From the NCBI GenBank assembly GCA_044227305.1, contig JBGAFJ010000003.1, forward strand, positions 89,667 to 153,666: a stretch of DNA of 64,000 nucleotides. The letters are read 5' to 3'. A program made the translations under genes and the position numbers. Origin of the DNA: Cyclobacteriaceae bacterium (GTDB lineage Bacteria; Bacteroidota; Bacteroidia; Cytophagales; Cyclobacteriaceae). Below the pieces are notes generated by a model that did not search any database, had not been told where the DNA came from, and saw nothing but the letters and a program-made list of their open reading frames with translations. The first letter of the stretch is position 1; every line of letters starts with the position of its first letter. Positions 1 through 64,000 of this stretch are shown in pieces.

Positions 1-1625
1 TCCAGCTGTATATGAACTTTGGTGATACCGCTCCCGGCAGAAAGACCGGGAGGGCTAAATGAACCATCCAGAGTTCCGTCAACATTCAAGCGAGCTACAC
101 ATCCTCTTGGTATCCCATTGAACGATATGAAAGATCCGGCAATAATCAACTTGCCGTCGCTTTGAGCCGCCACTGCCACCACTAACCCCAGTGAGCCAAC
201 TCCGGGATCAAATGAAGTGTCCAGACTACCATCCGAATTCAGTATCGCTACATTCTTTCTGGGTGTATTATTGAAGGACGTAAAACCACCGGCAATGGCC
301 ATCTTCCCATCTGTCAATGGGTTGACAGCATAAACGATGTTATTAGCTCCCGTTGGCGTGTTAAATGATTGGTCAAGACTTCCATCGGTATGAAGTCGAG
401 CCAGACTATTCAGAACAGTTCCGTCATAAGACGTAAAACTGCCGCCTATGATAATTTTTCCATCAGTTTGAATACCTGTAGATTGAACTATCAGACCTGA
501 CGCACCAGTACCTGGATCAAAGGTAACATCAGCTGTTCCGTCATTGTTAAGGCGCGATACAAAATTTCTTGACAGGCCGCTAAAATTCGTGAAGGGTCCA
601 CCGACAATTACTTTTCCATCAGGCTGAAGTAAAACTGTTCTGACCTCATTGTTTCCGCCCGCTCCAGGATCAAACGAGGTATCCAGACTGCCGTCTGTAT
701 TCAGTCTGCAGATATTGTTTCGGGTTGTGGCGTTATAGGTATTGAAATTTCCGCCAATCAGAATTTTATGATCGGGTTGTATATGGAATGTTTCGACTAC
801 GCTGTTGGCTCCTGAGCCTGGATCGAAAGAGGTATCCAGACTTCCGTCAGAGTTCAACCGGGCAATTCGATTTCTGGCTGTGCCATTGTAGGTTGTGAAG
901 GATCCTGCTATGAGCACCTTTCCGTCGCCTTGCGCCAAAACGCGTTGAACAATACTACTTGCCCCACTGCCAGGGTCAAATGACATGTCAACCGAGCCAT
1001 CAGCATTCAACCGTGCTATGTAGTTTCTGGCAGTTCCATTGAAGCTGGTAAAGTACCCCCCAATTACTATTTTTCCGTCGCTTTGAACAGACACAGTTTG
1101 AATTGCGCTGTTGGCCCCCGTACCTGGGTTGAAAGCAGCATCCACGCTTCCGTCGGAGTTTAGACGAGCAATAGAACTCCTGACAGTACCATTGTAATGG
1201 TAAAAATTACCTGCTATGATGATCTTCCCATCTGCCTGAATCGCCGAAGTCCGTACAAGATCATCGGCGCCAGATCCGGAATTGAAGGTCAAATCCAGGC
1301 TACCATCTATGTTAAGGCGCGCAATTCTGTTTTTTATAATGCTATTATAGTTGGTGAATGCACCTCCAATAATGATCTTACCGTCTGTTTGCAGAGAAGT
1401 TGTGTATATCTGGTTGTCCGGGCCATCACCCTTTCCAAAACCAGCGTCGAGCGAATTGAACGTAGGGTCCACGTTGTAAAACTGGGCGACGGTTGTGCTG
1501 GCAAACACCTGCAGTACAAAAAGCAATACCGTTCCGAAATCTTTGCAAATGTTGCGTTTGCTTACATGCATCTCAGGAGCATGCTCATTCAGCTTTAGCT
1601 TAATTGAATCTGTCTTCAAAGCCAT
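1..1625 (-). CDS. Delta-60 / DUF5122-type beta-propeller repeat surface protein, 3' end outside the window
   Basis: Read manually because it is absent from the ORF track (no stop in the window). ATG at 1625, alternative ATG at 1571. Signal-like segment GTVLLFVLQVFASTTVAQ, then ~55-aa repeats such as ARLNIDGSLDLTFNSGSGADDLVRTSAIQADGKIIIAGNF. The frame at base 1 matches the start frame and the parts I translated are open. Confidence 0.85.
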   Translation of the reverse strand, partial: MALKTDSIKLKLNEHAPEMHVSKRNICKDFGTVLLFVLQVFASTTVAQFYNVDPTFNSLDAGFGKGDGPDNQIYTTSLQTDGKIIIGGAFTNYNSIIKNRIARLNIDGSLDLTFNSGSGADDLVRTSAIQADGKIIIAGNFYHYNGTVRSSIARLNSDGSVDAAFNPGTGANSAIQTVSVQSDGKIVIGGYFTSFNGTARNYIARLNADGSVDMSFDPGSGASSIVQRVLAQGDGKVLIAGSFTTYNGTARNRIARLNSDGSLDTSFDPGSGANSVVETFHIQPDHKILIGGNFNTYNATTRNNICRLNTDGSLDTSFDPGAGGNNEVRTVLLQPDGKVIVGGPFTNFSGLSRNFVSRLNNDGTADVTFDPGTGASGLIVQSTGIQTDGKIIIGGSFTSYDGTVLNSLARLHTDGSLDQSFNTPTGANNIVYAVNPLTDGKMAIAGGFTSFNNTPRKNVAILNSDGSLDTSFDPGVGSLGLVVAVAAQSDGKLIIAGSFISFNGIPRGCVARLNVDGTLDGSFSPPGLSAGSGITKVHIQL

Positions 1626-2449
1626 TTATTTATGAAATCGATTATTTAATCCTTGATGCGGCGCATACCTCATTCGACATCGTTATCACAAAACTCCACA
1701 GCAATAACTATCTCATCGGGTCCACGTGTCCGGCTGCCCGAAAACCGGAGCCGTCAACCTCAGCATCCAGGCTCCGATGAGAATTAACATATTGATTGGC
1801 TTCATGGTCCAAGTCAGTTTTTTACAAACGCAGCGGCGAGGCCGATCAACGCAAATGCGGTGTATTTCAGAAATAACATCATCTTCACTTTTACAATGTT
1901 TCTCCTGATCATATGTATTGAAATTTTAGGCAATACAATTCCCTGAAGCTGTTGCTTCTATTTTTTTTGTATTAGTGCTCGAAAAACCTAGCTACCGGGG
2001 ATTTTGACTCGTGATAAATTACCGTTCAAAAATACTTTACCGTTCCTCGTCCGCCTTGTAAAAAGGCGAACGATCTGTTCATTCATTTGGTTTACCGTTT
2101 GGTTATTCAAAGGTAGATGCCTCAAATGATCCCTCGTAGTTTAAACGTTGCGTTCTGTTATTCTTTTGTTGCACCATGGATCTTTTGTGTTTGGCATCGG
2201 TTAAGGCGAAGGGCGTGCCGGTTTGTTGGAATGGCGCAAAGAATCGATTTTCACGGTTGTTTCCTGATTGTCACAGAACACTGTACTGAAATGAAACGTC
2301 TGAGTGTTACATTTTAATACACTTTTCAAAACATCGATTCTGCAAAAAGCTCTTTTAGTGGTTTTTCCTTAGCTTCATCAGGTGGTATTGGCTTTGTAGG
2401 TTGTTGACTACTCGATTGGCACACAAGTATTAACCAATAAAGAAGAGCT

Positions 2450-4948
2450 ATGTTACTGAGCTACCTCAAACTCTCCCTCCGCCTGCTGGCGCGAAATCCC
2501 TTCTTCACGTTCATTAATGTGGCGGGACTGGCGATTGGCTTCGCTTGCTCTTTTGCGCTTTGGCAGTATGCAAGTTCTGAACTTCATACAGATCGATATC
2601 ATCCAGGCTATGATCGCATAGTAAGGATAGGCTTGAACTGGCAGTGGACCGACGACTTTAAAACCTGGGGTCATATGAAAGTCAGTTGGTTTGATTTAAA
2701 AACAGCCCGACAGATAAATAATGATTTTCCTGAAATAGAAAGTTTTGTACGCATTGTTCATCAACCGGATTTTATGAACGAGATGATGGGGCATGGGAAT
2801 CAGATCGTGCTTTCATCTGAAAAACAGGACGACGATAGAATATTCAAGGAAACGAAAGGGATTTATGCCGATCCCAACTTATTTGAATTCTTTTCGATCC
2901 CTCTTCTTTACGGAGACAAATCGAATGTGATCAAGGATCCTCATTCCATTGCTTTGTCGCAGACCATGTCACAAAAGTATTTTGGCAACATGAATCCCGT
3001 GGGGGAACTGCTGGTCTTAAACGGACTCCAAACCCTGAAAGTGACTGGTGTATTCAAAGATTTACCTAATAACACCCACCTCAATTTTAATTATGTTCTT
3101 TCCAATGGTGCCATACTCAATCGATGGAATGACTATGACTGGCCCAATAGCCAGTATTATCTCCGTTTAGCAAAGGGCACTAATCTCACCCAATTTGCAA
3201 GAAAGGTTTTAAATAAGAAGGACTTTTATTGGCGTGAGTTTTTAGCATCGATGCCCTACATAAAAGCAGAATGGTGGATCCAACCATTGGATGATATCGC
3301 GTTTAGTAACAATTACACCGGGGATTATTTTACACCCAAATCCAAGTCATTGCTGACCGTGTTTTCCGTCGTTGCATACCTTATTTTATTTATGGCCTGG
3401 GTGAACTATATCAACCTTACATTGGCCAGAACATCGAAGCGCTTGAAAGAAATTGCTACACGGAAAATATCGGGGGCTTTAGCTTTCGATTTTGTAAAGC
3501 AATTTCTTGTTGAGTCGATCCTGATCAATTTCATTGCCCTGTCACTGGCCTTCGCGGTGCTCCAGTTGCTTCGAGTTCCCGCTCAACAATTTTTGGATTT
3601 GCCACTGGGGAATATGAGCTCGCTAACGCCCACGGATATTGGGTTTTTCGCCGGGGTGGTGATGATCGGAATTTCCGTGACTGGATTGTATCCGGCATTC
3701 ATGGCGTTAAAATATAATTCAAAAAAATTACTTTCTTTCAGATCAGCCACTCGTAGTTCCAAACTAACAGGCATACTCACCGCGGCCCAATATGCCGTTG
3801 CCATTGTGTTGCTGCTCAGCATTACCATCATGTACCTCCAACTTAATTTCATTTTTTCCAAAGCATTTGGATCGGATCAGGGGTTGATCGGTATTATAGA
3901 ATCTCCGGTATTGCGCTCCAAAGATTCCGAACGACCAATGACTTACTTCAAGGATCATCTGATGTCAAAAGGCTTTACCCGGGAGACTTCACTTTCCAAT
4001 ACAATGGTTGGGGATGATAACAATCAAGGGTTTAACACCCGGAAAAATCCAAAAAGTGCGACGGTAGGATTAGAATCGAACGGAGGGGTAAGTGAAGATT
4101 TTATTCCATTTTTTGGGATCACGTTGCTGGCCGGAAGAAATTTTGTCCGTGATGATCGAGCGGATGTGGTCATTCTAAGCCGCACGGCCATTCACCGGTT
4201 TGGCTATGAACAACCGCAGGATGCAATCGGCACTACGATATGGATCCGACCAGACAATCTTGATTCGGTAGATCGCAAAGAGGTTGAGGTCATTGGTGTC
4301 ATTGAGGACTATGGTACGAAACCACTGTTCAACCTGGGCGAGGTAAGTACCGAATACCGAGGGGGTGGAATTTGTTTGACCTATCGGAATGGATTGTTTG
4401 GCAGTATAACTTCTGCAAGGTTGGCCGTAAAAATAGACCCTGGAAAAGTATTTCAAACGACGTCAGAAATAGAACAGCTTTTTGCCCAGATTTTTCCGGG
4501 GAACCCGTTTATATTTTACTTTCTGAACGATAACATCAATCGTCATTACAAGAGTGAACTAGCCAGCCGTAATCAAATTCTCTTCTTCTCTTTGCTGGCG
4601 ATTGGAGTCTCCTGTTTGGGTTTGTTGGGAATGATTTCAAACAAAGTGGTGGAGAAAACCAAGGAAATCGGCATTCGTAAGATATTGGGAGCAAAGTTGT
4701 ACCAGATTGCACGGATACTGTTGAAGACAACGTCAAAACATATTGCAGTAGCTACATTCGTTGCAATTCCTATAGCATACTATTTCGCGAAACAATATTT
4801 GGAAAAATTCTCTGAGCGTATAGTGCTGCGATGGTGGCACTTTACACTTCCTGTTTTGATTTTGGTTGCGATCATGTTGGCTACCATTGCTTCCGTGCTA
4901 TGGAAGGCCGCGAGGAGCAATCCGGTGGAAGCGCTGAAGTATGAATGA
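2450..4948 (+). CDS. MacB/FtsX-like ABC transporter permease (fused ~800-aa Bacteroidota type)
   Basis: N-terminal MLLSYLKLSLRLLARNPFFTFINVAGLAIG, two FtsX TM blocks (KEIATRKISGA, KEIGIRKILGA) and C-terminal AARSNPVEALKYE. Confidence 0.92.
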   Translation: MLLSYLKLSLRLLARNPFFTFINVAGLAIGFACSFALWQYASSELHTDRYHPGYDRIVRIGLNWQWTDDFKTWGHMKVSWFDLKTARQINNDFPEIESFVRIVHQPDFMNEMMGHGNQIVLSSEKQDDDRIFKETKGIYADPNLFEFFSIPLLYGDKSNVIKDPHSIALSQTMSQKYFGNMNPVGELLVLNGLQTLKVTGVFKDLPNNTHLNFNYVLSNGAILNRWNDYDWPNSQYYLRLAKGTNLTQFARKVLNKKDFYWREFLASMPYIKAEWWIQPLDDIAFSNNYTGDYFTPKSKSLLTVFSVVAYLILFMAWVNYINLTLARTSKRLKEIATRKISGALAFDFVKQFLVESILINFIALSLAFAVLQLLRVPAQQFLDLPLGNMSSLTPTDIGFFAGVVMIGISVTGLYPAFMALKYNSKKLLSFRSATRSSKLTGILTAAQYAVAIVLLLSITIMYLQLNFIFSKAFGSDQGLIGIIESPVLRSKDSERPMTYFKDHLMSKGFTRETSLSNTMVGDDNNQGFNTRKNPKSATVGLESNGGVSEDFIPFFGITLLAGRNFVRDDRADVVILSRTAIHRFGYEQPQDAIGTTIWIRPDNLDSVDRKEVEVIGVIEDYGTKPLFNLGEVSTEYRGGGICLTYRNGLFGSITSARLAVKIDPGKVFQTTSEIEQLFAQIFPGNPFIFYFLNDNINRHYKSELASRNQILFFSLLAIGVSCLGLLGMISNKVVEKTKEIGIRKILGAKLYQIARILLKTTSKHIAVATFVAIPIAYYFAKQYLEKFSERIVLRWWHFTLPVLILVAIMLATIASVLWKAARSNPVEALKYE

Positions 4949-5017
4949 GTTCGAGACAAGAGTTGCAAGTGTAAATTGCATAAAGTCCCAGGTATGTCCA
5001 ATTACTATCTTTAAGTA

Positions 5018-6409
5018 ATGAAAAAATACGCGGGCTCAATATTGATTGTGGACGACGATGAACACGTCTTGCTCACTTCGCGTCTGATCCTCAAAGAATA
5101 TTTTGAAAAAATCGAAACACTCAATTCTCCCAAGTCGCTGGAATCGAAACTTAAACAACAGGAGTTTGATGTTGTTCTGCTCGACATGAATTTCAAAGCG
5201 GGCATCACTTCGGGCAACGAAGGGATTTTTTGGATGAACCGCATTCGCCAAATCACACCGCTCGCGCAGGTGGTCTTGCAAACGGCTTATGGCGACATTG
5301 AGCTGGCTGTGAAGTCGATCAAAGAGGGGGCGGTGGACTTTCTGCCCAAACCTTGGGACAAGGAGAAGTTAGTTACCACGCTCATTAATGCCTACCAGCA
5401 ATCCCTGGCTCGAAAAGAGAACAGCGAACTGAAAACCAAGCAACAGGCCCTTCAACATCACTTTAATAACGATAGCCGTCCGTTCATTGCCGCCGCGCCG
5501 GCGATGGCGCCGATTTTGCGAATCATTGACCAGGTGGCGTCCACGGATGCTACCGTACTTATTCTCGGCGAAAACGGAACCGGCAAAGAATTAGTAGCTC
5601 GCGCCATTCATCAGCAATCGCGACGGGTGGAAGGTTCTTTTATCGGCGTTGACATGGGTGCCCTGGCTTCCACGCTGTTTGAATCGGAGATGTTTGGTCA
5701 TGAAAAAGGAGCGTTCACCGACGCGAAAGAAACACGGATTGGGAAATTTGAGCTGGCCAACCATGGCACCTTGTTTCTGGATGAAATGGGCAATCTCGCG
5801 GCGGAGCTGCAAGTGAAACTGCTTTCCGCATTGCAAACGAAGTCCATCTCCAAAGTTGGATCGAACAAAGTGATTCCCGTGGATGTTCGCGTGATCTGCG
5901 CAACCAATGCTCCGATCTATGACTTGGTAAAGATGGGATCGTTTCGGCAGGACTTATTCTATCGGATTAAGACCGTGGAAATTCATGTGCCACCGCTGCG
6001 CGACCGGAAAGAAGATATCCCCGCCCTTTTTGAATTTTATTTTGAGCAGTTCTGCCACCGATACCAAAAACAAATGAGTGTGAGTAAAACGGTATTGGAC
6101 GCACTCAGTCAATACCATTGGCCGGGCAATGTCCGCGAACTGCAACATGCTGTGGAGCGCGCCGTGATTTTGTGTCGCGAAGCGTCGCTTTCATTAACTG
6201 ATTTTCAATTGGTGCAAGAATATCGGGAGCCACACACATCTATCGATGACGCTACGCTTAATCTGGTAGATGTTGAGCGGGACGTCATCCGCCGGGCAAT
6301 TCACAAGCATCATAACAATCTAACCAGAGCCGCTGAAGAACTCGGTATCAGCCGCACCACCCTCTATCGGAAGTTGGAAGAATACGGTATCAGTTCTCTT
6401 GCGAAATAA
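5018..6409 (+). CDS. Sigma-54-dependent response regulator (NtrC family: REC, AAA+, Fis HTH)
   Basis: ILIVDDD and LLDMNF receiver motifs, GENGTGKE Walker A, GAFTDA loop, LFLDE, WPGNVREL and C-terminal AAEELGISRTTLYRKL. Confidence 0.95.
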   Translation: MKKYAGSILIVDDDEHVLLTSRLILKEYFEKIETLNSPKSLESKLKQQEFDVVLLDMNFKAGITSGNEGIFWMNRIRQITPLAQVVLQTAYGDIELAVKSIKEGAVDFLPKPWDKEKLVTTLINAYQQSLARKENSELKTKQQALQHHFNNDSRPFIAAAPAMAPILRIIDQVASTDATVLILGENGTGKELVARAIHQQSRRVEGSFIGVDMGALASTLFESEMFGHEKGAFTDAKETRIGKFELANHGTLFLDEMGNLAAELQVKLLSALQTKSISKVGSNKVIPVDVRVICATNAPIYDLVKMGSFRQDLFYRIKTVEIHVPPLRDRKEDIPALFEFYFEQFCHRYQKQMSVSKTVLDALSQYHWPGNVRELQHAVERAVILCREASLSLTDFQLVQEYREPHTSIDDATLNLVDVERDVIRRAIHKHHNNLTRAAEELGISRTTLYRKLEEYGISSLAK

Positions 6410-6415
6410 ATCAGC

Positions 6416-7795
6416 ATGCCAAGCGAGAACACGGTAAGTAAGAATTCAGAACGGCCAAAGCTATGGGGAAAAGTCGCCATCCGACTGCTCGCCACTTGTC
6501 TTTTTGGGTGTCTTACCGGTTTTCTCATTTTCAATTCACCCTATTGGATGAGCGGCATCTGGACGGGCGTGATCGCGGTGGGTTTGTTTATCCATACGAT
6601 GCAATTGGTTGACCGGTCAGAGCGCAAGCTTACGGCTTTTTTGCAGGCACTTCGGCAAAATGATTTTGCGATTACTTTTTCAGAAAACGGGAGAGCGGAT
6701 GATTATGATTTGCACCGGGCTTTCAATCAGCTGAATGAAGTGTTTAAAAATCTTCGCGCTGAACGCGAATCACAACATCAGTTGCTTCAGGTGGTGGTTG
6801 AACATGCCGGCGCTCCCATGATATGTTTCGACGAAGCAAACCACGAGGTCTATCTGATCAATGACTCGGCTAAGAACTTACTTCGGATTCCTTTTCTTCA
6901 AAAAGTCGGCGCGTTGGCTCGAATCGATCCGGAACTGCCAAATTTATTAAGCACAATTCAAGATGGAGAAAAAAGAACTTTTAAACTGACCCAGGACGGC
7001 AAGGTTGATTTTCTTTCCATCAATTCCCAGCATATCCGCTTTGAGGATAAGACCCTCAAGCTGGTAGCCTTATTTGATGTGACCAGCGAGTTGGCGGCAC
7101 GAGAGGCAGAGAGTTGGCACAAACTATTGCGCGTGTTAACTCATGAGATTTCCAATTCGGCCATTCCGTTGTCCACGTTGTCATCGTATATCTATCAAAA
7201 GTTAGTTTCTTCGCGGGAGCAGGCCCGCGAACTCACGGCAGAAGAGCGCGAAGATATTTTAGAAAGCCTCAAGACTATTGACCAGCGCAGCCGGTCACTC
7301 AAGGAATTTGTTCAGAATTTCAGGAGCGTCGGGCAAATTCCCGATCCTCACCTTACACAACTCTCTGTCGGGGAAGTTATTCATGATACCATTCAACTCT
7401 TCGCCAAGGACTTTGAAATGAAAAATATTCAGTTTACCCTTCGTTCTGGTGACTTTACCATTTATGCCGACAAGAATCTCACTCAACAGGTACTAATCAA
7501 TGTAATGAAGAATGCCATGGAAGCGATGAGCCACCTGAACGATGGCAAGAAAATTGAAATTGATGCCACCCCGATGGGTACACGTTTTGCGACGGTCACG
7601 ATTCGCGACACCGGAACTGGCATCGCTCCGGAGGATCTGGAACAAATCTTTATTCCTTTTTATTCCACAAAAAAAAATGGAAGTGGTATTGGCCTGAGCA
7701 TTTCACAACAAATTATGCAAAAGCAGAAAGGCGACATCACCGTACAATCCGAACCCGGCAAAGGAAGTGTATTTACGCTAAGGTTTATCTGCTAA
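6416..7795 (+). CDS. Sensor histidine kinase cognate to the upstream regulator
   Basis: Two N-terminal TM segments, LTHEISNS H-box, NVMKNA N-box, DTGTGI G1, FIPFYSTK F-box and GSGIGL G2. Starts 6 nt after the regulator. Confidence 0.93.
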   Translation: MPSENTVSKNSERPKLWGKVAIRLLATCLFGCLTGFLIFNSPYWMSGIWTGVIAVGLFIHTMQLVDRSERKLTAFLQALRQNDFAITFSENGRADDYDLHRAFNQLNEVFKNLRAERESQHQLLQVVVEHAGAPMICFDEANHEVYLINDSAKNLLRIPFLQKVGALARIDPELPNLLSTIQDGEKRTFKLTQDGKVDFLSINSQHIRFEDKTLKLVALFDVTSELAAREAESWHKLLRVLTHEISNSAIPLSTLSSYIYQKLVSSREQARELTAEEREDILESLKTIDQRSRSLKEFVQNFRSVGQIPDPHLTQLSVGEVIHDTIQLFAKDFEMKNIQFTLRSGDFTIYADKNLTQQVLINVMKNAMEAMSHLNDGKKIEIDATPMGTRFATVTIRDTGTGIAPEDLEQIFIPFYSTKKNGSGIGLSISQQIMQKQKGDITVQSEPGKGSVFTLRFIC

Positions 7796-7907
7796 GACCA
7801 AGGCTCATTGCCTGCTTCGCGCAACCCTGCATAAATCTTAGTTTTGCAGAAATCGCGTTTAGCACGTCATGCACATTGACATCTTAGCGGTCAAACGCAT
7901 GAAGCTC

Positions 7908-8387
7908 CTAAACTCCTGTTAACAATTTTACAAAGCGGTCGTGATCCCATACAATATTGAGATTCTCAATTTTTCCCTGTTCATCAAAGCGGAATATAAA
8001 GATGTGATCGTTGTCGAAGCGGAGGCCTTTTGCAGGTATGCCGCCAAAATCTTTTTTCTGGGTTCCGAAAATGGTCACCGCACACGTCACGGTGTTGTCC
8101 TTCTCGTTGAAAGTCTGCGCCTTCACCGTATTGTCAAGATCTGGGAACGCGTCCATCAGCGCTGACCATATGGCTTTTCCGGTTTCATGCAGTCTTCCCT
8201 TGCCTGCATCACCGAGTGGTACGAAGGCTACGTTGCCAGAGGCGGCGCAAAGACTCATCATCCGGTTGATGTCAAAGTCCTGATAGGCGGAAAAAAATTC
8301 AATGCAGGTCCCTTTTTTACTTAGCGCATCAAGGTCTTCGGTTTTATCCAGTGTTGGTTTCATGATTTGGTAATTTTTGTTAGCCAT
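7908..8387 (-). CDS. SnoaL-like / ester cyclase family protein
   Basis: ~150 aa NTF2-like pattern (ALMDAFPDL...FGGIPAKG...IFIFRFDEQGKIENLNIVWD). The start may be the second Met (MKPTL). Confidence 0.75.
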   Translation of the reverse strand: MANKNYQIMKPTLDKTEDLDALSKKGTCIEFFSAYQDFDINRMMSLCAASGNVAFVPLGDAGKGRLHETGKAIWSALMDAFPDLDNTVKAQTFNEKDNTVTCAVTIFGTQKKDFGGIPAKGLRFDNDHIFIFRFDEQGKIENLNIVWDHDRFVKLLTGV

Positions 8388-8436
8388 CCTGAAGGTAGCT
8401 GCGGGGAAAAAATTGTAATTGTAAAAACGCGCACGC

Positions 8437-9240
8437 TCAATCTTTACTCAGCAATCTGATCAATTCATTGTGATTTTGATGGTATTCCGAGGGGTTCAGT
8501 TTGTTGAACTCAATAAACTCTTTCACCAGGTGCGACTGATCGTGCAAGCCATGCTGTTCAATCACTTCCTGCCAATCCACTTTTTCTTTGTGGGCGATGA
8601 GGGTAGAAATGTAGGAAAAGCGAATCATGCGCGCGTATAGTTTAGGTGAAATGCCCACTTTCTCGAGAAACCTTTTTTCAAGATATCGCTTGCTCGTACC
8701 GAAACGGTCGGCCATTTGATGGACCGTCACATCGCCACGATTTTGATCTACAAAGGCAACCACATCATTGATTACGTTAAGCCTTTCTTGTGCAGAGGGA
8801 CGCCGGTCGTGCAGAAATTTCTCGAATGCAGCGTTGGTGGTCCCCGGCTCGCTGAGGAGATTCTGATGCAATATTTCTACTTGATCGTTGAGAACGAGTT
8901 TGAGGTCCATTCGGGTGTTTACGAGCATGGACATACGCAGACCGAGAAAATCATGAACTCCGCAGGGGCGAAAAACTATCCCTCGCATATGCACCGGTCC
9001 CTGGAGCACGATGTGGTAATTTGACGTGAATTGACCACAAACGAAAGCCATGGGTACCTGCTGTCGCGGACCGGCATGCTGATACGATGAGCAGGGAGCG
9101 GCCAGATTGAATACCATTGCTGCCCTTGCACTGGGCGGTGACTGTACATCTATTTCGTCTTTCGCGTGTCCGGTCCATTCGTAATAGCATTCCACCCAGG
9201 CACCTAATTCCGGGGACGGATCAAATTTTTGATACCTCAT
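8437..9240 (-). CDS. AraC-family transcriptional regulator (N-terminal DUF6597-like domain plus HTH)
   Basis: PSPELGAWVECYY N-terminus. C-terminal SKRYLEKRFLEKVGISPKLYARMIRF and DQSHLVKEFIEF HTH motifs. Confidence 0.9.
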   Translation of the reverse strand: MRYQKFDPSPELGAWVECYYEWTGHAKDEIDVQSPPSARAAMVFNLAAPCSSYQHAGPRQQVPMAFVCGQFTSNYHIVLQGPVHMRGIVFRPCGVHDFLGLRMSMLVNTRMDLKLVLNDQVEILHQNLLSEPGTTNAAFEKFLHDRRPSAQERLNVINDVVAFVDQNRGDVTVHQMADRFGTSKRYLEKRFLEKVGISPKLYARMIRFSYISTLIAHKEKVDWQEVIEQHGLHDQSHLVKEFIEFNKLNPSEYHQNHNELIRLLSKD

Positions 9241-9608
9241 GAAGTAGTAGATGAACCCGGCTTAATTTACGGTTTTCTGCGCTTATCGATACTGGTGAAA
9301 GTCAGCGGGAAATCTTCGAACACATCCACGAATTTTTTTCACGACAATCCTCGATCACTTTCACCCACGACATTCTTTTATTAAAGCAACGCTTACTTCT
9401 TTGTGCTGTTTGGTCGCATTGCCTGAATCCGGTAAATGTTTTATCTTAGATGTTATGAGTTTCCCTTATGGGTCACTCAATCCGAGGGCACGATACCGGA
9501 TGTCTTAAAGGTATCCCCCAATTTTCCAGAGTACTCCGAAGTTGTTGTCAGGCAGGGCTGTTGATCGTCCGGTTTTTTTGCAGTTAGAACTTAAATACAT
9601 CTGTCTAT

Positions 9609-11408
9609 ATGAAAATCAAATCTACCCTGGTGCTCCTGTCACTCGTATTGGCCCTGTTCATGCAGGGTTGCACCCCAAAACAAACTTTCTCCGGCATGGT
9701 CGTGGACATTCACAACCAACCCATCGACGGCGCTTTGGTTGAAATCGGTAAAAAAAGCAAACGGACTGAAAAAGGACGATTTACACTCGAAGTAGATTCC
9801 GCCGGGCGTTATGTTATGAATGTCACAAAACTGCACTTCGGATTTGTATCCAAGATTTTCAAGGCCGCGGATCGCAACATAGTGATAACGATGGACAGTG
9901 CTACAGTAGTGGTTATACCCAATGCTGAACCGGATGATGGCGGCACCACAGATACGGGTATCGATACCCAGGCGCCGGATGCAGTCACCATCACCGATTC
10001 ACCAACAACCACAGCACCGTTAAGTGCTTCCATTCCCGAAGCCACCAGTCCGTTGCGAAAAATCCCTTTCGTATATGACACCCATGGCAATCTGGTCGCG
10101 TTTGGAGATGCTTCTGTGGTGGCTGCTTACAAAGTGCTCGAGCAATTTCAGGCGCCCAACCAGGGTGCCACCGCTACAGTCGATCCGGATGATCTGGAGG
10201 AAACCGCTGAACCAGCGACAGCCGGATTCTTTCAAACCAAGGAAGGCGAAACAAACCGGTCGGGTATCCAGGGAAGCTTAAATACCATTGACACTTATTC
10301 CAGAGACGGAATGCCGGGTGACTTTACCATCGCAAAAGAAGACAATGGCGGAGGCTGGATGCAGACAAGGGGAGCTGTTGATCTCAGCTTTTTCAGGAAC
10401 GGTAAAGTCATGCAATTAAAAAAAGGAAAGCATGCACGCATCACCATTCCTGTGGATACAATAGCACAGCAGATTTTGGGCGAACGCCTGTCCAAAACCA
10501 TTCCTATCATGATCTATGATAAGAAGACTGGCTTCTGGAGACAGGATGTGGACAAGTGGACAGGGAAACCTTCCGTGGGCGTGCTCAATGAAAAACGTAC
10601 CGCCTATGTTGCCCTGGTAAGTCACTTCTCCGTATTCAATGCAGATGAAACTTTTACAAATGCAGCGTGCATCAGGCTTTGCAACAGCGCAACTGGCCCT
10701 TCGATGGTACCTGCCGATGCCCGTGTTGAAGTGCCGGGCACCTGGAATTGGTCGTACTCTTTTGGAACCGGTTGCAACAATCCGGCGAGTGGATGCGGCG
10801 CAGGGCAAAATGCGTTTGGAATAGCACGCCTCCTTCCCTCCAGTTCTGTGGGCATGCGTTTATTTGATAACACCGGTAAGATCAGATACACCTATGCGTT
10901 CGTCGGAGGTGCAGTAAGCCCGGACATTCACGATGATAATTGCTCAACCGTGAACAATCTTGCCACGTGCAACACGTCTACGGTTCTTGATTGGAGCGTC
11001 GCGGAGGCTGCCATTAATACCACACCCGGACAGGAAGGAACGATGAACAAACCCGTCGCAGCCGCAGACGTAGTCGGAGGCAAGTTGCGCATCAGTTGGG
11101 TGTACATACCTGACGTGACAGTGACCGGCACAACCTACGATTACACTACGCTCACACCACGCCATTACCAAATCGAGGTTGTTCCTGCATCAGGAACCAT
11201 CGCAGAGCGATTTATAGACATCCCTACACTGACCACTGCCCAAACCAACACGCTTGACGTAGATGTTACAACTATACCATACTCCAACACCAGTCAGGCT
11301 TATAAATTCAGAGTGATCGTCTTCGTCGGCATCACGAAAGTGCCTAGTGACTTGCTGCCATTCTGTTTCACTGCTGACACAGATACACAGCCCGTTTCTT
11401 GTCCATAA
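9609..11408 (+). CDS. Lipoprotein with N-terminal carboxypeptidase-regulatory-like domain and Cys-rich C-terminal region, function unknown
   Basis: Lipobox-like LFMQGC after a hydrophobic signal. GMVVDIHNQPIDGALVEI beta-sandwich start. Several paired Cys in the C-terminal half. Confidence 0.75.
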   Translation: MKIKSTLVLLSLVLALFMQGCTPKQTFSGMVVDIHNQPIDGALVEIGKKSKRTEKGRFTLEVDSAGRYVMNVTKLHFGFVSKIFKAADRNIVITMDSATVVVIPNAEPDDGGTTDTGIDTQAPDAVTITDSPTTTAPLSASIPEATSPLRKIPFVYDTHGNLVAFGDASVVAAYKVLEQFQAPNQGATATVDPDDLEETAEPATAGFFQTKEGETNRSGIQGSLNTIDTYSRDGMPGDFTIAKEDNGGGWMQTRGAVDLSFFRNGKVMQLKKGKHARITIPVDTIAQQILGERLSKTIPIMIYDKKTGFWRQDVDKWTGKPSVGVLNEKRTAYVALVSHFSVFNADETFTNAACIRLCNSATGPSMVPADARVEVPGTWNWSYSFGTGCNNPASGCGAGQNAFGIARLLPSSSVGMRLFDNTGKIRYTYAFVGGAVSPDIHDDNCSTVNNLATCNTSTVLDWSVAEAAINTTPGQEGTMNKPVAAADVVGGKLRISWVYIPDVTVTGTTYDYTTLTPRHYQIEVVPASGTIAERFIDIPTLTTAQTNTLDVDVTTIPYSNTSQAYKFRVIVFVGITKVPSDLLPFCFTADTDTQPVSCP

Positions 11409-11423
11409 CTTCTGACCCATCCC

Positions 11424-14400
11424 ATGACTTTTCGACACACTCTTCCGTGGCTGCTGATCACGGGCTTTCTGTTGACGCATCATTACGGCTCTCAACCAAC
11501 GAGCAGTCACGGAATCACAACAGGACCGAAAGATGGCAACCTGCTTTTTTATCTTCCAACATTCTCCGCATCATTCCAGGAGACATGTGTAGAGATCAAG
11601 GCGCTGGGGCACAATCAGGCATGGACCTGGTCGGCCAAATCAAAGAGCGTAAAACCTGTCTTCACCGATGGAAAAGTCATCTATGATCGGGGCCGGGTCG
11701 TCGAACAGTATATCCTGAAAGAAAAAACCATTGAACAACAATTCATCTTGATGCATCCGGCGGAAGTCTCCGCAGATGGTGATATTGTTATTTCAGGAGC
11801 CATCAGGTCGGACGGTTCATTGGTTAAAAAAACATCAGGCTGGTCGTGGCAAAATTCGACGGGAGAAATTACCCTGGGGGATGTTTATAGTTTTGACGCG
11901 GTCGGAAATCAAATTCCGTCGAGAATGGAAGTGACTGGTTCGGAGACCGTGATCACCATCCATGCTTCGGACCTCGAGAACGCAGTATATCCTGTCACTA
12001 TAGATCCCGAAATCGGGGCAAATGATTTTCGCATCAGCTTCGCAGGGGGAGTTGGAAATGACGGTGATGCGTTGAACTACAGCGCAGTTTCTCCGGCTGT
12101 CGCCTACAATGCTACGACAAATACACAGCTCGTGGTTTGGGTTGAGTCGCAAACCGGCGAAGATGAAATTTATGGTCAACTCATTAACGGAACGACCGGA
12201 GTACCGCTAAGCACCAATGATTTCCGGATCAGCACGATGGGCCCCGGCGGCTCTGGTTCAACCTACGCAGCGACAGCGCCCGACGTGATTGCCATTGGCT
12301 CTTCTTTTTTTGTTGTATGGAGTGGTGACGACAACAGGGACTACGGGGCAGGAGCGCTCGCCAATGACGAATTTGAAATCTATGGCCAGTTCGTCAATGG
12401 GACCACTGGCGCGCTCAGTGGCAGTATGATACGAATCAGCACCACGGGAACGGATGGAAACGCTGCATTTGACGCCAACACGCCTGCGGTCACTTACAAT
12501 CAAACTGCCAACCGACTGATGGTAGTGTGGTATTCCGATCAGGTCTCGGACAACCAGTTCGAAATCTACAGCCAGGGACTCGAGTCCGATGGAACCCTTA
12601 TTGGTGGAAACGTACGCGTCTCCACCATGGGACCCGATCCCAATTCCCTGTATGACGCGTTTCGCCCGGATGTTGCCTGGAATAGCACCAGCAACCAGTA
12701 TCTGGTGGTATGGCATGGCGACATTAATCTTATCGGCGATAATGAAAATGAAATTTTTGCGCGAAGACTGGATGGTATCAATGCCAACCATGGCAACCCA
12801 ATCGGAAGCACCATACAAGTGAGTGATATGGGCACAACCGGGAATACCAGCCTTGCGGCATCCGATGCTTCCGTATCCTACAATTCAACGAACTCCAACT
12901 ACCTCGTGGTCTGGTTCGGCGATGACGATACAGCGCCATTAGTTGATAATGAGAATGAGATTTTCGGTCAATTTGTGACTGGGTCGGGTACGGTCGCAAA
13001 CCCGAACAGTTTTTTCAGGATTAGCGACATGGGAACCGATGGCTCCACCAGCTTTGCCGCACTCAACCCCGACGTGAGTTATGATCCCAACCTCGGACAG
13101 TTCCTCGTGGTTTGGCATGGTGACGATAACACGGGCGGACTAATCGACAATGAGTTTGAAATATACGGGCAGTTGCTGCGTGGCTCTGATGGTCTCGCGC
13201 AGGGCACCAACGACTTCAGACTCAGCGACGCGGGCGGCACGGGCAATACTACGTACAATGCCACGTTTCCGGTTATCGCTTACAATAGCGGGAACCGTGA
13301 TTACCTGATCGCCTGGCAAGGCGACGATAATTCGACCACAACAGCAGACAATGAAAATGAAATCTGGGGACAACGCTATGCTGATCCCAAATCCGAACCC
13401 ACAGCACAACCCACGTTCTCCAGTTACTCAACACCAACCACTTCATCCTACACAGTGAATTACAATGCACCGGTCAGCGTTCCGGATGGATACATCGCAT
13501 TGCGCAAAGCCGGGTCAGCGCCAGCGGTCGCAGATTATCCGGTAGATCAAACTCCCTATACCGCCGGAACGGTTATCAATGCATCAAGCACTGTGGCCTT
13601 TTCGGGCAACGCACTAACATTCAATGAATCCGGACTATTACCAGGTACAACATATTTTTATTCGATCTTTTCTTACAATGGCGTCAATGCCTCCATCAAT
13701 TATTATACAACTTCGCCGCTCACGCCAGCAAGTGTAACAACGCTCTCCCTTGAACCTCTGACGCACGCCGCGACCTTTACCGCAACTCAAAGCGGAACGA
13801 ATCAGATCAACCTCACATTCTCAGCGGCATCGACCATCACCAATGCAGCGGGCTATATCATTCTACGCCGACAAGATGGAACCAATCCAACGGGTACCGG
13901 TATAAGTGATGCAGCCGTTGCCCCAGCAACACCGGCAACCGGAACAACTCTGATTACTACCATCACTAACACGGCAACCACCAGTTTCAATGATGTGAGT
14001 GTAACACCTGGCGTACAATACAACTACGCCATCATACCCTATGGATACAACGGATCAAACGCTGCGACATACAATTTCCTCACCGCGGCTACGATTCCCA
14101 CGGCAAATGCCTCCACGCTGAGTCTCGAGCCTGCTGCGCATGCAGCCACTTTTACCGCCACTCAGTCCGGAACCAATCAGATCAACCTTGCTTTCTCCGC
14201 AGCAAGTACCATTACCAATGCGGCTGGCTATATTATTCTGAGAAGACAGGATGGCACTAATCCCGCAGCAACGGGCATCAACGACGGAGCAGCGGCGCCT
14301 TCAACACCTGCGACCGGAACGACTCTGCTCACAACCATCACCAACACCGCTACCACTTCTTTCAACGATGCCACTGCATCTCCCGGTGTGCAATACAACT

Positions 14401-17400
14401 ATGCGCTGATCCCCTACGGCTATAATGGCACCAACGCCGCCACTTATAATTTCCGGACGGCAGCAACCATACCTGTCGCCAACGCTACTACACTCAGTCT
14501 TGAACCATTGGCACATCCGGCAACCTTCTCTGCAACACAGGCGGGTGCAACTCAAATCAATCTCGCTTTCGCTGCCGCAAGTACAATCACCAATGCGTCG
14601 GGTTATATTATTCTTAGAAGAGCTGATGCCACCAATCCAACATCTGCCGGCATTGCTGACGCCGCGGCAACACCAGCAACACCAACAACCGGTACCACAC
14701 TCGTTACTACAATCACAAACACCGCCACCACTTCGTTCAATGACACCGGCGTTTCCCCAGGGATTCAATACAACTATGCAATTTTTCCCTTCGGATATAA
14801 TGGATCAAACGCCCTCACTTACAATTACCTCCTGACCGCCGGTCTGACTGCCAATGCCTTTACACTCAGTGCGGAACCTGTCGCCCATGCCGCCACTTTT
14901 ACCGCCACTCAGTCAGGAACCAATCAAATCAACCTCGCTTTCTCAGCAGCAAGTACAATTACCAATGCAGCCGGCTACATTATTCTGAGAAGACAAGATG
15001 GTTCCAATCCAGCTGCAACAGGCATCAATGACGGAGCGGCGGCGCCTTCCACACCTGCGACCGGAACAACTTTGCTCACAACCATCACCAACACTGCTGC
15101 TACCTCCTTCAATGATGCCACTGCATCTCCCGGTGTGCAGTACAACTATGCGCTGATCCCCTACGGCTACAATGGCACCAACGCCGCCACTTATAACTTC
15201 CGGACTGCTGCAACCATCCCTGTCGCCAACGCAACTACGCTCAGCCTTGAACCATTGGCACACCCTGCAACCTTCTCTGCAACACAGGCGGGAGCAACGC
15301 AAATCAATCTGGCCTTCGCCGCCGCAAGCACAATCACCAATGCGTCGGGTTATATTATTCTCAGACGTCAGGATGGCGCCAATCCAACATCTGCCGGTAT
15401 TGCTGACGCTGCAACAGCACCAGCGACACCAACAACCGGTACCACACTCGTTACTACAGTTACAAACACCGCCACCACTTCGTTCAATGACACCGGCGTT
15501 TCCCCAGGGATTCAATACAACTATGCAATTTTTTCCTTCGGATATAATGGATCAAACGCCCTCACTTACAATTACCTCCTGACCGCCGGTCTGACTGCCA
15601 ATGCCTTTACACTCAGTGCGGAACCCATCGCGCATGCTGCTACTTTTACCGCCAGTCAGTCGGGAACCAATCAGATCAACCTTGCTTTCTCCGCAGCAAG
15701 TACAATTACCAATGCGGCTGGCTATGTCATTCTGAGAAGACAGGATGGCTCTAATCCCGCAGCAACGGGCATCAACGACGGAGCGGCGGCGCCTTCCACA
15801 CCTACGACCGGAACAACTTTGCTCACAACCATCACCAACACCGCTACCACTTCTTTCAACGATGCCACTGCATCTCCCGGCGTGCAGTACAACTACGCGC
15901 TGATCCCCTACGGATACAATGGCACCAACGCCGCCACTTACAATTTCCGGACGGCAGCAACCATACCTGTGGCCAACGCTACTACACTCAGTCTTGAACC
16001 ATTGGCACACCCTGCAACCTTCTCAGCAACACAGGCGGGAGCAACGCAAATCAATCTGGCCTTCGCTGCCGCAAGCACAATCACCAATGCGTCGGGTTAT
16101 ATTATTCTCAGGCGTCAGGATGGCGCCAATCCAACATCTGCGGGAGTAACCGATGGCGGTGCTGTATCTGCGACACCGGTCACGGGAACCACACTTGTCA
16201 CCACAATAACCAGTGCAGGCACGACCTCCTACAATGACACGGGCTTGTCTTCAGGGGTTGCCTATAATTATGCAATCATTCCGTATGGATACAACGGAAC
16301 GAATGCATTGTCATATAACTACAGAACTGCTGCCACCATTCTTACCGCAAGTGCAACGACTGTTGTGGTTGAGCCGACGAATCCTCCAACCGCACTAAAT
16401 TTCTCTGCGTTAACCAGTAGCTCGTACACACTCAGTTTTACGTCATCTGTTGGTGGTGCGGCCGGGTATCTCGCCATTCGTAAGACGGCATCATCACCGA
16501 CCGGCACACCAGTCGATGGCACCACGTATACAATAGGCACGCCCCTTGGCGATGGCGTGGTCGCCTATGTGGGGAGCGCTACGACCTTTGCTGAAGTCGG
16601 GCTTGCCAGCAATACCGTTTATTCGTACGACATTTTTGCTTTTAATGGTTCAGGTGTTTCTATCAACTACCTGGCTTCTACTCCTTTGGAGGGAAGCCGC
16701 ACAACCCTAGAAGTTAAGCCTGCCAATCAGCCTACAGCACTTGTATTTTCTAACATAGCTTCTTACAGCTTCACACTTTCATTTAGTGCACCAGCGGGAG
16801 GATCAACGGGCGTCATTGTATTGCGCACTGCGGGAGCTTATCCCACGGGGGTACCAACGGATGGGACAACCTATACTGCCGGAAGTTCGATTGGGGATGG
16901 TCTTATCGTTTCGAATGGATCAACGGTGTCGATAAACGAGACGTCGCTCAATTCCAACACCGAGTATTTCTATCGCGCCTTCTCCTTTAACGGATCCGGA
17001 CCGGCAAGAAACTACCTTTCGGCGAGCCCACTACAGGGCAGTCAGTTGACTCCCCCTGACGCGCCCGTGGCCAAAGATCCCGTACCTACTGCGACTTCAT
17101 TCAAAGCCAAGTGGGATCCGGTCACAGGCGCAACGTCTTATCAAGTGGACGTGTCCACCGACAACTTTGCAACATTTTTCACAGGATATAACAGCAAGGT
17201 TGTGGCTGCTTCTTCCGTACCGGAAGAACTTGTGCAAGGATTAACTCCGCTGACGAGTTACAAGTACCGTGTGCGGTCGGTGAATGCCGGCGGTGTGTCA
17301 GCCAATTCAAATGAGGTATCTGTATTAACCGCGAGTCAGGGCGGAGGGAACAAGCCTCTTGACATTCCTCTTACCAACAATCCCACGTTCACAAAAAACT

Positions 17401-18950
17401 TCAGCGGCAATTCCACTGTTGCCACGGTCATAGTCAATGACGGCACGGCTCCAATCAGTGTAGTTTTAAAATACCGCACAATTACAACGACGTCTCCCTT
17501 CCTCACCAAGCAAGCCACATTAAGGTCAGGGTCGGCCACTACCTACGAAGTGACTATCACGAAGGACATGCTTGACGAGCTTGGGATAGAATTCTACTTT
17601 GAAGCATCGGATGCATCGGGCGGATCTGCCAAGACCACCGATCCCCATTCTTACATGTATTATGCGGTCGACGATGCCACAGGGTCGATCCCTTTCACAT
17701 CGGCTTTTGGAGGATCGTCGGGTAGTTATGAAATGTTTTCCATTCCCTACTCGCTCACCTCGAACCAGGTGTCGAACGTTTTTGTGAAGCTGGGTAAGTA
17801 TGATAAATCACAGTGGAGACTATTTCACTACCAGGGAGGCAAGTACGATGAAAATGAAAAAGGAATTAATACCATCGAATCTGGCAAGGGATATTGGTTC
17901 AATGCAGCAAATAAAGTAGATATCAATCCAGGACCGGGCAATGTATCCGAAAGCAACCAATCCAAAGGCTTCTCCATAACACTCGAGAAAGGATGGAATC
18001 AGATCGGCAACCCCTATCCATTCAACGTGGATTGGGCTACGGTTCAATCCGCCAATTCTTCTGCGGTCCTGGGATCGCTGTGGTCCTTTGAATCCGGCCA
18101 ATATGTGAAGAAGGGTACGCTCGTTGTCTGGAGGGGTGCTTTTGTTTTCAGTGACAACGGAGGAGTCGTGACTTTCCCGGTGTTGAGTAAAACGCTCAAC
18201 AGCGGACGCATGGCACAAACTGAATTCAGCATCACTCCGGATGAAACCAAGTGGCAACTGCCGCTTACCCTGACCCTGAATGGCCTTACAAATATCAGTT
18301 CCATCGGTATGCACCCGGACGCAAGCGACACAAAGGACCGGTTCGATGAAATTACGGTTCCCCGTTTTCTGGGCTATCTGGAGATGAGTACTCATCACAA
18401 AGAGTACTTCGCGCCGAACTTCACAACAGACGTGGTGCGTACATCAAACGCCCATACCTGGGAATTTACTATCGAAAGTAGTGAACAGGGTACCGCATCA
18501 CTGGCCTGGGATCGCTCAGCCCTCGAGGCGAGTCATTCAACGTTCATGTTGATTGATTTGACAACCTCATCATGGTTGGATATGACCACGGCAGATCAGT
18601 ACGTCTTCAGCGCTGAAGCTACGCACCGCATCAAGATTGTTTACAGTCACGATACGTCGTTTGACCCGGGGGTTACGCTCATTGGCAATGCTTATCCCAA
18701 TCCATTCAATCGCGACCTTTCGATTCCTGTATTGGTCGGAGGAGAAAGCAAGGAAGTACACGTGCAGGTCTTTGACGCCATGGGCAGAATGGTTCGCTCT
18801 ATGCAAGCCAGTTTTGCCGAGAGTGGAACTCACACTTTGCATTGGGATGGAAAAGATGATCAAGGCAATGAAGTCAGCAGTGGTCTGATATTTTACCGGT
18901 TCAGAAATGATCCGGCGCAAGCGGCCCGACGGCTAATTAAGATCCGATAG
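11424..18950 (+). CDS. Giant (2508 aa) T9SS type A-sorted repeat protein: 7 propeller-like repeats, about 10 FN3-like repeats, FN3 and FlgD-Ig-like CTD; probable adhesin
   Basis: YPVTIDP N-domain, seven NDFRIS...VVW.GD...ENEI.GQ repeats, Thr/Ala-rich ~125-aa repeats, GWNQIGNPY motif, and CTD NAYPNPF...VFDAMGRMVR...HWDGKDDQGNEVSSGLIFYR. Adhesin function is inferred. Confidence 0.85.
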   Translation: MTFRHTLPWLLITGFLLTHHYGSQPTSSHGITTGPKDGNLLFYLPTFSASFQETCVEIKALGHNQAWTWSAKSKSVKPVFTDGKVIYDRGRVVEQYILKEKTIEQQFILMHPAEVSADGDIVISGAIRSDGSLVKKTSGWSWQNSTGEITLGDVYSFDAVGNQIPSRMEVTGSETVITIHASDLENAVYPVTIDPEIGANDFRISFAGGVGNDGDALNYSAVSPAVAYNATTNTQLVVWVESQTGEDEIYGQLINGTTGVPLSTNDFRISTMGPGGSGSTYAATAPDVIAIGSSFFVVWSGDDNRDYGAGALANDEFEIYGQFVNGTTGALSGSMIRISTTGTDGNAAFDANTPAVTYNQTANRLMVVWYSDQVSDNQFEIYSQGLESDGTLIGGNVRVSTMGPDPNSLYDAFRPDVAWNSTSNQYLVVWHGDINLIGDNENEIFARRLDGINANHGNPIGSTIQVSDMGTTGNTSLAASDASVSYNSTNSNYLVVWFGDDDTAPLVDNENEIFGQFVTGSGTVANPNSFFRISDMGTDGSTSFAALNPDVSYDPNLGQFLVVWHGDDNTGGLIDNEFEIYGQLLRGSDGLAQGTNDFRLSDAGGTGNTTYNATFPVIAYNSGNRDYLIAWQGDDNSTTTADNENEIWGQRYADPKSEPTAQPTFSSYSTPTTSSYTVNYNAPVSVPDGYIALRKAGSAPAVADYPVDQTPYTAGTVINASSTVAFSGNALTFNESGLLPGTTYFYSIFSYNGVNASINYYTTSPLTPASVTTLSLEPLTHAATFTATQSGTNQINLTFSAASTITNAAGYIILRRQDGTNPTGTGISDAAVAPATPATGTTLITTITNTATTSFNDVSVTPGVQYNYAIIPYGYNGSNAATYNFLTAATIPTANASTLSLEPAAHAATFTATQSGTNQINLAFSAASTITNAAGYIILRRQDGTNPAATGINDGAAAPSTPATGTTLLTTITNTATTSFNDATASPGVQYNYALIPYGYNGTNAATYNFRTAATIPVANATTLSLEPLAHPATFSATQAGATQINLAFAAASTITNASGYIILRRADATNPTSAGIADAAATPATPTTGTTLVTTITNTATTSFNDTGVSPGIQYNYAIFPFGYNGSNALTYNYLLTAGLTANAFTLSAEPVAHAATFTATQSGTNQINLAFSAASTITNAAGYIILRRQDGSNPAATGINDGAAAPSTPATGTTLLTTITNTAATSFNDATASPGVQYNYALIPYGYNGTNAATYNFRTAATIPVANATTLSLEPLAHPATFSATQAGATQINLAFAAASTITNASGYIILRRQDGANPTSAGIADAATAPATPTTGTTLVTTVTNTATTSFNDTGVSPGIQYNYAIFSFGYNGSNALTYNYLLTAGLTANAFTLSAEPIAHAATFTASQSGTNQINLAFSAASTITNAAGYVILRRQDGSNPAATGINDGAAAPSTPTTGTTLLTTITNTATTSFNDATASPGVQYNYALIPYGYNGTNAATYNFRTAATIPVANATTLSLEPLAHPATFSATQAGATQINLAFAAASTITNASGYIILRRQDGANPTSAGVTDGGAVSATPVTGTTLVTTITSAGTTSYNDTGLSSGVAYNYAIIPYGYNGTNALSYNYRTAATILTASATTVVVEPTNPPTALNFSALTSSSYTLSFTSSVGGAAGYLAIRKTASSPTGTPVDGTTYTIGTPLGDGVVAYVGSATTFAEVGLASNTVYSYDIFAFNGSGVSINYLASTPLEGSRTTLEVKPANQPTALVFSNIASYSFTLSFSAPAGGSTGVIVLRTAGAYPTGVPTDGTTYTAGSSIGDGLIVSNGSTVSINETSLNSNTEYFYRAFSFNGSGPARNYLSASPLQGSQLTPPDAPVAKDPVPTATSFKAKWDPVTGATSYQVDVSTDNFATFFTGYNSKVVAASSVPEELVQGLTPLTSYKYRVRSVNAGGVSANSNEVSVLTASQGGGNKPLDIPLTNNPTFTKNFSGNSTVATVIVNDGTAPISVVLKYRTITTTSPFLTKQATLRSGSATTYEVTITKDMLDELGIEFYFEASDASGGSAKTTDPHSYMYYAVDDATGSIPFTSAFGGSSGSYEMFSIPYSLTSNQVSNVFVKLGKYDKSQWRLFHYQGGKYDENEKGINTIESGKGYWFNAANKVDINPGPGNVSESNQSKGFSITLEKGWNQIGNPYPFNVDWATVQSANSSAVLGSLWSFESGQYVKKGTLVVWRGAFVFSDNGGVVTFPVLSKTLNSGRMAQTEFSITPDETKWQLPLTLTLNGLTNISSIGMHPDASDTKDRFDEITVPRFLGYLEMSTHHKEYFAPNFTTDVVRTSNAHTWEFTIESSEQGTASLAWDRSALEASHSTFMLIDLTTSSWLDMTTADQYVFSAEATHRIKIVYSHDTSFDPGVTLIGNAYPNPFNRDLSIPVLVGGESKEVHVQVFDAMGRMVRSMQASFAESGTHTLHWDGKDDQGNEVSSGLIFYRFRNDPAQAARRLIKIR
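13746..16364 (+). repeat. Seven intragenic tandem repeats of 372-375 nt with a 747-nt higher-order period
   Basis: Units start at 13746, 14121, 14496, 14868, 15243, 15615 and 15990. Units 2/4/6 and 3/5/(7) are near-identical to each other. Confidence 0.95.
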
Positions 18951-18953
18951 ACT

Positions 18954-19682
18954 ATGAGAAAGATTCTATTTTTATACCTTCTCCAGCTGGCCTCGTCTTC
19001 TGTATGGGCGCAGGAATTCGCTATCAAAACCGTAGAACTTACCGCGGATCAAGTGGTCCTGCACTACGATTTAATCGATACCACTAAGAATCGCACGTAC
19101 ACGATTTTTGTTTACACTTCCCGCGATAATTTCCTCGCACCACTGAATCAATTGACCGGAGACGCCGGACTTGAGGTAAGGCCAGGATTAAACCGGAAGA
19201 TTACCTGGAATGCAAAAGCTGAACTTGGAGCCACATTCGAAGGAGACGTTGAAGTCGAGATTCGCGGGCGGGTCTACGTGCCGTTCATCAGGTTTCAGGG
19301 TTTCGAAGATGTGCAGATAAGAAAAAGGAATGTTCCCTTCATTGTGAAGTGGAGCGGAGGAACTCGTCAGAACATATTGAATTTCCAGTTGTACCAGGGT
19401 GAAAAACTGGTATATACTTTTCCCAACGTGGCGAATGTAAACGAATACAAAGTCATCTTACCAAATGCTGTCAGGCCTGGCAAAGACTATTATTTCCGGA
19501 TCGCCGATTCGAAGAACAGGGATCAGGTAGTGGTCACTTCAAAGTTTGACGTAAAAAGGAAAATTCCGTTGATCGTCAAGACGATTCCTATCATAGGTGT
19601 GGGTGCACTAGTCTATGCGCTTACTTCCTCGAAGTCGGCGTCTGAACTTGATGTGCCACCCGATCCCCCAACTCAAAAATAA
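18954..19682 (+). CDS. Exported hypothetical protein with C-terminal hydrophobic anchor and Pro-rich tail
   Basis: Signal peptide ending VWAQ. C-terminus KTIPIIGVGALVYALT...LDVPPDPPTQK. Starts 3 nt after the giant gene. Confidence 0.8.
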   Translation: MRKILFLYLLQLASSSVWAQEFAIKTVELTADQVVLHYDLIDTTKNRTYTIFVYTSRDNFLAPLNQLTGDAGLEVRPGLNRKITWNAKAELGATFEGDVEVEIRGRVYVPFIRFQGFEDVQIRKRNVPFIVKWSGGTRQNILNFQLYQGEKLVYTFPNVANVNEYKVILPNAVRPGKDYYFRIADSKNRDQVVVTSKFDVKRKIPLIVKTIPIIGVGALVYALTSSKSASELDVPPDPPTQK

Positions 19683-19688
19683 ATTGAA

Positions 19689-20858
19689 ATGAAAACCATT
19701 GCCTTCACGATACTCATGATGCAAAGCCTGCTGGTTTATGGTCAGGGCTTTGCAGACAAAACCAACGCAATCAAACTGAACTACAATCAGACGTTAACCC
19801 CAACAACGCTTCCTGTGATCACCTGGACTATGCCACGATCTGAGCGATCCAACAGCATTGAAGAATCAGTCACCTTCGAAGCGGAGATTAAATCCGATGT
19901 GATTCTGAAGCAAATTCGTCTGGAGTTAACCAGTGGTGGACAGACGCGGACCAGGATCATTCCTATTGGTGAAAATGATTTGAGTAAGACACTTCGCCAG
20001 CCCGTTAAACTGCTGGATGGCGAAAACATAATACGCATCGTCGCAGAGAACATAAAAGGCGGAGCAGTGAGCAGCACGCGCTCCATCCTCATGGGTCGGG
20101 ATGCCATTGCAGATGCCGTCGATATCAATCGCAGAGACTACGCGCTGATCTTCGCAACAGATAACTACGAAAACTGGTCCGATCTGGTCAACCCAATCAA
20201 TGACGCACGCACGATTGAAAAAATACTGACGGAGAAATATGGATTTCAGACAGAGATCGTGGAAAATGCAACCAACGACGAAGTGTGGGCCAAGATCACC
20301 GACTACAATACCAAAAAGTTCAATCCGCAGGATCAGCTGTTCGTATTTTTCGCTGGCCATGGCTCGTTTGATCAGACGCTCGGCGAAGGCTATGTTGTGG
20401 CAAGCAATTCGCTGATGAATGACAAAGGCCGCTCTTCTTACATCTCACATATTCTCCTGCGTGAACGTCTGAACAATATCCGGTGTGAACATATATTCTT
20501 AATGATGGATGTGTGTTTTGGCGGAACCATCGATCCCCTGTTAGCCAAAGCGCGCGCCGGAGAAGACATGGATGAAGCAGCAGACAAACAATATCTGGTG
20601 AAGAAGCTCACCCGCCGGACACGGAAGTTCCTCACCAGCGGAAGCAAGGAATACGTTTCAGATGGAATCGCAGGAAAGCATTCTCCTTTTGCTGAGAAAT
20701 TTATCCTTGCCCTCAAAGAAATAGGCGGGGGTACCGGACGCATTCTCTCTTTGCTCGAACTGCAAACCTATTTTCTGAAGTTGCCCACCGAGCCGCGGTT
20801 TGGGAGTTTTGGCTCCGACGATCCCGCCAGCGATTTTGTGTTCGTCGCCAAACAATAA
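19689..20858 (+). CDS. Caspase-family (peptidase C14) protein with signal peptide and N-terminal Ig-like domain
   Basis: DYALIFATDNY, LVNPINDA, FFAGHG (catalytic His), MMDVCFGG (catalytic Cys) and HSPFA motifs. Confidence 0.9.
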   Translation: MKTIAFTILMMQSLLVYGQGFADKTNAIKLNYNQTLTPTTLPVITWTMPRSERSNSIEESVTFEAEIKSDVILKQIRLELTSGGQTRTRIIPIGENDLSKTLRQPVKLLDGENIIRIVAENIKGGAVSSTRSILMGRDAIADAVDINRRDYALIFATDNYENWSDLVNPINDARTIEKILTEKYGFQTEIVENATNDEVWAKITDYNTKKFNPQDQLFVFFAGHGSFDQTLGEGYVVASNSLMNDKGRSSYISHILLRERLNNIRCEHIFLMMDVCFGGTIDPLLAKARAGEDMDEAADKQYLVKKLTRRTRKFLTSGSKEYVSDGIAGKHSPFAEKFILALKEIGGGTGRILSLLELQTYFLKLPTEPRFGSFGSDDPASDFVFVAKQ

Positions 20859-20900
20859 TTTCTATACAAGACAGCTTCCTTGCCGAACCGTCCAACATCA

Positions 20901-20940
20901 AAATAAAACGCCTCAGGAATCCTGAGGCGTCTTTATTATT
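20901..20940. terminator. Bidirectional intrinsic terminator
   Basis: Stem ACGCCTCAGG-aat-CCTGAGGCGT (20908-20930), flanked by A-rich and T-rich tracts, between convergent genes. Confidence 0.85.
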
Positions 20941-20959
20941 AGTAAATAAACTGAATGTT

Positions 20960-23900
20960 CTACCTCTTCAACGGCTCATAACTCTTAAACGGATTGATGC
21001 TCACCTTCTCCATCGCCGCACGATACTCCGGCCACTGCTTCTCGTAAAATTTGTTCACGCGATCCAGGATGCGGTCGATCTGATCGGAAGCCTGCTTCAT
21101 CACGCGCTCGTCGGTGGCGTTCACGGGATCTTTCGAAGAAGCAATGTAGTTCTGCGCTGTAAAGATGTAAGACACCGGCGTGGGTATCGGCGACGCAGCA
21201 AGCCCCTGGCGCTTGTCTTCCTTGCCGATCATAAAGTCGATTACGGCGTTGATCGAATCTTTGATGACCTTCGTTTTATCAGTCGCATCTTTCAGATCTG
21301 TACGCTTCGACTCCTTGATGCGCTTCTCGTAGTCGTCGGCAATCTCCAGCGACTCTTTTAATCTTTCACTCGCCTGTGACGCAAGGCCTGTCATCTTCTG
21401 AAGGTCTTTCAAAAGGGTATACCGCGCCTGCAGGACGTTATCAATATTGGGATAGCGTGGATCTGATTTCACTACAACCATCGTCGAATCTTTCTTGCCG
21501 TCGTACGTGATGCGCACTTTGTACGTGCCGGGCAACACCTGGGGACCAGCAGGTTCGTCGCCACCACGACGACGGACGCCACGTGATGGACTGCGCTCTC
21601 CTTTTTCATTCATCGCCCAATAAATGCGATTGAATCCGTTGTCGTCGGATACTTTTTGCTTGACCGTGCGGATCTTCTCGTTCTTTGCGTTGAACACTTC
21701 CATCGTAAGCGAATCCGCCTTCTGCGCCTTCTCATCCTTTTTATCATCTTTGCTTTCCTCCGCTTTCGGCGACGGCGTTATTTTGTTTTTATCGACCGTA
21801 GCCTTCTTCGACTTATCATCTGCTTTGTTCTCCTCTTTCTTCGGCTCCTCCTTCTTTTCAGGTTTGTTGATCACATAGGAGATCATCGCACCGGAAGGCC
21901 TGTTCTCTCCTTCGAACATCGAATTGCCGGGGAATAAAATGCCGGTTGGATCCTGAAAGGTCACTTGATACGCATTGGGCGCATCGAATACATAGAGACC
22001 GTTGTTCAACACCGTAGGTCCGGTTTTCACCATCTCACGTAATGGTCGGATGTCGTCCAACACAAAAAGCGCGCGACCAAACGTGCAGATCACCAGATCA
22101 TGTTCGCGGGGATGAATGACGAGATCCATCACCGGCACACCGGCAGGAAGGCCTGAAGTCCAGCGTGTGTAAGTCTTTCCTTCATCAAGACTTACAAACA
22201 ATCCGTTTTCAGCACCGACAAAAATCAATTTAGGTTCTACCGGATCTTGTTGAACAGCAAGGATGTAGTTGTTGTCGCCGAACTCAGCGGCGGTTGCAAT
22301 GCTCTCCCAGGTCTGACCAAAGTCACGGGAACGGAACAGGTAAGGCTTGTAATCGAATAACCGGTAGTTGTTCACCACCACAAACACTTCACCTGCCTTG
22401 TATTCCGATGCCCTGATCTGCGGAATCCACGCGCCTTTCGGCATGCCGGAGATTTTTGATGTGACATTGGTCCAGTTCTTTCCGCCGTCGCGGGTAAGTT
22501 GTACCTGGCCGTCGTCGGTTCCAACCCAGATGACACCTTTGTCAACAGCACTCGGCGCGACTGCCAGGATGGTACAGTGATTTTCAGCACCCGTAGCATC
22601 GATCGTCAGACCACCGCTCTCATGCGCTTTCTGTTTTTCAGGATCGTTGGTGGTCAGATCTGGTGAAATGACTTCCCAGGTTGATCCTTTGTCGGTGCTC
22701 TTGTGTAAAAACTGGCTGCCATAGTAGATCGTACCGTTCTCTTTCGGATCCTGCGCAAAGCCCGCATTCCAGTTGAAGCGGAGCCTTACTTTGGTATCAG
22801 GGTGCGTGGGACGAATACTTTTCGTGTGACCTGTCTTTCGATCGAAGCGACCGAGGGCACCGCCCTGCGACATCGCGTAGCCGAAACGATTGTCATCCAT
22901 GTCAGGTGCTGTATCGAATCCGTCACCGAACATCACGGTCTGCCAATACATGTTTCTGATGCCGCCATCTTTCCATGTATAAGCCGGCCCTACCCAAGAG
23001 CCATTGTCTTGCAAGCCGCCATACACATTATAAGGTTGATCCATGTCAACGTTGACGTGGTAGAACTGACCCACGGGAATGTTGTCGATAAACGTCCAGT
23101 TCTTTCCGTAATCGTAGGTGATGTTCAGACCACCGTCGTTACCATCGATCATGTGTGCCGGATTGTTGGGATCGATCCACCAAGCGTGATGATCGGGGTG
23201 AACACCGGAATAAGGAAGCAACTTTTGAAATGACTTACCGGCATCGATACTGACATTCACTTCTGAATACACCGTGTACAAACGATTTTCATTTTGCGGA
23301 TCGACGTGCAATTCTGAATAATAAAAAGGACGGTCTCCGATTTCATCCATGTTGCCGTTGATCATCTCCCACTTAAAACCCCCATCATTGGAGCGATAGA
23401 GTCCATTCTTCTTGCTCTCGACCAAGGCATAAACAACATCCGGTTTGCTTGCCGCGATGTCGAGGCCGATGCGTCCAAGATCACCTTCAGGAAGACCGTC
23501 TTTGCTGGTGCGCCTCGCCCAGGTCTTGCCGCCATCGAACGTGATGTACAAGCCCGATCCGGGGCCACCTGATTTGAAACTCCACGGCCAGCGGCGGTGC
23601 TGCCACATCGACGCGATCAGTTTATTCGGATTGCGTGGATCCATGACGAGGTCAGCGCAACCGGTCTTCTCATCGACGAACAATACGCGCGTCCACGTGG
23701 CGCCGCCGTCGGTTGTTTTATAAACACCCCGTTCAGGATGTTCACCCCAGGGTGATCCGATGGATGCCACATACACGACATCAGCATTGTTGGGATCAAT
23801 AATGACTTTATAAATATTGCGGGTCTTCTCAAGGCCCATCAACTTCCAGTTCTTTCCGCCATCGAGACTTTTATAAATACCGTAACCACTGTTGAGACTG

Positions 23901-24241
23901 TTGCGCGGGTTGCCTTCGCCGGTTCCTACCCACACCACGGATGGGTTGTCTTGCTGGACTGCGATCGCACCTATAGAGAGAACCGCTTCTTTATCAAAAA
24001 TCGGTTCCCAGTTAACACCGCCGCTGGTGCTTTTCCACACACCGCCGGATGCGGCGCCCGCATATATAATGTTCGGGCTGCTGTTTACAGATGCAATGGA
24101 TGTGATACGGCCGCTCATGCCAGCGGGCCCAATGCTGCGGGGTTTATAGCCTTTCAATTTTTCCATGTCAAGTTTCTGAGCAACGAGACATGCCTGGCTG
24201 GCAAGGATTACAGCCAGGGTAACGAAAACGATTTTCTTCAT
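20960..24241 (-). CDS. VPS10/sortilin-like BNR (Asp-box) repeat protein, often annotated glycosyl hydrolase
   Basis: Signal peptide, PRSIGPAGMSGRI start and many SxDGGxTW Asp-boxes (KSTSGGVNW, KSLDGGKNW, KTTDGGATW, TRDGGKNW). Confidence 0.88.
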   Translation of the reverse strand: MKKIVFVTLAVILASQACLVAQKLDMEKLKGYKPRSIGPAGMSGRITSIASVNSSPNIIYAGAASGGVWKSTSGGVNWEPIFDKEAVLSIGAIAVQQDNPSVVWVGTGEGNPRNSLNSGYGIYKSLDGGKNWKLMGLEKTRNIYKVIIDPNNADVVYVASIGSPWGEHPERGVYKTTDGGATWTRVLFVDEKTGCADLVMDPRNPNKLIASMWQHRRWPWSFKSGGPGSGLYITFDGGKTWARRTSKDGLPEGDLGRIGLDIAASKPDVVYALVESKKNGLYRSNDGGFKWEMINGNMDEIGDRPFYYSELHVDPQNENRLYTVYSEVNVSIDAGKSFQKLLPYSGVHPDHHAWWIDPNNPAHMIDGNDGGLNITYDYGKNWTFIDNIPVGQFYHVNVDMDQPYNVYGGLQDNGSWVGPAYTWKDGGIRNMYWQTVMFGDGFDTAPDMDDNRFGYAMSQGGALGRFDRKTGHTKSIRPTHPDTKVRLRFNWNAGFAQDPKENGTIYYGSQFLHKSTDKGSTWEVISPDLTTNDPEKQKAHESGGLTIDATGAENHCTILAVAPSAVDKGVIWVGTDDGQVQLTRDGGKNWTNVTSKISGMPKGAWIPQIRASEYKAGEVFVVVNNYRLFDYKPYLFRSRDFGQTWESIATAAEFGDNNYILAVQQDPVEPKLIFVGAENGLFVSLDEGKTYTRWTSGLPAGVPVMDLVIHPREHDLVICTFGRALFVLDDIRPLREMVKTGPTVLNNGLYVFDAPNAYQVTFQDPTGILFPGNSMFEGENRPSGAMISYVINKPEKKEEPKKEENKADDKSKKATVDKNKITPSPKAEESKDDKKDEKAQKADSLTMEVFNAKNEKIRTVKQKVSDDNGFNRIYWAMNEKGERSPSRGVRRRGGDEPAGPQVLPGTYKVRITYDGKKDSTMVVVKSDPRYPNIDNVLQARYTLLKDLQKMTGLASQASERLKESLEIADDYEKRIKESKRTDLKDATDKTKVIKDSINAVIDFMIGKEDKRQGLAASPIPTPVSYIFTAQNYIASSKDPVNATDERVMKQASDQIDRILDRVNKFYEKQWPEYRAAMEKVSINPFKSYEPLKR

Positions 24242-24433
24242 GGATTTAAGGGATTAAACAGGGCTAAAATAGACTGAAAGCTCCTCAACTGCGTAAAAAG
24301 ATGCAGGAGTGGGAAATAAATGTCTTTGACCGGCGGAAGCGAGATGATTAAAGTCAGAAGTGAGATAGCGACGAGCATAAATTTTGAACCGACGGTTTCG
24401 AATTCATATCTTGTTTATAACTCAAACCCACCT

Positions 24434-25891
24434 ATGAAACCCATGTCAACCTCCTGGACGAGCCGACGACTCAAACTCCCGGTCCTTCAATTTCTCCTGA
24501 TTTCATCGATATCATTATACGCGCAAACACCCTATGACATCGTGCTCAAAGGGGGTCGCGTCATTGATCCCGAAACGGGTCTCGATGCGGTTCGCAACGT
24601 GGGCATTCGTGCGGGAAGGATTGTAGAGATTTCTTCCAATGCGTTGAATGGAAAAGAAGTGATCGACGTGTCGGGCAACGTGGTGTCGCCGGGGTTTATC
24701 GATCTCCATGCGCACGGACAAACGAACAAAGAAAATGAATATCAGGCTCATGACGGAGTGACCACGGCGCTTGAACTGGAAAGCGGAAGGCCTGAACTCG
24801 CGAACTGGCTTGAGTCCCGTCGCGATAAAGCGATGATCAACTACGGCGCAACGGTGGCGCATGCGTGGGCGCGCGCTGAAATTTTGTACAGGACTGGCGA
24901 TAAGTCCATCGAACAGGGCAGCGCGAAATTCAACTACATGTCGCTAACCGCAGAACAAACCAAAGCCACACTCGAATTGATGGACAAAGAACTAAAGGCA
25001 GGCGCGCTGGGTATCGGAGTTCCGATCGGCTATTATCCTGGGGCAACACGGGAGGAAGTGTTCGATGTGTACGAATGGTCGGCGAAACAAAACGCGATGG
25101 TGTTCTCTCACATCCGTGAAGGGAAAGCGCTAGCCGTACAGCAGGCGATCGCGGATGCAGCGGCCAATGGGACTGCACTTCACATCGTTCATCTCAACAG
25201 CGTAACACGTGATGAGATTGAACTGGCATTGCGAATGGTGACGAATGCGCAACAACACGGGGTGAATGTGACCACCGAGTTGTATCCTTACGCTGCTTCC
25301 TCCACAGACATCGCATCCGCATTGTTTGACGAAGGATGGCGTGAGCGCATGGGCATCACCTACAGCGACCTGATGTGGGTGGCTACGGCGGAAAGACTCA
25401 ACGAACAGACATTCAACGAAAGAAGAAGAACCGGTGGCACAATCGTGATCTTCAACATGAAGCCGGAGTGGATCAAAAAAGGAATCGAGTCGCCGGTGAC
25501 TGTGATCGGATCGGATGGTATGCCCTACTCAAAATTTGCTCACCCCCGTTCTGCCGGAACCTTCTCGCGTGTACTGGGTGTGTACGTTCGCGAGATGAAA
25601 TCACTTTCACTTATCGATGCACTGAAAAAGATGACCATTCGCCCCGCACAACGGTTGGAACCCTTCGCGCCGATGATGCGGTTCAAGGGAAGAATCCAGG
25701 TCGGTGTCGATGCAGACATCACGGTGTTCGATCCCAACACCATCATCGACAAAGCTACATTCGAAGGTGGATTGAAATTTTCAGAAGGAATCAAACATGT
25801 AATCGTCAACGGCACGTTTGTGATTAAGAACGGCGCCACCATCGGAAATGTGTTTCCTGGTCAGGCGATCGTAGGGAAGTACAAGAATTGA
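24434..25891 (+). CDS. Secreted amidohydrolase, N-acyl-D-amino-acid deacylase-like
   Basis: YDIVLKGGRVIDPETGLD, PGFIDLHAH, IGSDG, GTFSRVLG and GVDADITVFDP motifs. I prefer the ATG at 24434, which gives a signal peptide; the ORF track starts at 24320. Confidence 0.85.
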   Translation: MKPMSTSWTSRRLKLPVLQFLLISSISLYAQTPYDIVLKGGRVIDPETGLDAVRNVGIRAGRIVEISSNALNGKEVIDVSGNVVSPGFIDLHAHGQTNKENEYQAHDGVTTALELESGRPELANWLESRRDKAMINYGATVAHAWARAEILYRTGDKSIEQGSAKFNYMSLTAEQTKATLELMDKELKAGALGIGVPIGYYPGATREEVFDVYEWSAKQNAMVFSHIREGKALAVQQAIADAAANGTALHIVHLNSVTRDEIELALRMVTNAQQHGVNVTTELYPYAASSTDIASALFDEGWRERMGITYSDLMWVATAERLNEQTFNERRRTGGTIVIFNMKPEWIKKGIESPVTVIGSDGMPYSKFAHPRSAGTFSRVLGVYVREMKSLSLIDALKKMTIRPAQRLEPFAPMMRFKGRIQVGVDADITVFDPNTIIDKATFEGGLKFSEGIKHVIVNGTFVIKNGATIGNVFPGQAIVGKYKN

Positions 25892-26049
25892 ATGGAAAAT
25901 TAAAGAATGGAAGAAGCAGCCTATTCTCAACTCCTTCTTCCATTCTCCCATTCTCTCATTCTCCCATTCTTCCATTCTTCCATTCTCCCATTCCCCCCTT
26001 CCCCCATTCTTCCATTCTTCCATTCTCTCATTCCCCCATTCTCAAATTC
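25890..26049. repeat. Degenerate octamer tandem tract (YCATTCTY)n, about 13 units, with a short inverted GAATGGAA arm
   Basis: ccattctc ccattctc tcattctc ccattctt ... at 25941-26044. Two gaatggaa copies lie immediately upstream. Confidence 0.9.
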
Positions 26050-26053
26050 CCAC

Positions 26054-26061
26054 TAACTTTG
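26054..26061 (+). promoter_or_regulatory. Bacteroidota housekeeping promoter -7 box (TAACTTTG)
   Basis: Matches TAnnTTTG about 25 nt upstream of the AsmA-like CDS. Confidence 0.55.
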
Positions 26062-26086
26062 TCCTGACATCCAATCGTCGGGCAAG

Positions 26087-28579
26087 TTGCGGATTATAAA
26101 AAAGGTCATCCTCTGGTTCCTGGCAACGGTTCTCGTTGTGCTGGTGGCGCTCGTCGGGTCCGTTTTTCTTTTCAAGGATCGCATCATCCAGCAATTCATC
26201 CGCGAAGCGAACAAAAGCCTCGGCACGCCGGTCAAAATCGGGAAGATTGAAGTCTCCGCTTTCGATGAATTCCCCAATTTGGCGATCGTGCTTACGGACG
26301 TTTACGTGGAGGACAGCCATGAAGGGGAATATCCTTTGCTCACCGCAAAAAAAGTTTCGTTCACGCTGAACACCCTGGAAGTGTGGCGAGGCGTCTACCG
26401 GATACGCGGCCTACAGATCCGCGACAGCGAGACAAATCTCAAGATCGATAAACTGGGAAAAAATAATTACACGATTGTCAAGTCCGGGCAAGGTGGCGGT
26501 GGTGGTGTTTCATTTCATCTCGAAAATGTGAAGCTCACGAACACCTTTGTTTCTTATATCGACCTTGCTTCCTCTCACCATCACGAGTTCACCAGCGCCC
26601 AGCTCACCGCCAACATCAAAGCAACCGGCGACCTGTATCACATCGAAGCAGTGGGCGACGTGGTTACGGAGCAGATCGGCGTAGGGAACTCCATCTGGTT
26701 CAGCAAAAAGATATTCGACATCAACGCGGTGGTGGACTACGACGATAATGGCAAGACGGTGAAGATTGAGCCGTCTCAGCTGACGATGGACAAAGCGCAC
26801 TTTGAGGTAACCGGCTTATATGAATTCAAAGAAAAGAACAAGATCGACCTGCATACGATTGGAAAAGATACAGACATCCGGCTGCTGCTTTCATTTTTTC
26901 CGGAGACTTCTGTCGAACGTTTTAGAAAATATCAAAGTAAGGGTGATGTGTATTTTGACTTGAAACTCAAAGGCGAGATCAGCAAGGAAAAAGATCCATT
27001 TCTGTCCGCGGCATTTGGCATGAAGAACGTGACCGTATTTCATCCCGACTCAAAAGCCCGGATTGAGGCCGCCAACTTCGATGGTTCTTTTGCCACACCC
27101 TCCTTCTCACGATTAAAAAGTGCGGAGTTGTTTCTTAGTCACATTTCCGGAACCCTGAACGGCGATCCCTTTACCGGGAATTTCAGCATGAAGAATTTTG
27201 AAGATCCGTACATCAACGTTGATTTTGATGGCGAATTGAATGCCGCCGACATTCTGAATTTCTTTCCGATCAAGGAGATCAACAACCTTTCAGGTCGGAT
27301 CAAGGCAGACGTTTCGATGTATGGAGAAATTGAACTCCTGAAAAAGAAAGCAACGGCTCAACAAGTTCACACGGAAGGGACCATTGATCTGAAAGACATC
27401 GGCTTCGCCATGACAGAAAGCAGAGCCCGCTTCACGGGTTTGAATGGCTCCATGCAGTTCAACAACAATGACCTGGCGATGAGCAACCTTCGTGGCAAGT
27501 TCGAGAACACCGATTTTGTCATGAACGGTTTCTTCAAAAACATCGTGACGTTCCTGATTTTTGAGAACCAGCCGGTAGGAATTGAAGCCGATCTGAAGTC
27601 AGATTTCGTGGATGTGGATCAGCTTTTTGAGATCGGATTTGGAACGGATGAGAAAGGGCCCTACAAATTCAGCATCTCCAACAATCTGAATCTCAATTTC
27701 AACTACGATATCAAGTCGATGAAGTACAAACGCTTCCACCCCACCGCAGTGAAGGGCGATCTGTTGGTGAAAGGTCAGGTGGCGGTGGCGAGAAATATTC
27801 ACCTCAAAGCGATGGACGGAACCATCGACCTTTCAGGAATTGTCGACGCGAAAAATCCGAAAGCGATCGATCTGATCAGTACAGCAAAATTCAATGGCAT
27901 CCAAATCGATTCCTTGTTCTATGTATTTGGAAATTTCCAGCAGGATTTCATCGATCACACCCATCTGAAGGGGCAGGCTTTCGCAGAAATTTCAATGGAA
28001 GCTACTTTGGACGAAACCTTGCGCATCTTCCAGGAGACTCTGGTGGCTGACGTTAGCGCCACGATCAAAAATGGCGAGCTTAACAATTTCCAGCCCATGC
28101 AAAAACTCAACAAGTACCTGGACGATGAGGGATTGAACAAACTGCGTTTCGCCGATTTGAAAAACGACATTCACATCGAAAACAAAACAGTCTACATTCC
28201 ACAAATGGAGATCCGCAGCAATTTGACTACCATCATGCTGAGCGGAACGCACACATTTGATCAGCGCATCGACTATCGAGTGGTGGCACCGCTGCGTAAC
28301 AAAAAGAAAATCGATCCGGATGAAGCCTTTGGTGCGATTGAACAGGATAACACGGGGAAGTCAAAAGTTTTTCTGAAGATCATCGGAACCACAGAAAAAT
28401 ACGATGTGATCTACGACAAGGCAGCGGTAAAGAAGAAAATAACCGCCGACCTGAAAAAGGAAGTACAGGAACTGAAAGAAGCATTCAAGTTGAAAGGTCA
28501 AAAGAAAAAGAAGGAACTCGAACTGCAGAAGGATGAGTACTTTGACTGGGAAGAGGAACCGAAGAAGGTTAAGAATTGA
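26087..28579 (+). CDS. AsmA-family protein
   Basis: Single N-terminal TM anchor, long beta-rich body and C-terminal LKFADLKNDIHIENKTVYIPQMEIRSN...GTHTFDQRIDY. Non-ATG start. Confidence 0.85.
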   Translation: MRIIKKVILWFLATVLVVLVALVGSVFLFKDRIIQQFIREANKSLGTPVKIGKIEVSAFDEFPNLAIVLTDVYVEDSHEGEYPLLTAKKVSFTLNTLEVWRGVYRIRGLQIRDSETNLKIDKLGKNNYTIVKSGQGGGGGVSFHLENVKLTNTFVSYIDLASSHHHEFTSAQLTANIKATGDLYHIEAVGDVVTEQIGVGNSIWFSKKIFDINAVVDYDDNGKTVKIEPSQLTMDKAHFEVTGLYEFKEKNKIDLHTIGKDTDIRLLLSFFPETSVERFRKYQSKGDVYFDLKLKGEISKEKDPFLSAAFGMKNVTVFHPDSKARIEAANFDGSFATPSFSRLKSAELFLSHISGTLNGDPFTGNFSMKNFEDPYINVDFDGELNAADILNFFPIKEINNLSGRIKADVSMYGEIELLKKKATAQQVHTEGTIDLKDIGFAMTESRARFTGLNGSMQFNNNDLAMSNLRGKFENTDFVMNGFFKNIVTFLIFENQPVGIEADLKSDFVDVDQLFEIGFGTDEKGPYKFSISNNLNLNFNYDIKSMKYKRFHPTAVKGDLLVKGQVAVARNIHLKAMDGTIDLSGIVDAKNPKAIDLISTAKFNGIQIDSLFYVFGNFQQDFIDHTHLKGQAFAEISMEATLDETLRIFQETLVADVSATIKNGELNNFQPMQKLNKYLDDEGLNKLRFADLKNDIHIENKTVYIPQMEIRSNLTTIMLSGTHTFDQRIDYRVVAPLRNKKKIDPDEAFGAIEQDNTGKSKVFLKIIGTTEKYDVIYDKAAVKKKITADLKKEVQELKEAFKLKGQKKKKELELQKDEYFDWEEEPKKVKN

Positions 28580-28730
28580 CAGTTGGCAATTTCGTCGCTT
28601 CGCTCCGAACAGTTGGCAACGCACCCACCTGCATCATCAACAGGTTCTGAACTGAATAAAAGCAAGTGAATCCTTTGAGGGACTTTGTTAACTGCCCGAA
28701 CGAAGTGAGGGGATTGTCAACTGCCAAATT
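28578..28730. repeat. MITE/REP-like inverted-repeat element (CAGTTGGCAA family)
   Basis: Left arm gacagttggcaatttcgtcgcttcgctccgaacagttggcaac and right arm gttaactgcccgaacgaagtgagggattgtcaactgcc, in a convergent intergenic gap. Confidence 0.75.
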
Positions 28731-28734
28731 GTTT

Positions 28735-29850
28735 TTAGAATAAAGTAAGCCTCTCCTTCCTCAACGAACATTTCATATTCAGCGAATCCCTCCTCCACGT
28801 TCCCCAAATCTCCAGACTATCTGACCTCCTATCGAAACGCCAGTGAACAGGTGGTTCGAATTCATTATTGGCCGTACGAAACGTGAGCGTAAGGCCCTTC
28901 TTCGATTCATCCACTGCGAGAATAAACCGGTCGCGGATCATATCATTTTTGATAACACCCAGGCTTCCTTCGAAGTAAAGTTTGTTCGCGCAAAGAGAAT
29001 CTGTCTCGTGCACGGGTTGCCATTGATCTGATGTCCATTTCCTCACTTCCTCTACGCGCCACGCACCCTGCACACTCGGCAGCGAACTCAATCGGTTTGA
29101 ATATTGATAGGTGTCATAAAACTTCTCCGCTCCCCAGAGTACGATCCCTGCCACAATCAGGGTATTCATCACGCGAACGGTAGTCCTGAGCCAACGCGGT
29201 TGAATGTCGACCTCTTCTTCAGGCGGAACCTCCCGGTTCGAAATGAAAAATTTCCAAAGCCGATTGGTGCGTTGCAAAATCAGAAACATCGCCAGCGCGA
29301 AATACAATCCTGAATTCAGCTTCAGGCATACTTCAAAAAATACGTTGATGAAAAAAACATTCAACATCACCACCGCCGCGACGATCGCTCCCAGCAACGC
29401 CGTTCTTCTGAACAGCAGCAACACGGCCGGAATCATCTCTCCCCAACCCAAAAACATCTGATACCCTTTGGAATAACCGAAAAATGTCCACGCCACGCGC
29501 ATGGGATTTAATTCGATAAACCGCGCGTCCATGTTGGCCATCATGTGCGGAAACTGGGTGGCCATCACCTTCACGATACCGTAAAACACAAGGACGCAAG
29601 CAAGGAAATAGCGAACCAGATCCCGGTTGATCAATTGCGCAACAGTCAGATTTTCAGTCTTCGTGGTCAAGCTAAAAACCAAACCAGCGATGAGGCCGAT
29701 CGCAAGTCCAATATAGAATACCAGAAAATGCTGCGGATAGTCGCCGCACGTCCCACCACGCTCCTGAAATAGCACGCTCGCTGCCGCACCTACGGCAACA
29801 AAAGAAACCGTGGTGGCAAAAATCTCAAAAGGGGTTTTTGAAGAAGACAT
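28735..29850 (-). CDS. DoxX-like multi-pass membrane protein, paralog 2
   Basis: Start chosen at MSSSK (29850) to avoid overlap with the upstream paralog. Motifs YGIVKVMATQF, AWTFFGYS, GEMIPAVLLLFRRTALLGA and EVCLK. Confidence 0.7.
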   Translation of the reverse strand: MSSSKTPFEIFATTVSFVAVGAAASVLFQERGGTCGDYPQHFLVFYIGLAIGLIAGLVFSLTTKTENLTVAQLINRDLVRYFLACVLVFYGIVKVMATQFPHMMANMDARFIELNPMRVAWTFFGYSKGYQMFLGWGEMIPAVLLLFRRTALLGAIVAAVVMLNVFFINVFFEVCLKLNSGLYFALAMFLILQRTNRLWKFFISNREVPPEEEVDIQPRWLRTTVRVMNTLIVAGIVLWGAEKFYDTYQYSNRLSSLPSVQGAWRVEEVRKWTSDQWQPVHETDSLCANKLYFEGSLGVIKNDMIRDRFILAVDESKKGLTLTFRTANNEFEPPVHWRFDRRSDSLEIWGTWRRDSLNMKCSLRKERLTLF

Positions 29851-29876
29851 GCTGGGTGTCGGTACTTGGCGCCGGC

Positions 29877-31016
29877 TCAGTATCGGGTTAAAGTTTCTTT
29901 TCGAATCACACACTTCACCTTTAGGGAATCTTTTTTCCATTTCAATAAAAGATTCAGGCTATCGGGAGACACGCGATCAAACTTCCATGTGACAGGTGCG
30001 ATATTCCACTCATTGCGGCTGTTGGTGAAGTTGACCGCGAGCTGTTGTTTGGCCGAGTCGAGTGTAAACCGGAAACGGTCACGAACGAAATCACTCCTGA
30101 TCACGCCGTTGAATCCGTCGAAGAAAAGACGATCCGCAAAGAGTGTATCGGCTCGTTGCATCGGGATCCATGCCTCGTTCTTCCACTCATAAAGACTTAC
30201 CGTTTTCCAGGGACCCTGCACAGGTGTGTTAGCCACATGGGTGCTCGCGTATTTATAGGTTCCGAATGCACCCTGCCCGGCCGTCCAGAGGATGTAAGCA
30301 AGCGCCCCGAAGTTCAGAACCATGCTTGAAATCTTCAGCCATCTCGGTCTTTCCACGACGATCTCCGGTCTGGGTCCTGTGATCTTATTCGCAATGAAGA
30401 AATTCCAGAGGCGTGTAAATTCCTGCATTAAAAGATAAACCGATAACACCGTGTAGATGCCGGAATTAAGTTTCACGCATACGTCGAAAAATATGTTGAC
30501 CAGAAACACATTGAGCATGACCACGAACATGATCAGCGCGCCCAGCAACGATGTGCGACGGAACAGGAGCAGCACAGCAGGAATCACTTCACCCCAGCCA
30601 AGAAATATCTGATAACCGCGCGAATAGCCGAAGAATGACCAGGCCACACGCATGGGACTCAGTTCGATGAAGCGCGCGTCCATGTTGGCCATAAGGTGCG
30701 GAAACTGCGAGGCAAACACTTTTGCAAATCCGTAGCTCAGAATAATCGACGCAAGAAAGTACCGGATAATCGTGATCAGCAGTGACTGAACCGCGAACGC
30801 ATGTGGAATCTTTGAATACAGAAACAGAAATATCAACCCCAGACCGGCACCGAGTCCCATCCCCTGGTACAGCACCTGGAAGTTTTGCGGATAGTCACCG
30901 CAGCCACCAGGAGACTTTTGAAAGAATATGCTGAAGGCTGCTCCCACCAACGCAAATCCGACAAGGGCATTGAGAGAGCGAACAGATACCAAGGGTTGCG
31001 ATTGGTTCATGGGCAT
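29877..31016 (-). CDS. DoxX-like multi-pass membrane protein, paralog 1
   Basis: YGFAKVFASQF, AWSFFGYS, GEVIPAVLLLFRRTSLLGA and DVCVK motifs. Colinear with the downstream paralog. Confidence 0.7.
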   Translation of the reverse strand: MPMNQSQPLVSVRSLNALVGFALVGAAFSIFFQKSPGGCGDYPQNFQVLYQGMGLGAGLGLIFLFLYSKIPHAFAVQSLLITIIRYFLASIILSYGFAKVFASQFPHLMANMDARFIELSPMRVAWSFFGYSRGYQIFLGWGEVIPAVLLLFRRTSLLGALIMFVVMLNVFLVNIFFDVCVKLNSGIYTVLSVYLLMQEFTRLWNFFIANKITGPRPEIVVERPRWLKISSMVLNFGALAYILWTAGQGAFGTYKYASTHVANTPVQGPWKTVSLYEWKNEAWIPMQRADTLFADRLFFDGFNGVIRSDFVRDRFRFTLDSAKQQLAVNFTNSRNEWNIAPVTWKFDRVSPDSLNLLLKWKKDSLKVKCVIRKETLTRY

Positions 31017-31021
31017 AACGT

Positions 31022-31037
31022 ATAGATTTAAATCTAT
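31022..31037. promoter_or_regulatory. Perfect 16-bp palindrome ATAGATTTAAATCTAT, candidate operator
   Basis: Lies 6-21 nt upstream of the ATG at 31016. Confidence 0.45.
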
Positions 31038-31166
31038 CAGTTAAGTCCCTAAGATCAAAGAATGAAAGTTTGAGTGGCAGGAGATTTATGCTTTCAGAAC
31101 TGTCAGGTCCACAAAAGAGGGAATTTTGTGAACTGAACGGAGTGGGTGAGTAGACATTAAAACTTG

Positions 31167-31979
31167 CTACAGACTTTTCGCGCGGTTCCAGTAGACATCC
31201 ATTTCCGCGAGCGTCATGTCACCGATCTTTTTTCCGTCTTTGGCCGACTCTGTTTCGAGGTATTGAAAGCGTTTGATGAATTTTTTGTTGGTGCGTTCCA
31301 GCGCCTCTTCCGGATCAATGTTGATGAAACGCGCGTAGTTGACGAGTGAGAAAAGGAGGTCACCGAATTCATTCATCGCCTTTGTCTGGTCGATGGGTTT
31401 GTCTGAAGAGACATTAAATTCTTTTTTGAATTCCTCCATCTCCTCCTCCACTTTCTCCCAAACCTGTTCCTTTTTCTCCCAGTCAAATCCTATTCCCCTT
31501 GCCTTATCCTGGATGCGGATCGCCTTTACCAGTGCCGGCAACGAGCCGGGAACACCGGCAAGTACGGATTTGCTCCCCGACTTCAGCTTGATCCTTTCCC
31601 AATTTGCTTTCACAGTTTCATCATCGTTGGCGATGACATCGCCATACACATGCGGATGTCTCTCGATCAGTTTATCGCAAATCGCGTTGAGTACATCAGC
31701 CATGTCGAAGGCCTTCATCTCCGAGGCGATCCTCGCGTAAAACACGTTGTGCAGCATGAGATCCCCCAACTCCTTTTTGATCTCCGTGAGGTTTCCATCG
31801 AGAATAGAATCGGACAATTCATAGGTTTCCTCGATCGTGAGGTGACGCAGACTTTCGAGGGTTTGTTTCTTATCCCAGGGACAGTTTTCGCGCAATTCAT
31901 CCATCACCGTCAAAAGGCGGTTAAACGCCTTCAGTTTCGCTTCGCGGTTAGGATCAGGTGCTACAGGTGGTTTTCGCAT
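31167..31979 (-). CDS. mazG: Nucleoside triphosphate pyrophosphohydrolase MazG
   Basis: LRENCPWDKKQT, EETYEL, ELGDL, RHPHVYG, EFGDLLFSLVN and TNKKFIKRF motifs. Start at MRKPP (31979) or 31988. Confidence 0.95.
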   Translation of the reverse strand: MRKPPVAPDPNREAKLKAFNRLLTVMDELRENCPWDKKQTLESLRHLTIEETYELSDSILDGNLTEIKKELGDLMLHNVFYARIASEMKAFDMADVLNAICDKLIERHPHVYGDVIANDDETVKANWERIKLKSGSKSVLAGVPGSLPALVKAIRIQDKARGIGFDWEKKEQVWEKVEEEMEEFKKEFNVSSDKPIDQTKAMNEFGDLLFSLVNYARFINIDPEEALERTNKKFIKRFQYLETESAKDGKKIGDMTLAEMDVYWNRAKSL

Positions 31980-32013
31980 GGGAATCAAACTTTATCTGGA
32001 ATATTTATGTTCG

Positions 32014-32021
32014 TATCTTTG
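32014..32021 (+). promoter_or_regulatory. Bacteroidota -7 box (TATCTTTG)
   Basis: TAnnTTTG 18 nt upstream of the ATG at 32040. Confidence 0.55.
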
Positions 32022-32039
32022 AAGCAAGTTAGAATCATC

Positions 32040-32279
32040 ATGGCAGTATTCTTATTAACACTGGCAATTTTCGCAGCGTTTTTCGCGCTGATGTCCGTGC
32101 GCCTGATCTTCATCAAGAATGGCGAGTTCAGGGGAACCTGTGCGAGCCAAAGTCCATTCCTTGCCAAAGAGGGTATTGTGTGTGGCTATTGCGGCAAGAC
32201 GCTTGGTCAGGGTGAAGACTGCCCCAACGCCGACCAGCAAGATCAGATGCTTGCTCCACTCCCGGACCTGAAGAAGTAA
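32040..32279 (+). CDS. Small membrane protein (79 aa) with Cys cluster, NqrM-like pattern
   Basis: MAVFLLTLAIFAAFFALMSVRLIF TM segment, then GTCAS...CGYCG...DC. Has its own promoter box. It is the 3' part of the 31650 ORF. Confidence 0.75.
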   Translation: MAVFLLTLAIFAAFFALMSVRLIFIKNGEFRGTCASQSPFLAKEGIVCGYCGKTLGQGEDCPNADQQDQMLAPLPDLKK

Positions 32280-32350
32280 CCTTGCCGGCAATTGCCGCAT
32301 CGTCCCGTTCAGAAACAACGCGTCAGACGCAGATTCCTTCTAAGATTCAC

Positions 32351-32358
32351 TAAGTTTG
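32351..32358 (+). promoter_or_regulatory. Bacteroidota -7 box (TAAGTTTG)
   Basis: TAnnTTTG 23 nt upstream of glmM. Confidence 0.55.
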
Positions 32359-32381
32359 CGTGATCATTATTTATTCATCAC

Positions 32382-33770
32382 GTGACTTTAATAAAATCAA
32401 TCTCGGGTATTCGCGGCACAATCGGTGGCACCCCAGGTGACTCGCTCACACCCCTCGATGCCGTCAAGTTTGCAGCAGCATTCGGAAATTGGGTTCAGTC
32501 CCGCAAAGGAAAAAAAATCGTCATCGGCCGCGACGCACGTTTGTCGGGAGAGATGATGACGTCTTTGGTAAGTGCTACGTTGCAAGGATTAGGACTTCAT
32601 GTTATTGACCTCGGGTTATCGACCACCCCCACGGTTGAACTTGCAGTAACGCTGGAAAAAGCATCAGGCGGAATTATTCTTACCGCCAGCCACAATCCCA
32701 TTCAATGGAATGCGCTGAAGCTCCTGAATGAGAAAGGAGAATTCATTTCCGCTGACGATGGTGCTGAAATTTTGAAACTGGCTGCCGCGGAGAAGTTTAG
32801 TTTTGCTGAAGTGTTAAACCTGGGATCGTATGAAAAGAAGAACCACTACATTAAGAAACACATCGATCTCATTCTGAAATACAAACATGTCGATGTAGCA
32901 GCTATCAGGAAAGCAAAATTCAGGATCGCTGTTGACGCAGTAAACTCCACCGGTGGTATCGCCGTTCCGATGTTGCTGGAAAAGCTAGGCGTAAAGAGCA
33001 TCAAAAAATTGTTTTGCGATCCCACCGGAAAATTTCCTCATAATCCCGAACCGCTGCCGGAGCACCTGAAGGAAATTTCAAAGGTGGTGAAAAAAGAAAA
33101 GTGCGACCTTGGCATTGTGGTCGATCCGGATGTGGACCGGCTCGCTTTGATTCAGGAAGACGGCAAACCATTTGGTGAAGAGTACACACTCGTTGCCGTT
33201 GCCGATTATATCCTGAAAAGAAAAAAAGGCAACACGGTTTCAAATCTTTCGTCGACGCGGGCATTGCGAGATGTGACGGAAGCAGCCAAAGGAACTTATA
33301 CAGCAGCTGCCGTTGGAGAAGTGAATGTTGTGAATGCGATGAAGTCCACGAAAGCCGTAATCGGAGGTGAAGGCAATGGGGGCATCATCGTTCCCGATTT
33401 CCATTATGGCCGTGATGCGCTGATCGGCATCGCATTATTTCTTTCCCACCTGGCCAAATCAAAAATGAAAGCGTCGGAGTTACGCGCTAGCTATCCGCCC
33501 TATTTCATCTCGAAGAACAAGATCGAACTGACACCACAGATAAATGTTGACGATATACTCGTGCAGATCCGGAAAAAGTACGAGGGGGAAAAAGTGAATA
33601 CGATCGACGGGGTAAAAATTGACTTTGAAAAAGAGCGGGAATGGGTGCATTTGCGGAAATCCAATACTGAGCCGATCATTCGCATCTATGCCGAATCTCA
33701 GGACGAAAAATCGGCAGGTACACTCGCAAACCGCATTATTGCTGATATACAAAACCTCATAAAATCGTAA
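32382..33770 (+). CDS. glmM: Phosphoglucosamine mutase (alpha-D-phosphohexomutase family)
   Basis: SISGIRG, IGRDAR, TASHNP (active Ser), DPDVDR and GGEGNGG motifs. Confidence 0.9.
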   Translation: MTLIKSISGIRGTIGGTPGDSLTPLDAVKFAAAFGNWVQSRKGKKIVIGRDARLSGEMMTSLVSATLQGLGLHVIDLGLSTTPTVELAVTLEKASGGIILTASHNPIQWNALKLLNEKGEFISADDGAEILKLAAAEKFSFAEVLNLGSYEKKNHYIKKHIDLILKYKHVDVAAIRKAKFRIAVDAVNSTGGIAVPMLLEKLGVKSIKKLFCDPTGKFPHNPEPLPEHLKEISKVVKKEKCDLGIVVDPDVDRLALIQEDGKPFGEEYTLVAVADYILKRKKGNTVSNLSSTRALRDVTEAAKGTYTAAAVGEVNVVNAMKSTKAVIGGEGNGGIIVPDFHYGRDALIGIALFLSHLAKSKMKASELRASYPPYFISKNKIELTPQINVDDILVQIRKKYEGEKVNTIDGVKIDFEKEREWVHLRKSNTEPIIRIYAESQDEKSAGTLANRIIADIQNLIKS

Positions 33771-33796
33771 TTTTGAGCTTTTAAAATCCGTTCCCA

Positions 33797-34936
33797 ATGC
33801 GCGTCTATCTCGACAACGCCGCCACCACGCCCCTCGACAAAGAGGTTTTCGATGCCATGGCTCCCTTTATGCTGGAAGATTTCGGCAACCCATCTTCCAC
33901 GCATTCCCATGGACGTAAGGTGCGGGCTGCGATCGAATCGTCTCGCAAGAAGATTGCCGAACTTCTCAACTGCACACCGGGTGAAATCATCTTCACATCC
34001 GGCGGCACCGAAGCTGACAATACTTTGATCACCAGTGGTATCTCCACCTACAATATCAGACACGCGATCTCTACGCCTATCGAGCATCACGCGGTAACGC
34101 ACACGCTCGAAATTCTGGAAAAGAAAGGCGTCATCGAACTGCACCACGTTAATCTGGATGAGAAAGGTCACGTTGATATGGCTCATCTGGAAAAACTGTT
34201 ACAGCAATATCCTAACGCCCTCGTGTCATTGATGCATGCCAACAATGAAATCGGCAACCTGCTCGACATTCAAAAAACAGGCGAGCTTTCGAAAAAATAT
34301 AATGCATTCTTTCATTCCGACACGGTACAGACCATGGGTCATTATCGTCACAATATGAAGGAACTACACGTATGCGGATTGACAGCTGGCGCTCATAAAT
34401 TCCACGGACCGAAGGGTGTTGGTTTCATGTACATCCAGAAAGACAGAAAAATCGCGCAGCTGATCCACGGTGGTGCGCAGGAAAGAAATATGCGCGGCGG
34501 TACTGAAAACGTATACGGCATTATCGGAATGGCGAAAGCACTTGAGATCGCCTATCGCGACATGGAGGAACATACGCGACATATCCAGGCACTTAAGTCA
34601 CGCATGATCGCCAAGCTTAAAGAAAATGTACCGGGGGTCACCTTCCATGGAGATTCAGCAAACCTGGAACGAAGCCTTTATACCGTTTTAAACGTAAGCC
34701 TTCCGGAGTCGGAAGAAAATGACATGGTGTTGTTTAACCTAGACTTGCAGGGAATTTCAGCCTCGGGTGGTAGTGCCTGCAGCAGCGGCGCTTCAACAGG
34801 ATCGCACGTGCTGGGCGCGCTGTATCCGAATTCAAAGCGTGGCGCTGTTCGCTTTTCATTCAGCAAGTACAATACGAAAGAGGAGATCGACTTCGCGTCC
34901 GAAAAACTGGGAGAACTTTATAAGGTTAACGCGTAG
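33797..34936 (+). CDS. Cysteine desulfurase (IscS/NifS group)
   Basis: YLDNAATT, FTSGGTE, MHANNEIG, AHKFHGPKG (PLP Lys) and SGGSACSSG (catalytic Cys). TAATTTTG box at 33768. Confidence 0.95.
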   Translation: MRVYLDNAATTPLDKEVFDAMAPFMLEDFGNPSSTHSHGRKVRAAIESSRKKIAELLNCTPGEIIFTSGGTEADNTLITSGISTYNIRHAISTPIEHHAVTHTLEILEKKGVIELHHVNLDEKGHVDMAHLEKLLQQYPNALVSLMHANNEIGNLLDIQKTGELSKKYNAFFHSDTVQTMGHYRHNMKELHVCGLTAGAHKFHGPKGVGFMYIQKDRKIAQLIHGGAQERNMRGGTENVYGIIGMAKALEIAYRDMEEHTRHIQALKSRMIAKLKENVPGVTFHGDSANLERSLYTVLNVSLPESEENDMVLFNLDLQGISASGGSACSSGASTGSHVLGALYPNSKRGAVRFSFSKYNTKEEIDFASEKLGELYKVNA

Positions 34937-34974
34937 GCGTCGTTTCCTTTTTACGAATTATAATTTTTTAAGCT

Positions 34975-35766
34975 TTGCCTGAACAGATCAAGTTGTCATT
35001 TATTGGCTCAGGAAATCTCGCCTGGCATCTTGCGCCGGCACTGGAGAACGCGGGATATGTCGTCACTGAAGTGTACAGTCGCAATCCACGGCACGCAGAA
35101 GATCTGACCGAACGGCTCTACCAGGCTGTTGTGAAGCGATCGCTCGATTTCTCGTCAAGCACATCGCGGGTTTTCTTTATAGCGGCCAGCGATGATGCCA
35201 TTGAAGACATTGCCACAGAGATCGTCCTTCCCGATGAGGCTGTGCTGGTTCACACTTCGGGAAGTCAGTCGTTGGAGATCCTTCAATTTGCCGCCATCGA
35301 AAACACGGGTGTGTTTTATCCCCTTCAGACGTTCAGCAAAAGCAAGCGGGTGGATTTTAAAAACGTGCCCATTTTCCTTGAAAGCGGAAGTGAAGTTGCC
35401 GGCAAGACGATGACCACGCTGGCGAAAGCGATCAGCAACGACGTACGACAAACAACCTCCGACGAAAGAAAAGCACTCCACGTAGCAGCGGTATTTGCGT
35501 CGAACTTCGCGAACCACATGCTCACCTTGTCGAAAGAAATTCTTCAAAAAAATGATCTGAGTTTTGATCTTCTTAAGCCTCTCATCACCGAGACTTTCAA
35601 TAAGAGTCTTATGAATGGCCCGGAGCGATCGCAAACCGGACCTGCCGTGCGCGGTGATCTGGAGGTCCTGGACCGTCATCTTGAGTTCCTGAAAGAAGAG
35701 GAAGCGCTGGCGAATATTTACAAGATTATCAGCCAGGATATTTTGGATAGATATCAGCCGGAGTAG
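34975..35766 (+). CDS. Rossmann-like plus DUF2520 domain oxidoreductase
   Basis: FIGSGNLA, VHTSGS, FYPLQTFS, LHVAAVFASNF and QTGPAVRGD motifs. TTG start. Confidence 0.9.
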   Translation: MPEQIKLSFIGSGNLAWHLAPALENAGYVVTEVYSRNPRHAEDLTERLYQAVVKRSLDFSSSTSRVFFIAASDDAIEDIATEIVLPDEAVLVHTSGSQSLEILQFAAIENTGVFYPLQTFSKSKRVDFKNVPIFLESGSEVAGKTMTTLAKAISNDVRQTTSDERKALHVAAVFASNFANHMLTLSKEILQKNDLSFDLLKPLITETFNKSLMNGPERSQTGPAVRGDLEVLDRHLEFLKEEEALANIYKIISQDILDRYQPE

Positions 35767-35790
35767 TTAGGTCTGCCACGTTCGGAGGAA

Positions 35791-36040
35791 GTCGACCTGA
35801 GCGCCTGCCTGCCGGCAGGCAGGGAGTCGGCCAGAGCGAAGTCGAAGGCCTGTATTGGCAAGTTGGCTGTTGGTAGTTGGCTCCCGATAGTCATCGAGAT
35901 GGCAATTTCTCGCTGCGCGAGAACAGTTGGCAACTTTTGCAGTCCAGTCACTTGAATGTTCTGAACTGCATAAACCCATGCAATTCGTTTGGAGCGATTT
36001 TGCGAACTGTCGGAGCGCAGCGACGATTTTGCCAACTTGT
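35791..36040. repeat. Cluster of nested palindromic REP-like elements
   Basis: CCTGCCTGCCGGCAGGCAGG perfect palindrome (35804-35823), degenerate TCCCGATAGTCATCGAGA (35882-35899), TTCTCGC-tgc-GCGAGAA hairpin, and a right arm at 36001-36037 matching the reverse complement of the 28590 arm. Confidence 0.8.
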
Positions 36041-36091
36041 TATATTGAGTTATCAAAATCCGAAGGTCACCCCTATTTCGTTTATTCCCCT

Positions 36092-36634
36092 ATGGAACGA
36101 CGCATCTATAATCCCGTCCAAAAGGACTATGTCACGTTTTTAAAAACCTCCGATGAAACCAACGGCGAGTCAACTCTGGTGGAGGTGGAACTCGCCCCCA
36201 AAGGAGGTGTCGGTATCCATTATCATAAAACCTACTCCGAGAGATTTGATTGCCTCGAAGGTGAGTTGAAAGTGCAGGCGGGAAAAACAATTCATACGTT
36301 GTCACCTGGGCAAACCATTACCGCCCAGCCGTTCATCAATCACCGGTTCTTTAACACATCAGATAACGTGTGCAAGTTTCGGGTGGAGCTGAAGCCTGCG
36401 AGCAAGGGATTTGAGCAGTCATTGCAGATTGGTTATGGCCTCGCCCGAGACGGTCAAACCAACGACAAAGGGTTTCCCAAAGACAAGCTGGCATTGGCGT
36501 GGTTGTTCGAGATCAGCGAAAGCAACCTGCCGGGATGGATGAGCATTTTCGAATTCATTCTACGACGTCAGGCAAAGGCGGCCAAAGCGAAGGGGATTGA
36601 TAAGAAATTGATTGAAAAATACGTACGATTTTAG
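36092..36634 (+). CDS. Cupin domain protein
   Basis: Start MERRIYNPVQKD (36092). PKGGVGIHYH...ERF...EGEL and HRFFN cupin motifs. Confidence 0.85.
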   Translation: MERRIYNPVQKDYVTFLKTSDETNGESTLVEVELAPKGGVGIHYHKTYSERFDCLEGELKVQAGKTIHTLSPGQTITAQPFINHRFFNTSDNVCKFRVELKPASKGFEQSLQIGYGLARDGQTNDKGFPKDKLALAWLFEISESNLPGWMSIFEFILRRQAKAAKAKGIDKKLIEKYVRF

Positions 36635-36872
36635 CTTGGAGGTTTGTTAGTAATAAGCCTTAAATAGAATGGCGTGGCTTACTCTGAATGATAGGGATGA
36701 CCTTCGATCAACGTTCCAAAGGTCAATAGCTAACGGCCAATAGCCAATGCCTGTCCGGGAGGTCTGTACAACGATTTAACCGTTTGTTCCAGGCGAAAAC
36801 CATCTTCATATTTCCACATTTTCAAATCTTCAAATCAAAGACTACTTTTAGTTTGAATCAAAAACTTAAACC

Positions 36873-37622
36873 ATGCGTACGCTCATACTTCTCATTGCAT
36901 GCAGCCTTCTCTGCGGAGGAGCTCTTGCTCAAGGTAAACCTCGTGAAACATTGGAACCAACCGTCACGGAGGTTTGGGATCTGAAACCAGTGAAGATCAC
37001 CCCTGCCGCCACCCCGGGCGGAGCACCTTCTGATGCCACTATTATTTTCGACGGAAAAGACTTAAGCAAATGGGTTTCTGCGAAAGATGGCAGCGAGGCA
37101 AAGTGGGAAGTGAAAGACGGCGCCTTTACGGTGGCAAAGGGAACCGGGGATATCAAAACAAAACAGGCTTTCGGTGACATGCAGCTTCACATCGAGTGGA
37201 GAACACCGGCGAAAGTGGAAGGTGATGGACAAGGCCGCGGCAACAGCGGAATCTTCCTTCAGGAACGCTACGAACTCCAGGTGCTCGACAGCTATGAGAG
37301 TCCTACGTACTCCAATGGACAGGCAAGTTCCATATACAAGCAAGCAATTCCTTTGGTGAACGCTTGTTTAAAACCAGGCGAATGGCAAACCTACGATGTG
37401 ATCTATACGGCACCCCGATTCAGTGAAAACGGTCGCGTGATCATACCTGGTCACATCACGGTATTACAAAATGGAGTATTGACTTTGAACAATCAACCTA
37501 TCTCGGGCCCGACTGAATACAAAGGTCTGCCCGTTTATCAATCGCACGGAAAAGCTTCGATCAAACTTCAGGATCACGGCAACCCGGTGAGCTACCGGAA
37601 TATCTGGGTGAGAGAATTGTAA
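36873..37622 (+). CDS. DUF1080 (3-keto-disaccharide hydrolase) family protein
   Basis: Signal peptide. PSDATIIFDGKDL, FGDMQLHIEW, GNSGIF, YELQVLDS, GEWQTYD and LQDHGNPVSYRNIW motifs. Confidence 0.93.
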   Translation: MRTLILLIACSLLCGGALAQGKPRETLEPTVTEVWDLKPVKITPAATPGGAPSDATIIFDGKDLSKWVSAKDGSEAKWEVKDGAFTVAKGTGDIKTKQAFGDMQLHIEWRTPAKVEGDGQGRGNSGIFLQERYELQVLDSYESPTYSNGQASSIYKQAIPLVNACLKPGEWQTYDVIYTAPRFSENGRVIIPGHITVLQNGVLTLNNQPISGPTEYKGLPVYQSHGKASIKLQDHGNPVSYRNIWVREL

Positions 37623-37642
37623 ACTCCTACCCGAAGACAAAT

Positions 37643-37674
37643 AAAAAAGTCAGGTTGTTCACCTGACTTTTTTT
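37643..37674. terminator. Bidirectional intrinsic terminator
   Basis: AAAAAAGTCAGGT-tgttc-ACCTGACTTTTTT between convergent genes. Confidence 0.9.
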
Positions 37675-37706
37675 ATGAATTGAGAATTACTCTTTTGCTG
37701 AAATAA

Positions 37707-38120
37707 TTATTGGTTCGTTGCAACAACTTCTCCGTGGATGCGCAACTGGATCACACCATTCTCAACGTTGGCCATCACCGTCACCGACTTATCGAAGGTG
37801 CCGACGGCAGCAGCGTTGTAAGTAGCTTTCACAAAACCTCTTCCATTCGGAGGGATGGGGTCTTTGGTCCAGTCGGGTGTTGTGCAACCGCAGGATGCAG
37901 ACACGTTGGTGATCACCATCGGTACTTTACTCTTGTTTGTAAACACAAATTCATGTGTGGCAGGCACACCTTGCTTCACTTTTCCGAAGTCAAAGTTTTG
38001 CGTGTCAAAAGCGGGAACAGCGACATCAGCCTTGGCTGCGCCTGACGCTGTGGCCGTAGTTTGGCTGAAGCCGACAGTGGCGATCAGCGCAAAAGCCGCT
38101 AAACAGATCAATTTTTTCAT
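37707..38120 (-). CDS. DUF1573 domain secreted protein
   Basis: Signal peptide, FDFGKV, HEFVFTN, SASCGCTTP and YNAAAVGTFDKSVTV motifs. Confidence 0.92.
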   Translation of the reverse strand: MKKLICLAAFALIATVGFSQTTATASGAAKADVAVPAFDTQNFDFGKVKQGVPATHEFVFTNKSKVPMVITNVSASCGCTTPDWTKDPIPPNGRGFVKATYNAAAVGTFDKSVTVMANVENGVIQLRIHGEVVATNQ

Positions 38121-38196
38121 CTCTTGTTGATTTTAGTGTTAAAATTACTGGGTTCGTCCGAACGATACAAACGTCGTGTCAAAATCCGGGCCGGGG

Positions 38197-38234
38197 TGTT
38201 AAGGAACTCATAATTGATGTTAATGACTTGTTAA
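38197..38234. promoter_or_regulatory. Tandem TGTTAA direct repeats with 10-11 bp periodicity, candidate OmpR-family binding site
   Basis: TGTTAA at 38197, 38218 and 38229, with degenerate TCATAA at 38208. Lies between DUF1573 and the divergent HK-RR operon. Confidence 0.5.
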
Positions 38235-38285
38235 ACCCCAAAAGGCACGATCCCGATAGCCATAAATACAAATTACCTTTACAAG

Positions 38286-39551
38286 GTGAGCAGGACCACC
38301 CTTCGCATCGTGATCATTCTGGCGGCCGTGAGCATTGCCGGTACAATTTTTACCCAGATCTATTGGGTAAGAAAGGCTTTTGACCTGCGCGAAAATCAGT
38401 TTTACCGTGATGTCAATCTGGCACTCGGTAGTGTCGCAGAAAAGATTTTCGAAATCAACAAAACGCCATCACCTGCTAATAACCCCGTGTCTCAATTGTC
38501 GACGAACTACTTCGTGGTGTTAGTGAACGGCCCCATAGATTCAGGTGTACTGGAGTACTTGCTTGTGTCTGAATTCGAAAAGCGAAACGTGCGCGCTGAT
38601 TTTGAATACGGCATCTATGATTGCGTGGAGCAATGCATGATCGGCGGCAATTACATCTCACCGCAAAAGGCAAAGGTATCATCCAATTTTCCGCGGACCC
38701 CGCGGATGAACAAAGACGGTTATTACTTCGCTGTGCAATTCCCGTTGGTGGAAGCAAACCTCCTGGGCCAGATGGGAATATGGACTTTCTCATCAGCGGT
38801 GATGCTGATCGTCATTCTGTTTTTCTCCTACACGATGTTCGTGATCCTGAAACAAAAAAGACTGTCTGAGATCCAGAAGGATTTTATCAATAACATGACG
38901 CACGAATTCAAAACCCCGATCTCGACAATTGCCATATCGACGGAAGTTTTGAAGGATCCAGGCATCGTAAAAACGCCTGAGCGGCTATTGAACTATGCGA
39001 CGCTGATTGAAAACGAAAACCGCCGGCTGAAGCAACAGGTTGAGCGCGTGCTTCAGATGGCGCAACTAGACAAAGAAGATATCGGCTTAAAAAAAGAAGT
39101 TACCGATGTTCACGAGTTGATTCACACCGCCGTGAAGAATAATGCGGTGGCAGTCGGGGCGAAAGGCGGAGAAATCGTTCTCGACCTGGAGGCCAAGTCA
39201 CCCAGGGCGTCAATCGACGCGCTGCATTTCACAAACGTGATCTACAATCTGATCGACAATGCGATCAAATACAATCACGAGATTCCTAAAATTGTTGTGG
39301 CCACGCGTAACGTCAACGGATACCTTAGCATCAGCGTAGGTGATAATGGCATTGGTATCTCTCCCGACGATCAAAAGAAAGTCTTTCACAAATTCTACCG
39401 TGTACCCACCGGCAACGTTCACGACGTGAAAGGATTCGGACTCGGATTGCACTATGTAAAACTCATTGTGGAAAAGCATCATGGAAAGATCTCACTTGAA
39501 AGCATTCCCGGAAAAGGAAGTAAATTCACCATCGTTATTCCTCAGCAATAG
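38286..39551 (+). CDS. Sensor histidine kinase (RprX-like)
   Basis: Two TM segments, FINNMTHEFKTP H-box, NLIDNAIKY, DNGIGI and GFGLGL motifs. GTG start. Confidence 0.93.
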   Translation: MSRTTLRIVIILAAVSIAGTIFTQIYWVRKAFDLRENQFYRDVNLALGSVAEKIFEINKTPSPANNPVSQLSTNYFVVLVNGPIDSGVLEYLLVSEFEKRNVRADFEYGIYDCVEQCMIGGNYISPQKAKVSSNFPRTPRMNKDGYYFAVQFPLVEANLLGQMGIWTFSSAVMLIVILFFSYTMFVILKQKRLSEIQKDFINNMTHEFKTPISTIAISTEVLKDPGIVKTPERLLNYATLIENENRRLKQQVERVLQMAQLDKEDIGLKKEVTDVHELIHTAVKNNAVAVGAKGGEIVLDLEAKSPRASIDALHFTNVIYNLIDNAIKYNHEIPKIVVATRNVNGYLSISVGDNGIGISPDDQKKVFHKFYRVPTGNVHDVKGFGLGLHYVKLIVEKHHGKISLESIPGKGSKFTIVIPQQ

Positions 39552-39552
39552 G

Positions 39553-40233
39553 ATGGCCGCTAAGATTCTTCTCGTTGAAGATGACCCGAGTCTCGGATTT
39601 GTCATCAAAGATAACCTGTTGATGAAAGGATATGACGTCACCCTCTGCATCGACGGTGTCCAGGGACTTCAGATTTTTGAAGAATTCGACTTTGACTTGT
39701 GCATCCTCGATGTCATGATGCCGAAGAAAGATGGTATCACCTTGGCGCAGGACATCCGCGAAAAGAATCGCAACATCCCGATCTTATTCACCACTGCCAA
39801 ATCGATGCTTGAAGACAAGATCGCGGGCTTCTCTGCCGGCGGCGACGATTATATCGTGAAGCCGTTCAGCATGGAGGAACTTTGCCTCCGCATCGAAGTC
39901 TTCCTCCGGCGCTCAACCAACCAAAACGCGGCGGAGTCTTATGTGCTTGGTCAATACAAGTTCGACTGTAAAAACATGGCGCTGATTCATCCAAAAGGCG
40001 AAAAAGTGCTCACACAGAAAGAAGCAGAAGTTCTCAAACTCCTGTGCCAACACAAGGATCATGTGTTGAAGCGTGAGGAGATCCTGAAAGCCGTATGGGG
40101 CGATGACGACTATTTTATGGGAAGAAGTCTGGATGTGTTCATCTCAAAACTGCGCAAGTATTTGAAAGAAGATCCTTCCGTGGAGATCGCGAATTATCAT
40201 GGGGTGGGATTTCGGTTGGAGATAAAGTCTTAG
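39553..40233 (+). CDS. OmpR-family response regulator (RprY-like)
   Basis: MAAKILLVEDD, LDVMMPKKDG, DDYIVKPF and winged-HTH GRSLDVFISKLRKYL. ATG at 39553, 1 nt after the kinase. Confidence 0.95.
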   Translation: MAAKILLVEDDPSLGFVIKDNLLMKGYDVTLCIDGVQGLQIFEEFDFDLCILDVMMPKKDGITLAQDIREKNRNIPILFTTAKSMLEDKIAGFSAGGDDYIVKPFSMEELCLRIEVFLRRSTNQNAAESYVLGQYKFDCKNMALIHPKGEKVLTQKEAEVLKLLCQHKDHVLKREEILKAVWGDDDYFMGRSLDVFISKLRKYLKEDPSVEIANYHGVGFRLEIKS

Positions 40234-40299
40234 TTGGCAGTTGACAATTTCTCGCTACGCGAGAACAGTTGCGCAGCGAAGGGCTTGTCAACTGTCAAC
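40232..40299. repeat. CAGTTGGCAA-family hairpin overlapping two stop codons
   Basis: gttggcagttgacaa ... ttgtcaactgtcaac arms enclosing TTCTCGC-tac-GCGAGAA. Confidence 0.75.
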
Positions 40300-41454
40300 C
40301 CTCCTACTTCCGGAATACAACTCATACTCCATCAGTCTACAGTCGATCATGGCGTTATAAAACTCAACACGACGACTTGCTTTTAATCCGATCTTCTTCG
40401 CGAGGTCGAGATTCCCCGTAAAAATATACCCAGTGTACCCCTGGCATTTCTTTTTCATGAAATCACCGATGCGGGCATAAGTTTGTTCCAACTCGACAAT
40501 ATCTCCAAGGCGATCGCCGTATTCCGGGTTGAAATAGATGACGCCGGGCATTTCCGGGACATTCGTTTTTTCAAAATCACACACATCGAAATCGATCATT
40601 TCCTCAACCTCTGCAATTCCTGCGTTCACTTTTGAAATCTCAACGGCATCGTCACTGATGTCTGTAGCAATGATTTTCAAATCGGTGGCATCTATCACCT
40701 GCGAGTCGATGCGTGCATATTCGTCGCGATACATCACCCCATCATATCCCTTTATATGCATAAAGGCATAATTTGATCGATACAAACCCGGCACTCGATT
40801 CGTCGCAATCAGGGCCGCTTCAATGGCAATCGTAGACGATCCACACATTGGATTCACGAGGGGCGATTTTCTATCCCACTTTGTCGCGAGCAGCGTTGCC
40901 GCAGCAAGCCCCTCTAGCATGGGTGCCTTTCCCGGAATCTTCCGGTACCCGTGTTTTGCCAACGTCTCACCGGATGTGTCAAGAAATATTTCAGCATGAT
41001 CGTCCTTCCAGAAAAGATTGATCACCGTCTGATCGAGTTCTGGGCCTGAGTCCGGACGTTTACTGGTTTCCCGACGAATGCGATCGGCAATTGCGTCTTT
41101 GACTTTCACATTCATGAACATGGAGCTGTTCACCGTAAAGTGATCGACGTTGCTCGTGATCGAAATATAGCCCTGGTCGGGAATGATATTTTCCCAGGGG
41201 TAACGGATCAGGGTGTTGTAAACATCCTCTGGATTGCTGGCGCGAAATTTCTTTAACGAGAACAGCACCTGGCTTGCGCACCTGAGATTAAGATTGAGCC
41301 GGATACAGTCTTTGAGTGTCCCCTTTAGTTCGACCCCAGTCTGAAATAGCCGCTCTGGAGTAAATCCCAGTGCCTCAACTTCCATTTTGACATAAGGCGC
41401 AAGTCGTTTCTTACAGGTAACGATGATTGAACCGGGTTCGTTGAAACTGATCAA
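40288..41454 (-). CDS. THUMP-domain class I SAM-dependent RNA methyltransferase (RlmL-N / YpsC-like)
   Basis: LNLRCASQVL, LDTSGETLAKHGYR, APMLEGLAA, NPMCGSSTI and NPEYGDRL motifs. Confidence 0.9.
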   Translation of the reverse strand: MISFNEPGSIIVTCKKRLAPYVKMEVEALGFTPERLFQTGVELKGTLKDCIRLNLNLRCASQVLFSLKKFRASNPEDVYNTLIRYPWENIIPDQGYISITSNVDHFTVNSSMFMNVKVKDAIADRIRRETSKRPDSGPELDQTVINLFWKDDHAEIFLDTSGETLAKHGYRKIPGKAPMLEGLAAATLLATKWDRKSPLVNPMCGSSTIAIEAALIATNRVPGLYRSNYAFMHIKGYDGVMYRDEYARIDSQVIDATDLKIIATDISDDAVEISKVNAGIAEVEEMIDFDVCDFEKTNVPEMPGVIYFNPEYGDRLGDIVELEQTYARIGDFMKKKCQGYTGYIFTGNLDLAKKIGLKASRRVEFYNAMIDCRLMEYELYSGSRRVDS

Positions 41455-41476
41455 TGGAATGAATTAAAGATGTAAA

Positions 41477-42146
41477 ACTCGGAATATTAAATACAAAACA
41501 GAAAAATGAGCCACGGAAGACACAGATTAACACGGAGAACTCATCCCGGTCTTTCCGTGTCATCCGTGGCTAAAAATTAATTGAGCACGTCCTTCAACAC
41601 CTGCACCGAGTTCACCTCTCCGAAATTATGAATATGCTCGGAATAATAAATACAAGAAAAATATTTAGCCACGGAGGACACAGATTAAACACGGAGAAAT
41701 ACAAAAAATCATCCGTGTCCTTCCGTGTCTTCCGTGGCTAACAAAGATCAACTCAGCACATCTTTCTACACCTGCACCGAGTTCACCTCTCCGAAATTAT
41801 GAATATGCTCGGAATAATACATACAAGAAAAATATTTAGCCACGGAGGACACAGATTTACACGGAGAAATACAAAAATCATCCGTGCCTTTCCGTGTCTT
41901 CCGTGGCTAACAAAGATCAACTCAGCACATCTTTCAACACCTGCACCGACTTCACCTCTCCGAAATTATCAATGTGCTCGGAATAATAAATACAAGAAAA
42001 ATATTTAGGCACGGAGGACACAGATTTACACGGAGAAATACAAAAAATCATCCGTGTATTTCCGTGGCTTCCGTGGCTAACAAAGATCAACTCAGCACAT
42101 CTTTCAACACCTGCACCGACTTCATCTCTCCGAAATTATCAATGTG
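41477..42146. repeat. Four-unit tandem array (159-171 bp): AT-rich linker, ~70-bp hairpin and a copy of the last 60 nt of recO
   Basis: Units start at about 41477, 41636, 41807 and 41976. Hairpins TAGCCACGG...CCGTGGCTA at 41509-41572, 41666-41740, 41837-41909 and 42006-42079. recO-tail copies at 41577, 41748 and 41917, plus the gene itself at 42087. Confidence 0.95.
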
Positions 42147-42752
42147 CATCGCATAAAATCGTAACAAACTTTCCAGTAGATTCTTCCGGCTGGCATAACT
42201 CAGGCTCACGTTATCCTTCAGATCCGCCTTCAAAAGTTTTTCCAACGCGGGTTCGTCTTCTTTCTCCACCAGCCACACACCCAATACGTCGTCCTTATTC
42301 TGGGGACCGAACCCCAGGTAGTGACTGAGTTTAATCAGAAAGATCAAATGAAAGTTTTCGGGCGCCTCTGATTCATCAAGACTAATCAGTGCGCCGATCA
42401 AAAATTCACAAATTTCCTCCGCGTGACTCTGATCCTTAACCGCCTTGTTTAATATCTCATTAACAAAAAGCGCAATCGCAGATTTTCTGATGTCACTGGT
42501 GAGTGATTGGTATGAGTGGATACATTTCACTTCCTTGATGCGGAGTATACTTGCGTTCTCACGATAGTAAACCACAAGGTCCAGCAAAGTCAAAGGCTGA
42601 AACAGGGCAATCTTATTTTTTGCAGACTTGCTCCTTACACCGTTGACGATGTAGCTCTGCAGACCAAACTGAGCAGTGAAAATATTTACGATGATGGACG
42701 TCTCACCGTATTTGGTGAACCTGAAAACAACACCACGCGTTTTGTGAAGCAT
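42087..42752 (-). CDS. recO: DNA repair protein RecO
   Basis: MLHKTRGVVFRFTKYGETSIIVNIFTAQFGLQSYIVNGVR OB-fold start, LFQPLTLLDLV motif, and C-terminal FGEMKSVQVLKDVL. Confidence 0.93.
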   Translation of the reverse strand: MLHKTRGVVFRFTKYGETSIIVNIFTAQFGLQSYIVNGVRSKSAKNKIALFQPLTLLDLVVYYRENASILRIKEVKCIHSYQSLTSDIRKSAIALFVNEILNKAVKDQSHAEEICEFLIGALISLDESEAPENFHLIFLIKLSHYLGFGPQNKDDVLGVWLVEKEDEPALEKLLKADLKDNVSLSYASRKNLLESLLRFYAMHIDNFGEMKSVQVLKDVLS

Positions 42753-42778
42753 ATCTCGGTGATCGTGTAACGGAAGCC

Positions 42779-43375
42779 TTATCGCTTCTTGTTCTTTATA
42801 CCTTCCACAAAGGCTTTACGACTCCGCGCTTCATATTTGTCTTTTTCTCCAAGAACAACTTGTCCTTTGCTGTCGGTTAATCGATAAGAAAAAGAAGCAA
42901 GCTCCCCGGTCTGTGCACAAATGGCGTGCACCTTCGTTACAAACTCCGCAACCGCGAGTAGGTTGGGCATCGGACCGAACGGCTTTCCCTCAAAATCCAT
43001 ATCCAGCCCGGCCACAATTACGCGCTTGCCCGAATTAGCGAGCGAGTTACACACATCGACAATGCCTTCGTCAAAGAACTGTGCTTCATCAATGCCCACC
43101 ACGTCGCAATCGCCGGCGAATAACAGAATATCGCTTGCAAAATTGACTGGCGTCGACCGGATCTCTCGCTCGGCGTGGGAGACAATTTTCACATCGTGGT
43201 ATCGCTTGTCAATCGAAGGCTTGAAAATCTCCACATGCTGTTTCGCAATTAAGGCACGGTTCAGCCTGCGAATGAGTTCTTCGGTTTTACCCGAGAACAT
43301 GCAGCCACACACTACCTCGATCCAGCCCGCGCGGCTCCCCTCGTCCTTTTTACCCAATTGTGGCTCGATGAACAT
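42779..43375 (-). CDS. tdk: Thymidine kinase
   Basis: [26 protein letters not shown]...PFGP and YEARSR motifs. Confidence 0.95.
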
Positions 43376-43429
43376 TCTGCAATTTAATCGCTGCCATCAA
43401 ATAGTTGATGGTTGTTAGAGCGTGAATCG

Positions 43430-43437
43430 TAACTTTG
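43430..43437 (+). promoter_or_regulatory. Bacteroidota -7 box (TAACTTTG)
   Basis: TAnnTTTG 26 nt upstream of the ATG at 43464. Confidence 0.55.
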
Positions 43438-43463
43438 GTTTGGGGCCTGTAAAGGCACAATTC

Positions 43464-44612
43464 ATGAGTCTGAAAATACATTCCCGCCTGCCTGAAGTTG
43501 GCACTTCCATTTTCACCGTTATGTCAAGGATGGCCGTGGAGCATGGTGCCATCAACCTTTCACAAGGGTTCCCCGATTTTCCCGTCTCCGCTGAGTTGAT
43601 CGAGTTGATCAACCAGGCGATGAAAGACGGGTATAATCAATACGCACCTATGCCCGGCGCTCCTGCCTTGAAAAAAGTGATAGCCGATGTTGTCAAGTTG
43701 ACCTACAACCACACCGTGGATCCGGATACGGAAATCGTCGTAGCAGCAGGCGGAACAGAAGCCATCTTTTCGAGCATCGCCGCGCTGATCGGTGCCGGTG
43801 ACGAAGTGATACTCTTCGACCCTTCTTACGATTGCTACGCTCCTTCCGTTCGGCTCAATGGCGGAATTCCGGTTTACATCAATCTGAATCCGCCGGATTT
43901 TTCCATCGACTGGGATCTGGTGAGATCGAAGATCACGGCCCGTACGAAAATGATCATGATTAACACACCGCACAATCCAAGTGGTGCGGTCTTGCTGGAA
44001 AATGATTTAAAAACCCTGGAAGCACTGGCGCTGAAACACGATCTCATCGTGCTGAGTGATGAAGTCTACGAGCGTCTTATTTTCGACGGCTTCGAACATC
44101 AAAGCGTGCTGAAATATCCCGCACTCGCTTCACAAAGCATTGCGGTCTTCTCTTTTGGGAAAACTTTTCATGCCACCGGATGGAAAGTAGGTTATACAGT
44201 CGCACCTGCCAATCTCACTGCTGAGATAAGAAAAGCGCATCAGTTTGTTACGTTCAGCGTGAATACTCCCGTGCAGATGGCGCTGTCGCAATACATGACC
44301 GATCCTGCGCACTACACGAGTCTTGGAAAATTCTATCAGCAAAAAAGAGATTTCTTCCTTGAGCAGATAAAAGGCTCTTCGTTTGAGCCGATGGCATGTC
44401 ATGGCAGCTACTTTCAATTGCTGTCCTATGGAAACATTTCAGACAAATCTGAAAAAGAGATGGCCGAGTGGATCACCAAAGAGCACAAGGTCGCGTCCAT
44501 ACCGGTTTCTGCATTTTATAATGACAAGACAGACAATAAACTGCTCCGCTTTTGTTTTGCGAAAAAAGAGGAAACGCTGGAAAAAGCAGGACAGATTTTG
44601 AAAAAGTTGTAG
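43464..44612 (+). CDS. ybdL: PLP-dependent aminotransferase, methionine aminotransferase YbdL-like
   Basis: SRLPEVGTSIFTVMS, AINLSQGFPDF, NQYAP, NTPHNPSG, SDEVY and SFGKTFHATGWKVGY motifs. Confidence 0.88.
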   Translation: MSLKIHSRLPEVGTSIFTVMSRMAVEHGAINLSQGFPDFPVSAELIELINQAMKDGYNQYAPMPGAPALKKVIADVVKLTYNHTVDPDTEIVVAAGGTEAIFSSIAALIGAGDEVILFDPSYDCYAPSVRLNGGIPVYINLNPPDFSIDWDLVRSKITARTKMIMINTPHNPSGAVLLENDLKTLEALALKHDLIVLSDEVYERLIFDGFEHQSVLKYPALASQSIAVFSFGKTFHATGWKVGYTVAPANLTAEIRKAHQFVTFSVNTPVQMALSQYMTDPAHYTSLGKFYQQKRDFFLEQIKGSSFEPMACHGSYFQLLSYGNISDKSEKEMAEWITKEHKVASIPVSAFYNDKTDNKLLRFCFAKKEETLEKAGQILKKL

Positions 44613-44615
44613 ACC

Positions 44616-45425
44616 ATGCAAGATCTCTCAATTACTCTGATCCAATCCACTCTTCACTGGGAAAACTCTACCGCGAACCTCGCCATGTTTGAAGAGAAAA
44701 TCTGGAAAGTTGAAAAGCCAGCAGACATCATCGTACTTCCCGAAATGTTTTCAACGGGGTTCTCCATGAAACCTGTCGGCCTCGCGGAGATGATGAATCA
44801 GAATACATTCAAATGGATGAAACAGATGGCTGCCCAGACCGGTGCGCTCATCATCGGAAGTTTCATCTGCAAAGAACAAAATAATTTTTTCAATCGCCTT
44901 CTGTGGATGGAACCCGGTGGTCATTACCGGACCTACGACAAAAGGCACTTGTTCCGTATGGCCGATGAACACAAAGTGTACACACCGGGTGAAAGCAAAT
45001 TCATCGGCACGTGGAAGGGATGGAATATTTTTCCGCTGGTGTGTTATGACCTTCGATTCCCCGTGTGGAGTCGCAACGGTTGGAACTCGGCTGATAAACG
45101 TATGAACTACGATGTGATCGTTTATGTTGCGAACTGGCCCCAGCCGCGAATCTCGCAATGGGATACTTTGCTTCGCGCTCGGGCAATCGAAAATCTGAGC
45201 TATGTGGTGGGTGTGAATCGCGTTGGCGACGACGGTCCCGATGGCCATCGGGATAAAGTCCCGTATAATGGTCACTCTGCGGTGATCGGTCCGAAAGGCG
45301 AAGAGATTTTCGTTGCCGGCGAATCAGAAACTATCAAAACGGTTAAGCTCGAATATGAACCTTTGATCGCCCACCGTACAAAATTCCCTGCCTACCTGGA
45401 TGCCGATAATTTTAGTATAGATTAA
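44616..45425 (+). CDS. Nitrilase-family omega-amidase (YafV-like)
   Basis: LPEMF, YDKRHLF, VCYDLRFP, ANWP and RAIEN motifs. Paired with the aminotransferase, as in the transaminase/omega-amidase pathway. Confidence 0.9.
   Translation: MQDLSITLIQSTLHWENSTANLAMFEEKIWKVEKPADIIVLPEMFSTGFSMKPVGLAEMMNQNTFKWMKQMAAQTGALIIGSFICKEQNNFFNRLLWMEPGGHYRTYDKRHLFRMADEHKVYTPGESKFIGTWKGWNIFPLVCYDLRFPVWSRNGWNSADKRMNYDVIVYVANWPQPRISQWDTLLRARAIENLSYVVGVNRVGDDGPDGHRDKVPYNGHSAVIGPKGEEIFVAGESETIKTVKLEYEPLIAHRTKFPAYLDADNFSID
45236..45253. repeat. Perfect 18-bp palindrome TCCCGATGGCCATCGGGA inside the coding sequence
   Basis: Self-complementary. Read in frame as PDGHRD (45237-45254). Related degenerate copies at 35882 and about 38251. 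Confidence 0.85.
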
Positions 45426-45427
45426 AG

Positions 45428-45640
45428 ATGACACAAAGACGCCGAGGCACGAAGTGGCACGAAGATATGCAGTGCCCAATGCCCCATGCCAGTGTCGGTG
45501 TTTCTTCACCGTGCCGGTGTCGGTGTTCTTCACCGACACGAGTGAACTCTATGCGTTGGTGAAGAACACCAACGCTGGCAAAGTGCGAAGTGGCACAAAG
45601 ATTTACGACGCCGCCAATTGCCAACTGCCACCTGCCAACT
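45428..45640. repeat. Composite intergenic repeat cluster (CACGAAG, GGTGTTCTTCACC and TTGCCAACTGCC motifs)
   Basis: ggcacgaagt ggcacgaag; gtgtcggtg-ttctt-caccgacac hairpin, with an inverted ggtgaagaacacc copy; ttgccaactgccacctgccaact. Confidence 0.7.
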
Positions 45641-45648
45641 TACCTTTG
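45641..45648 (+). promoter_or_regulatory. Bacteroidota -7 box (TACCTTTG)
   Basis: TAnnTTTG 16 nt upstream of the purH ATG at 45665. Confidence 0.55.
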
Positions 45649-45664
45649 GGCTCAATTTCCCCGC

Positions 45665-47191
45665 ATGACCCCCAGAAAGATCACCCGCGCCCTCATTTCA
45701 GTTTTTTACAAAGACCATCTCGAACCCATCGTACGCACACTTGCAGCACAAAACGTGGAGTTTGTCTCAACAGGCGGTACACAGGAATTCATAGAAAAGC
45801 TTGGATTCAAGGTCACGCCGGTTGAAAAACTAACGGGATACCCATCGATCTTCGGCGGCCGCGTTAAAACCCTCCACCCCGCCGTGTTTGGAGGCATCCT
45901 CTATCGTCGCGATGATAAAACCGACCTAAAACAAGCGGAGGAATTTAAAATCGCGCCTATCGACCTGGTCATCGTCGATCTGTATCCCTTTGAAGAAACC
46001 GTTGCGAAAGGCGGAACCGAAGATGAGATCGTTGAAAAGATCGACATCGGGGGAATCTCCCTGATCCGCGGAGCGGCCAAGAATTTCAATGACGTGTGGA
46101 TTGTCTCGTCGCGGGATCAATACGCAGAAACTCTTGACTTGCTGAAAGCAAACAATTGTTCATCGGATATCGCAGTCAGAAAGCGATTTGCGGCGATGGC
46201 ATTCGACGTCACATCACATTACGATTCAGCCATCTTTAACTATTTCAATAAGGAACAGGATCTCCCAAGATTCAAATCGAGCTATCAGACAGGCAAAGTG
46301 CTTCGTTACGGTGAGAACCCTCATCAAAAAGGAATCTTCTACGGTCAGCTCGACGCGCTCTTCGAGCAACTCAATGGCAAGGAGCTTTCGTACAACAACC
46401 TCGTCGATGTAGATGCTGCGGTTAACCTCGTGGCGGAATTCGAAGATGAAACGGCGTTCGTCATCATCAAGCACACCAATGCTTGCGGTGTAGCCACAGC
46501 CTCCACGGTGAAAGAAGCTTATGCGAAAGCCTTCCAGGCCGACACCCTCTCCGCGTTCGGGGGCGTGCTCGCGTCAAACAAACCGATTGACCTTCCTGCC
46601 GCGGAAGCGATGCACTCACTTTTTTTTGAAATCCTCATCGCGCCGGATTATTCACCGGAGGCGCTGGCGTTACTCAACACAAAAAAGAACAGGATTCTTC
46701 TTAAGCAAAAGCAGCCGTTAACCCATCCAAAGCAGGTGAAGACTTTGCTCAATGGCGTCATCGAACAGGACTATGATTGGAAAACGGATGCAGCGGCCGA
46801 CCTGAAAGTGGTAACTAAAAAAGCACCTACTGAATCACAGATAAAAGACCTTCTTTTTGCCAGCAAAATCTGTAAACACACCAAGTCCAACACCATTGTG
46901 TTGGCTGTTGATGGTCAGCTGCTGGCGAGCGGCGTGGGGCAGACCAGTCGCGTGGATGCGCTGCGTCAGGCAATTGAAAAAGCGATGACCTTCGGATTCT
47001 CACTGAAGGGCGCTGCCATGGCGTCGGACGCCTTTTTTCCCTTCCCTGACTGTGTTGAAATCGCCTATCAACAAGGAGTGGAGGCTGTCATTCAACCCGG
47101 CGGTTCAATCAAAGACCAGGACTCAATCCAGTTTTGCGACGAGCATGGAATGACCATGGTGTTCACAGGATTCCGTCACTTCAAGCATTGA
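45665..47191 (+). CDS. purH: Bifunctional AICAR transformylase / IMP cyclohydrolase
   Basis: RALISV, STGGT, GGRVKTLHP, IDIGG, LRYGENPHQ, KHTNACG, GQTSRVDA and ASDAFFPF motifs. Confidence 0.97.
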   Translation: MTPRKITRALISVFYKDHLEPIVRTLAAQNVEFVSTGGTQEFIEKLGFKVTPVEKLTGYPSIFGGRVKTLHPAVFGGILYRRDDKTDLKQAEEFKIAPIDLVIVDLYPFEETVAKGGTEDEIVEKIDIGGISLIRGAAKNFNDVWIVSSRDQYAETLDLLKANNCSSDIAVRKRFAAMAFDVTSHYDSAIFNYFNKEQDLPRFKSSYQTGKVLRYGENPHQKGIFYGQLDALFEQLNGKELSYNNLVDVDAAVNLVAEFEDETAFVIIKHTNACGVATASTVKEAYAKAFQADTLSAFGGVLASNKPIDLPAAEAMHSLFFEILIAPDYSPEALALLNTKKNRILLKQKQPLTHPKQVKTLLNGVIEQDYDWKTDAAADLKVVTKKAPTESQIKDLLFASKICKHTKSNTIVLAVDGQLLASGVGQTSRVDALRQAIEKAMTFGFSLKGAAMASDAFFPFPDCVEIAYQQGVEAVIQPGGSIKDQDSIQFCDEHGMTMVFTGFRHFKH

Positions 47192-47303
47192 TTTTTGTTC
47201 GGGTAAAAAGGTCGAACAGTCAAGAAATTCCATGCCATACCCGGGTTAAGATTCAAGTAAGATAAAAAGGGTTAACGATCATCAAATCACCTTTTTATTT
47301 CGC

Positions 47304-47311
47304 TAATTTTG
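47304..47311 (+). promoter_or_regulatory. Bacteroidota -7 box (TAATTTTG)
   Basis: TAnnTTTG upstream of mreB. Confidence 0.5.
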
Positions 47312-47353
47312 GTGCGATTTTAATTGCCTACCAAAGAGAACCTAAACTTAAAG

Positions 47354-48379
47354 ATGGGACTTTTCGATTTCTTCACCAGTGACATTGCTATCGACCTGGG
47401 CACTGCAAACACACTGATCATACACAAAGACAAGGTCGTCGTTGATGAACCCTCAATCATCGCCCTCGACAAACTCAGCGGCAAAGTGCTCGCCATCGGG
47501 CGTGAGGCGATGCAGATGCATGAAAAGACCCATGACAATATCAAGACTATTCGCCCTCTCAAAGAGGGTGTGATCGCCGACTTCCACGCAGCGGAGATGA
47601 TGATTCGTGGGATGATCAAGATGATTGACACCGGTCGCAGGCTCTTCCCGCCGTCGTTGCGCATGGTAATTTGCATCCCTTCGGCGATTACAGAGGTTGA
47701 AAAACGCGCCGTGCGCGACTCCGCAGAACACGCGAACGCCAAAGAAGTGTACATGATCCACGAACCGATCGCAGCCGCCATCGGTATTGGCATCGATATC
47801 GAACAGCCCATCGGAAACATGATCGTCGACATCGGAGGCGGAACCACAGACATCGCAGTCATCGCGCTGTCGGGTATCGTTTGCGATCAGTCGATCCGGA
47901 TTGCCGGAGATACATTCAATCGCGATATCCTCGATTACATGCGCCGTCAACACAATTTGCTGATCGGCGAAAGGACAGCGGAGCGTGTGAAAATTGAAGT
48001 GGGTTCCGCGTTGACGGAGCTCGATGACGGTCCCGATGATTACGAGATCCGTGGCCGCGACCTGATGACCGGTATCCCAAAAACCATCAAGATCTCCTAC
48101 AGTGAAGTTGCTTTCGCCCTCGATAAGTCGATTTCCAAACTTGAGGAAGCCGTGTTGAAAGCGCTTGAGTTGTCACCTCCTGAGCTTTCAGCCGATATCT
48201 ACGAGCGCGGCATTTACCTCACCGGCGGCGGCGCCATGCTCCGCGGTCTTGACAAGCGCCTCTCGCTGAAAACAAAACTTCCAATCCATGTCGCTGATGA
48301 CCCGCTGAGAGCGGTGGTGCGTGGGACAGGCGCGGCACTGAAAAATCTGGATCACTTCCGCAAAGTCTTGATGACCTGA
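47354..48379 (+). CDS. mreB: Rod shape-determining protein MreB
   Basis: AIDLGTANT, RPLKEGVIADF, VDIGGGTT and LTGGGAMLRG motifs. Start at MGLFDFF. Confidence 0.97.
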   Translation: MGLFDFFTSDIAIDLGTANTLIIHKDKVVVDEPSIIALDKLSGKVLAIGREAMQMHEKTHDNIKTIRPLKEGVIADFHAAEMMIRGMIKMIDTGRRLFPPSLRMVICIPSAITEVEKRAVRDSAEHANAKEVYMIHEPIAAAIGIGIDIEQPIGNMIVDIGGGTTDIAVIALSGIVCDQSIRIAGDTFNRDILDYMRRQHNLLIGERTAERVKIEVGSALTELDDGPDDYEIRGRDLMTGIPKTIKISYSEVAFALDKSISKLEEAVLKALELSPPELSADIYERGIYLTGGGAMLRGLDKRLSLKTKLPIHVADDPLRAVVRGTGAALKNLDHFRKVLMT

Positions 48380-48476
48380 TCAGGGTAAAGTTCCGGCGGT
48401 CTGTGGTTGATCGAAGCTTTAATCTCAAATTAACTAAGAACCACCTTGAACTTTAATTCCTGAACCCTGAACTTTA
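48380..48476. repeat. Imperfect inverted repeat with CCTGAAC heptamer arm between mreB and mreC
   Basis: tcagggtaaagttc ... ttgaactttaattcctgaaccctgaacttt. Confidence 0.5.
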
Positions 48477-48483
48477 ATGCTGC

Positions 48484-49308
48484 ATGCAGCGTCTTGTCAA
48501 TTTTTTTTATGAATACAGGGCTTTCTTCACCTTCCTCATCATCGAGGTGCTGTGCGCGTGGCTGCTGATCGAAAATAACCAATACCAAAACACCCGGTTT
48601 TTTAATTCGTCCAACCGTATGGCCGCCGGAATCCTGGCATTTTCCCAGGGATCTCGTGAGTATTTTTCATTGCGTCAGATCAACGAAGACTTATCCCGCG
48701 AAAATGCCCAGCTCCGCACGGCACTGGAACGGCAGGCACAGATTCGTAGCACTCCTCTATTGCCTTCTGATACGCTTCCTCGCTTCCACTTTATCAGCGC
48801 AAAAGTCATCAACAATTCTGTAGCCCAGTTCAAAAACTACATCACCATCAACCGCGGAACGGATGCCGGCATCCAACCGGGCATGGCGGCGATAAGTCTT
48901 TCAGGGGCTGTCGGAAAAGTGAAGTCCGTTTCAGAACATTTCTCTGTTTTGATTTCCATCTTAAACATCGACGAGCAAGTCTCCAGTGTGCTGAAACGCA
49001 CCAATAGCTTCGGTACAGTGCAATGGGACGGCATCGATCCCCGCGTAGTCAATTTGCTGTATGTGCCGCGCCATGTGCAGCCCGAAGTCGGCGACACCGT
49101 GGTGACCTCAGGTTATAATGCCGTTTTCCCGCAAGGAATACTGGTAGGCATTGTCAAAGATGTAAAACTCAAAGAAGAAGCTCTTTTTTATGACCTCAGG
49201 GTGGAACTCGCGCAGGACTTCAGAAGACTTTCCTTTGTCAAGATCGTGAAGAGTGATCTGAAACATGAGCTCGATTCATTGGAAACCACAACCATCGGAA
49301 AACCATGA
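48484..49308 (+). CDS. mreC: Rod shape-determining protein MreC
   Basis: N-terminal TM, coiled coil, YITINRGTDAGI, GAVGKV and GDTVVTSG...FPQGI motifs. Confidence 0.95.
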   Translation: MQRLVNFFYEYRAFFTFLIIEVLCAWLLIENNQYQNTRFFNSSNRMAAGILAFSQGSREYFSLRQINEDLSRENAQLRTALERQAQIRSTPLLPSDTLPRFHFISAKVINNSVAQFKNYITINRGTDAGIQPGMAAISLSGAVGKVKSVSEHFSVLISILNIDEQVSSVLKRTNSFGTVQWDGIDPRVVNLLYVPRHVQPEVGDTVVTSGYNAVFPQGILVGIVKDVKLKEEALFYDLRVELAQDFRRLSFVKIVKSDLKHELDSLETTTIGKP

Positions 49309-49820
49309 GCCGCTCGGGGATCCTCGTCGTAATTTATTTCGTGCTTTACCTCCTGGCACAGGTGATGCTTTTCAAACAGCTCGTACTCTTTAACACCGCA
49401 TTTTGCTTTGTCTACGTTGCGTTTATTCTCCTGCTGCCCATCGAGACCAATTCACTGATTTTGATGTTGGTCGCATTCGCGTTGGGCATCACGGTCGACA
49501 TGTTTTACGATAGCCTCGGACTCCATGCGTTCAGTCTTGTGTTGATTGCGTACGCAAGAAATTATTGGTTGGGAACTATTACCCCGCAAGGGGGTTATGA
49601 TGCAGGTGAAGGGCCGACGCTGGCGGTGAATGGTTTACAATGGTTCATGGTCTACACCGTGCCGCTGGTATTTGTCCATCATTTTGTTTTGTTCTTCACG
49701 GAGGCCGGCGGCTTCGGCATCTTTTGGTTTACTATGCAGAAAGTCATCACAAGCCTGATGTTCACCATGGGGGTGATTTTGTTTTTGCAGTATTTTTCGT
49801 TTGACAGGAGGAGGTCATGA
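49305..49820 (+). CDS. mreD: Rod shape-determining protein MreD
   Basis: Hydrophobic 171-aa protein in the mreC-mrdA position, with LGITVDMFYDSLGLHA. Confidence 0.88.
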   Translation: MSRSGILVVIYFVLYLLAQVMLFKQLVLFNTAFCFVYVAFILLLPIETNSLILMLVAFALGITVDMFYDSLGLHAFSLVLIAYARNYWLGTITPQGGYDAGEGPTLAVNGLQWFMVYTVPLVFVHHFVLFFTEAGGFGIFWFTMQKVITSLMFTMGVILFLQYFSFDRRRS

Positions 49821-51631
49821 ACGAAGGGAGAAAAGAAGTATTTCAGCTGATATTCATTTTGGTGGGGATCATCTTCCTCGTCAAACTCTTCTTTATCCAG
49901 GTAGTCGATGACCGTTACGCAGATCTGGCCGACAGCAACGCCATCCTGCGCCAGGTGGACTACCCTGTGCGGGGACTGATCAAGGACCGCAACGGCAAAG
50001 TGATCGTTTACAATACTCCTGAGTTCAAACTCGAAGTATTATTAAAGGATGTAAAGAAATTTGATTCGGCGAAGTTCTGTGAGGTGTTCGAGATCTCGCG
50101 GGAAGAACTGCGTCGCAAATTCAAAGAGATGAAACTCCGTAAAGAGTATTCACCCTACAAGCCAACGCTGTTCCTCAATCAACTCTCAACCGTCGACTTT
50201 GCAAAAATTCAGGATTACCTGGATGAATTTCCGGGATTCTATGTGCAGGCCCGGACCACGCGGGCCTACTCCACCCCTTCTCTCGCCAATGCGCTGGGTT
50301 ACGTAAGCGAGATCAGCAAGAGCAGGCTGGAAAGCGACGTCACGGGAATCTACCGGCAAGGTGATTACATCGGTCAAAGTGGCATCGAAGCATACTATGA
50401 AGAACAGCTCAGCGGAAAGCGCGGCGTGAGCTTCAAGCTTCGCAATGTCAAAGGAATTGTAAAAGGTTCATTCAAAGGCGGCGCCTACGACACGGTCTCA
50501 GTTCCCGGCCAGGATCTCACGACAGGGATTGACATCGAGCTCCAGAAATATGCCGAATATTTAATGAAAGGTAAGTCGGGGAGCATTGCAGCGATCGAGC
50601 CTTCATCCGGCGAGATTCTGGCACTGGTCTCCGGACCTTCGTATGATCCCAATCTGTTAACAGGACGGCAGTACAGCAGCAATTTCAAACTCATCAGCAG
50701 TGATACAAACAAGCCGCTCTTCAATCGTCCGTTGATGGCGCAATACCGGCCCGGATCAATATTCAAGATTGCCCAGGCAATGACTGCCCTTCAGGAAGGC
50801 GTGATCACTCCCGATACGCGCATCCGGTGTGATCGATCCATCATTGGATGTCACGGCAACCACACCAACGAAGATCTTCGTGGTGCGATCGCCAATTCCT
50901 GCAACCCGTATTTTTGGACAGTATTGAGACGCATGCTTAATAAAGGTGTGGGAAATGACCCCTTCACCGACACGCGCATCGGGCTCGACGAATGGAGCAA
51001 GCACATCATGAGCTTCGGCTTTGGAAAACCATTGGGCATCGACCTTCCGAACGAAAAAGCCGGGAACATTCCGACGCCCGCATACTATGACAGGGCGTAC
51101 AACAACCGGCCCTGGAAGTTCTCAAACATTTATTCCCTTGCGATCGGGGAAGGTGAGAATCTGGTTGTACCGCTGCAGATGGCAAACTTTGCCGCAACCG
51201 TCGCCAATCGGGGTTATTACTACACACCTCATATTGTAAAGGCGATTGGAAAAACCGGTCAGCCGTTGCCCCGCTTCACTGAAAAACATGTTACCACCAT
51301 CAATCCTGAAAACTTTTTGATCGCCGTGGATGCCATGCAGCAGGTGGTCGACGGAGGCACGGCTCAGTATCGCGCCAAACTGAAAAATATTATTGTATGT
51401 GGGAAAACAGGCACCGTACAAAATGATCCGCTCCCAGATCATGCGGTGTTCATTTGCTTCGCACCGCGCGAAAATCCAAAAATAGCCATCTCGGTATATG
51501 TCGAAGATGCCGGGCAGGGCGGCCGCGCTGCGGCGTCTATCGCGTCGCTGTTAATCGAAAAATATCTCATCGGTCATACGGAGCGACCCAACATCGAGCA
51601 ATATGTTTTGGCCAACAAGTTCCTTGATTAA
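49817..51631 (+). CDS. mrdA: Penicillin-binding protein 2
   Basis: RGLIKDRNG, SxxK (GSIFK), SCN and KTG motifs. Confidence 0.95.
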   Translation: MNEGRKEVFQLIFILVGIIFLVKLFFIQVVDDRYADLADSNAILRQVDYPVRGLIKDRNGKVIVYNTPEFKLEVLLKDVKKFDSAKFCEVFEISREELRRKFKEMKLRKEYSPYKPTLFLNQLSTVDFAKIQDYLDEFPGFYVQARTTRAYSTPSLANALGYVSEISKSRLESDVTGIYRQGDYIGQSGIEAYYEEQLSGKRGVSFKLRNVKGIVKGSFKGGAYDTVSVPGQDLTTGIDIELQKYAEYLMKGKSGSIAAIEPSSGEILALVSGPSYDPNLLTGRQYSSNFKLISSDTNKPLFNRPLMAQYRPGSIFKIAQAMTALQEGVITPDTRIRCDRSIIGCHGNHTNEDLRGAIANSCNPYFWTVLRRMLNKGVGNDPFTDTRIGLDEWSKHIMSFGFGKPLGIDLPNEKAGNIPTPAYYDRAYNNRPWKFSNIYSLAIGEGENLVVPLQMANFAATVANRGYYYTPHIVKAIGKTGQPLPRFTEKHVTTINPENFLIAVDAMQQVVDGGTAQYRAKLKNIIVCGKTGTVQNDPLPDHAVFICFAPRENPKIAISVYVEDAGQGGRAAASIASLLIEKYLIGHTERPNIEQYVLANKFLD

Positions 51632-52905
51632 TGAAACGCGAAGACAACATATCAGGAAGTCTTGATTGGCCTACGATCGGCCTCTATCTCGCGTTGGTCT
51701 TCCTGGGCTGGATGAACATCTACGCGGTGGTGTATGATGAAACCTTACACCAGCCTATCTTCAGTCTTACCCTCTCGTCCGGGCGCCAGCTGATGTTTAT
51801 TATGACGTCGTTCATCATCATCATGGGGATCGTTATCCTCGACATGCGTTTCTACGAGACGTTTGCCTATGTCTTGTACGGTGTGATCATCGTCGCATTA
51901 TTTCTTGTTCCCATCGTTGGAAAGGAGGTCGGCGGCAATAAAGCCTGGCTTGGAGTGGGGTCGTTCGGCGTGCAGCCTTCTGAGTTTGCCAAGTTCGTGG
52001 TGGCCCTGGCCGTGGCAAAATACATGGGGTCCGTGGGCTTCCGTATGGACAATCTGAGAAACCAGGCGGTACTTTTCGCAATGATTGGTTTGCCGATGCT
52101 GCTGATCCTCGCACAAAAAGACACCGGGACCGCTTTGGTCTTCACATCGTTCATTCTCGTTTTCTTCCGTGAAGGCATGTCACCATTTTTAATGATCGTA
52201 GGACTGTGTGCCGCTGTGATCTTCATATTGACACTGCTTGTTCCTAATCAGCTCTACCTGCATGCTGCGATCCTGGGGGTGTTGTTGCTGTTGATCATCC
52301 TGGGTAAAAAGAAAATAAAGAGGATCGTGCTGCTGACCTTGGGCGCCGTAATCATCATGGGTGTAATCGAGAGCGTTGACTATGTGGTCACGAACGTCTT
52401 GAAGCCCCACCAGCAGAACCGCGTGAAGGCTTTGATCAATCCCGACGCCGATCCGTTGGGGTATGGTTGGAATGTAACACAATCCAAAATCGCAATCGGC
52501 AGCGGAGGCCTGATCGGAAAAGGATTTTTGAAGGGCACCCAGACGAAGTTTGACTTCGTACCCGAGCAGAGTACCGACTTCATTTTCTGCACGATCGGCG
52601 AAGAGCACGGATGGATCGGTAGCCTGATCGTCGTGGTGCTGTTCACCACATTTTTCTTTCGCATTTTATTTATCGCCGAAAGGCAAAAAAACCGTTTCGC
52701 GCGGGTGTATGCATACAGCGTGGTCTGCATTTTCTTTTTTCACTTCGCCGTCAACATCGGCATGACTATCGGTCTTTTTCCGGTGATTGGGATTCCGCTT
52801 CCCTTCTTCAGTTATGGGGGTTCTTCATTGTGGGGATTCACCGTGCTCTTGTTTATCCTGTTGAAATTGGACGCACACAGAGGACAGGTTCTTCAGCGGA
52901 TTTGA
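51631..52905 (+). CDS. rodA: Rod shape-determining protein RodA (SEDS family)
   Basis: QPSEFAK, DTGTALV, SKIAIGSGG, PEQSTDFIF and PLPFFSYGGSS motifs. Confidence 0.95.
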   Translation: MKREDNISGSLDWPTIGLYLALVFLGWMNIYAVVYDETLHQPIFSLTLSSGRQLMFIMTSFIIIMGIVILDMRFYETFAYVLYGVIIVALFLVPIVGKEVGGNKAWLGVGSFGVQPSEFAKFVVALAVAKYMGSVGFRMDNLRNQAVLFAMIGLPMLLILAQKDTGTALVFTSFILVFFREGMSPFLMIVGLCAAVIFILTLLVPNQLYLHAAILGVLLLLIILGKKKIKRIVLLTLGAVIIMGVIESVDYVVTNVLKPHQQNRVKALINPDADPLGYGWNVTQSKIAIGSGGLIGKGFLKGTQTKFDFVPEQSTDFIFCTIGEEHGWIGSLIVVVLFTTFFFRILFIAERQKNRFARVYAYSVVCIFFFHFAVNIGMTIGLFPVIGIPLPFFSYGGSSLWGFTVLLFILLKLDAHRGQVLQRI

Positions 52906-53048
52906 TGCAAGTTTGGTCAGTGGCTATAGCTTAAAGTTGGCTGCAGCAAAATAATTATCTTTCAATTTTTTGTATCTTAATCACCTTCATAGCAGCGCAG
53001 GCTACGCATCTCTAAATTATTCATTAGCAAATCCGCGACTCCCTTCAT

Positions 53049-54355
53049 ATGTGGTCGACACGTATCCTTGTTCTGATAATTCTTTTTTGCACTACCTGCA
53101 ATGAAAGAGTCGTTGATGAACCTGACGATTTAACTGCTTCTGAAAAAGCAATAGTCTCAGAATTGGACCAGCTTGTTTTCTCAATCAAAGGTTCGTCACC
53201 GACGTTGACCGATGTCGATCTCAAACCACTCGACGCAATTGCCGATGCCCGCATGGTTGGACTTGGTGAGGCGACTCATGGGACGAAAGAATTTTTTGAG
53301 ATGAAGCACCGGATATTCCGATACCTGGTGACCGCACATGGCTTTAAAGCCATTGGCTTTGAATCAGATTTTGCGGAGTCCCTGATTTTCGAGGACTACA
53401 TACAAGGGCGCAGCAACGGCGACCTCCATACGCTCATGGATACAAAAATGGGCCTGTGGCCCTGGCAGGCATTGGAGGTTCAGGCTTTGCTCGAATGGAT
53501 GAAGTTATACAATCAGAACACAGCGGATACTGATCGCATTCACTTTTTCGGACTTGACTGTCAGTTTGTAACTTTCAATGCCGACTTTCTCGCAGAGAGA
53601 ATTGCACTGTACGATGACAACCTGGCTCAATACGTTCGCGCGAATAGTGTCGATTTCAAGAAACTAGATAAAATGGAGACGATACAAACCACAAAACAAT
53701 AACAGCATCCCTTCAATCAATTTATGATCATGTTGTGAGTGCCGGGCCGAATCTATTGTCGAAAGGCATGCCCTCCTTCGATTATGAGATCGCAAAAAGA
53801 CTCGCGCGAAATCTCATTCAAACAAACGATTTGATCTATTCGGGCAAAATTGGCGGTGCGCAGGAAGTAAGAGATAATTACATGGCCGAAAATGCAGTCT
53901 GGCTTATGAATGTTTTTGGAAATACTAACAAAATCTGTTTGTGGGCTCATAACGCCCATATTTCGAGCGATGGCACCTATTTTCGTTCAATGGGATTCAC
54001 ACTTCGGGATTCAATCGGCGCAGTGTATCAGCGCATTGGATTTGGATTTTCCCGGGGCAGTTTCAATGCGATCTATAACGGCGAACTGAAACCGTGGACA
54101 ATCTCCAATACCCCGGTCGAAGAATCAACCAACTTTCTGCTTGCTAATTTATCTGCTAAAAATTTTATTTTGCGACTGAGCGATATCCGGAAATCAGAGG
54201 CTGTATATCCCTGGCTCAATCAATCAAAAAAATTCTTGCAGGTTTCTGCGGTGTATGGAGGCGATCCTAAGCGCTCCTACTGGGGAGTTACGATCGGCGA
54301 TTTTTACGATGTCCTTATTTATTTCGACGAAACAACAAGCTCATCGATTTTTTGA
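53049..54355 (+). pseudogene. Erythromycin esterase family protein split by a single frameshift
   Basis: 5' ORF has VGLGEATHGTKEF and IGFES; 3' ORF has WAHNAH. The second frame is open from 53672, so one missing base between 53670 and 53700 joins them into ~435 aa. This could be a sequencing error. Confidence 0.75.
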
Positions 54356-54403
54356 GAAGTGTAAATGCGGAATGAAGGTCCTATTCACTGGAACCTGCCT
54401 GTA

Positions 54404-55450
54404 TTACATAAACCGCTTCTCCACCATCTCCATGAACTCCAGGTATTCCTCGCTATCTCTGTTCCACTCTGCATAATTGTTGAGCAGATAAGTCTGCGCC
54501 TGGTTCATGTTGTCCAGTTCATCGAGGCGCTCGATGGCGGCAGAGAAAAGTTCGAAGTCACCGTTAAAAAGAATTTTCGTGAACATGAACTTCTGGTTGA
54601 TGCTGAGGCTGTCCTTGATCTTTCTCTTTCTCTGAAAATCGTCAGCCAGGGTATGTTGCGTGCCTTTGTTGAGCGTGTCATACAGCGTGGCCTGCACGGG
54701 TTCCGGCCTCTTCACGGGCTCGGGGGATTTCTCCACGATTTTTTCAACCACGGGAGGTGCGGGCGCCACAGGTTCCGTCTTTACCTCCGGAGCGGACGGT
54801 TGCTGACGGGGTGTTTTCCTCTCGTAGAGCTGATCGGTATTTAACGGCACCACATTCGAGAACAGAGTGATATACTGATCCACATCTTCAGGGGTGAAAT
54901 TCACTTCCTCCAAAATGTGATCCAGCAATGCGAATGCTTCGTTACCTGAGACGCTGGCCATTTTGCGATCCTTCAGATGCTGCAGAAGTTTCTCTAGCGG
55001 CATGCGATTAATCTTGACATACTTGATGTCGTTCGCAAAGTCTTCAACTTTCAAAGTTCCAGCCACACCATTGTCGAGTGTGTCGGAATAAAAATCGTAT
55101 GGATCGAGAACCAAGTAGAGTGTCTGATGTACCGCCTTTTTCAACAACGGCTGGAAATTTTCCCTGGAAATAGAAATGTTGTTCGAAAGCAGATTCTGAA
55201 ACTTAAGGAGTAATTCTGCAACCGCTGGTGCGGTGTAGTCGAAAAAAGGACTGCGCAATTTCTGGCTCTCCAGTTTCCAAGCATGCAGCAGCTCACGGAT
55301 TACGAAGAGGTTTACCTGCTGAATGTCGCAGAGCTTAAGGATTTCCGGCCCTGTGATTTTTTCCTTCGCGGAGAAAAAAGAAGCCGTTACCTTGGAGGCA
55401 TAGTCATCACTATAATCTTCAAGGGCCTTCAGGTTGATTTTTTCATCCAT
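54404..55450 (-). CDS. Conserved hypothetical protein (Pro-rich linker, C-terminal SINQKFMF domain)
   Basis: 348-aa ORF with a structured N-domain, low-complexity linker and helical C-terminal domain. Confidence 0.8.
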   Translation of the reverse strand: MDEKINLKALEDYSDDYASKVTASFFSAKEKITGPEILKLCDIQQVNLFVIRELLHAWKLESQKLRSPFFDYTAPAVAELLLKFQNLLSNNISISRENFQPLLKKAVHQTLYLVLDPYDFYSDTLDNGVAGTLKVEDFANDIKYVKINRMPLEKLLQHLKDRKMASVSGNEAFALLDHILEEVNFTPEDVDQYITLFSNVVPLNTDQLYERKTPRQQPSAPEVKTEPVAPAPPVVEKIVEKSPEPVKRPEPVQATLYDTLNKGTQHTLADDFQRKRKIKDSLSINQKFMFTKILFNGDFELFSAAIERLDELDNMNQAQTYLLNNYAEWNRDSEEYLEFMEMVEKRFM

Positions 55451-55482
55451 GATGAGATGTAAAACGTGAGATTTTACGAACG

Positions 55483-55806
55483 ATGGTAAAGATAATCATA
55501 GAAAATCTGGGACAAAAAGAGGTGCCGGTTATCGATCCGAATAAGCCGGTCCTTTTCCAGTTTCAGGCCAACTACATCGATTACATGCATGAATGCGGCG
55601 GCAAAGGACGGTGCACCACCTGCAAAATGAAAGTGGTTTCAGGGATGGAGAACCTGACGCCTCTTAGCTGGGCGGAGAAGAAATACCGGGACGAAAAAAA
55701 ACTTGCCGAAGACGAAAGACTAGCCTGTCAGGTGCGGTTGAGGGGGGACCTTGTTATTCATATCCCAAGGGAATCGCAGCTGCCGCATGTGAAGTACGAT
55801 GCATAA
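55483..55806 (+). CDS. 2Fe-2S ferredoxin
   Basis: CGGKGRCTTC ... RLAC cluster ligands. Confidence 0.92.
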   Translation: MVKIIIENLGQKEVPVIDPNKPVLFQFQANYIDYMHECGGKGRCTTCKMKVVSGMENLTPLSWAEKKYRDEKKLAEDERLACQVRLRGDLVIHIPRESQLPHVKYDA

Positions 55807-55921
55807 AGTTGGCAGTTGGCAATACACAGTTGGCAAAATAACCCCAAATGATTCGTTTGAATTTATTTAGCTGAGATTACGGTAAATGACGCTGGCTCAT
55901 GTTTTGCCAACTGCCAACTGA
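55807..55921. repeat. CAGTTGGCAA-family inverted-repeat element
   Basis: agttggcagttggcaatacacagttggcaaaa ... ttttgccaactgccaactg in a convergent gap. Confidence 0.8.
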
Positions 55922-55928
55922 ATATTGC

Positions 55929-56489
55929 TTATTTCTTCAGCGGTGCAAGTATCCGATACTCCGTATCCACATCACCCTTGCTGATATCGGCCAGCTTACC
56001 TTTCAACATCCGCTTCTTTAAAGGTGACAAATAGTCGATGAACATTTTTCCCTCCAGGTGATCGTATTCGTGTTGTATGATGCGGGCTTTCACACCGTCG
56101 TATTCTTCCTCATGAACCTTCCAGTCCTCATCCACGAAACGGATTTTCACTTTCTCAAGGCGCGAGACGTTTTCGCGGATATTCGGAATGCTAAGGCAGC
56201 CTTCTTCAAACTCCCACGCTTCCCCATCTTCATCTACTATTTCGGGATTGATGAATGCTTTCTTGAATCCTGTCATGTCCTCTTCCTCTTCATTCAGTGT
56301 GGTGCCATCGACTACGAAGATCCGGATGCTCTTGCCGATCTGCGGTGCCGCAAGGCCAATGCCGTGTGCTGCATACATCGTCTCAAACATATCCTGGATA
56401 AAAGTCTTGATGTCGATGGACCCCTTCTCGACTTCCTTGGCGCGTTTGCGAAGCACCGGATCGCCATACATGATGATTGGATAAACCAT
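55929..56489 (-). CDS. def: Peptide deformylase
   Basis: GIGLAAPQIG, EGCLS and QHEYDH motifs. TAACTTTG box on the minus strand at 56509-56516. Confidence 0.97.
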   Translation of the reverse strand: MVYPIIMYGDPVLRKRAKEVEKGSIDIKTFIQDMFETMYAAHGIGLAAPQIGKSIRIFVVDGTTLNEEEEDMTGFKKAFINPEIVDEDGEAWEFEEGCLSIPNIRENVSRLEKVKIRFVDEDWKVHEEEYDGVKARIIQHEYDHLEGKMFIDYLSPLKKRMLKGKLADISKGDVDTEYRILAPLKK

Positions 56490-56534
56490 GCTCAATCTCT
56501 TAATATCGCAAAGTTAGAAAAATGAAGTGGCAAA

Positions 56535-56951
56535 TCACGCCTTGTTTCCCGCCATAAAAGACTGGAGAATAATCGTCGCGCTGATTTTGTCGGCGTTTCC
56601 TTTAACCTGCCGGTCTTTCTTTTTCATCCCGCCTGCAATCATGGTATGATGGGCCAGGCTGGTGGTAAACCGTTCGTCCACCAGCGCGACAGGCTTTTCC
56701 GGAAACCGCTTTTGCAGCTCGGCAACCAACGCGCGAACGGGTTCTGTCATTTCTGTATCTTCATTGTTCAGCCTCCGGGGCAGGCCCACCACCAACTGAT
56801 CGACGGTTTCCTTTTGAAAGTAGCTCGTTAAAAAAATAAAAAGCTTGTCACTCTCCACTACTTCCAGCGCCGTTGCAATAATCCGCAGGGGATCAGACAC
56901 GGCGATGCCGGTGCGTTTCAAGCCGTAGTCAATTGCGAGGATTCTTCCCAT
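56535..56951 (-). CDS. ruvX: YqgF/RuvX family nuclease
   Basis: LAIDYGLKRTGIAVSD, VVGLP, DERFTT and DKISATIILQSF motifs. Confidence 0.93.
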   Translation of the reverse strand: MGRILAIDYGLKRTGIAVSDPLRIIATALEVVESDKLFIFLTSYFQKETVDQLVVGLPRRLNNEDTEMTEPVRALVAELQKRFPEKPVALVDERFTTSLAHHTMIAGGMKKKDRQVKGNADKISATIILQSFMAGNKA

Positions 56952-56974
56952 TAAAATTCAGACAGCGCGGTTCG

Positions 56975-57733
56975 TCAGTTGAGCTTTGTCTTCTCAACAA
57001 ACATGCTTTTGATCTTGTTTTCCAAAATCATCGCTTTGGGAAACAGGATTTCATTTTCGATGCGTGCATGCACCTGGAGACTTTTTTCCAACTCTTTGAG
57101 CTCGGCATAGATCACACGCACATGAAGCGGTGTCGAAGTATTCATTGCGTAATCCTTCGTGATTTTACGGATACCTTCCATTTCGTCGTCATGAACTTCA
57201 TGGTCGACCGCGAATCGCTGAAGTGAATAGCGTTCCATCATGTAGAACAACTTCGAAGGATTATTTTTTTTCCGTTCCGATTGATCAAGCAGTTGAACGT
57301 ATCTGAACAACGTGTCTTCCTCTTGGTAGATGTGATGAATAAAATCCTCGACGAAAAGCGGGAAAAGGGTCTTCAGATCTTTGGCGATCGAAACATATTC
57401 AGGTGAATCCGCCTTGAACGCCTCCACGAGTCGGGATATGTACGGAAGCTTGTGCTTGACAAAAAGAAAGTGCGCATGCTTCAAATATTCTATAATCAGA
57501 TCGATCGGATAGGAAACCAGGGGTATACTCTCCTCCGCGAGCGGATGACTGGAAGACTCGAGTTCCTGTACTACTTGTTCGACTTTCAGCCCCCGTTGTT
57601 CACAGACCTCCGCCAGTGTCTTTTCAGAGTAATCATAGAAGCTGATTCCAAAATAGAAAAGCACATAAGCCCTGACGTAGTCTTGTTCGACCAAGTCAGC
57701 AATCCTCCGGTTTTTCAGCGCTTTTGGTTCCAT
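56975..57733 (-). CDS. Iron-sulfur cluster repair di-iron (RIC/YtfE/ScdA-like) hemerythrin-domain protein
   Basis: Ligand motifs H(LKHAH), HIYQEE, DHEVH and HARIENEILFP. Start at MEPKAL (57733). Confidence 0.8.
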   Translation of the reverse strand: MEPKALKNRRIADLVEQDYVRAYVLFYFGISFYDYSEKTLAEVCEQRGLKVEQVVQELESSSHPLAEESIPLVSYPIDLIIEYLKHAHFLFVKHKLPYISRLVEAFKADSPEYVSIAKDLKTLFPLFVEDFIHHIYQEEDTLFRYVQLLDQSERKKNNPSKLFYMMERYSLQRFAVDHEVHDDEMEGIRKITKDYAMNTSTPLHVRVIYAELKELEKSLQVHARIENEILFPKAMILENKIKSMFVEKTKLN

Positions 57734-57845
57734 GGGTGGGTAAATATAAAAATCCCGGTGCCTTTCCACAATCACCGAATCGGTTTCCCCGAATCTGAAC
57801 TTTGCCGCATCTTTGCCGTTGTAACTGGGTTACCGGAAGATAATT

Positions 57846-59477
57846 ATGAGCGAAATCAACAATAATCCGCGTCAAATAGGCCTCCCGTTGGTGTTATGCA
57901 TTGGTCTGGCGGCGGGCGTGCTGGTGGGCGCCAGCCTCAATTCTACGTCCATCGTGAAGTCCGACTCGAACAGCGACGATGTCCGGAAATTCCAGGAAGT
58001 GCTGGGACTCATAAAAAGCGAATACGTAGACACCACGCAAACCAACGCACTGGTCGACGATGCCATTCAGCATATGCTCGACAAGCTTGATCCGCACTCA
58101 TCCTATATTCCGGTAAGTCAACGCATCGAAGCCAACGAAGATCTGCAAGGCAATTTCGAAGGCATCGGCATCGAGTTTAATATTTTTCATGACACGCTTG
58201 TGGTGGTCTCTGCTTTGAGCGGCGGTCCGTCTGAAGCAGTTGGACTCCGGCCGGGTGACAAGATTGTAAAAGTGGGTGAAAAGACCATCGCCAACGTGGG
58301 CTTGACCAATCCACAGGTGATGAAACTCCTCAAGGGACCGAAAGGCACGGAAGCAAAAATCGAAGTGCTTCGTAAGAATGTGAAAGATCCCCTCAAATTC
58401 AACATCATCCGTGACCGCATACCACAGCATTCGATCGACGTTGCGTACATGGTAGATCGCGAGACAGGTTACATCAAAATAAATCGTTTCTCACAAACGA
58501 CTTACGAGGAATTCCGCAAATCACTGGATGACCTGAAGAAGGAGGGAATGAAAAAGCTTGTACTCGATTTGCAGGGGAATCCCGGCGGATACATGAATCA
58601 GGCCATCGATCTTGCTGATGAATTTCTCTCCAAGGGAGAAAAAATCGTGTTTACGAAGGCGAAGGACTCAAAATACAATTCAGAAGCACTTTCTACAGAG
58701 AAAGGTGATTTCGAAAAAGGGGATCTGATCGTTTTGGTCAACGAAGGCAGTGCTTCTGCCTCCGAGATTCTTGCAGGAGCGTTACAGGATAACGACCGCG
58801 CGTTGGTGGTGGGAAGGCGTTCCTTTGGTAAAGGGCTCGTTCAATCTCCGTTTGACCTCAGCGATGGTTCCGAGTTGAGACTCACCATATCCCGGTATTA
58901 TACCCCAAGCGGCAGATCTATCCAAAAGCCTTATGGCGATCTGGAAGATTATTCGAAAGACATGCTGAAGCGATACAAGCACGGTGAGTTCTTCATCGCC
59001 GACAGCATCAAATTCAATGACTCCTTGAAATATCTTACGCTCAATGGCAGGCAGGTATACGGCGGCGGGGGTATTATGCCCGACTATTTTGTTCCTCTGG
59101 ATACAACGCAGAACAGCAATTATCTCAACGAATTGTACATCTCTAACTCAATACAGGAATACACTTTCAATTATGCCGACCAAAAAAAGGATGAGTTGAC
59201 AAAAATGGGCTATGATAAATTCTATTCATCTTTTGCAGTGACTGATGAAATGCTGAATAAACTTGTGAAAGTCGGTGAGCAAAATCATGTGAAAGCAGAT
59301 TACAAAGACATGGCACGTCATAAGAAGGACTTTCAGATCAACGTAAAATCACAGATTGCACGAAGGATTTGGGGAAACCAGGGCTTCTATCCCATTTTTA
59401 ACGAAAACAACGAAATACTCCAGCAGGCCATCAAACTGTTCGACAGGATCCCTGATCTGAGCCGGCGCAAGATGTAG
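57846..59477 (+). CDS. C-terminal processing protease, S41 family with PDZ domain
   Basis: LDPHSSY, FEGIGIEF, LDLQGNPGG, SASASEI (catalytic Ser), SFGKG and YYTPSGRSIQ motifs. Confidence 0.93.
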   Translation: MSEINNNPRQIGLPLVLCIGLAAGVLVGASLNSTSIVKSDSNSDDVRKFQEVLGLIKSEYVDTTQTNALVDDAIQHMLDKLDPHSSYIPVSQRIEANEDLQGNFEGIGIEFNIFHDTLVVVSALSGGPSEAVGLRPGDKIVKVGEKTIANVGLTNPQVMKLLKGPKGTEAKIEVLRKNVKDPLKFNIIRDRIPQHSIDVAYMVDRETGYIKINRFSQTTYEEFRKSLDDLKKEGMKKLVLDLQGNPGGYMNQAIDLADEFLSKGEKIVFTKAKDSKYNSEALSTEKGDFEKGDLIVLVNEGSASASEILAGALQDNDRALVVGRRSFGKGLVQSPFDLSDGSELRLTISRYYTPSGRSIQKPYGDLEDYSKDMLKRYKHGEFFIADSIKFNDSLKYLTLNGRQVYGGGGIMPDYFVPLDTTQNSNYLNELYISNSIQEYTFNYADQKKDELTKMGYDKFYSSFAVTDEMLNKLVKVGEQNHVKADYKDMARHKKDFQINVKSQIARRIWGNQGFYPIFNENNEILQQAIKLFDRIPDLSRRKM

Positions 59478-59478
59478 A

Positions 59479-60354
59479 TCAACGTCTCACCTCGTAGATC
59501 ACAAATTTGTCGCTGACCATACGATGATAATACAAGGCTCTTCCATTGCTGGATAAGGACGGAGCTTCTACAAAGTCACCGAGTCCTGTAAGTTGAACAG
59601 GCACGTCAAAGGCGCTGTCTGTCGTTTTGCGCTTTGTATAAAAAATCTGAGGTGCTGAGGTCTCGCTCAAAGGTGCTGCAACCCGTGTAAAGAATAATTC
59701 CAGGTCATCCGTCGAAATGGATGCTGCGTACTCCAACTGATCGGTATTGACATTTTTCAGGATCTCGGAACTGTTCGCTGCTCTCTCAAATCCCGTCGCA
59801 GTCTTTGACGCCACAACGATGTCAGCCGCCTGCAACTTACCTCCCGAGTCATACTGCCCGTCTACAAAGTACATCGTATCCCCATTGTTGTTGATTTCAA
59901 CGTCGAAATTCACAATGCCAGCTTCTTTCCTCGATATACCCTGTACCAATGCGACGTTTGTGGCTTTACCCTCGGCAAACGTGCAGGTATAAACCGTGGA
60001 CAATAGACTGGCATAATCACGGGTGGAGATAAAGTAGAGATTCCCGGATTTGTCCATCGAAGGTGTTCCCTCAATATCAGCCGTGTTCACAGCGGCAATT
60101 TCTCCCTGGTACGTAAAGGTGTAGTCGTCTTTCCGGGTTGCCCAATGAAGGTTGGTATTCTCAGCCGGGGTGTTCAGATTATTGAACAGTAAATATTTGC
60201 CGTCGCGCGTGATGAATGGCTCCATCAGGTTGCCCGAATAGCCGGTCATCGTCACGCTGGTCGGTTTTGTGAAGAGGATCAGCTCCGGATCTTTGTTCTC
60301 GCATCCCCCAACGATAAAAACGGCTCCTAACCAAATAAAAACGGACAATCTCAT
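59479..60354 (-). CDS. Lipoprotein with TolB/PD40-like beta-propeller repeats
   Basis: Lipobox IVGGC. Repeats EPFITRDGKYLLF, TPSMDKSGNLYF, ASISTDDLELFF and APSLSSNGRALYY. Confidence 0.75.
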   Translation of the reverse strand: MRLSVFIWLGAVFIVGGCENKDPELILFTKPTSVTMTGYSGNLMEPFITRDGKYLLFNNLNTPAENTNLHWATRKDDYTFTYQGEIAAVNTADIEGTPSMDKSGNLYFISTRDYASLLSTVYTCTFAEGKATNVALVQGISRKEAGIVNFDVEINNNGDTMYFVDGQYDSGGKLQAADIVVASKTATGFERAANSSEILKNVNTDQLEYAASISTDDLELFFTRVAAPLSETSAPQIFYTKRKTTDSAFDVPVQLTGLGDFVEAPSLSSNGRALYYHRMVSDKFVIYEVRR

Positions 60355-60422
60355 GTCTCTTTATTTTCCCCGGTAAGTCACCACAAGGTACGGAAGGGTT
60401 GTTACCTTTAACATAGTGCGTG

Positions 60423-60430
60423 TATTTTTG
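60423..60430 (+). promoter_or_regulatory. Bacteroidota -7 box (TATTTTTG)
   Basis: TAnnTTTG 19 nt upstream of hmgA. Confidence 0.5.
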
Positions 60431-60449
60431 TACTATCATTTGCTAGCCT

Positions 60450-61640
60450 ATGTATTATCATCGACTTGGACAAATTCCGCCGAAACGTCACACCCAATTC
60501 CGTCAACCCGATGGAAGCCTGTATAAGGAAGAGGTTGTCAGCTCGGAAGGATTTTCAGGGATCTATTCAATCCTCTATCATGCGCACGCACCCACGCGCA
60601 TCAAAGAGTTGAAAGAACCCGTTAAGTACGGCCCTAAAAAACTGGAGGAGTACGGACTGCGCCAAACGCATTTGAACACTTCGAAAGTAGGAGCCACAGG
60701 TTCCGACTATCTCGACGCGCGAAAAGTGCTCTTGATGAACGCGGATTGTTCCATGTCAATCTGTTCGCCAACCAACAGAAAAATGGATTACTTCTACAAG
60801 AACGCCGAGGGCGATGAAGTACTTTTCATTCATGATGGAAGTGGCACACTGATCTCTCAGTTCGGCAAACTTGAATTTCGCCAGGGCGACTATGTTGTGA
60901 TTCCGCGCACGGTTATTTATAAGCTTGAATTCAACGAAGGGCCACTACGCCTTCTGATCATTGAATCCGCTTCACCCGTGGAGACGGTGAAAAGATATCG
61001 CAATCAACTCGGTCAGCTGCTTGAACATTCGCCCTATTGCGAGCGTGACATTCGTCCCCCGGTAGAACTCATCACCGAATCGAAGAAGGGCGACTATCTG
61101 ATAAAAATCAAAAAGCAGGGCTACTTGCATCAATATGTGTATGAACACAGTCCCCTGAATGTCGTGGGATGGGACGGGTTTTTATGGCCGTATGCTTTTT
61201 CTGTGCATGAGTTTGAACCGATCACCGGAAGGATTCACCAACCGCCGCCTGTTCACCAGACTTTTCAGGGCCACAATTTTGTGATCTGTTCTTTTGTGCC
61301 CAGACTATTCGACTATCATCCCCTCGCGATTCCTGCGCCTTACAATCACAGCAACATCGACAGCGATGAGGTGTTGTATTACGCGGAAGGAAATTTTATG
61401 AGCCGTCGCGGGATAGAGCGTGGGTCGTTTACACTGCACCCTGGAGGATTGCCTCATGGTCCCCATCCGGGTACGGTAGAAAAAAGCATTGGTGCAAAGG
61501 AAACAAAAGAGCTCGCCGTGATGCTTGATACCTTCCGGCCACTATACCTCACCACCGACGCAGAAACATTCATTGACAAAAACTATCCGATGAGCTGGAC
61601 TGACAAAAACGAAGGCTTCAACGAAGTGAATACACCCTGA
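60450..61640 (+). CDS. hmgA: Homogentisate 1,2-dioxygenase
   Basis: NAEGDEVLFIH, IHQPPPVH, PYNHSNIDSDE and TLHPGGLPHGPHP iron-ligand motifs. Confidence 0.93.
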   Translation: MYYHRLGQIPPKRHTQFRQPDGSLYKEEVVSSEGFSGIYSILYHAHAPTRIKELKEPVKYGPKKLEEYGLRQTHLNTSKVGATGSDYLDARKVLLMNADCSMSICSPTNRKMDYFYKNAEGDEVLFIHDGSGTLISQFGKLEFRQGDYVVIPRTVIYKLEFNEGPLRLLIIESASPVETVKRYRNQLGQLLEHSPYCERDIRPPVELITESKKGDYLIKIKKQGYLHQYVYEHSPLNVVGWDGFLWPYAFSVHEFEPITGRIHQPPPVHQTFQGHNFVICSFVPRLFDYHPLAIPAPYNHSNIDSDEVLYYAEGNFMSRRGIERGSFTLHPGGLPHGPHPGTVEKSIGAKETKELAVMLDTFRPLYLTTDAETFIDKNYPMSWTDKNEGFNEVNTP

Positions 61641-61643
61641 CGC

Positions 61644-62111
61644 ATGGAAAAATTCTCATTACCGATCCAGGTGCGCTGGTCGGATATCGATCAAAATCGA
61701 CACCTGCGTCACTCTGCTTATTACGACTACGGTGCGCTGGTTCGTTTCACAGGTTTTTCAATTCAGGGTTTATCCAATCAAAGACTGGAGGAAATGCACA
61801 TCGGACCGATTCTCTTCCGGGAAGAAGCAATCTTCAAAAGGGAGATTAAGTTCGAAGACCAGGTGACCGTGGACCTGGAAGTAACCAAAGCTACTGCTGA
61901 TTATTCCCGCTGGAGTATCCGGCATCATTTCTACAAACAGGACGGCGTATTATCCGCGGAGCTAAACATGGATGGTGCATGGATCGACGTGGGAAAGCGG
62001 AAATTGACGATCCCCAACCACGAGATTCAGCGGGTTTTCGATCAATTTCCCAAAGCTGCCGATTTTGAATGGGTCGTACGACCTGTTAAGTCAAGCGACA
62101 GCAAGTCCTGA
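61644..62111 (+). CDS. Acyl-CoA thioesterase (4HBT/FcbC hotdog family)
   Basis: VRWSDIDQNRHLRHSAYYDY motif. Confidence 0.88.
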   Translation: MEKFSLPIQVRWSDIDQNRHLRHSAYYDYGALVRFTGFSIQGLSNQRLEEMHIGPILFREEAIFKREIKFEDQVTVDLEVTKATADYSRWSIRHHFYKQDGVLSAELNMDGAWIDVGKRKLTIPNHEIQRVFDQFPKAADFEWVVRPVKSSDSKS

Positions 62112-62678
62112 AGCCCATTGCGCAATGACGCGCGGAAAGTGGGCATATTCCAATGCATGAACTTTCGCGGCGATGGTCGCCGCTGAATCCGTTGGGGCCA
62201 CCGGGCAGGATGCCTGAAAAATTATCTTTCCCTCATCAAACCTGGTATCGACCTCATGAATGGTGATACCCGTTTGCATCTCCCGCGCGGCAACAACCGC
62301 CTGGTGAACGTACTCACCGTACATTCCTTTGCCCCCGAATTTCGGTAACAGCGAAGGATGAATGTTGATGATGCGATGGGAGAAAGCGCGAATGATATTC
62401 TCCGGAACGAGCCACAGAAATCCGGCAAGCACCACATGGGTTACGTGAATATTTTTCAGCTTGTCAACTATCACATCACCGTGAAACTGCTCCCGATTAA
62501 ATACAATCGTTGGAACACCGAATCGGTGCGCACGCGCTAAGACTCCGGCATTCGGATTATTGGAAAGCACCAAGGCCACTGAAATGGTCAGGTCATCTTT
62601 GAAATGATCCATGATCGCCTCCGCATTCGTTCCGTTGCCCGAAGCAAAAATTGCAAGATTTACCTTTTTGATGTTCAT
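62091..62678 (-). CDS. purN: Phosphoribosylglycinamide formyltransferase
   Basis: IFASGNGTNA, LAGFL, INIHPSLLP and GITIHEVD...DEG motifs. Confidence 0.96.
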   Translation of the reverse strand: MNIKKVNLAIFASGNGTNAEAIMDHFKDDLTISVALVLSNNPNAGVLARAHRFGVPTIVFNREQFHGDVIVDKLKNIHVTHVVLAGFLWLVPENIIRAFSHRIINIHPSLLPKFGGKGMYGEYVHQAVVAAREMQTGITIHEVDTRFDEGKIIFQASCPVAPTDSAATIAAKVHALEYAHFPRVIAQWASGLAVA

Positions 62679-62714
62679 GCTGGCTTAAAGCTAATTAAGA
62701 ATTGAGAAGAACCA

Positions 62715-63542
62715 TCATAAAAAGGCCATGCTGATGATGCCTGCAAGCATAATGACTTTACAGAACTGACTTAACAGAAAAAAATCTGACTTTGTATCTG
62801 CGCGCACAAGCCAGCCCAGAAGTGCTGCCATCGGAAGAAAAAGTGTCCAGGCGAAAAAAGTCATGGGAAGTGTCGTAACGTACACATTCAGGGCGATGAC
62901 GGAGAGAGAAAAAAATCCCAGCAGGAAGTAAATAAAATTCTTTGTAGGACGAATTCCCCATACGATAGGGAGGGTCTTGCAGCCGAACGTATCATCCCCT
63001 TTGAGGTCTTCCAGGTCTTTAATGATCTCACGCACCAGGGTGATAAAGAATGCAAACAGCGAATAGATAATAATCGCGACGCTCAGAGGCGGATAAAAAA
63101 CATTCACGATCCATATCGAAAGACCCGTCAGCAGCGCGACGGCAAAATTCCCCACGAAGGGTTGTCGTTTGAGCGCATTGGAATACAGCCACAGCAGGAA
63201 CGCACAGAAAAAATTGAGCACTCCAACTTTCCATGAGACAAAAAAACCTAACGCAACGCCGGTCAGTGAAAGAAGCGTGTGCAAAAAGATCGCATACCGT
63301 CGCTTGATCCCCTTTCCTATTACCACTCGTTCTGGTTTGTTTACGAGGTCAATTTTTACGTCGTAATAATCGTTGATAATATAACCCCCCGCAGCGATCA
63401 ACAGGGTTGAAACAGACACGAGCAGCAACCTGAGATCATAAATCTTCTCCGGGTCGATCAGAAAAAAAACGGTGAAGTATTGCGCCAGCCCGATGATAAG
63501 CAAGTTCCAGAAACGGGTGATCAGAAGAAATGACCGAAGCAT
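62715..63542 (-). CDS. UbiA prenyltransferase family protein (DGGGP-synthase-like subfamily)
   Basis: Start at MLRSF (63542). INDYYD...NKPERV and REIIKDLEDLKGD Asp-rich motifs, with multiple TM segments. Confidence 0.9.
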   Translation of the reverse strand: MLRSFLLITRFWNLLIIGLAQYFTVFFLIDPEKIYDLRLLLVSVSTLLIAAGGYIINDYYDVKIDLVNKPERVVIGKGIKRRYAIFLHTLLSLTGVALGFFVSWKVGVLNFFCAFLLWLYSNALKRQPFVGNFAVALLTGLSIWIVNVFYPPLSVAIIIYSLFAFFITLVREIIKDLEDLKGDDTFGCKTLPIVWGIRPTKNFIYFLLGFFSLSVIALNVYVTTLPMTFFAWTLFLPMAALLGWLVRADTKSDFFLLSQFCKVIMLAGIISMAFL

Positions 63543-63562
63543 ATACTGACTGCGAAGATCGG

Positions 63563-64000
63563 CATAAAAAAGACACAATTCGCCACAAGTCACCAAGACT
63601 CAAAGGAGCCGACACAAAGTCTCTAAGACTCAAAGAAGCACAAAGGCGATTGGTATTGCGGTAAATTTAAACATACTCGGAAATAAAATATTTATATCAC
63701 TTGTACTTGTGCATAAATGAAGACACAAATCCGCCACAAAGTCACCAAAGCTCAAAGGAGCACAAAGCGGTACTTGTTATCAGTATAAAATCAGAAAAAG
63801 AAATCCTGGTGTCACTTCGTGCCCTGGTCCATAAAAAAGACACAATTCGCCACAAAGTCACCAAGACTCAAAGGAGCCGACACAAAGTCTCTAAGACTCA
63901 AAGAAGCACAAAGGCGATTGGTATCGCGGTAAGTTTTAACAAACTCAGAAATAAAATATTCGTGTCACTTTGTTTCATGACGCATAAATAACACGATTCC
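63563..64000. repeat. Tandem array of CACAAAG-type imperfect hairpin units, truncated by the window edge
   Basis: Units begin with CATAAA at 63563, 63712, 63830 and 63983. Units A and C are near-identical over their first ~95 nt. Confidence 0.9.

Follow-up and report, generated by a model that had tools for sequence, protein, structure and literature searches.

A gene trio inherited as a unit in Cytophagales links a predicted periplasmic metacaspase to giant T9SS proteins and points to possible nicking at one conserved arginine

Introduction

What might an exported caspase homologue do beside the gene of a giant secreted protein? To our knowledge, bacteria encode many caspase homologues, yet for hardly any of them has a substrate been established; the small number studied so far are cytoplasmic proteins, and the debate about them has centred on cell death or defence. 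The question is raised by a locus of a soil-type Cytophagales bacterium, contained in a stretch of 64,000 nucleotides (the window), in which four genes encode a predicted lipoprotein (P0001), a giant T9SS cargo (P0002), a small membrane protein (P0003) and an exported Peptidase_C14 protein (P0004). An earlier note had read them as a four-gene surface operon that may use a caspase fold for adhesin maturation or shedding.

Results

Layout of the locus

The ORF coordinates confirmed that the four genes lie on one strand (+), separated by 15, 3 and 6 nt (Table 1). The terminator that had been placed at 20908 proved to be a bidirectional, GC-rich hairpin of 10-13 bp with T-runs on both strands, which closes the putative operon and sits before a convergent gene (20960-24241). 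This Sortilin/BNR gene is not kept beside the conserved genes in related loci (best 80 of 501 genomic matches). No sigma-54 promoter was found upstream of 9609, although a sigma-54 activator gene lies nearby; the pattern TGG-N9-TGC does not occur in the upstream gap (9241-9608), and its matches across the window are at chance level. Genes for a histidine kinase, a sigma-54 regulator and MacB-type ABC proteins were seen near the conserved genes in 10 of the best 80 of 501 loci, this window included.

Table 1 Features of the locus, in positions of the window
Feature	Position	Strand	Description
P0001	9609-11408	+	599 aa, predicted lipoprotein with weak N-terminal CarboxypepD_reg-like domain
P0002	11424-18950	+	2508 aa, giant T9SS cargo
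Conserved beta-sandwich module of P0002 (A-B-linker-C)	17373-18689	+	precedes the CTD
Arg2262 codon of P0002 (NSGR/MAQ)	18207-18209	+	candidate cleavage site; codon confirmed
T9SS type A C-terminal sorting domain (CTD) of P0002	18693-18947	+	PF18962, FlgD_ig
P0003	18954-19682	+	242 aa, signal peptide, two Ig-like domains, C-terminal hydrophobic anchor
Hydrophobic helix of P0003	19563-19625	+	between KRK and PPDPP tail
P0004	19689-20858	+	389 aa, exported Peptidase_C14
P0004 codon Asp172	20202		
P0004 codon His224	20358		
P0004 codon Asp274	20508		
P0004 codon Cys276	20514		
Intrinsic-terminator-like hairpin	20905-20933	.	bidirectional; operon 3' end

Three of the four genes are inherited as a unit

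Conservation of the gene neighbourhood was followed in related Cytophagales loci, using the best 80 of 501 genomic matches. In 77 of these 80 loci, the caspase gene adjoins that of a T9SS protein whose last ~720 aa correspond to those of P0002, so that the linkage is strongly conserved, and homologues of P0003 are present in 62. P0001 behaved differently: only 12 of the 80 loci have one of its homologues immediately upstream of the giant gene. The N-terminus of P0001, MKIKSTLVLLSLVLALFMQGC, is a signal peptide with a terminal Cys, and in its homologues the hydrophobic region likewise ends in Cys, which upholds the lipoprotein assignment as a prediction; the match to Pfam CarboxypepD_reg (PF13620, E 2e-4) is under the cut-off. 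Judged by this distribution, P0001 is an optional and probably lineage-specific accessory, and the proposed four-gene module shrinks to a trio of giant T9SS protein, small membrane protein and caspase.

The trio occurs in three gene orders among the 80 loci. Each of its members is single-copy in the genome studied here, and relatives carry multiple stable paralogous trio copies per genome. Where one genome has paralogous trios, all three genes are nearer to same-order trios of other genomes than to one another, and the nearest caspase neighbour has the same gene order in 51 of 59 trios. The distance matrices of the three proteins correlate (r 0.51-0.70), Mantel correlations of this kind being confounded by shared phylogeny. 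Trios with only 27-30% identity still keep the arrangement and the arginine described below. Taken at the level of genome comparison, the trio is the conserved unit, inherited as such across Cytophagales.

P0002 is a repeat protein with a conserved C-terminal module

P0002 was borne out as a T9SS protein with repeats and a CTD. It begins with a signal peptide, followed by about nine NDFRIS-type repeats (residues ~200-650), a stalk of FN3-like repeats (~657-1975; Pfam fn3 at residues 1889-1966), the conserved C-terminal module and the CTD. The CTD matched Por_Secre_tail (PF18962, residues 2424-2463; 28.9 bits, where Pfam requires 27) and Pfam FlgD_ig with E 1.6e-8, and scored 18.4 against TIGR04183, under the cut-off of 23. 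A similar CTD ends all 66 of the 66 homologues examined. These range from 698 to 3240 aa, conservation being limited to the last ~720 aa.

The module, which is the part of the giant protein that accompanies the caspase, consists of three beta-sandwich domains (alignment A3, 54 sequences) and was modelled by AF2 with a pLDDT of 93.9 and a pTM of 0.89. Foldseek searches of the PDB with the 720-aa and 439-aa models returned only generic FN3/Ig/macroglobulin-type beta-sandwich matches with TM<0.2; no fold was assigned, and the idea of an alpha-2-macroglobulin 'bait' was dropped.

The C-terminal module alone is widespread: among 401 genomes sampled across the phylum, 80 have it, mostly without this caspase. 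Surface-protein genes, moreover, cluster in Bacteroidota genomes. Could the trio be chance synteny of such genes, with no specific functional relation? We give this almost no credence, since the adjacency described above holds in all three gene orders and persists where caspase identity is as low as 27%, and the trios duplicate as units.

P0004 is an exported caspase homologue with an acidic pocket

The fourth protein opens with the signal peptide ...LLVYG/QGF (Gln19 is invariant in 80/80 homologues); an Ig-like domain follows at about residues 40-135, and residues 150-389 make up the caspase/metacaspase domain. The match to Peptidase_C14 (PF00656) spans residues 150-356, at E 7.7e-16 and a score of 58.9 bits (cut-off 21.4), and the catalytic dyad of H224 (AGHG) and C276 (DVC) is present in 80/80 homologues, as the reading of this gene as an exported C14 peptidase with an intact His-Cys dyad had required.

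The pocket residues were assigned from the positions of TbMC2 that we take to form its pocket (Cys92, Asp95, Ser156 and Asp211) and with the help of PMC5756287. Two acidic residues of P0004 fall into this set, D274 at Cys-2 (80/80 homologues) and D172 at the Asp position of the C-x-x-D motif that follows strand 1 (79/80). In a PDB search with the single sequence, the sole match was the yeast metacaspase Yca1, with a marginal E of 0.13, and in that alignment D172 falls on the C-I-N-D pocket motif. With the caspase profile as query, the PDB yielded no match at E<=0.01. Non-caspase C14 enzymes owe their cleavage after Arg or Lys to an acidic pocket (PMC5756287). The metacaspase-type residues of P0004 thus predict that it is an Arg/Lys-cutting protease. 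The position of the metacaspase pocket Cys (TbMC2 Cys92, AtMC9 Cys29) is taken by Pro169 in 80/80 homologues, and loss of this Cys lowered activity in characterized enzymes (PMC5756287).

With regard to location, P0004 has a Sec signal peptide, whereas no T9SS CTD model matched it (the caspase domain extends to the last residues) and no lipobox was found. We therefore predict a periplasmic enzyme rather than the surface enzyme implied by a 'surface' module, and one that would meet its cargo only during periplasmic transit. The contrast drawn in the earlier note between this exported caspase and cytoplasmic ones stands as far as characterized members go, but in silico it is not rare for a prokaryotic metacaspase to be exported (PMC3501461).

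Many bacterial caspase-like proteases are parts of defence systems, and P0004 gave generic matches to the PADLOC 'caspase' model (E 4.8e-9) and to an EACC1-type caspase model (50.8 bits, cut-off 140). The linkage might thus have nothing to do with envelope proteolysis and reflect, for example, a conflict or defence module with the exported caspase as toxin or cell-death effector and the giant protein as receptor or decoy. This is highly improbable in our judgement: the conserved gene set holds no NTPase, sensor or other defence component that we could find, the other three proteins had no PADLOC match and the gene set fits no anti-phage system defined there, all three conserved proteins are extracytoplasmic, and the trio exists in multiple stable copies per genome.

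An invariant arginine lies in the B-C linker of the giant protein

A protease cutting after Arg or Lys could find a candidate site in P0002 itself. Arg2262 lies in the linker between the last two beta-sandwich domains, ahead of domain C and the CTD, and is invariant in 55/55 aligned caspase-linked giant proteins, while the surrounding linker is variable and loop-predicted. The divergent trios G379 and G199 have it as well. Eighteen module homologues with no C14 gene found nearby keep the structural invariants, but the linker Arg is not conserved; some unlinked homologues do have an Arg or Lys at one or another linker position, and alignments of the linker are ambiguous. The conserved Arg is also absent from module-bearing cargo beside other caspase types (G013 C45, G281 C34). 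Arg2262 could be a cleavage site in an exposed, flexible linker; alternatively, it could be a structural or recognition residue specific to this subfamily.

The position of this residue, just ahead of the last domain and the CTD, also suits a different chemistry. Clan CD, of which C14 is a family, has sortase-like transpeptidases among its members, and P0004 has a weak similarity to Pfam Peptidase_C25 (E 0.014). P0004 might then cleave behind the linker Arg and transfer the freshly made C-terminus to some acceptor in the envelope, so that the adhesin would be anchored outside the usual CTD/PorU route, in the manner of legumain-type ligases, GPI transamidase or PorU, which works by a sortase-like mechanism (PMC4560394). 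We regard this as quite improbable, as there is no known acceptor and a periplasmic reaction would strip off the CTD before export. Moreover, we know of no C14 enzyme that acts as a ligase.

P0003 is a small membrane protein, and a P0003-like gene sits beside a caspase gene elsewhere

P0003 has a signal peptide that follows the Q-rule (...SSSVWA/QEF), then two Ig-like domains, KRK, a hydrophobic stretch (residues 204-224) and a PPDPP tail, in agreement with its earlier description as an exported protein with a C-terminal anchor. A 'basic-TM-PPxPP' tail resembling that of P0003 ends caspase proteins in other classes. Compared as profiles, P0003 and the C-termini of these fused caspase proteins showed only weak similarity (E 0.002 with a probability of 13%, and E 0.089), so the argument from fusion rests on the common tail pattern and not on significant homology. 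In another class, a gene for a mini-P0003 precedes that of a P0004-like caspase (G013 C5), and no module-bearing cargo lies near this pair. A fusion of the two in G013 C5 was considered and rejected: the frames differ, making them two genes.

Since this pair is found without module-bearing cargo, it is older and more mobile than the trio. Together with the caspases that carry the same tail elsewhere and the kinase, regulator and ABC genes near some trios, it lends itself to the reading that the trio is a functional unit with a substrate other than the giant protein. P0004 and P0003 would then form a periplasmic device for regulated proteolysis or signalling that cuts, for example, P0003 or another envelope protein, with the module as ligand, sensor or docking partner. 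We think this unlikely, since it leaves unexplained an invariant linker Arg that is restricted to caspase-linked giants, and since the ~18 residues of P0003 past the helix are too short for a known signalling domain.

Discussion

A working model

The explanation that we tentatively prefer, built on sequence comparison and predicted structure, is that the trio would be a dedicated set of protease, tether and substrate that nicks or releases an adhesin. P0002, P0003 and P0004 would all cross the inner membrane via Sec; P0003 would hold or regulate the caspase at the membrane; P0004 would cut folded P0002 after Arg2262 in the periplasm; and the nicked protein would then be exported through the T9SS, its passenger (the stalk with domains A and B) being held only non-covalently to the cell-proximal domain C. 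Attached in this way, the passenger could later be matured or shed. P0001 would be a lineage-specific accessory. Of the original proposal, this keeps the coupling of caspase and adhesin, in line with the 77/80 linkage, the co-inheritance, the Arg/Lys pocket and the linker Arg, and gives up the four-gene unit and the surface location.

Several points count against the preferred explanation, beside the ambiguous linker alignments and the possible structural or recognition role of Arg2262 noted above. Having neither CTD nor lipobox, P0004 should remain in the periplasm, whereas the adhesin works on the surface; a cut before export parts the passenger from the CTD, so the added assumption is needed that the domains stay associated. 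Pro169 replaces the pocket Cys, whose loss lowers activity in characterized enzymes. Finally, cargo modules beside other caspase types have no linker Arg. In its most specific form, the proposal is that giant T9SS adhesins would be nicked while being secreted, at one conserved Arg only, by a periplasmic metacaspase tethered to the membrane, and would become two-chain proteins with a built-in breaking point; this is possible but doubtful.

The genome context points to P0002 as a candidate substrate, to Arg2262 as the position where it might be cut and to P0003 as a possible membrane partner, and with these the role of exported bacterial metacaspases becomes a simple biochemical and genetic experiment. 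If the model is true, it would give an exported bacterial caspase homologue its first defined physiological substrate and job, and add a regulated processing step to the T9SS export of giant adhesins in Bacteroidota that abound in soil and water. Cytophagales, and other Bacteroidota in other forms, would own a dedicated envelope proteolysis system controlling attachment and release, a T9SS counterpart of the Lap system.

Comparison with known systems

No description of a trio of giant protein, membrane protein and caspase was found in the literature searched; the metacaspase island of Psychroflexus (PMC3914696) was set aside as a different cluster.

The adhesin-release system LapG/LapD/LapA of Pseudomonas fluorescens (PMC3032545, PMC3032553) likewise has a periplasmic cysteine protease (here predicted), an inner-membrane partner with a periplasmic domain, a giant repeat adhesin encoded by linked genes, and a conserved cleavage site (here a candidate) beside the adhesin's membrane-proximal end. 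The parts differ. LapG, a C93 (transglutaminase-like) protease that depends on calcium, cleaves behind Ala-Ala in an N-terminal retention module of the adhesin, whereas here a C14 protein meets a candidate Arg near the C-terminus; LapA uses type I secretion and the giant protein the T9SS; and LapD, a receptor for c-di-GMP, has large domains in the cytoplasm, whereas P0003 has only ~18 residues beyond its helix. Searches of Pfam and NCBIfam found no C93/DUF920, LapD-type GGDEF-EAL or T1SS retention-module domain in the four proteins. No Lap part is homologous to any part of the trio, and the resemblance is one of logic only.

With metacaspases and orthocaspases (MEROPS C14B; Yca1, PDB 4f6o; TbMC2; Microcystis MaOC1; PMC5756287), P0004 shares the Peptidase_C14 fold, the His-Cys dyad, an Asp at Cys-2, the Asp of the x-I-N-D motif, and a single chain with both p20 and p10-like regions, and from these features the same Arg/Lys P1 specificity is predicted. 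The characterized members are cytoplasmic and linked to stress or cell death, whereas P0004 is Sec-exported, has an N-terminal Ig-like domain and Pro for the pocket Cys, and is partnered by gene with a T9SS cargo and a membrane protein.

The proposed outcome has an analogy in surface proteins that are nicked but stay associated, such as the SEA domains of mucins, the GAIN domain of adhesion GPCRs and Notch after the furin S1 cut. There, too, an interdomain cut during secretion leaves non-covalent fragments that can later be separated, as may be the case for P0002; those proteins are eukaryotic, of unrelated fold and mostly autocatalytic, so that this is an analogy only.

A further comparison is with the gingipains RgpA and Kgp of Porphyromonas gingivalis (clan CD, C25) and PorU (PMC4560394), clan CD cysteine proteases that are also tied to T9SS cargo. 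The gingipains carry catalytic and adhesin domains in one polypeptide with its own CTD and act at the surface, whereas P0004 is a separate C14 protein without a CTD. Their Arg- or Lys-specific processing of large adhesin polyproteins, after which the fragments stay surface-associated, resembles the role proposed here for the trio.

Organization of the operon and its products

As the earlier note had proposed, four co-oriented open reading frames separated by 15, 3 and 6 nt form a predicted operon, and a GC-rich terminator-like hairpin stands between it and a convergent Sortilin/BNR gene. Domain and profile searches also agreed with the reading of the products as a lipoprotein, a T9SS-CTD giant protein, an exported C-terminally anchored protein and a C14 peptidase with signal peptide, AGHG and DVC. 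P0001 (lipoprotein) begins with a signal peptide with a Cys at its end, and P0002 (giant protein) carries fn3 together with a sorting domain of T9SS type A that barely exceeds the Pfam cut-off. Signal peptides also start P0003 (small membrane protein) and P0004 (caspase-like protease). In P0003 this is followed by two Ig-like domains and, at the C-terminus, a hydrophobic helix; in P0004 it is followed by one Ig-like domain and then Peptidase_C14 (E 7.7e-16), in which both AGH224G and DVC276 occur. Near its N-terminus, P0002 contains ~9 repeats of roughly 55-65 residues (residues ~200-650; 'NDFRIS...G...P.VAYN...LVVW.GDD...NE.EI.GQ'), which look like propeller blades and matched no Pfam family. 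The last three genes, hereafter the trio, are each single-copy in this genome (G000); its two further Peptidase_C14 proteins (L001, L002) differ in architecture and are not linked to the operon.

Positions of the features (window positions unless prefixed by a locus, L, or by genome and contig, G and C)
Feature	Length	Position	Strand	Basis
P0001	599 aa	9609-11408	+	ORF
P0002	2508 aa	11424-18950	+	ORF
P0003	242 aa	18954-19682	+	ORF
P0004	389 aa	19689-20858	+	ORF
Hairpin, terminator-like		20905-20933	both	sequence
P0002 N-terminal repeats		12000-13400		
Regulator/permease genes		2450-7795		
PPxPP-tailed P0003 (tail in residues 200-242)		18954-19682		
PPxPP-tailed protein, L106		L106:8942-11710		
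PPxPP-tailed protein, L107		L107:8611-10665		
PPxPP-tailed protein, L108		L108:7510-7968		
Peptidase_C14 protein, L001	1154 aa (open frame)	G000:C7:598820-602563		
Peptidase_C14 protein, L002	1088 aa (open frame)	G000:C7:73237-76896		
WD40-like/caspase fusion, L110		G171:C84:7827-9473	-	
Caspase cassette, L107		G128:C1:3609000-3627000		
Caspase cassette, L112		G281:C34:14000-32000		

Conservation of the trio in Cytophagales

P0004 has ~2500 relatives in the protein collection searched, the best 120 of which were all ~389 aa long and 61-76% identical. Scanning one genome per species gave 501 matches, and the best 80 of these 501 loci, fetched with 10-kb flanks, were all Cytophagales-type (Ohtaekwangia, Cyclobacteriaceae, Imperialibacter, Marivirga, Ekhidna, Roseivirgaceae). 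According to tblastn and all-against-all clustering of ORFs, the caspase was present in 80/80 of these loci, a T9SS protein with homology to P0002's final 500-1000 residues in 77/80, a P0003-like protein in 62/80 and a P0001-like lipoprotein in 12/80. Among the three loci lacking the giant protein, the contig of L015 breaks off shortly upstream of the caspase, and in L039 the caspase gene is only partial; many loci lacking P0003 are short contigs. The giant proteins of linked loci span 698-3240 aa and share only the last ~720 residues.

The 59 complete trios are arranged as giant-small-caspase (34), small-giant-caspase (14), giant-caspase-small (10) or otherwise (1), and in 51 of them the nearest caspase neighbour has the same gene order. 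Some genomes hold two or three trios, and for all three genes these paralogues are farther from one another than from trios of the same gene order in other genomes; L038/L054, L048/L046 and L028/L008 illustrate this for each gene. The pairwise distance matrices correlated with r 0.51-0.70 (Mantel p 0.001), a value confounded by phylogeny. On these sequence comparisons, the trios behave as units. More divergent examples occur in the window's genus (G379; small-giant-caspase order, identity to the proteins of the window no higher than 27-30%) and family (G199; a caspase-like gene directly adjoining a 3170-aa protein with the conserved C-terminal module described below).

Other neighbours vary and include tail-fibre-like proteins, VWA proteins and PAS-LuxR regulators. 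A histidine kinase, a sigma-54-dependent response regulator and a MacB/FtsX-type ABC permease are encoded no more than a few kb from the trio in 10/80 loci with differing gene orders (the window, L033, L035-L037, L040, L048, L053, L076, L079); inspection upstream of 9609 showed no sigma-54 promoter. An ABC ATPase with a ~415-aa partner is also present at other trio loci. Proteins of cluster c4, with the N-terminal motif 'VPGTLSYQGIL', are often encoded immediately ahead of the lipoprotein gene or the giant gene (L003, L007, L011, L021, L022, L027, L030, L031, L040, L079); one of them contains the Peptidase_S74 intramolecular chaperone domain known from phage tail-fibre-like proteins.

Predicted specificity and location of the protease

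Residues H224, C276, D274 and Q19 were invariant in 80/80 P0004 homologues, and D172 in 79/80. The sole solved relative found by sequence was yeast metacaspase Yca1 (E 0.13), where 'LVNPIND172A' pairs with 'LRGCINDA' and 'FFAGH224G' with 'HYSGHG'. P0004 is a C14 member with metacaspase-type features. We take the acidic S1 residues of metacaspases to be the Asp at Cys-2 and that of the C-x-x-D motif, as in TbMC2. All characterised non-caspase C14 enzymes cleave after Arg or Lys owing to their acidic pocket (PMC5756287); from this rule and the acidic S1-type Asp residues, we predict Arg/Lys specificity for P0004. A caveat to this prediction is that Pro169 replaces the metacaspase pocket Cys, whose loss lowered activity in studied enzymes (PMC5756287). 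At L110, in a genome of the window's genus, a caspase domain with 46% identity to P0004 is fused to N-terminal WD40-like repeats outside a trio; the contig stops inside the gene.

P0003 and P0004 both have Gln as first mature residue (Q19 in P0004), in line with the Bacteroidetes 'Q-rule' on signal peptidase I substrates (PMC5837995). Sequence and profile inspection found neither CTD nor lipobox on P0004, which is therefore predicted to be a soluble periplasmic protein. Exported prokaryotic metacaspases have already been noted in silico (PMC3501461).

A candidate cleavage site in the giant protein

AlphaFold2 confidently modelled the last 720 residues of P0002 (55-sequence alignment; pLDDT 89.4, pTM 0.72) as two FN3 domains, beta-sandwich domains A, B and C, and the CTD, and the 439-residue A-B-C module with pLDDT 93.9 and pTM 0.89 (54-sequence alignment, A3). 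Foldseek found no specific solved relative of this C-terminal segment. Nearly every position varies in the ~20-residue loop separating B and C, but the position of R2262 ('NSGR/MAQ') is Arg in 55/55 sequences, mostly with Gly before it; this Arg is also kept in the divergent trios of G379 and G199 ('IQGR', 'QGAR').

The module occurs in 80/401 sampled genomes of the phylum, mostly from other classes and in several copies, whereas the P0004 family is far rarer (10/401). We compared 18 full-length module homologues from other classes. For 17 of them, a PF00656 search of their genomes found no Peptidase_C14 gene near the module; for the last (L092, G040), a search with the P0004 family gave a single match on another contig. 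The module invariants P125, G171, A317, D322, D325, P330, D353, W363 and D395 (A3 numbering) were conserved in these unlinked proteins, whereas the linker Arg was not (Arg at that column in 3/18, gap in 6/18). There are two caveats: linker alignments are ambiguous, some unlinked proteins having Arg or Lys somewhere in the linker, and module proteins beside other caspase types (G013 C45, G281 C34) also lack the Arg. The Arg thus tracks the P0004-type caspase, as would be expected of a dedicated cleavage site, but it may instead be a subfamily-specific structural residue.

Our analyses thus show that the trio is conserved, that the protease is intact and has an Arg/Lys-type pocket, that the linker Arg is invariant and that every part carries an export signal. 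With R2262 as the candidate site, P0004 would cut P0002 after this residue in the periplasm, since this is the only compartment predicted to be common to both proteins. The compact A-B-C unit would hold together through T9SS export, and the outcome would be a two-chain adhesin open to maturation or shedding. LapG/LapD/LapA and gingipain processing follow a similar logic, but no part is homologous to those systems, and tests of membership with Pfam and NCBIfam profiles were negative. We conclude that the trio is a real, conserved protease-adhesin-tether module, for which our literature search found no published description, and which provides a concrete, testable cleavage hypothesis.

A recurrent C-terminal tail and other caspase cassettes

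After its two Ig-like domains, the P0003 family has a conserved 'VKRKxPLxxK', then ~17 hydrophobic and 10-15 variable residues, and ends in 'PPxPP'. We infer that P0003 is the membrane tether or regulator of the caspase. The charges flanking its helix are distributed contrary to the positive-inside rule. A caspase from another class, with 38% identity to P0004 over residues 42-388, is encoded directly after a 152-aa protein that has one Ig-like domain of this kind and the same tail; no module-bearing cargo lies near this pair. Larger caspase proteins adjoining module-bearing T9SS cargo in other classes also end in this 'basic-helix-PPxPP' tail; a profile comparison of P0003 with them gave weak similarity only. 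The signature (KRK basic cluster, ~17 hydrophobic residues, short spacer, PPxPP) thus recurs in several Bacteroidota classes and ends both small Ig-domain and caspase-domain proteins. Its role may be that of an anchor or sorting tail not described before; PEP-CTERM/LPXTG-type signals have the opposite charge pattern.

At L107 and L112, from other Bacteroidota classes, different caspase cassettes lie beside module-bearing T9SS cargo, one comprising three tandem 685-754-aa caspase proteins, another two caspases (744 and 812 aa) accompanied by small partner proteins. The association of caspases with T9SS cargo is therefore broader than the P0004 subfamily.

Follow-up and report, generated by a model that had tools for sequence, protein, structure and literature searches.

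Local tandem duplication around a REP-like hairpin as the probable origin of a recO tail array in a Cyclobacteriaceae genome

Downstream of recO in the genome of a Cyclobacteriaceae bacterium, the last codons of the gene recur three more times, each time followed by a hairpin, and the locus raises the question of how a gene comes to be trailed by copies of its own 3′ end. In the window (the whole stretch of 64,000 nt that was analysed), recO is an open reading frame of 221 aa on the minus strand (42087..42752) with matches to Pfam RecO_N (1.2e-19) and RecO_C (3e-12), and orthologues were found in 36 of 41 related genomes. Its conserved downstream neighbour encodes an RlmL/THUMP-type methyltransferase (40288..41454, minus strand; Pfam UPF0020, 7e-36, with THUMP and RlmL_1st). 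The gap between the two genes is ~700 nt here vs 21-36 nt in most close relatives, beyond the nearest two (L055 and L051). The original prediction described an array in this gap and read it as a miniature, enzyme-less, site-specific integration system that keeps recO intact. Its description (the array and its coordinates, the mismatch counts, the distal codons, the hairpins and the THUMP gene downstream) was confirmed in every detail. As to origin, the array very probably arose by local tandem duplication around a pre-existing REP-like hairpin and was later reshuffled by unequal crossing-over.

The array consists of four head-to-tail units of ~170 nt each on the minus strand (41478-42146). A repeat search of the array returned four copies with spacings of 171, 169 and 170, and TRF reported 41478-42147 with a period of 169, 4.0 copies, 90% matches and a score of 1021. 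Each unit is laid out as the last 60 nt of recO with the stop codon, 4-7 nt, a hairpin of 65-80 nt and an AT-rich linker of ~30 nt ending in CCGAG. The gene-proximal unit u0 (41977..42146, minus strand, 170 nt) opens with the last 60 nt of recO itself (42087-42146), the live tail, and continues with TCTTTGT, a hairpin at ~42005-42080 and an AT-rich linker ending in CCGAG (fold of -33.4 kcal/mol, z -7.1). Unit u1 (41808..41976, minus strand, 169 nt; z -8.7) is 96.4% identical to u0 and has a pseudo-tail with 1 mismatch to the live 60-nt tail, a hairpin at ~41836-41910 and a linker. The pseudo-tail of u2 (41637..41807, minus strand, 171 nt; z -8.5) carries 5 mismatches, including a TTG>TAG change that places a TAG inside the tail, and is followed by a hairpin at ~41665-41741 and a linker; on its site patterns, this pseudo-tail is chimeric. 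The distal unit u3 (41478..41636, minus strand, 159 nt; z -7.1) is 84-88% identical to the other units and holds the oldest pseudo-tail, with 9 mismatches and an end reading aat taa, and a hairpin at ~41509-41571 whose loop is shorter. Folding energies of the four hairpins range from -33 to -45 kcal/mol (z -7.1 to -8.7), none of 200 shuffles was as stable, and each hairpin arm is made of three NCACGGA subrepeats of 9-10 nt facing their complements. The 170-nt unit contains no plausible ORF and no recombinase. A CRISPR-like reading of the array can be ruled out, since there are no unique spacers in it and the units are full repeats of 170 nt.

That misassembly inflated one tail-plus-hairpin to four units is scarcely credible. 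Expansion by error would yield near-identical copies; the units are 84-96% identical, which makes assembly collapse or expansion unlikely, and their differences of 4-16% include unit-specific substitutions, indels and a structured chimeric pattern. Comparable diverged arrays are also present at many loci of this genome, an assembly of 8 contigs scored 100% complete.

The state that preceded the array can be read from relatives. The nearest two by RecO identity, L051 (79%) and L055 (78%), each have a single hairpin of the same design directly 3′ of the recO stop codon. In the window, the u3 linker runs on into an unduplicated remnant of the ancestral recO–THUMP spacer (41455..41477, minus strand; TTTTACATCTTTAATTCATTCCA), which aligns with GAGTTTTACGTCTAACAATTTTCC of L055 and with CATCTTTGTA... 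of the relatives L022 and L023. The recO–THUMP spacer of L055 aligns with the u3 linker together with this unduplicated right flank, with the shared pattern GGCTCAT..TTCTG..TTTTG.ATT..TAATAT..GAGTTTTAC.TCT. The single hairpin in both relatives and the homology of the spacer show that the array is a later expansion in this lineage, in situ around a hairpin that was already present. Since u3 is 84-88% identical to the other units over the whole unit, linker included, and its linker and flank have their homologue in the single-copy L055 spacer, the units are copies of local DNA, and an imported element with a replacement tail is thereby excluded. A foreign replacement-tail model in general was rejected on the same ground: in every unit, both linker and hairpin show homology to the ancestral spacer of this locus. 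The subrepeats of the hairpin behind recO vary by species, with CACAA/TTGTG in L051 (3166-3280) and CACGGA both in L055 (3166-3330) and in the window (41505-42082). This difference at one site suggests that the hairpin family has evolved in concert within each genome or else that the position has undergone repeated replacement.

Site patterns within the array show how the units are related. Pairwise identities are 96.4% for u0-u1, 94.1% for u0-u2, 95.3% for u1-u2 and 84-88% for u3 against the others. Columns 3, 7 and 27 of the alignment group the units as (u0,u1)(u2,u3). Over the stretch that runs from column 45 to the last one, u3 stands alone at more than 30 sites, and u2 goes with u0/u1 except at column 121. 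The first ~27 nt of the u2 tail are thus u3-like and the remainder is u0/u1-like, with one breakpoint. Unit u2 is a clean chimera of a u3 5′ part and a u0-type 3′ part, the signature of unequal crossing-over, and a single breakpoint is the product expected when a u3 copy and a u0-type copy pair out of register and cross over. Both features of tandem duplication followed by unequal crossing-over are therefore present at this locus: a single-copy orthologous site in relatives and a chimeric unit.

The tails also record the constraint under which each copy evolved. Polarisation with outgroups marks cat, cat and aac, which u2 and u3 have in common, as derived states. Two of the three alter residues that all relatives conserve (D>H, K>N), so pseudo-tails decay without coding constraint. 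The live tail has itself changed: its ATG (Met) is derived, and u1, u2 and u3 keep the ancestral GTG (GTG/Val in the u1 pseudo-tail). The u3 tail ends in ttg aag gac gtg ctc aat taa, where live recO has ttg aaa gat gtg ctg agt tga, and four of the five differences in these last seven codons are silent (P ~0.009, simulation). At the five sites L055 and L051 do not have the same state, which makes the polarity of the changes ambiguous. Of the four differences in the first 13 codons, just one is silent. The excess of silent changes in the last seven codons of the distal tail, pointed out in the original prediction, is real. On the simplest reading, u3 would preserve an older recO end in the form it had when the first duplication occurred, as a fossil that is decaying and is neither recoded nor foreign, while the live copy kept evolving under constraint and its changes were later copied into u1 and u2. 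The terminal aat (Asn) of u3 is the state found in more distant relatives. Of the proposal that the distal tail is an ancestral or foreign recO end, the ancestral half thus stands and the foreign, recoded half falls to the local homology of the unit.

Arrays of this kind can also be found elsewhere in the genome. The 4556 long ORFs were searched for downstream copies of their own last 45 nt; 6 scored, against 0 in a reverse-complement control, and a gapped version of the scan returned 13 ORFs vs ~2.5 expected. After false positives had been removed, three further arrays of CACGGA hairpins were seen to copy the 3′ end of a neighbouring gene as well, as had been anticipated for other copies of the hairpin. 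A helicase-like gene (C3:685406-687361) has its last 52 nt with the stop codon copied twice, each copy followed directly by GCCACGGA; a membrane-protein gene (C3:298144-299442) has its last ~70 nt copied three times in diverged form; and at C2:90234-91226 the stop region recurs in six units. In both sister genomes, the arrays are absent from the helicase and membrane-protein loci, the two loci checked. Four other candidates were rejected as cases of tail copying: the ORF at C4:11713-12225 is spurious and traverses an array, the candidates at C4:962441 and C7:440613 are 8-nt microsatellites, and C5:103967-105676 lies within repeated coding DNA. Separately, a cation-efflux-like gene ending in ...HIEPDK* (G000:C4:1011122-1011440, where G000 is the genome analysed here) is followed ~130 nt downstream by a second, diverged copy of its final ~75 nt, stop codon included. 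This copy stands past an unrelated terminator-like hairpin (GTGTCGGACATTTAAAATGTCCGACAC) and is a one-off with no link to the CACGGA family.

These loci bear on the integration model, in which a miniature element made of tail, hairpin and linker inserts site-specifically and repeatedly at the 3′ end of recO, supplying a new tail and pushing the older tails downstream. Such an element would account for the growth of mismatches with distance from the gene (1, 5 and 9), for the mostly silent differences in the last seven codons of the distal tail and for the occurrence of gene tails in other hairpin arrays. Nevertheless, the model is very improbable. The units and linkers are homologous to the local single-copy spacer of L055 and hence not imported; the unit is found nowhere else in the genome or in public collections and encodes no recombinase; and u2 is a recombinant, which represents no independent insertion. 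Moreover, the polarity is reversed at the helicase locus, where the live tail is matched best by the distal copy (44/45) and least well by the middle one. A general polarity is thus lacking, and the predicted displacement of older tails by gene-proximal additions is not supported. The tails at different loci are unrelated and differ in length, which leaves no common attachment site. A related model in which a long target site is duplicated (n elements, n+1 tails) was rejected as well, as the number of tails equals the number of hairpins at both the recO and the helicase loci.

The junctions of the arrays likewise speak against site-specific integration. They differ at every locus and share no common motif. 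The junction enters the gene by 60, 52, ~70, ~11-20 or ~0-8 nt, with the other end in the spacer or inside the hairpin, and the coding sequence captured with its stop codon ranges from 11 to 70 nt across loci. Such varied, motif-less junctions argue against a site-specific enzyme and for illegitimate recombination, and with units made of local DNA they leave the integration system of the original prediction unsupported. The helicase junction has GACTTT..GTG microhomology. At the recO junction, formed by the first duplication, exact microhomology is ~1 nt (7/12 when imperfect), so classical slippage is not clearly indicated for that event. A Ku homologue (156 bits) is encoded at G000:C2:394170-394718; bacterial non-homologous end joining is probably available in this genome and would offer a route to duplications with little microhomology. 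That recO has remained intact calls for no dedicated system, since a tandem duplication overlapping the 3′ end of a gene always leaves one complete gene.

The hairpin belongs to a previously undescribed family of this Cytophagales genome that behaves like REP/REPIN clusters. A strict hairpin pattern found 31 hairpins in 17 loci and 0 in a shuffled genome. With the 670-nt array as the query, ~50 looser matches were obtained genome-wide, all through the hairpin part alone; the recO tail and linker have no other copy in the genome, and the array junction has no match in genome and metagenome collections. Many hairpins of the CACGGA family sit within 50 nt of a stop codon, and a duplicated segment larger than the hairpin would, because of this position, carry a gene tail along. 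The hairpins may act as 3′ terminators or stabilisers. A simple terminator and promoter scan of the locus found nothing, with stems that exceed the pattern limits of that scan, and Rfam at permissive thresholds gave only sub-threshold miRNA-like matches of the kind produced by generic long hairpins. Other small palindromes are nested within members of the family: CCTGCCTGCGCGTAGCGGCTTCGGCGAAGGCAGG is found in a CACGGA hairpin at G000:C3:687361-687690 and in the sister recO hairpin (L055:3177-3330), the mini-hairpin CCCGATAGCCATCGGG within CACGGA hairpins at several loci, and further nested palindromes at G000:C3:740874, C4:1002334 and C4:1006926. CACGGA hairpins thus seem to be insertion targets for other elements.

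The prediction had also raised the possibility that the hairpin flanks Y1/RAYT genes, and this could be compared directly. The genome has six Y1_Tnp matches; none is flanked by a CACGGA hairpin, and CACRGA motifs are not above background within 1.2 kb of any of the six. The hairpin ends lack the GTAG/CGTC tag, the commonest 4-mer outside GCCAC being TTTA (9/70 ends). Judged from these features, the CACGGA hairpin resembles a REP in placement and structure but lacks the defining features of RAYT-linked REPs. The RAYT-like gene examined, at C5:399183, has arrays of another REP, GGGYCGCTCCTACGGAGC, at its flank. In this region (G000:C5:399078-400700), two tandem arrays of that small palindrome, with periods of 134 and 98, come after a Y1_Tnp gene with an open frame of 184 aa (89.9 bits), and the whole resembles the classical pairing of a RAYT with its REP, here in a Cytophagales genome.

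Long-period arrays are strongly concentrated at the hairpins. Arrays occur at 6 of the 17 hairpin loci against 30 of the ~4483 other intergenic regions (odds ratio 81, Fisher P 2e-9), and all six at hairpin loci are arrays with locus-specific spacers. The genome has 36 arrays with a period of at least 60 nt in 5.1 Mb, and their units fold better than random segments do (median z -2.2 vs -0.45). A second member of this set is located in the window at 63563-64000 (G000:C5:153229-153755), with a period of 268, 2 copies and 90% matches, and overlaps the first 34 nt (5′ end) of a minus-strand ORF. The largest intergenic arrays, at G000:C4:956630-957956, C5:634071-635066 and C7:420883-421660, have periods of 175, 163 and 147 nt and 5-8 copies; the CACGGA motif is absent from all three and their units fold strongly, which indicates that several unrelated hairpin families form arrays in this genome.

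An enrichment of about 80-fold exceeds what passive tolerance of duplications would give and leaves room for an active process directed by the hairpin. In one version, a nuclease that recognises the CACGGA hairpin (an HUH/RAYT-like or another structure-specific enzyme being the candidates) would nick at or near it, and the hairpin together with the neighbouring DNA would be re-replicated locally or duplicated in a rolling manner. The enrichment at hairpin loci and the strong folding of long-period units both fit such copying in place, and a second, unexplained mechanism of formation was likewise inferred by Bertels and Rainey for ordered REPIN clusters (PMC3116915). In the sister genome G041, no such arrays were seen at ten hairpin loci and in a 400-kb sample, a hint of lineage-specific activity that does not reach significance (P ~0.06) and that comes from a MAG whose assembly may collapse arrays. 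Against a dedicated nuclease, unit boundaries vary by locus without a common motif, the RAYT-like gene at C5:399183 and the other Y1_Tnp matches stand apart from the family, and ordinary homologous unequal exchange accounts for the u2 chimera. Copying by such a nuclease is accordingly judged unlikely. The broader proposal is somewhat less so and remains a doubtful one: the hairpin of CACGGA subrepeats would be REP-like, would have no RAYT and would actively induce its own duplication in place along with that of adjoining DNA. If true, it would give a concrete, tractable case of the second, unexplained way in which REP clusters form, and the fossil gene tails would serve as built-in clocks, in which one copy is constrained and the others drift, so that duplications could be dated and ordered.

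Under local tandem duplication, the preferred reading, the following course of events can be proposed. In the common ancestor shared with the two nearest relatives, the recO stop codon was already followed directly by a REP-like palindrome. A segment of ~170 nt, from 60 nt inside recO through the hairpin to ~30 nt of spacer, would then have been duplicated in tandem by illegitimate recombination with almost no homology at the junction. The gene-proximal copy would have stayed the working end of the gene, accepting mostly silent changes from then on, and the distal copy, u3, no longer coding, would have decayed as a fossil. Once the two had diverged by ~12-16%, u3 and the proximal unit would have recombined by unequal crossing-over to give the chimeric u2, and a further, recent duplication would have added u1 as the fourth unit. 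The same process would have arisen independently at several other hairpins of the CACGGA family. The hairpin itself may promote the duplications, for instance through fork stalling, template switching or breakage, possibly with Ku-dependent end joining.

This account removes an attractive but unsupported reading, that of an enzyme-less integration system protecting recO. It also brings together four loci at which the duplicated flank takes in the last codons of a gene. Captured tails at such loci form a natural record of cluster growth, covering first duplication, divergence and unequal exchange, and allow a direct comparison between constrained and unconstrained copies of one sequence. In annotation, it would be wrong to call pseudo-tails small ORFs or to take them as signs of integration.

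Several known systems resemble the recO array in part. Integrative elements that restore the 3′ end of their target, such as genomic islands and phages targeting tRNA or tmRNA genes, similarly leave the gene intact, with a second copy of its 3′ end, displaced or duplicated, farther downstream. Unlike these, the recO array has no integrase, no cargo and no att core common to loci, and its duplicate belongs to a complete head-to-tail repeat of local DNA whose unit is confined to this site. The BIMEs of E. coli (mosaics of REPs) share clustered extragenic palindromes with regular spacing between genes. In BIMEs, however, the orientation of REPs alternates, linker motifs are defined and there is a link to RAYTs, whereas the recO array is composed of complete hairpins in direct orientation with locus-specific spacers. 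The dynamics are those of minisatellites or VNTRs, with head-to-tail units in constant phase, a single copy in relatives, an inner unit that is a one-breakpoint chimera and an edge unit that is the most diverged. What sets the array apart from ordinary tandem duplication or VNTRs is the strong tie to one hairpin family (odds ratio ~81), which suggests non-random sites.

The closest parallel is found in REP and REPIN clusters. REPIN clusters are tandem repeats that include flanking sequences, the largest having four units and more than 700 bp (Bertels and Rainey, PMC3116915), and REPs can form tandem series together with stretches of flanking DNA that vary in length, and often lie right against stop codons (Di Nocera et al. 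2013, PMC3733652). The CACGGA hairpins are likewise extragenic hairpin-forming palindromes near gene 3′ ends and stop codons, and some of their loci are tandem, with a unit made of the hairpin and a locus-specific flank and with a similar size (four units, ~700 bp). REPs typically exceed 100 copies. The CACGGA family is dispersed and extragenic but falls far under that number (~31 strict copies in 17 loci), carries no GTAG/CGTC tag and flanks no RAYT gene. Each of its hairpin arms is made of three subrepeats of 9-10 nt, the flank in its arrays demonstrably holds 11-70 nt of coding sequence with a stop codon, and its host is a Cytophagales bacterium, not a proteobacterium. With these differences, the recO array is the same phenomenon as the published REP/REPIN clusters, independent of any RAYT link and arising from a different hairpin family in a different phylum.
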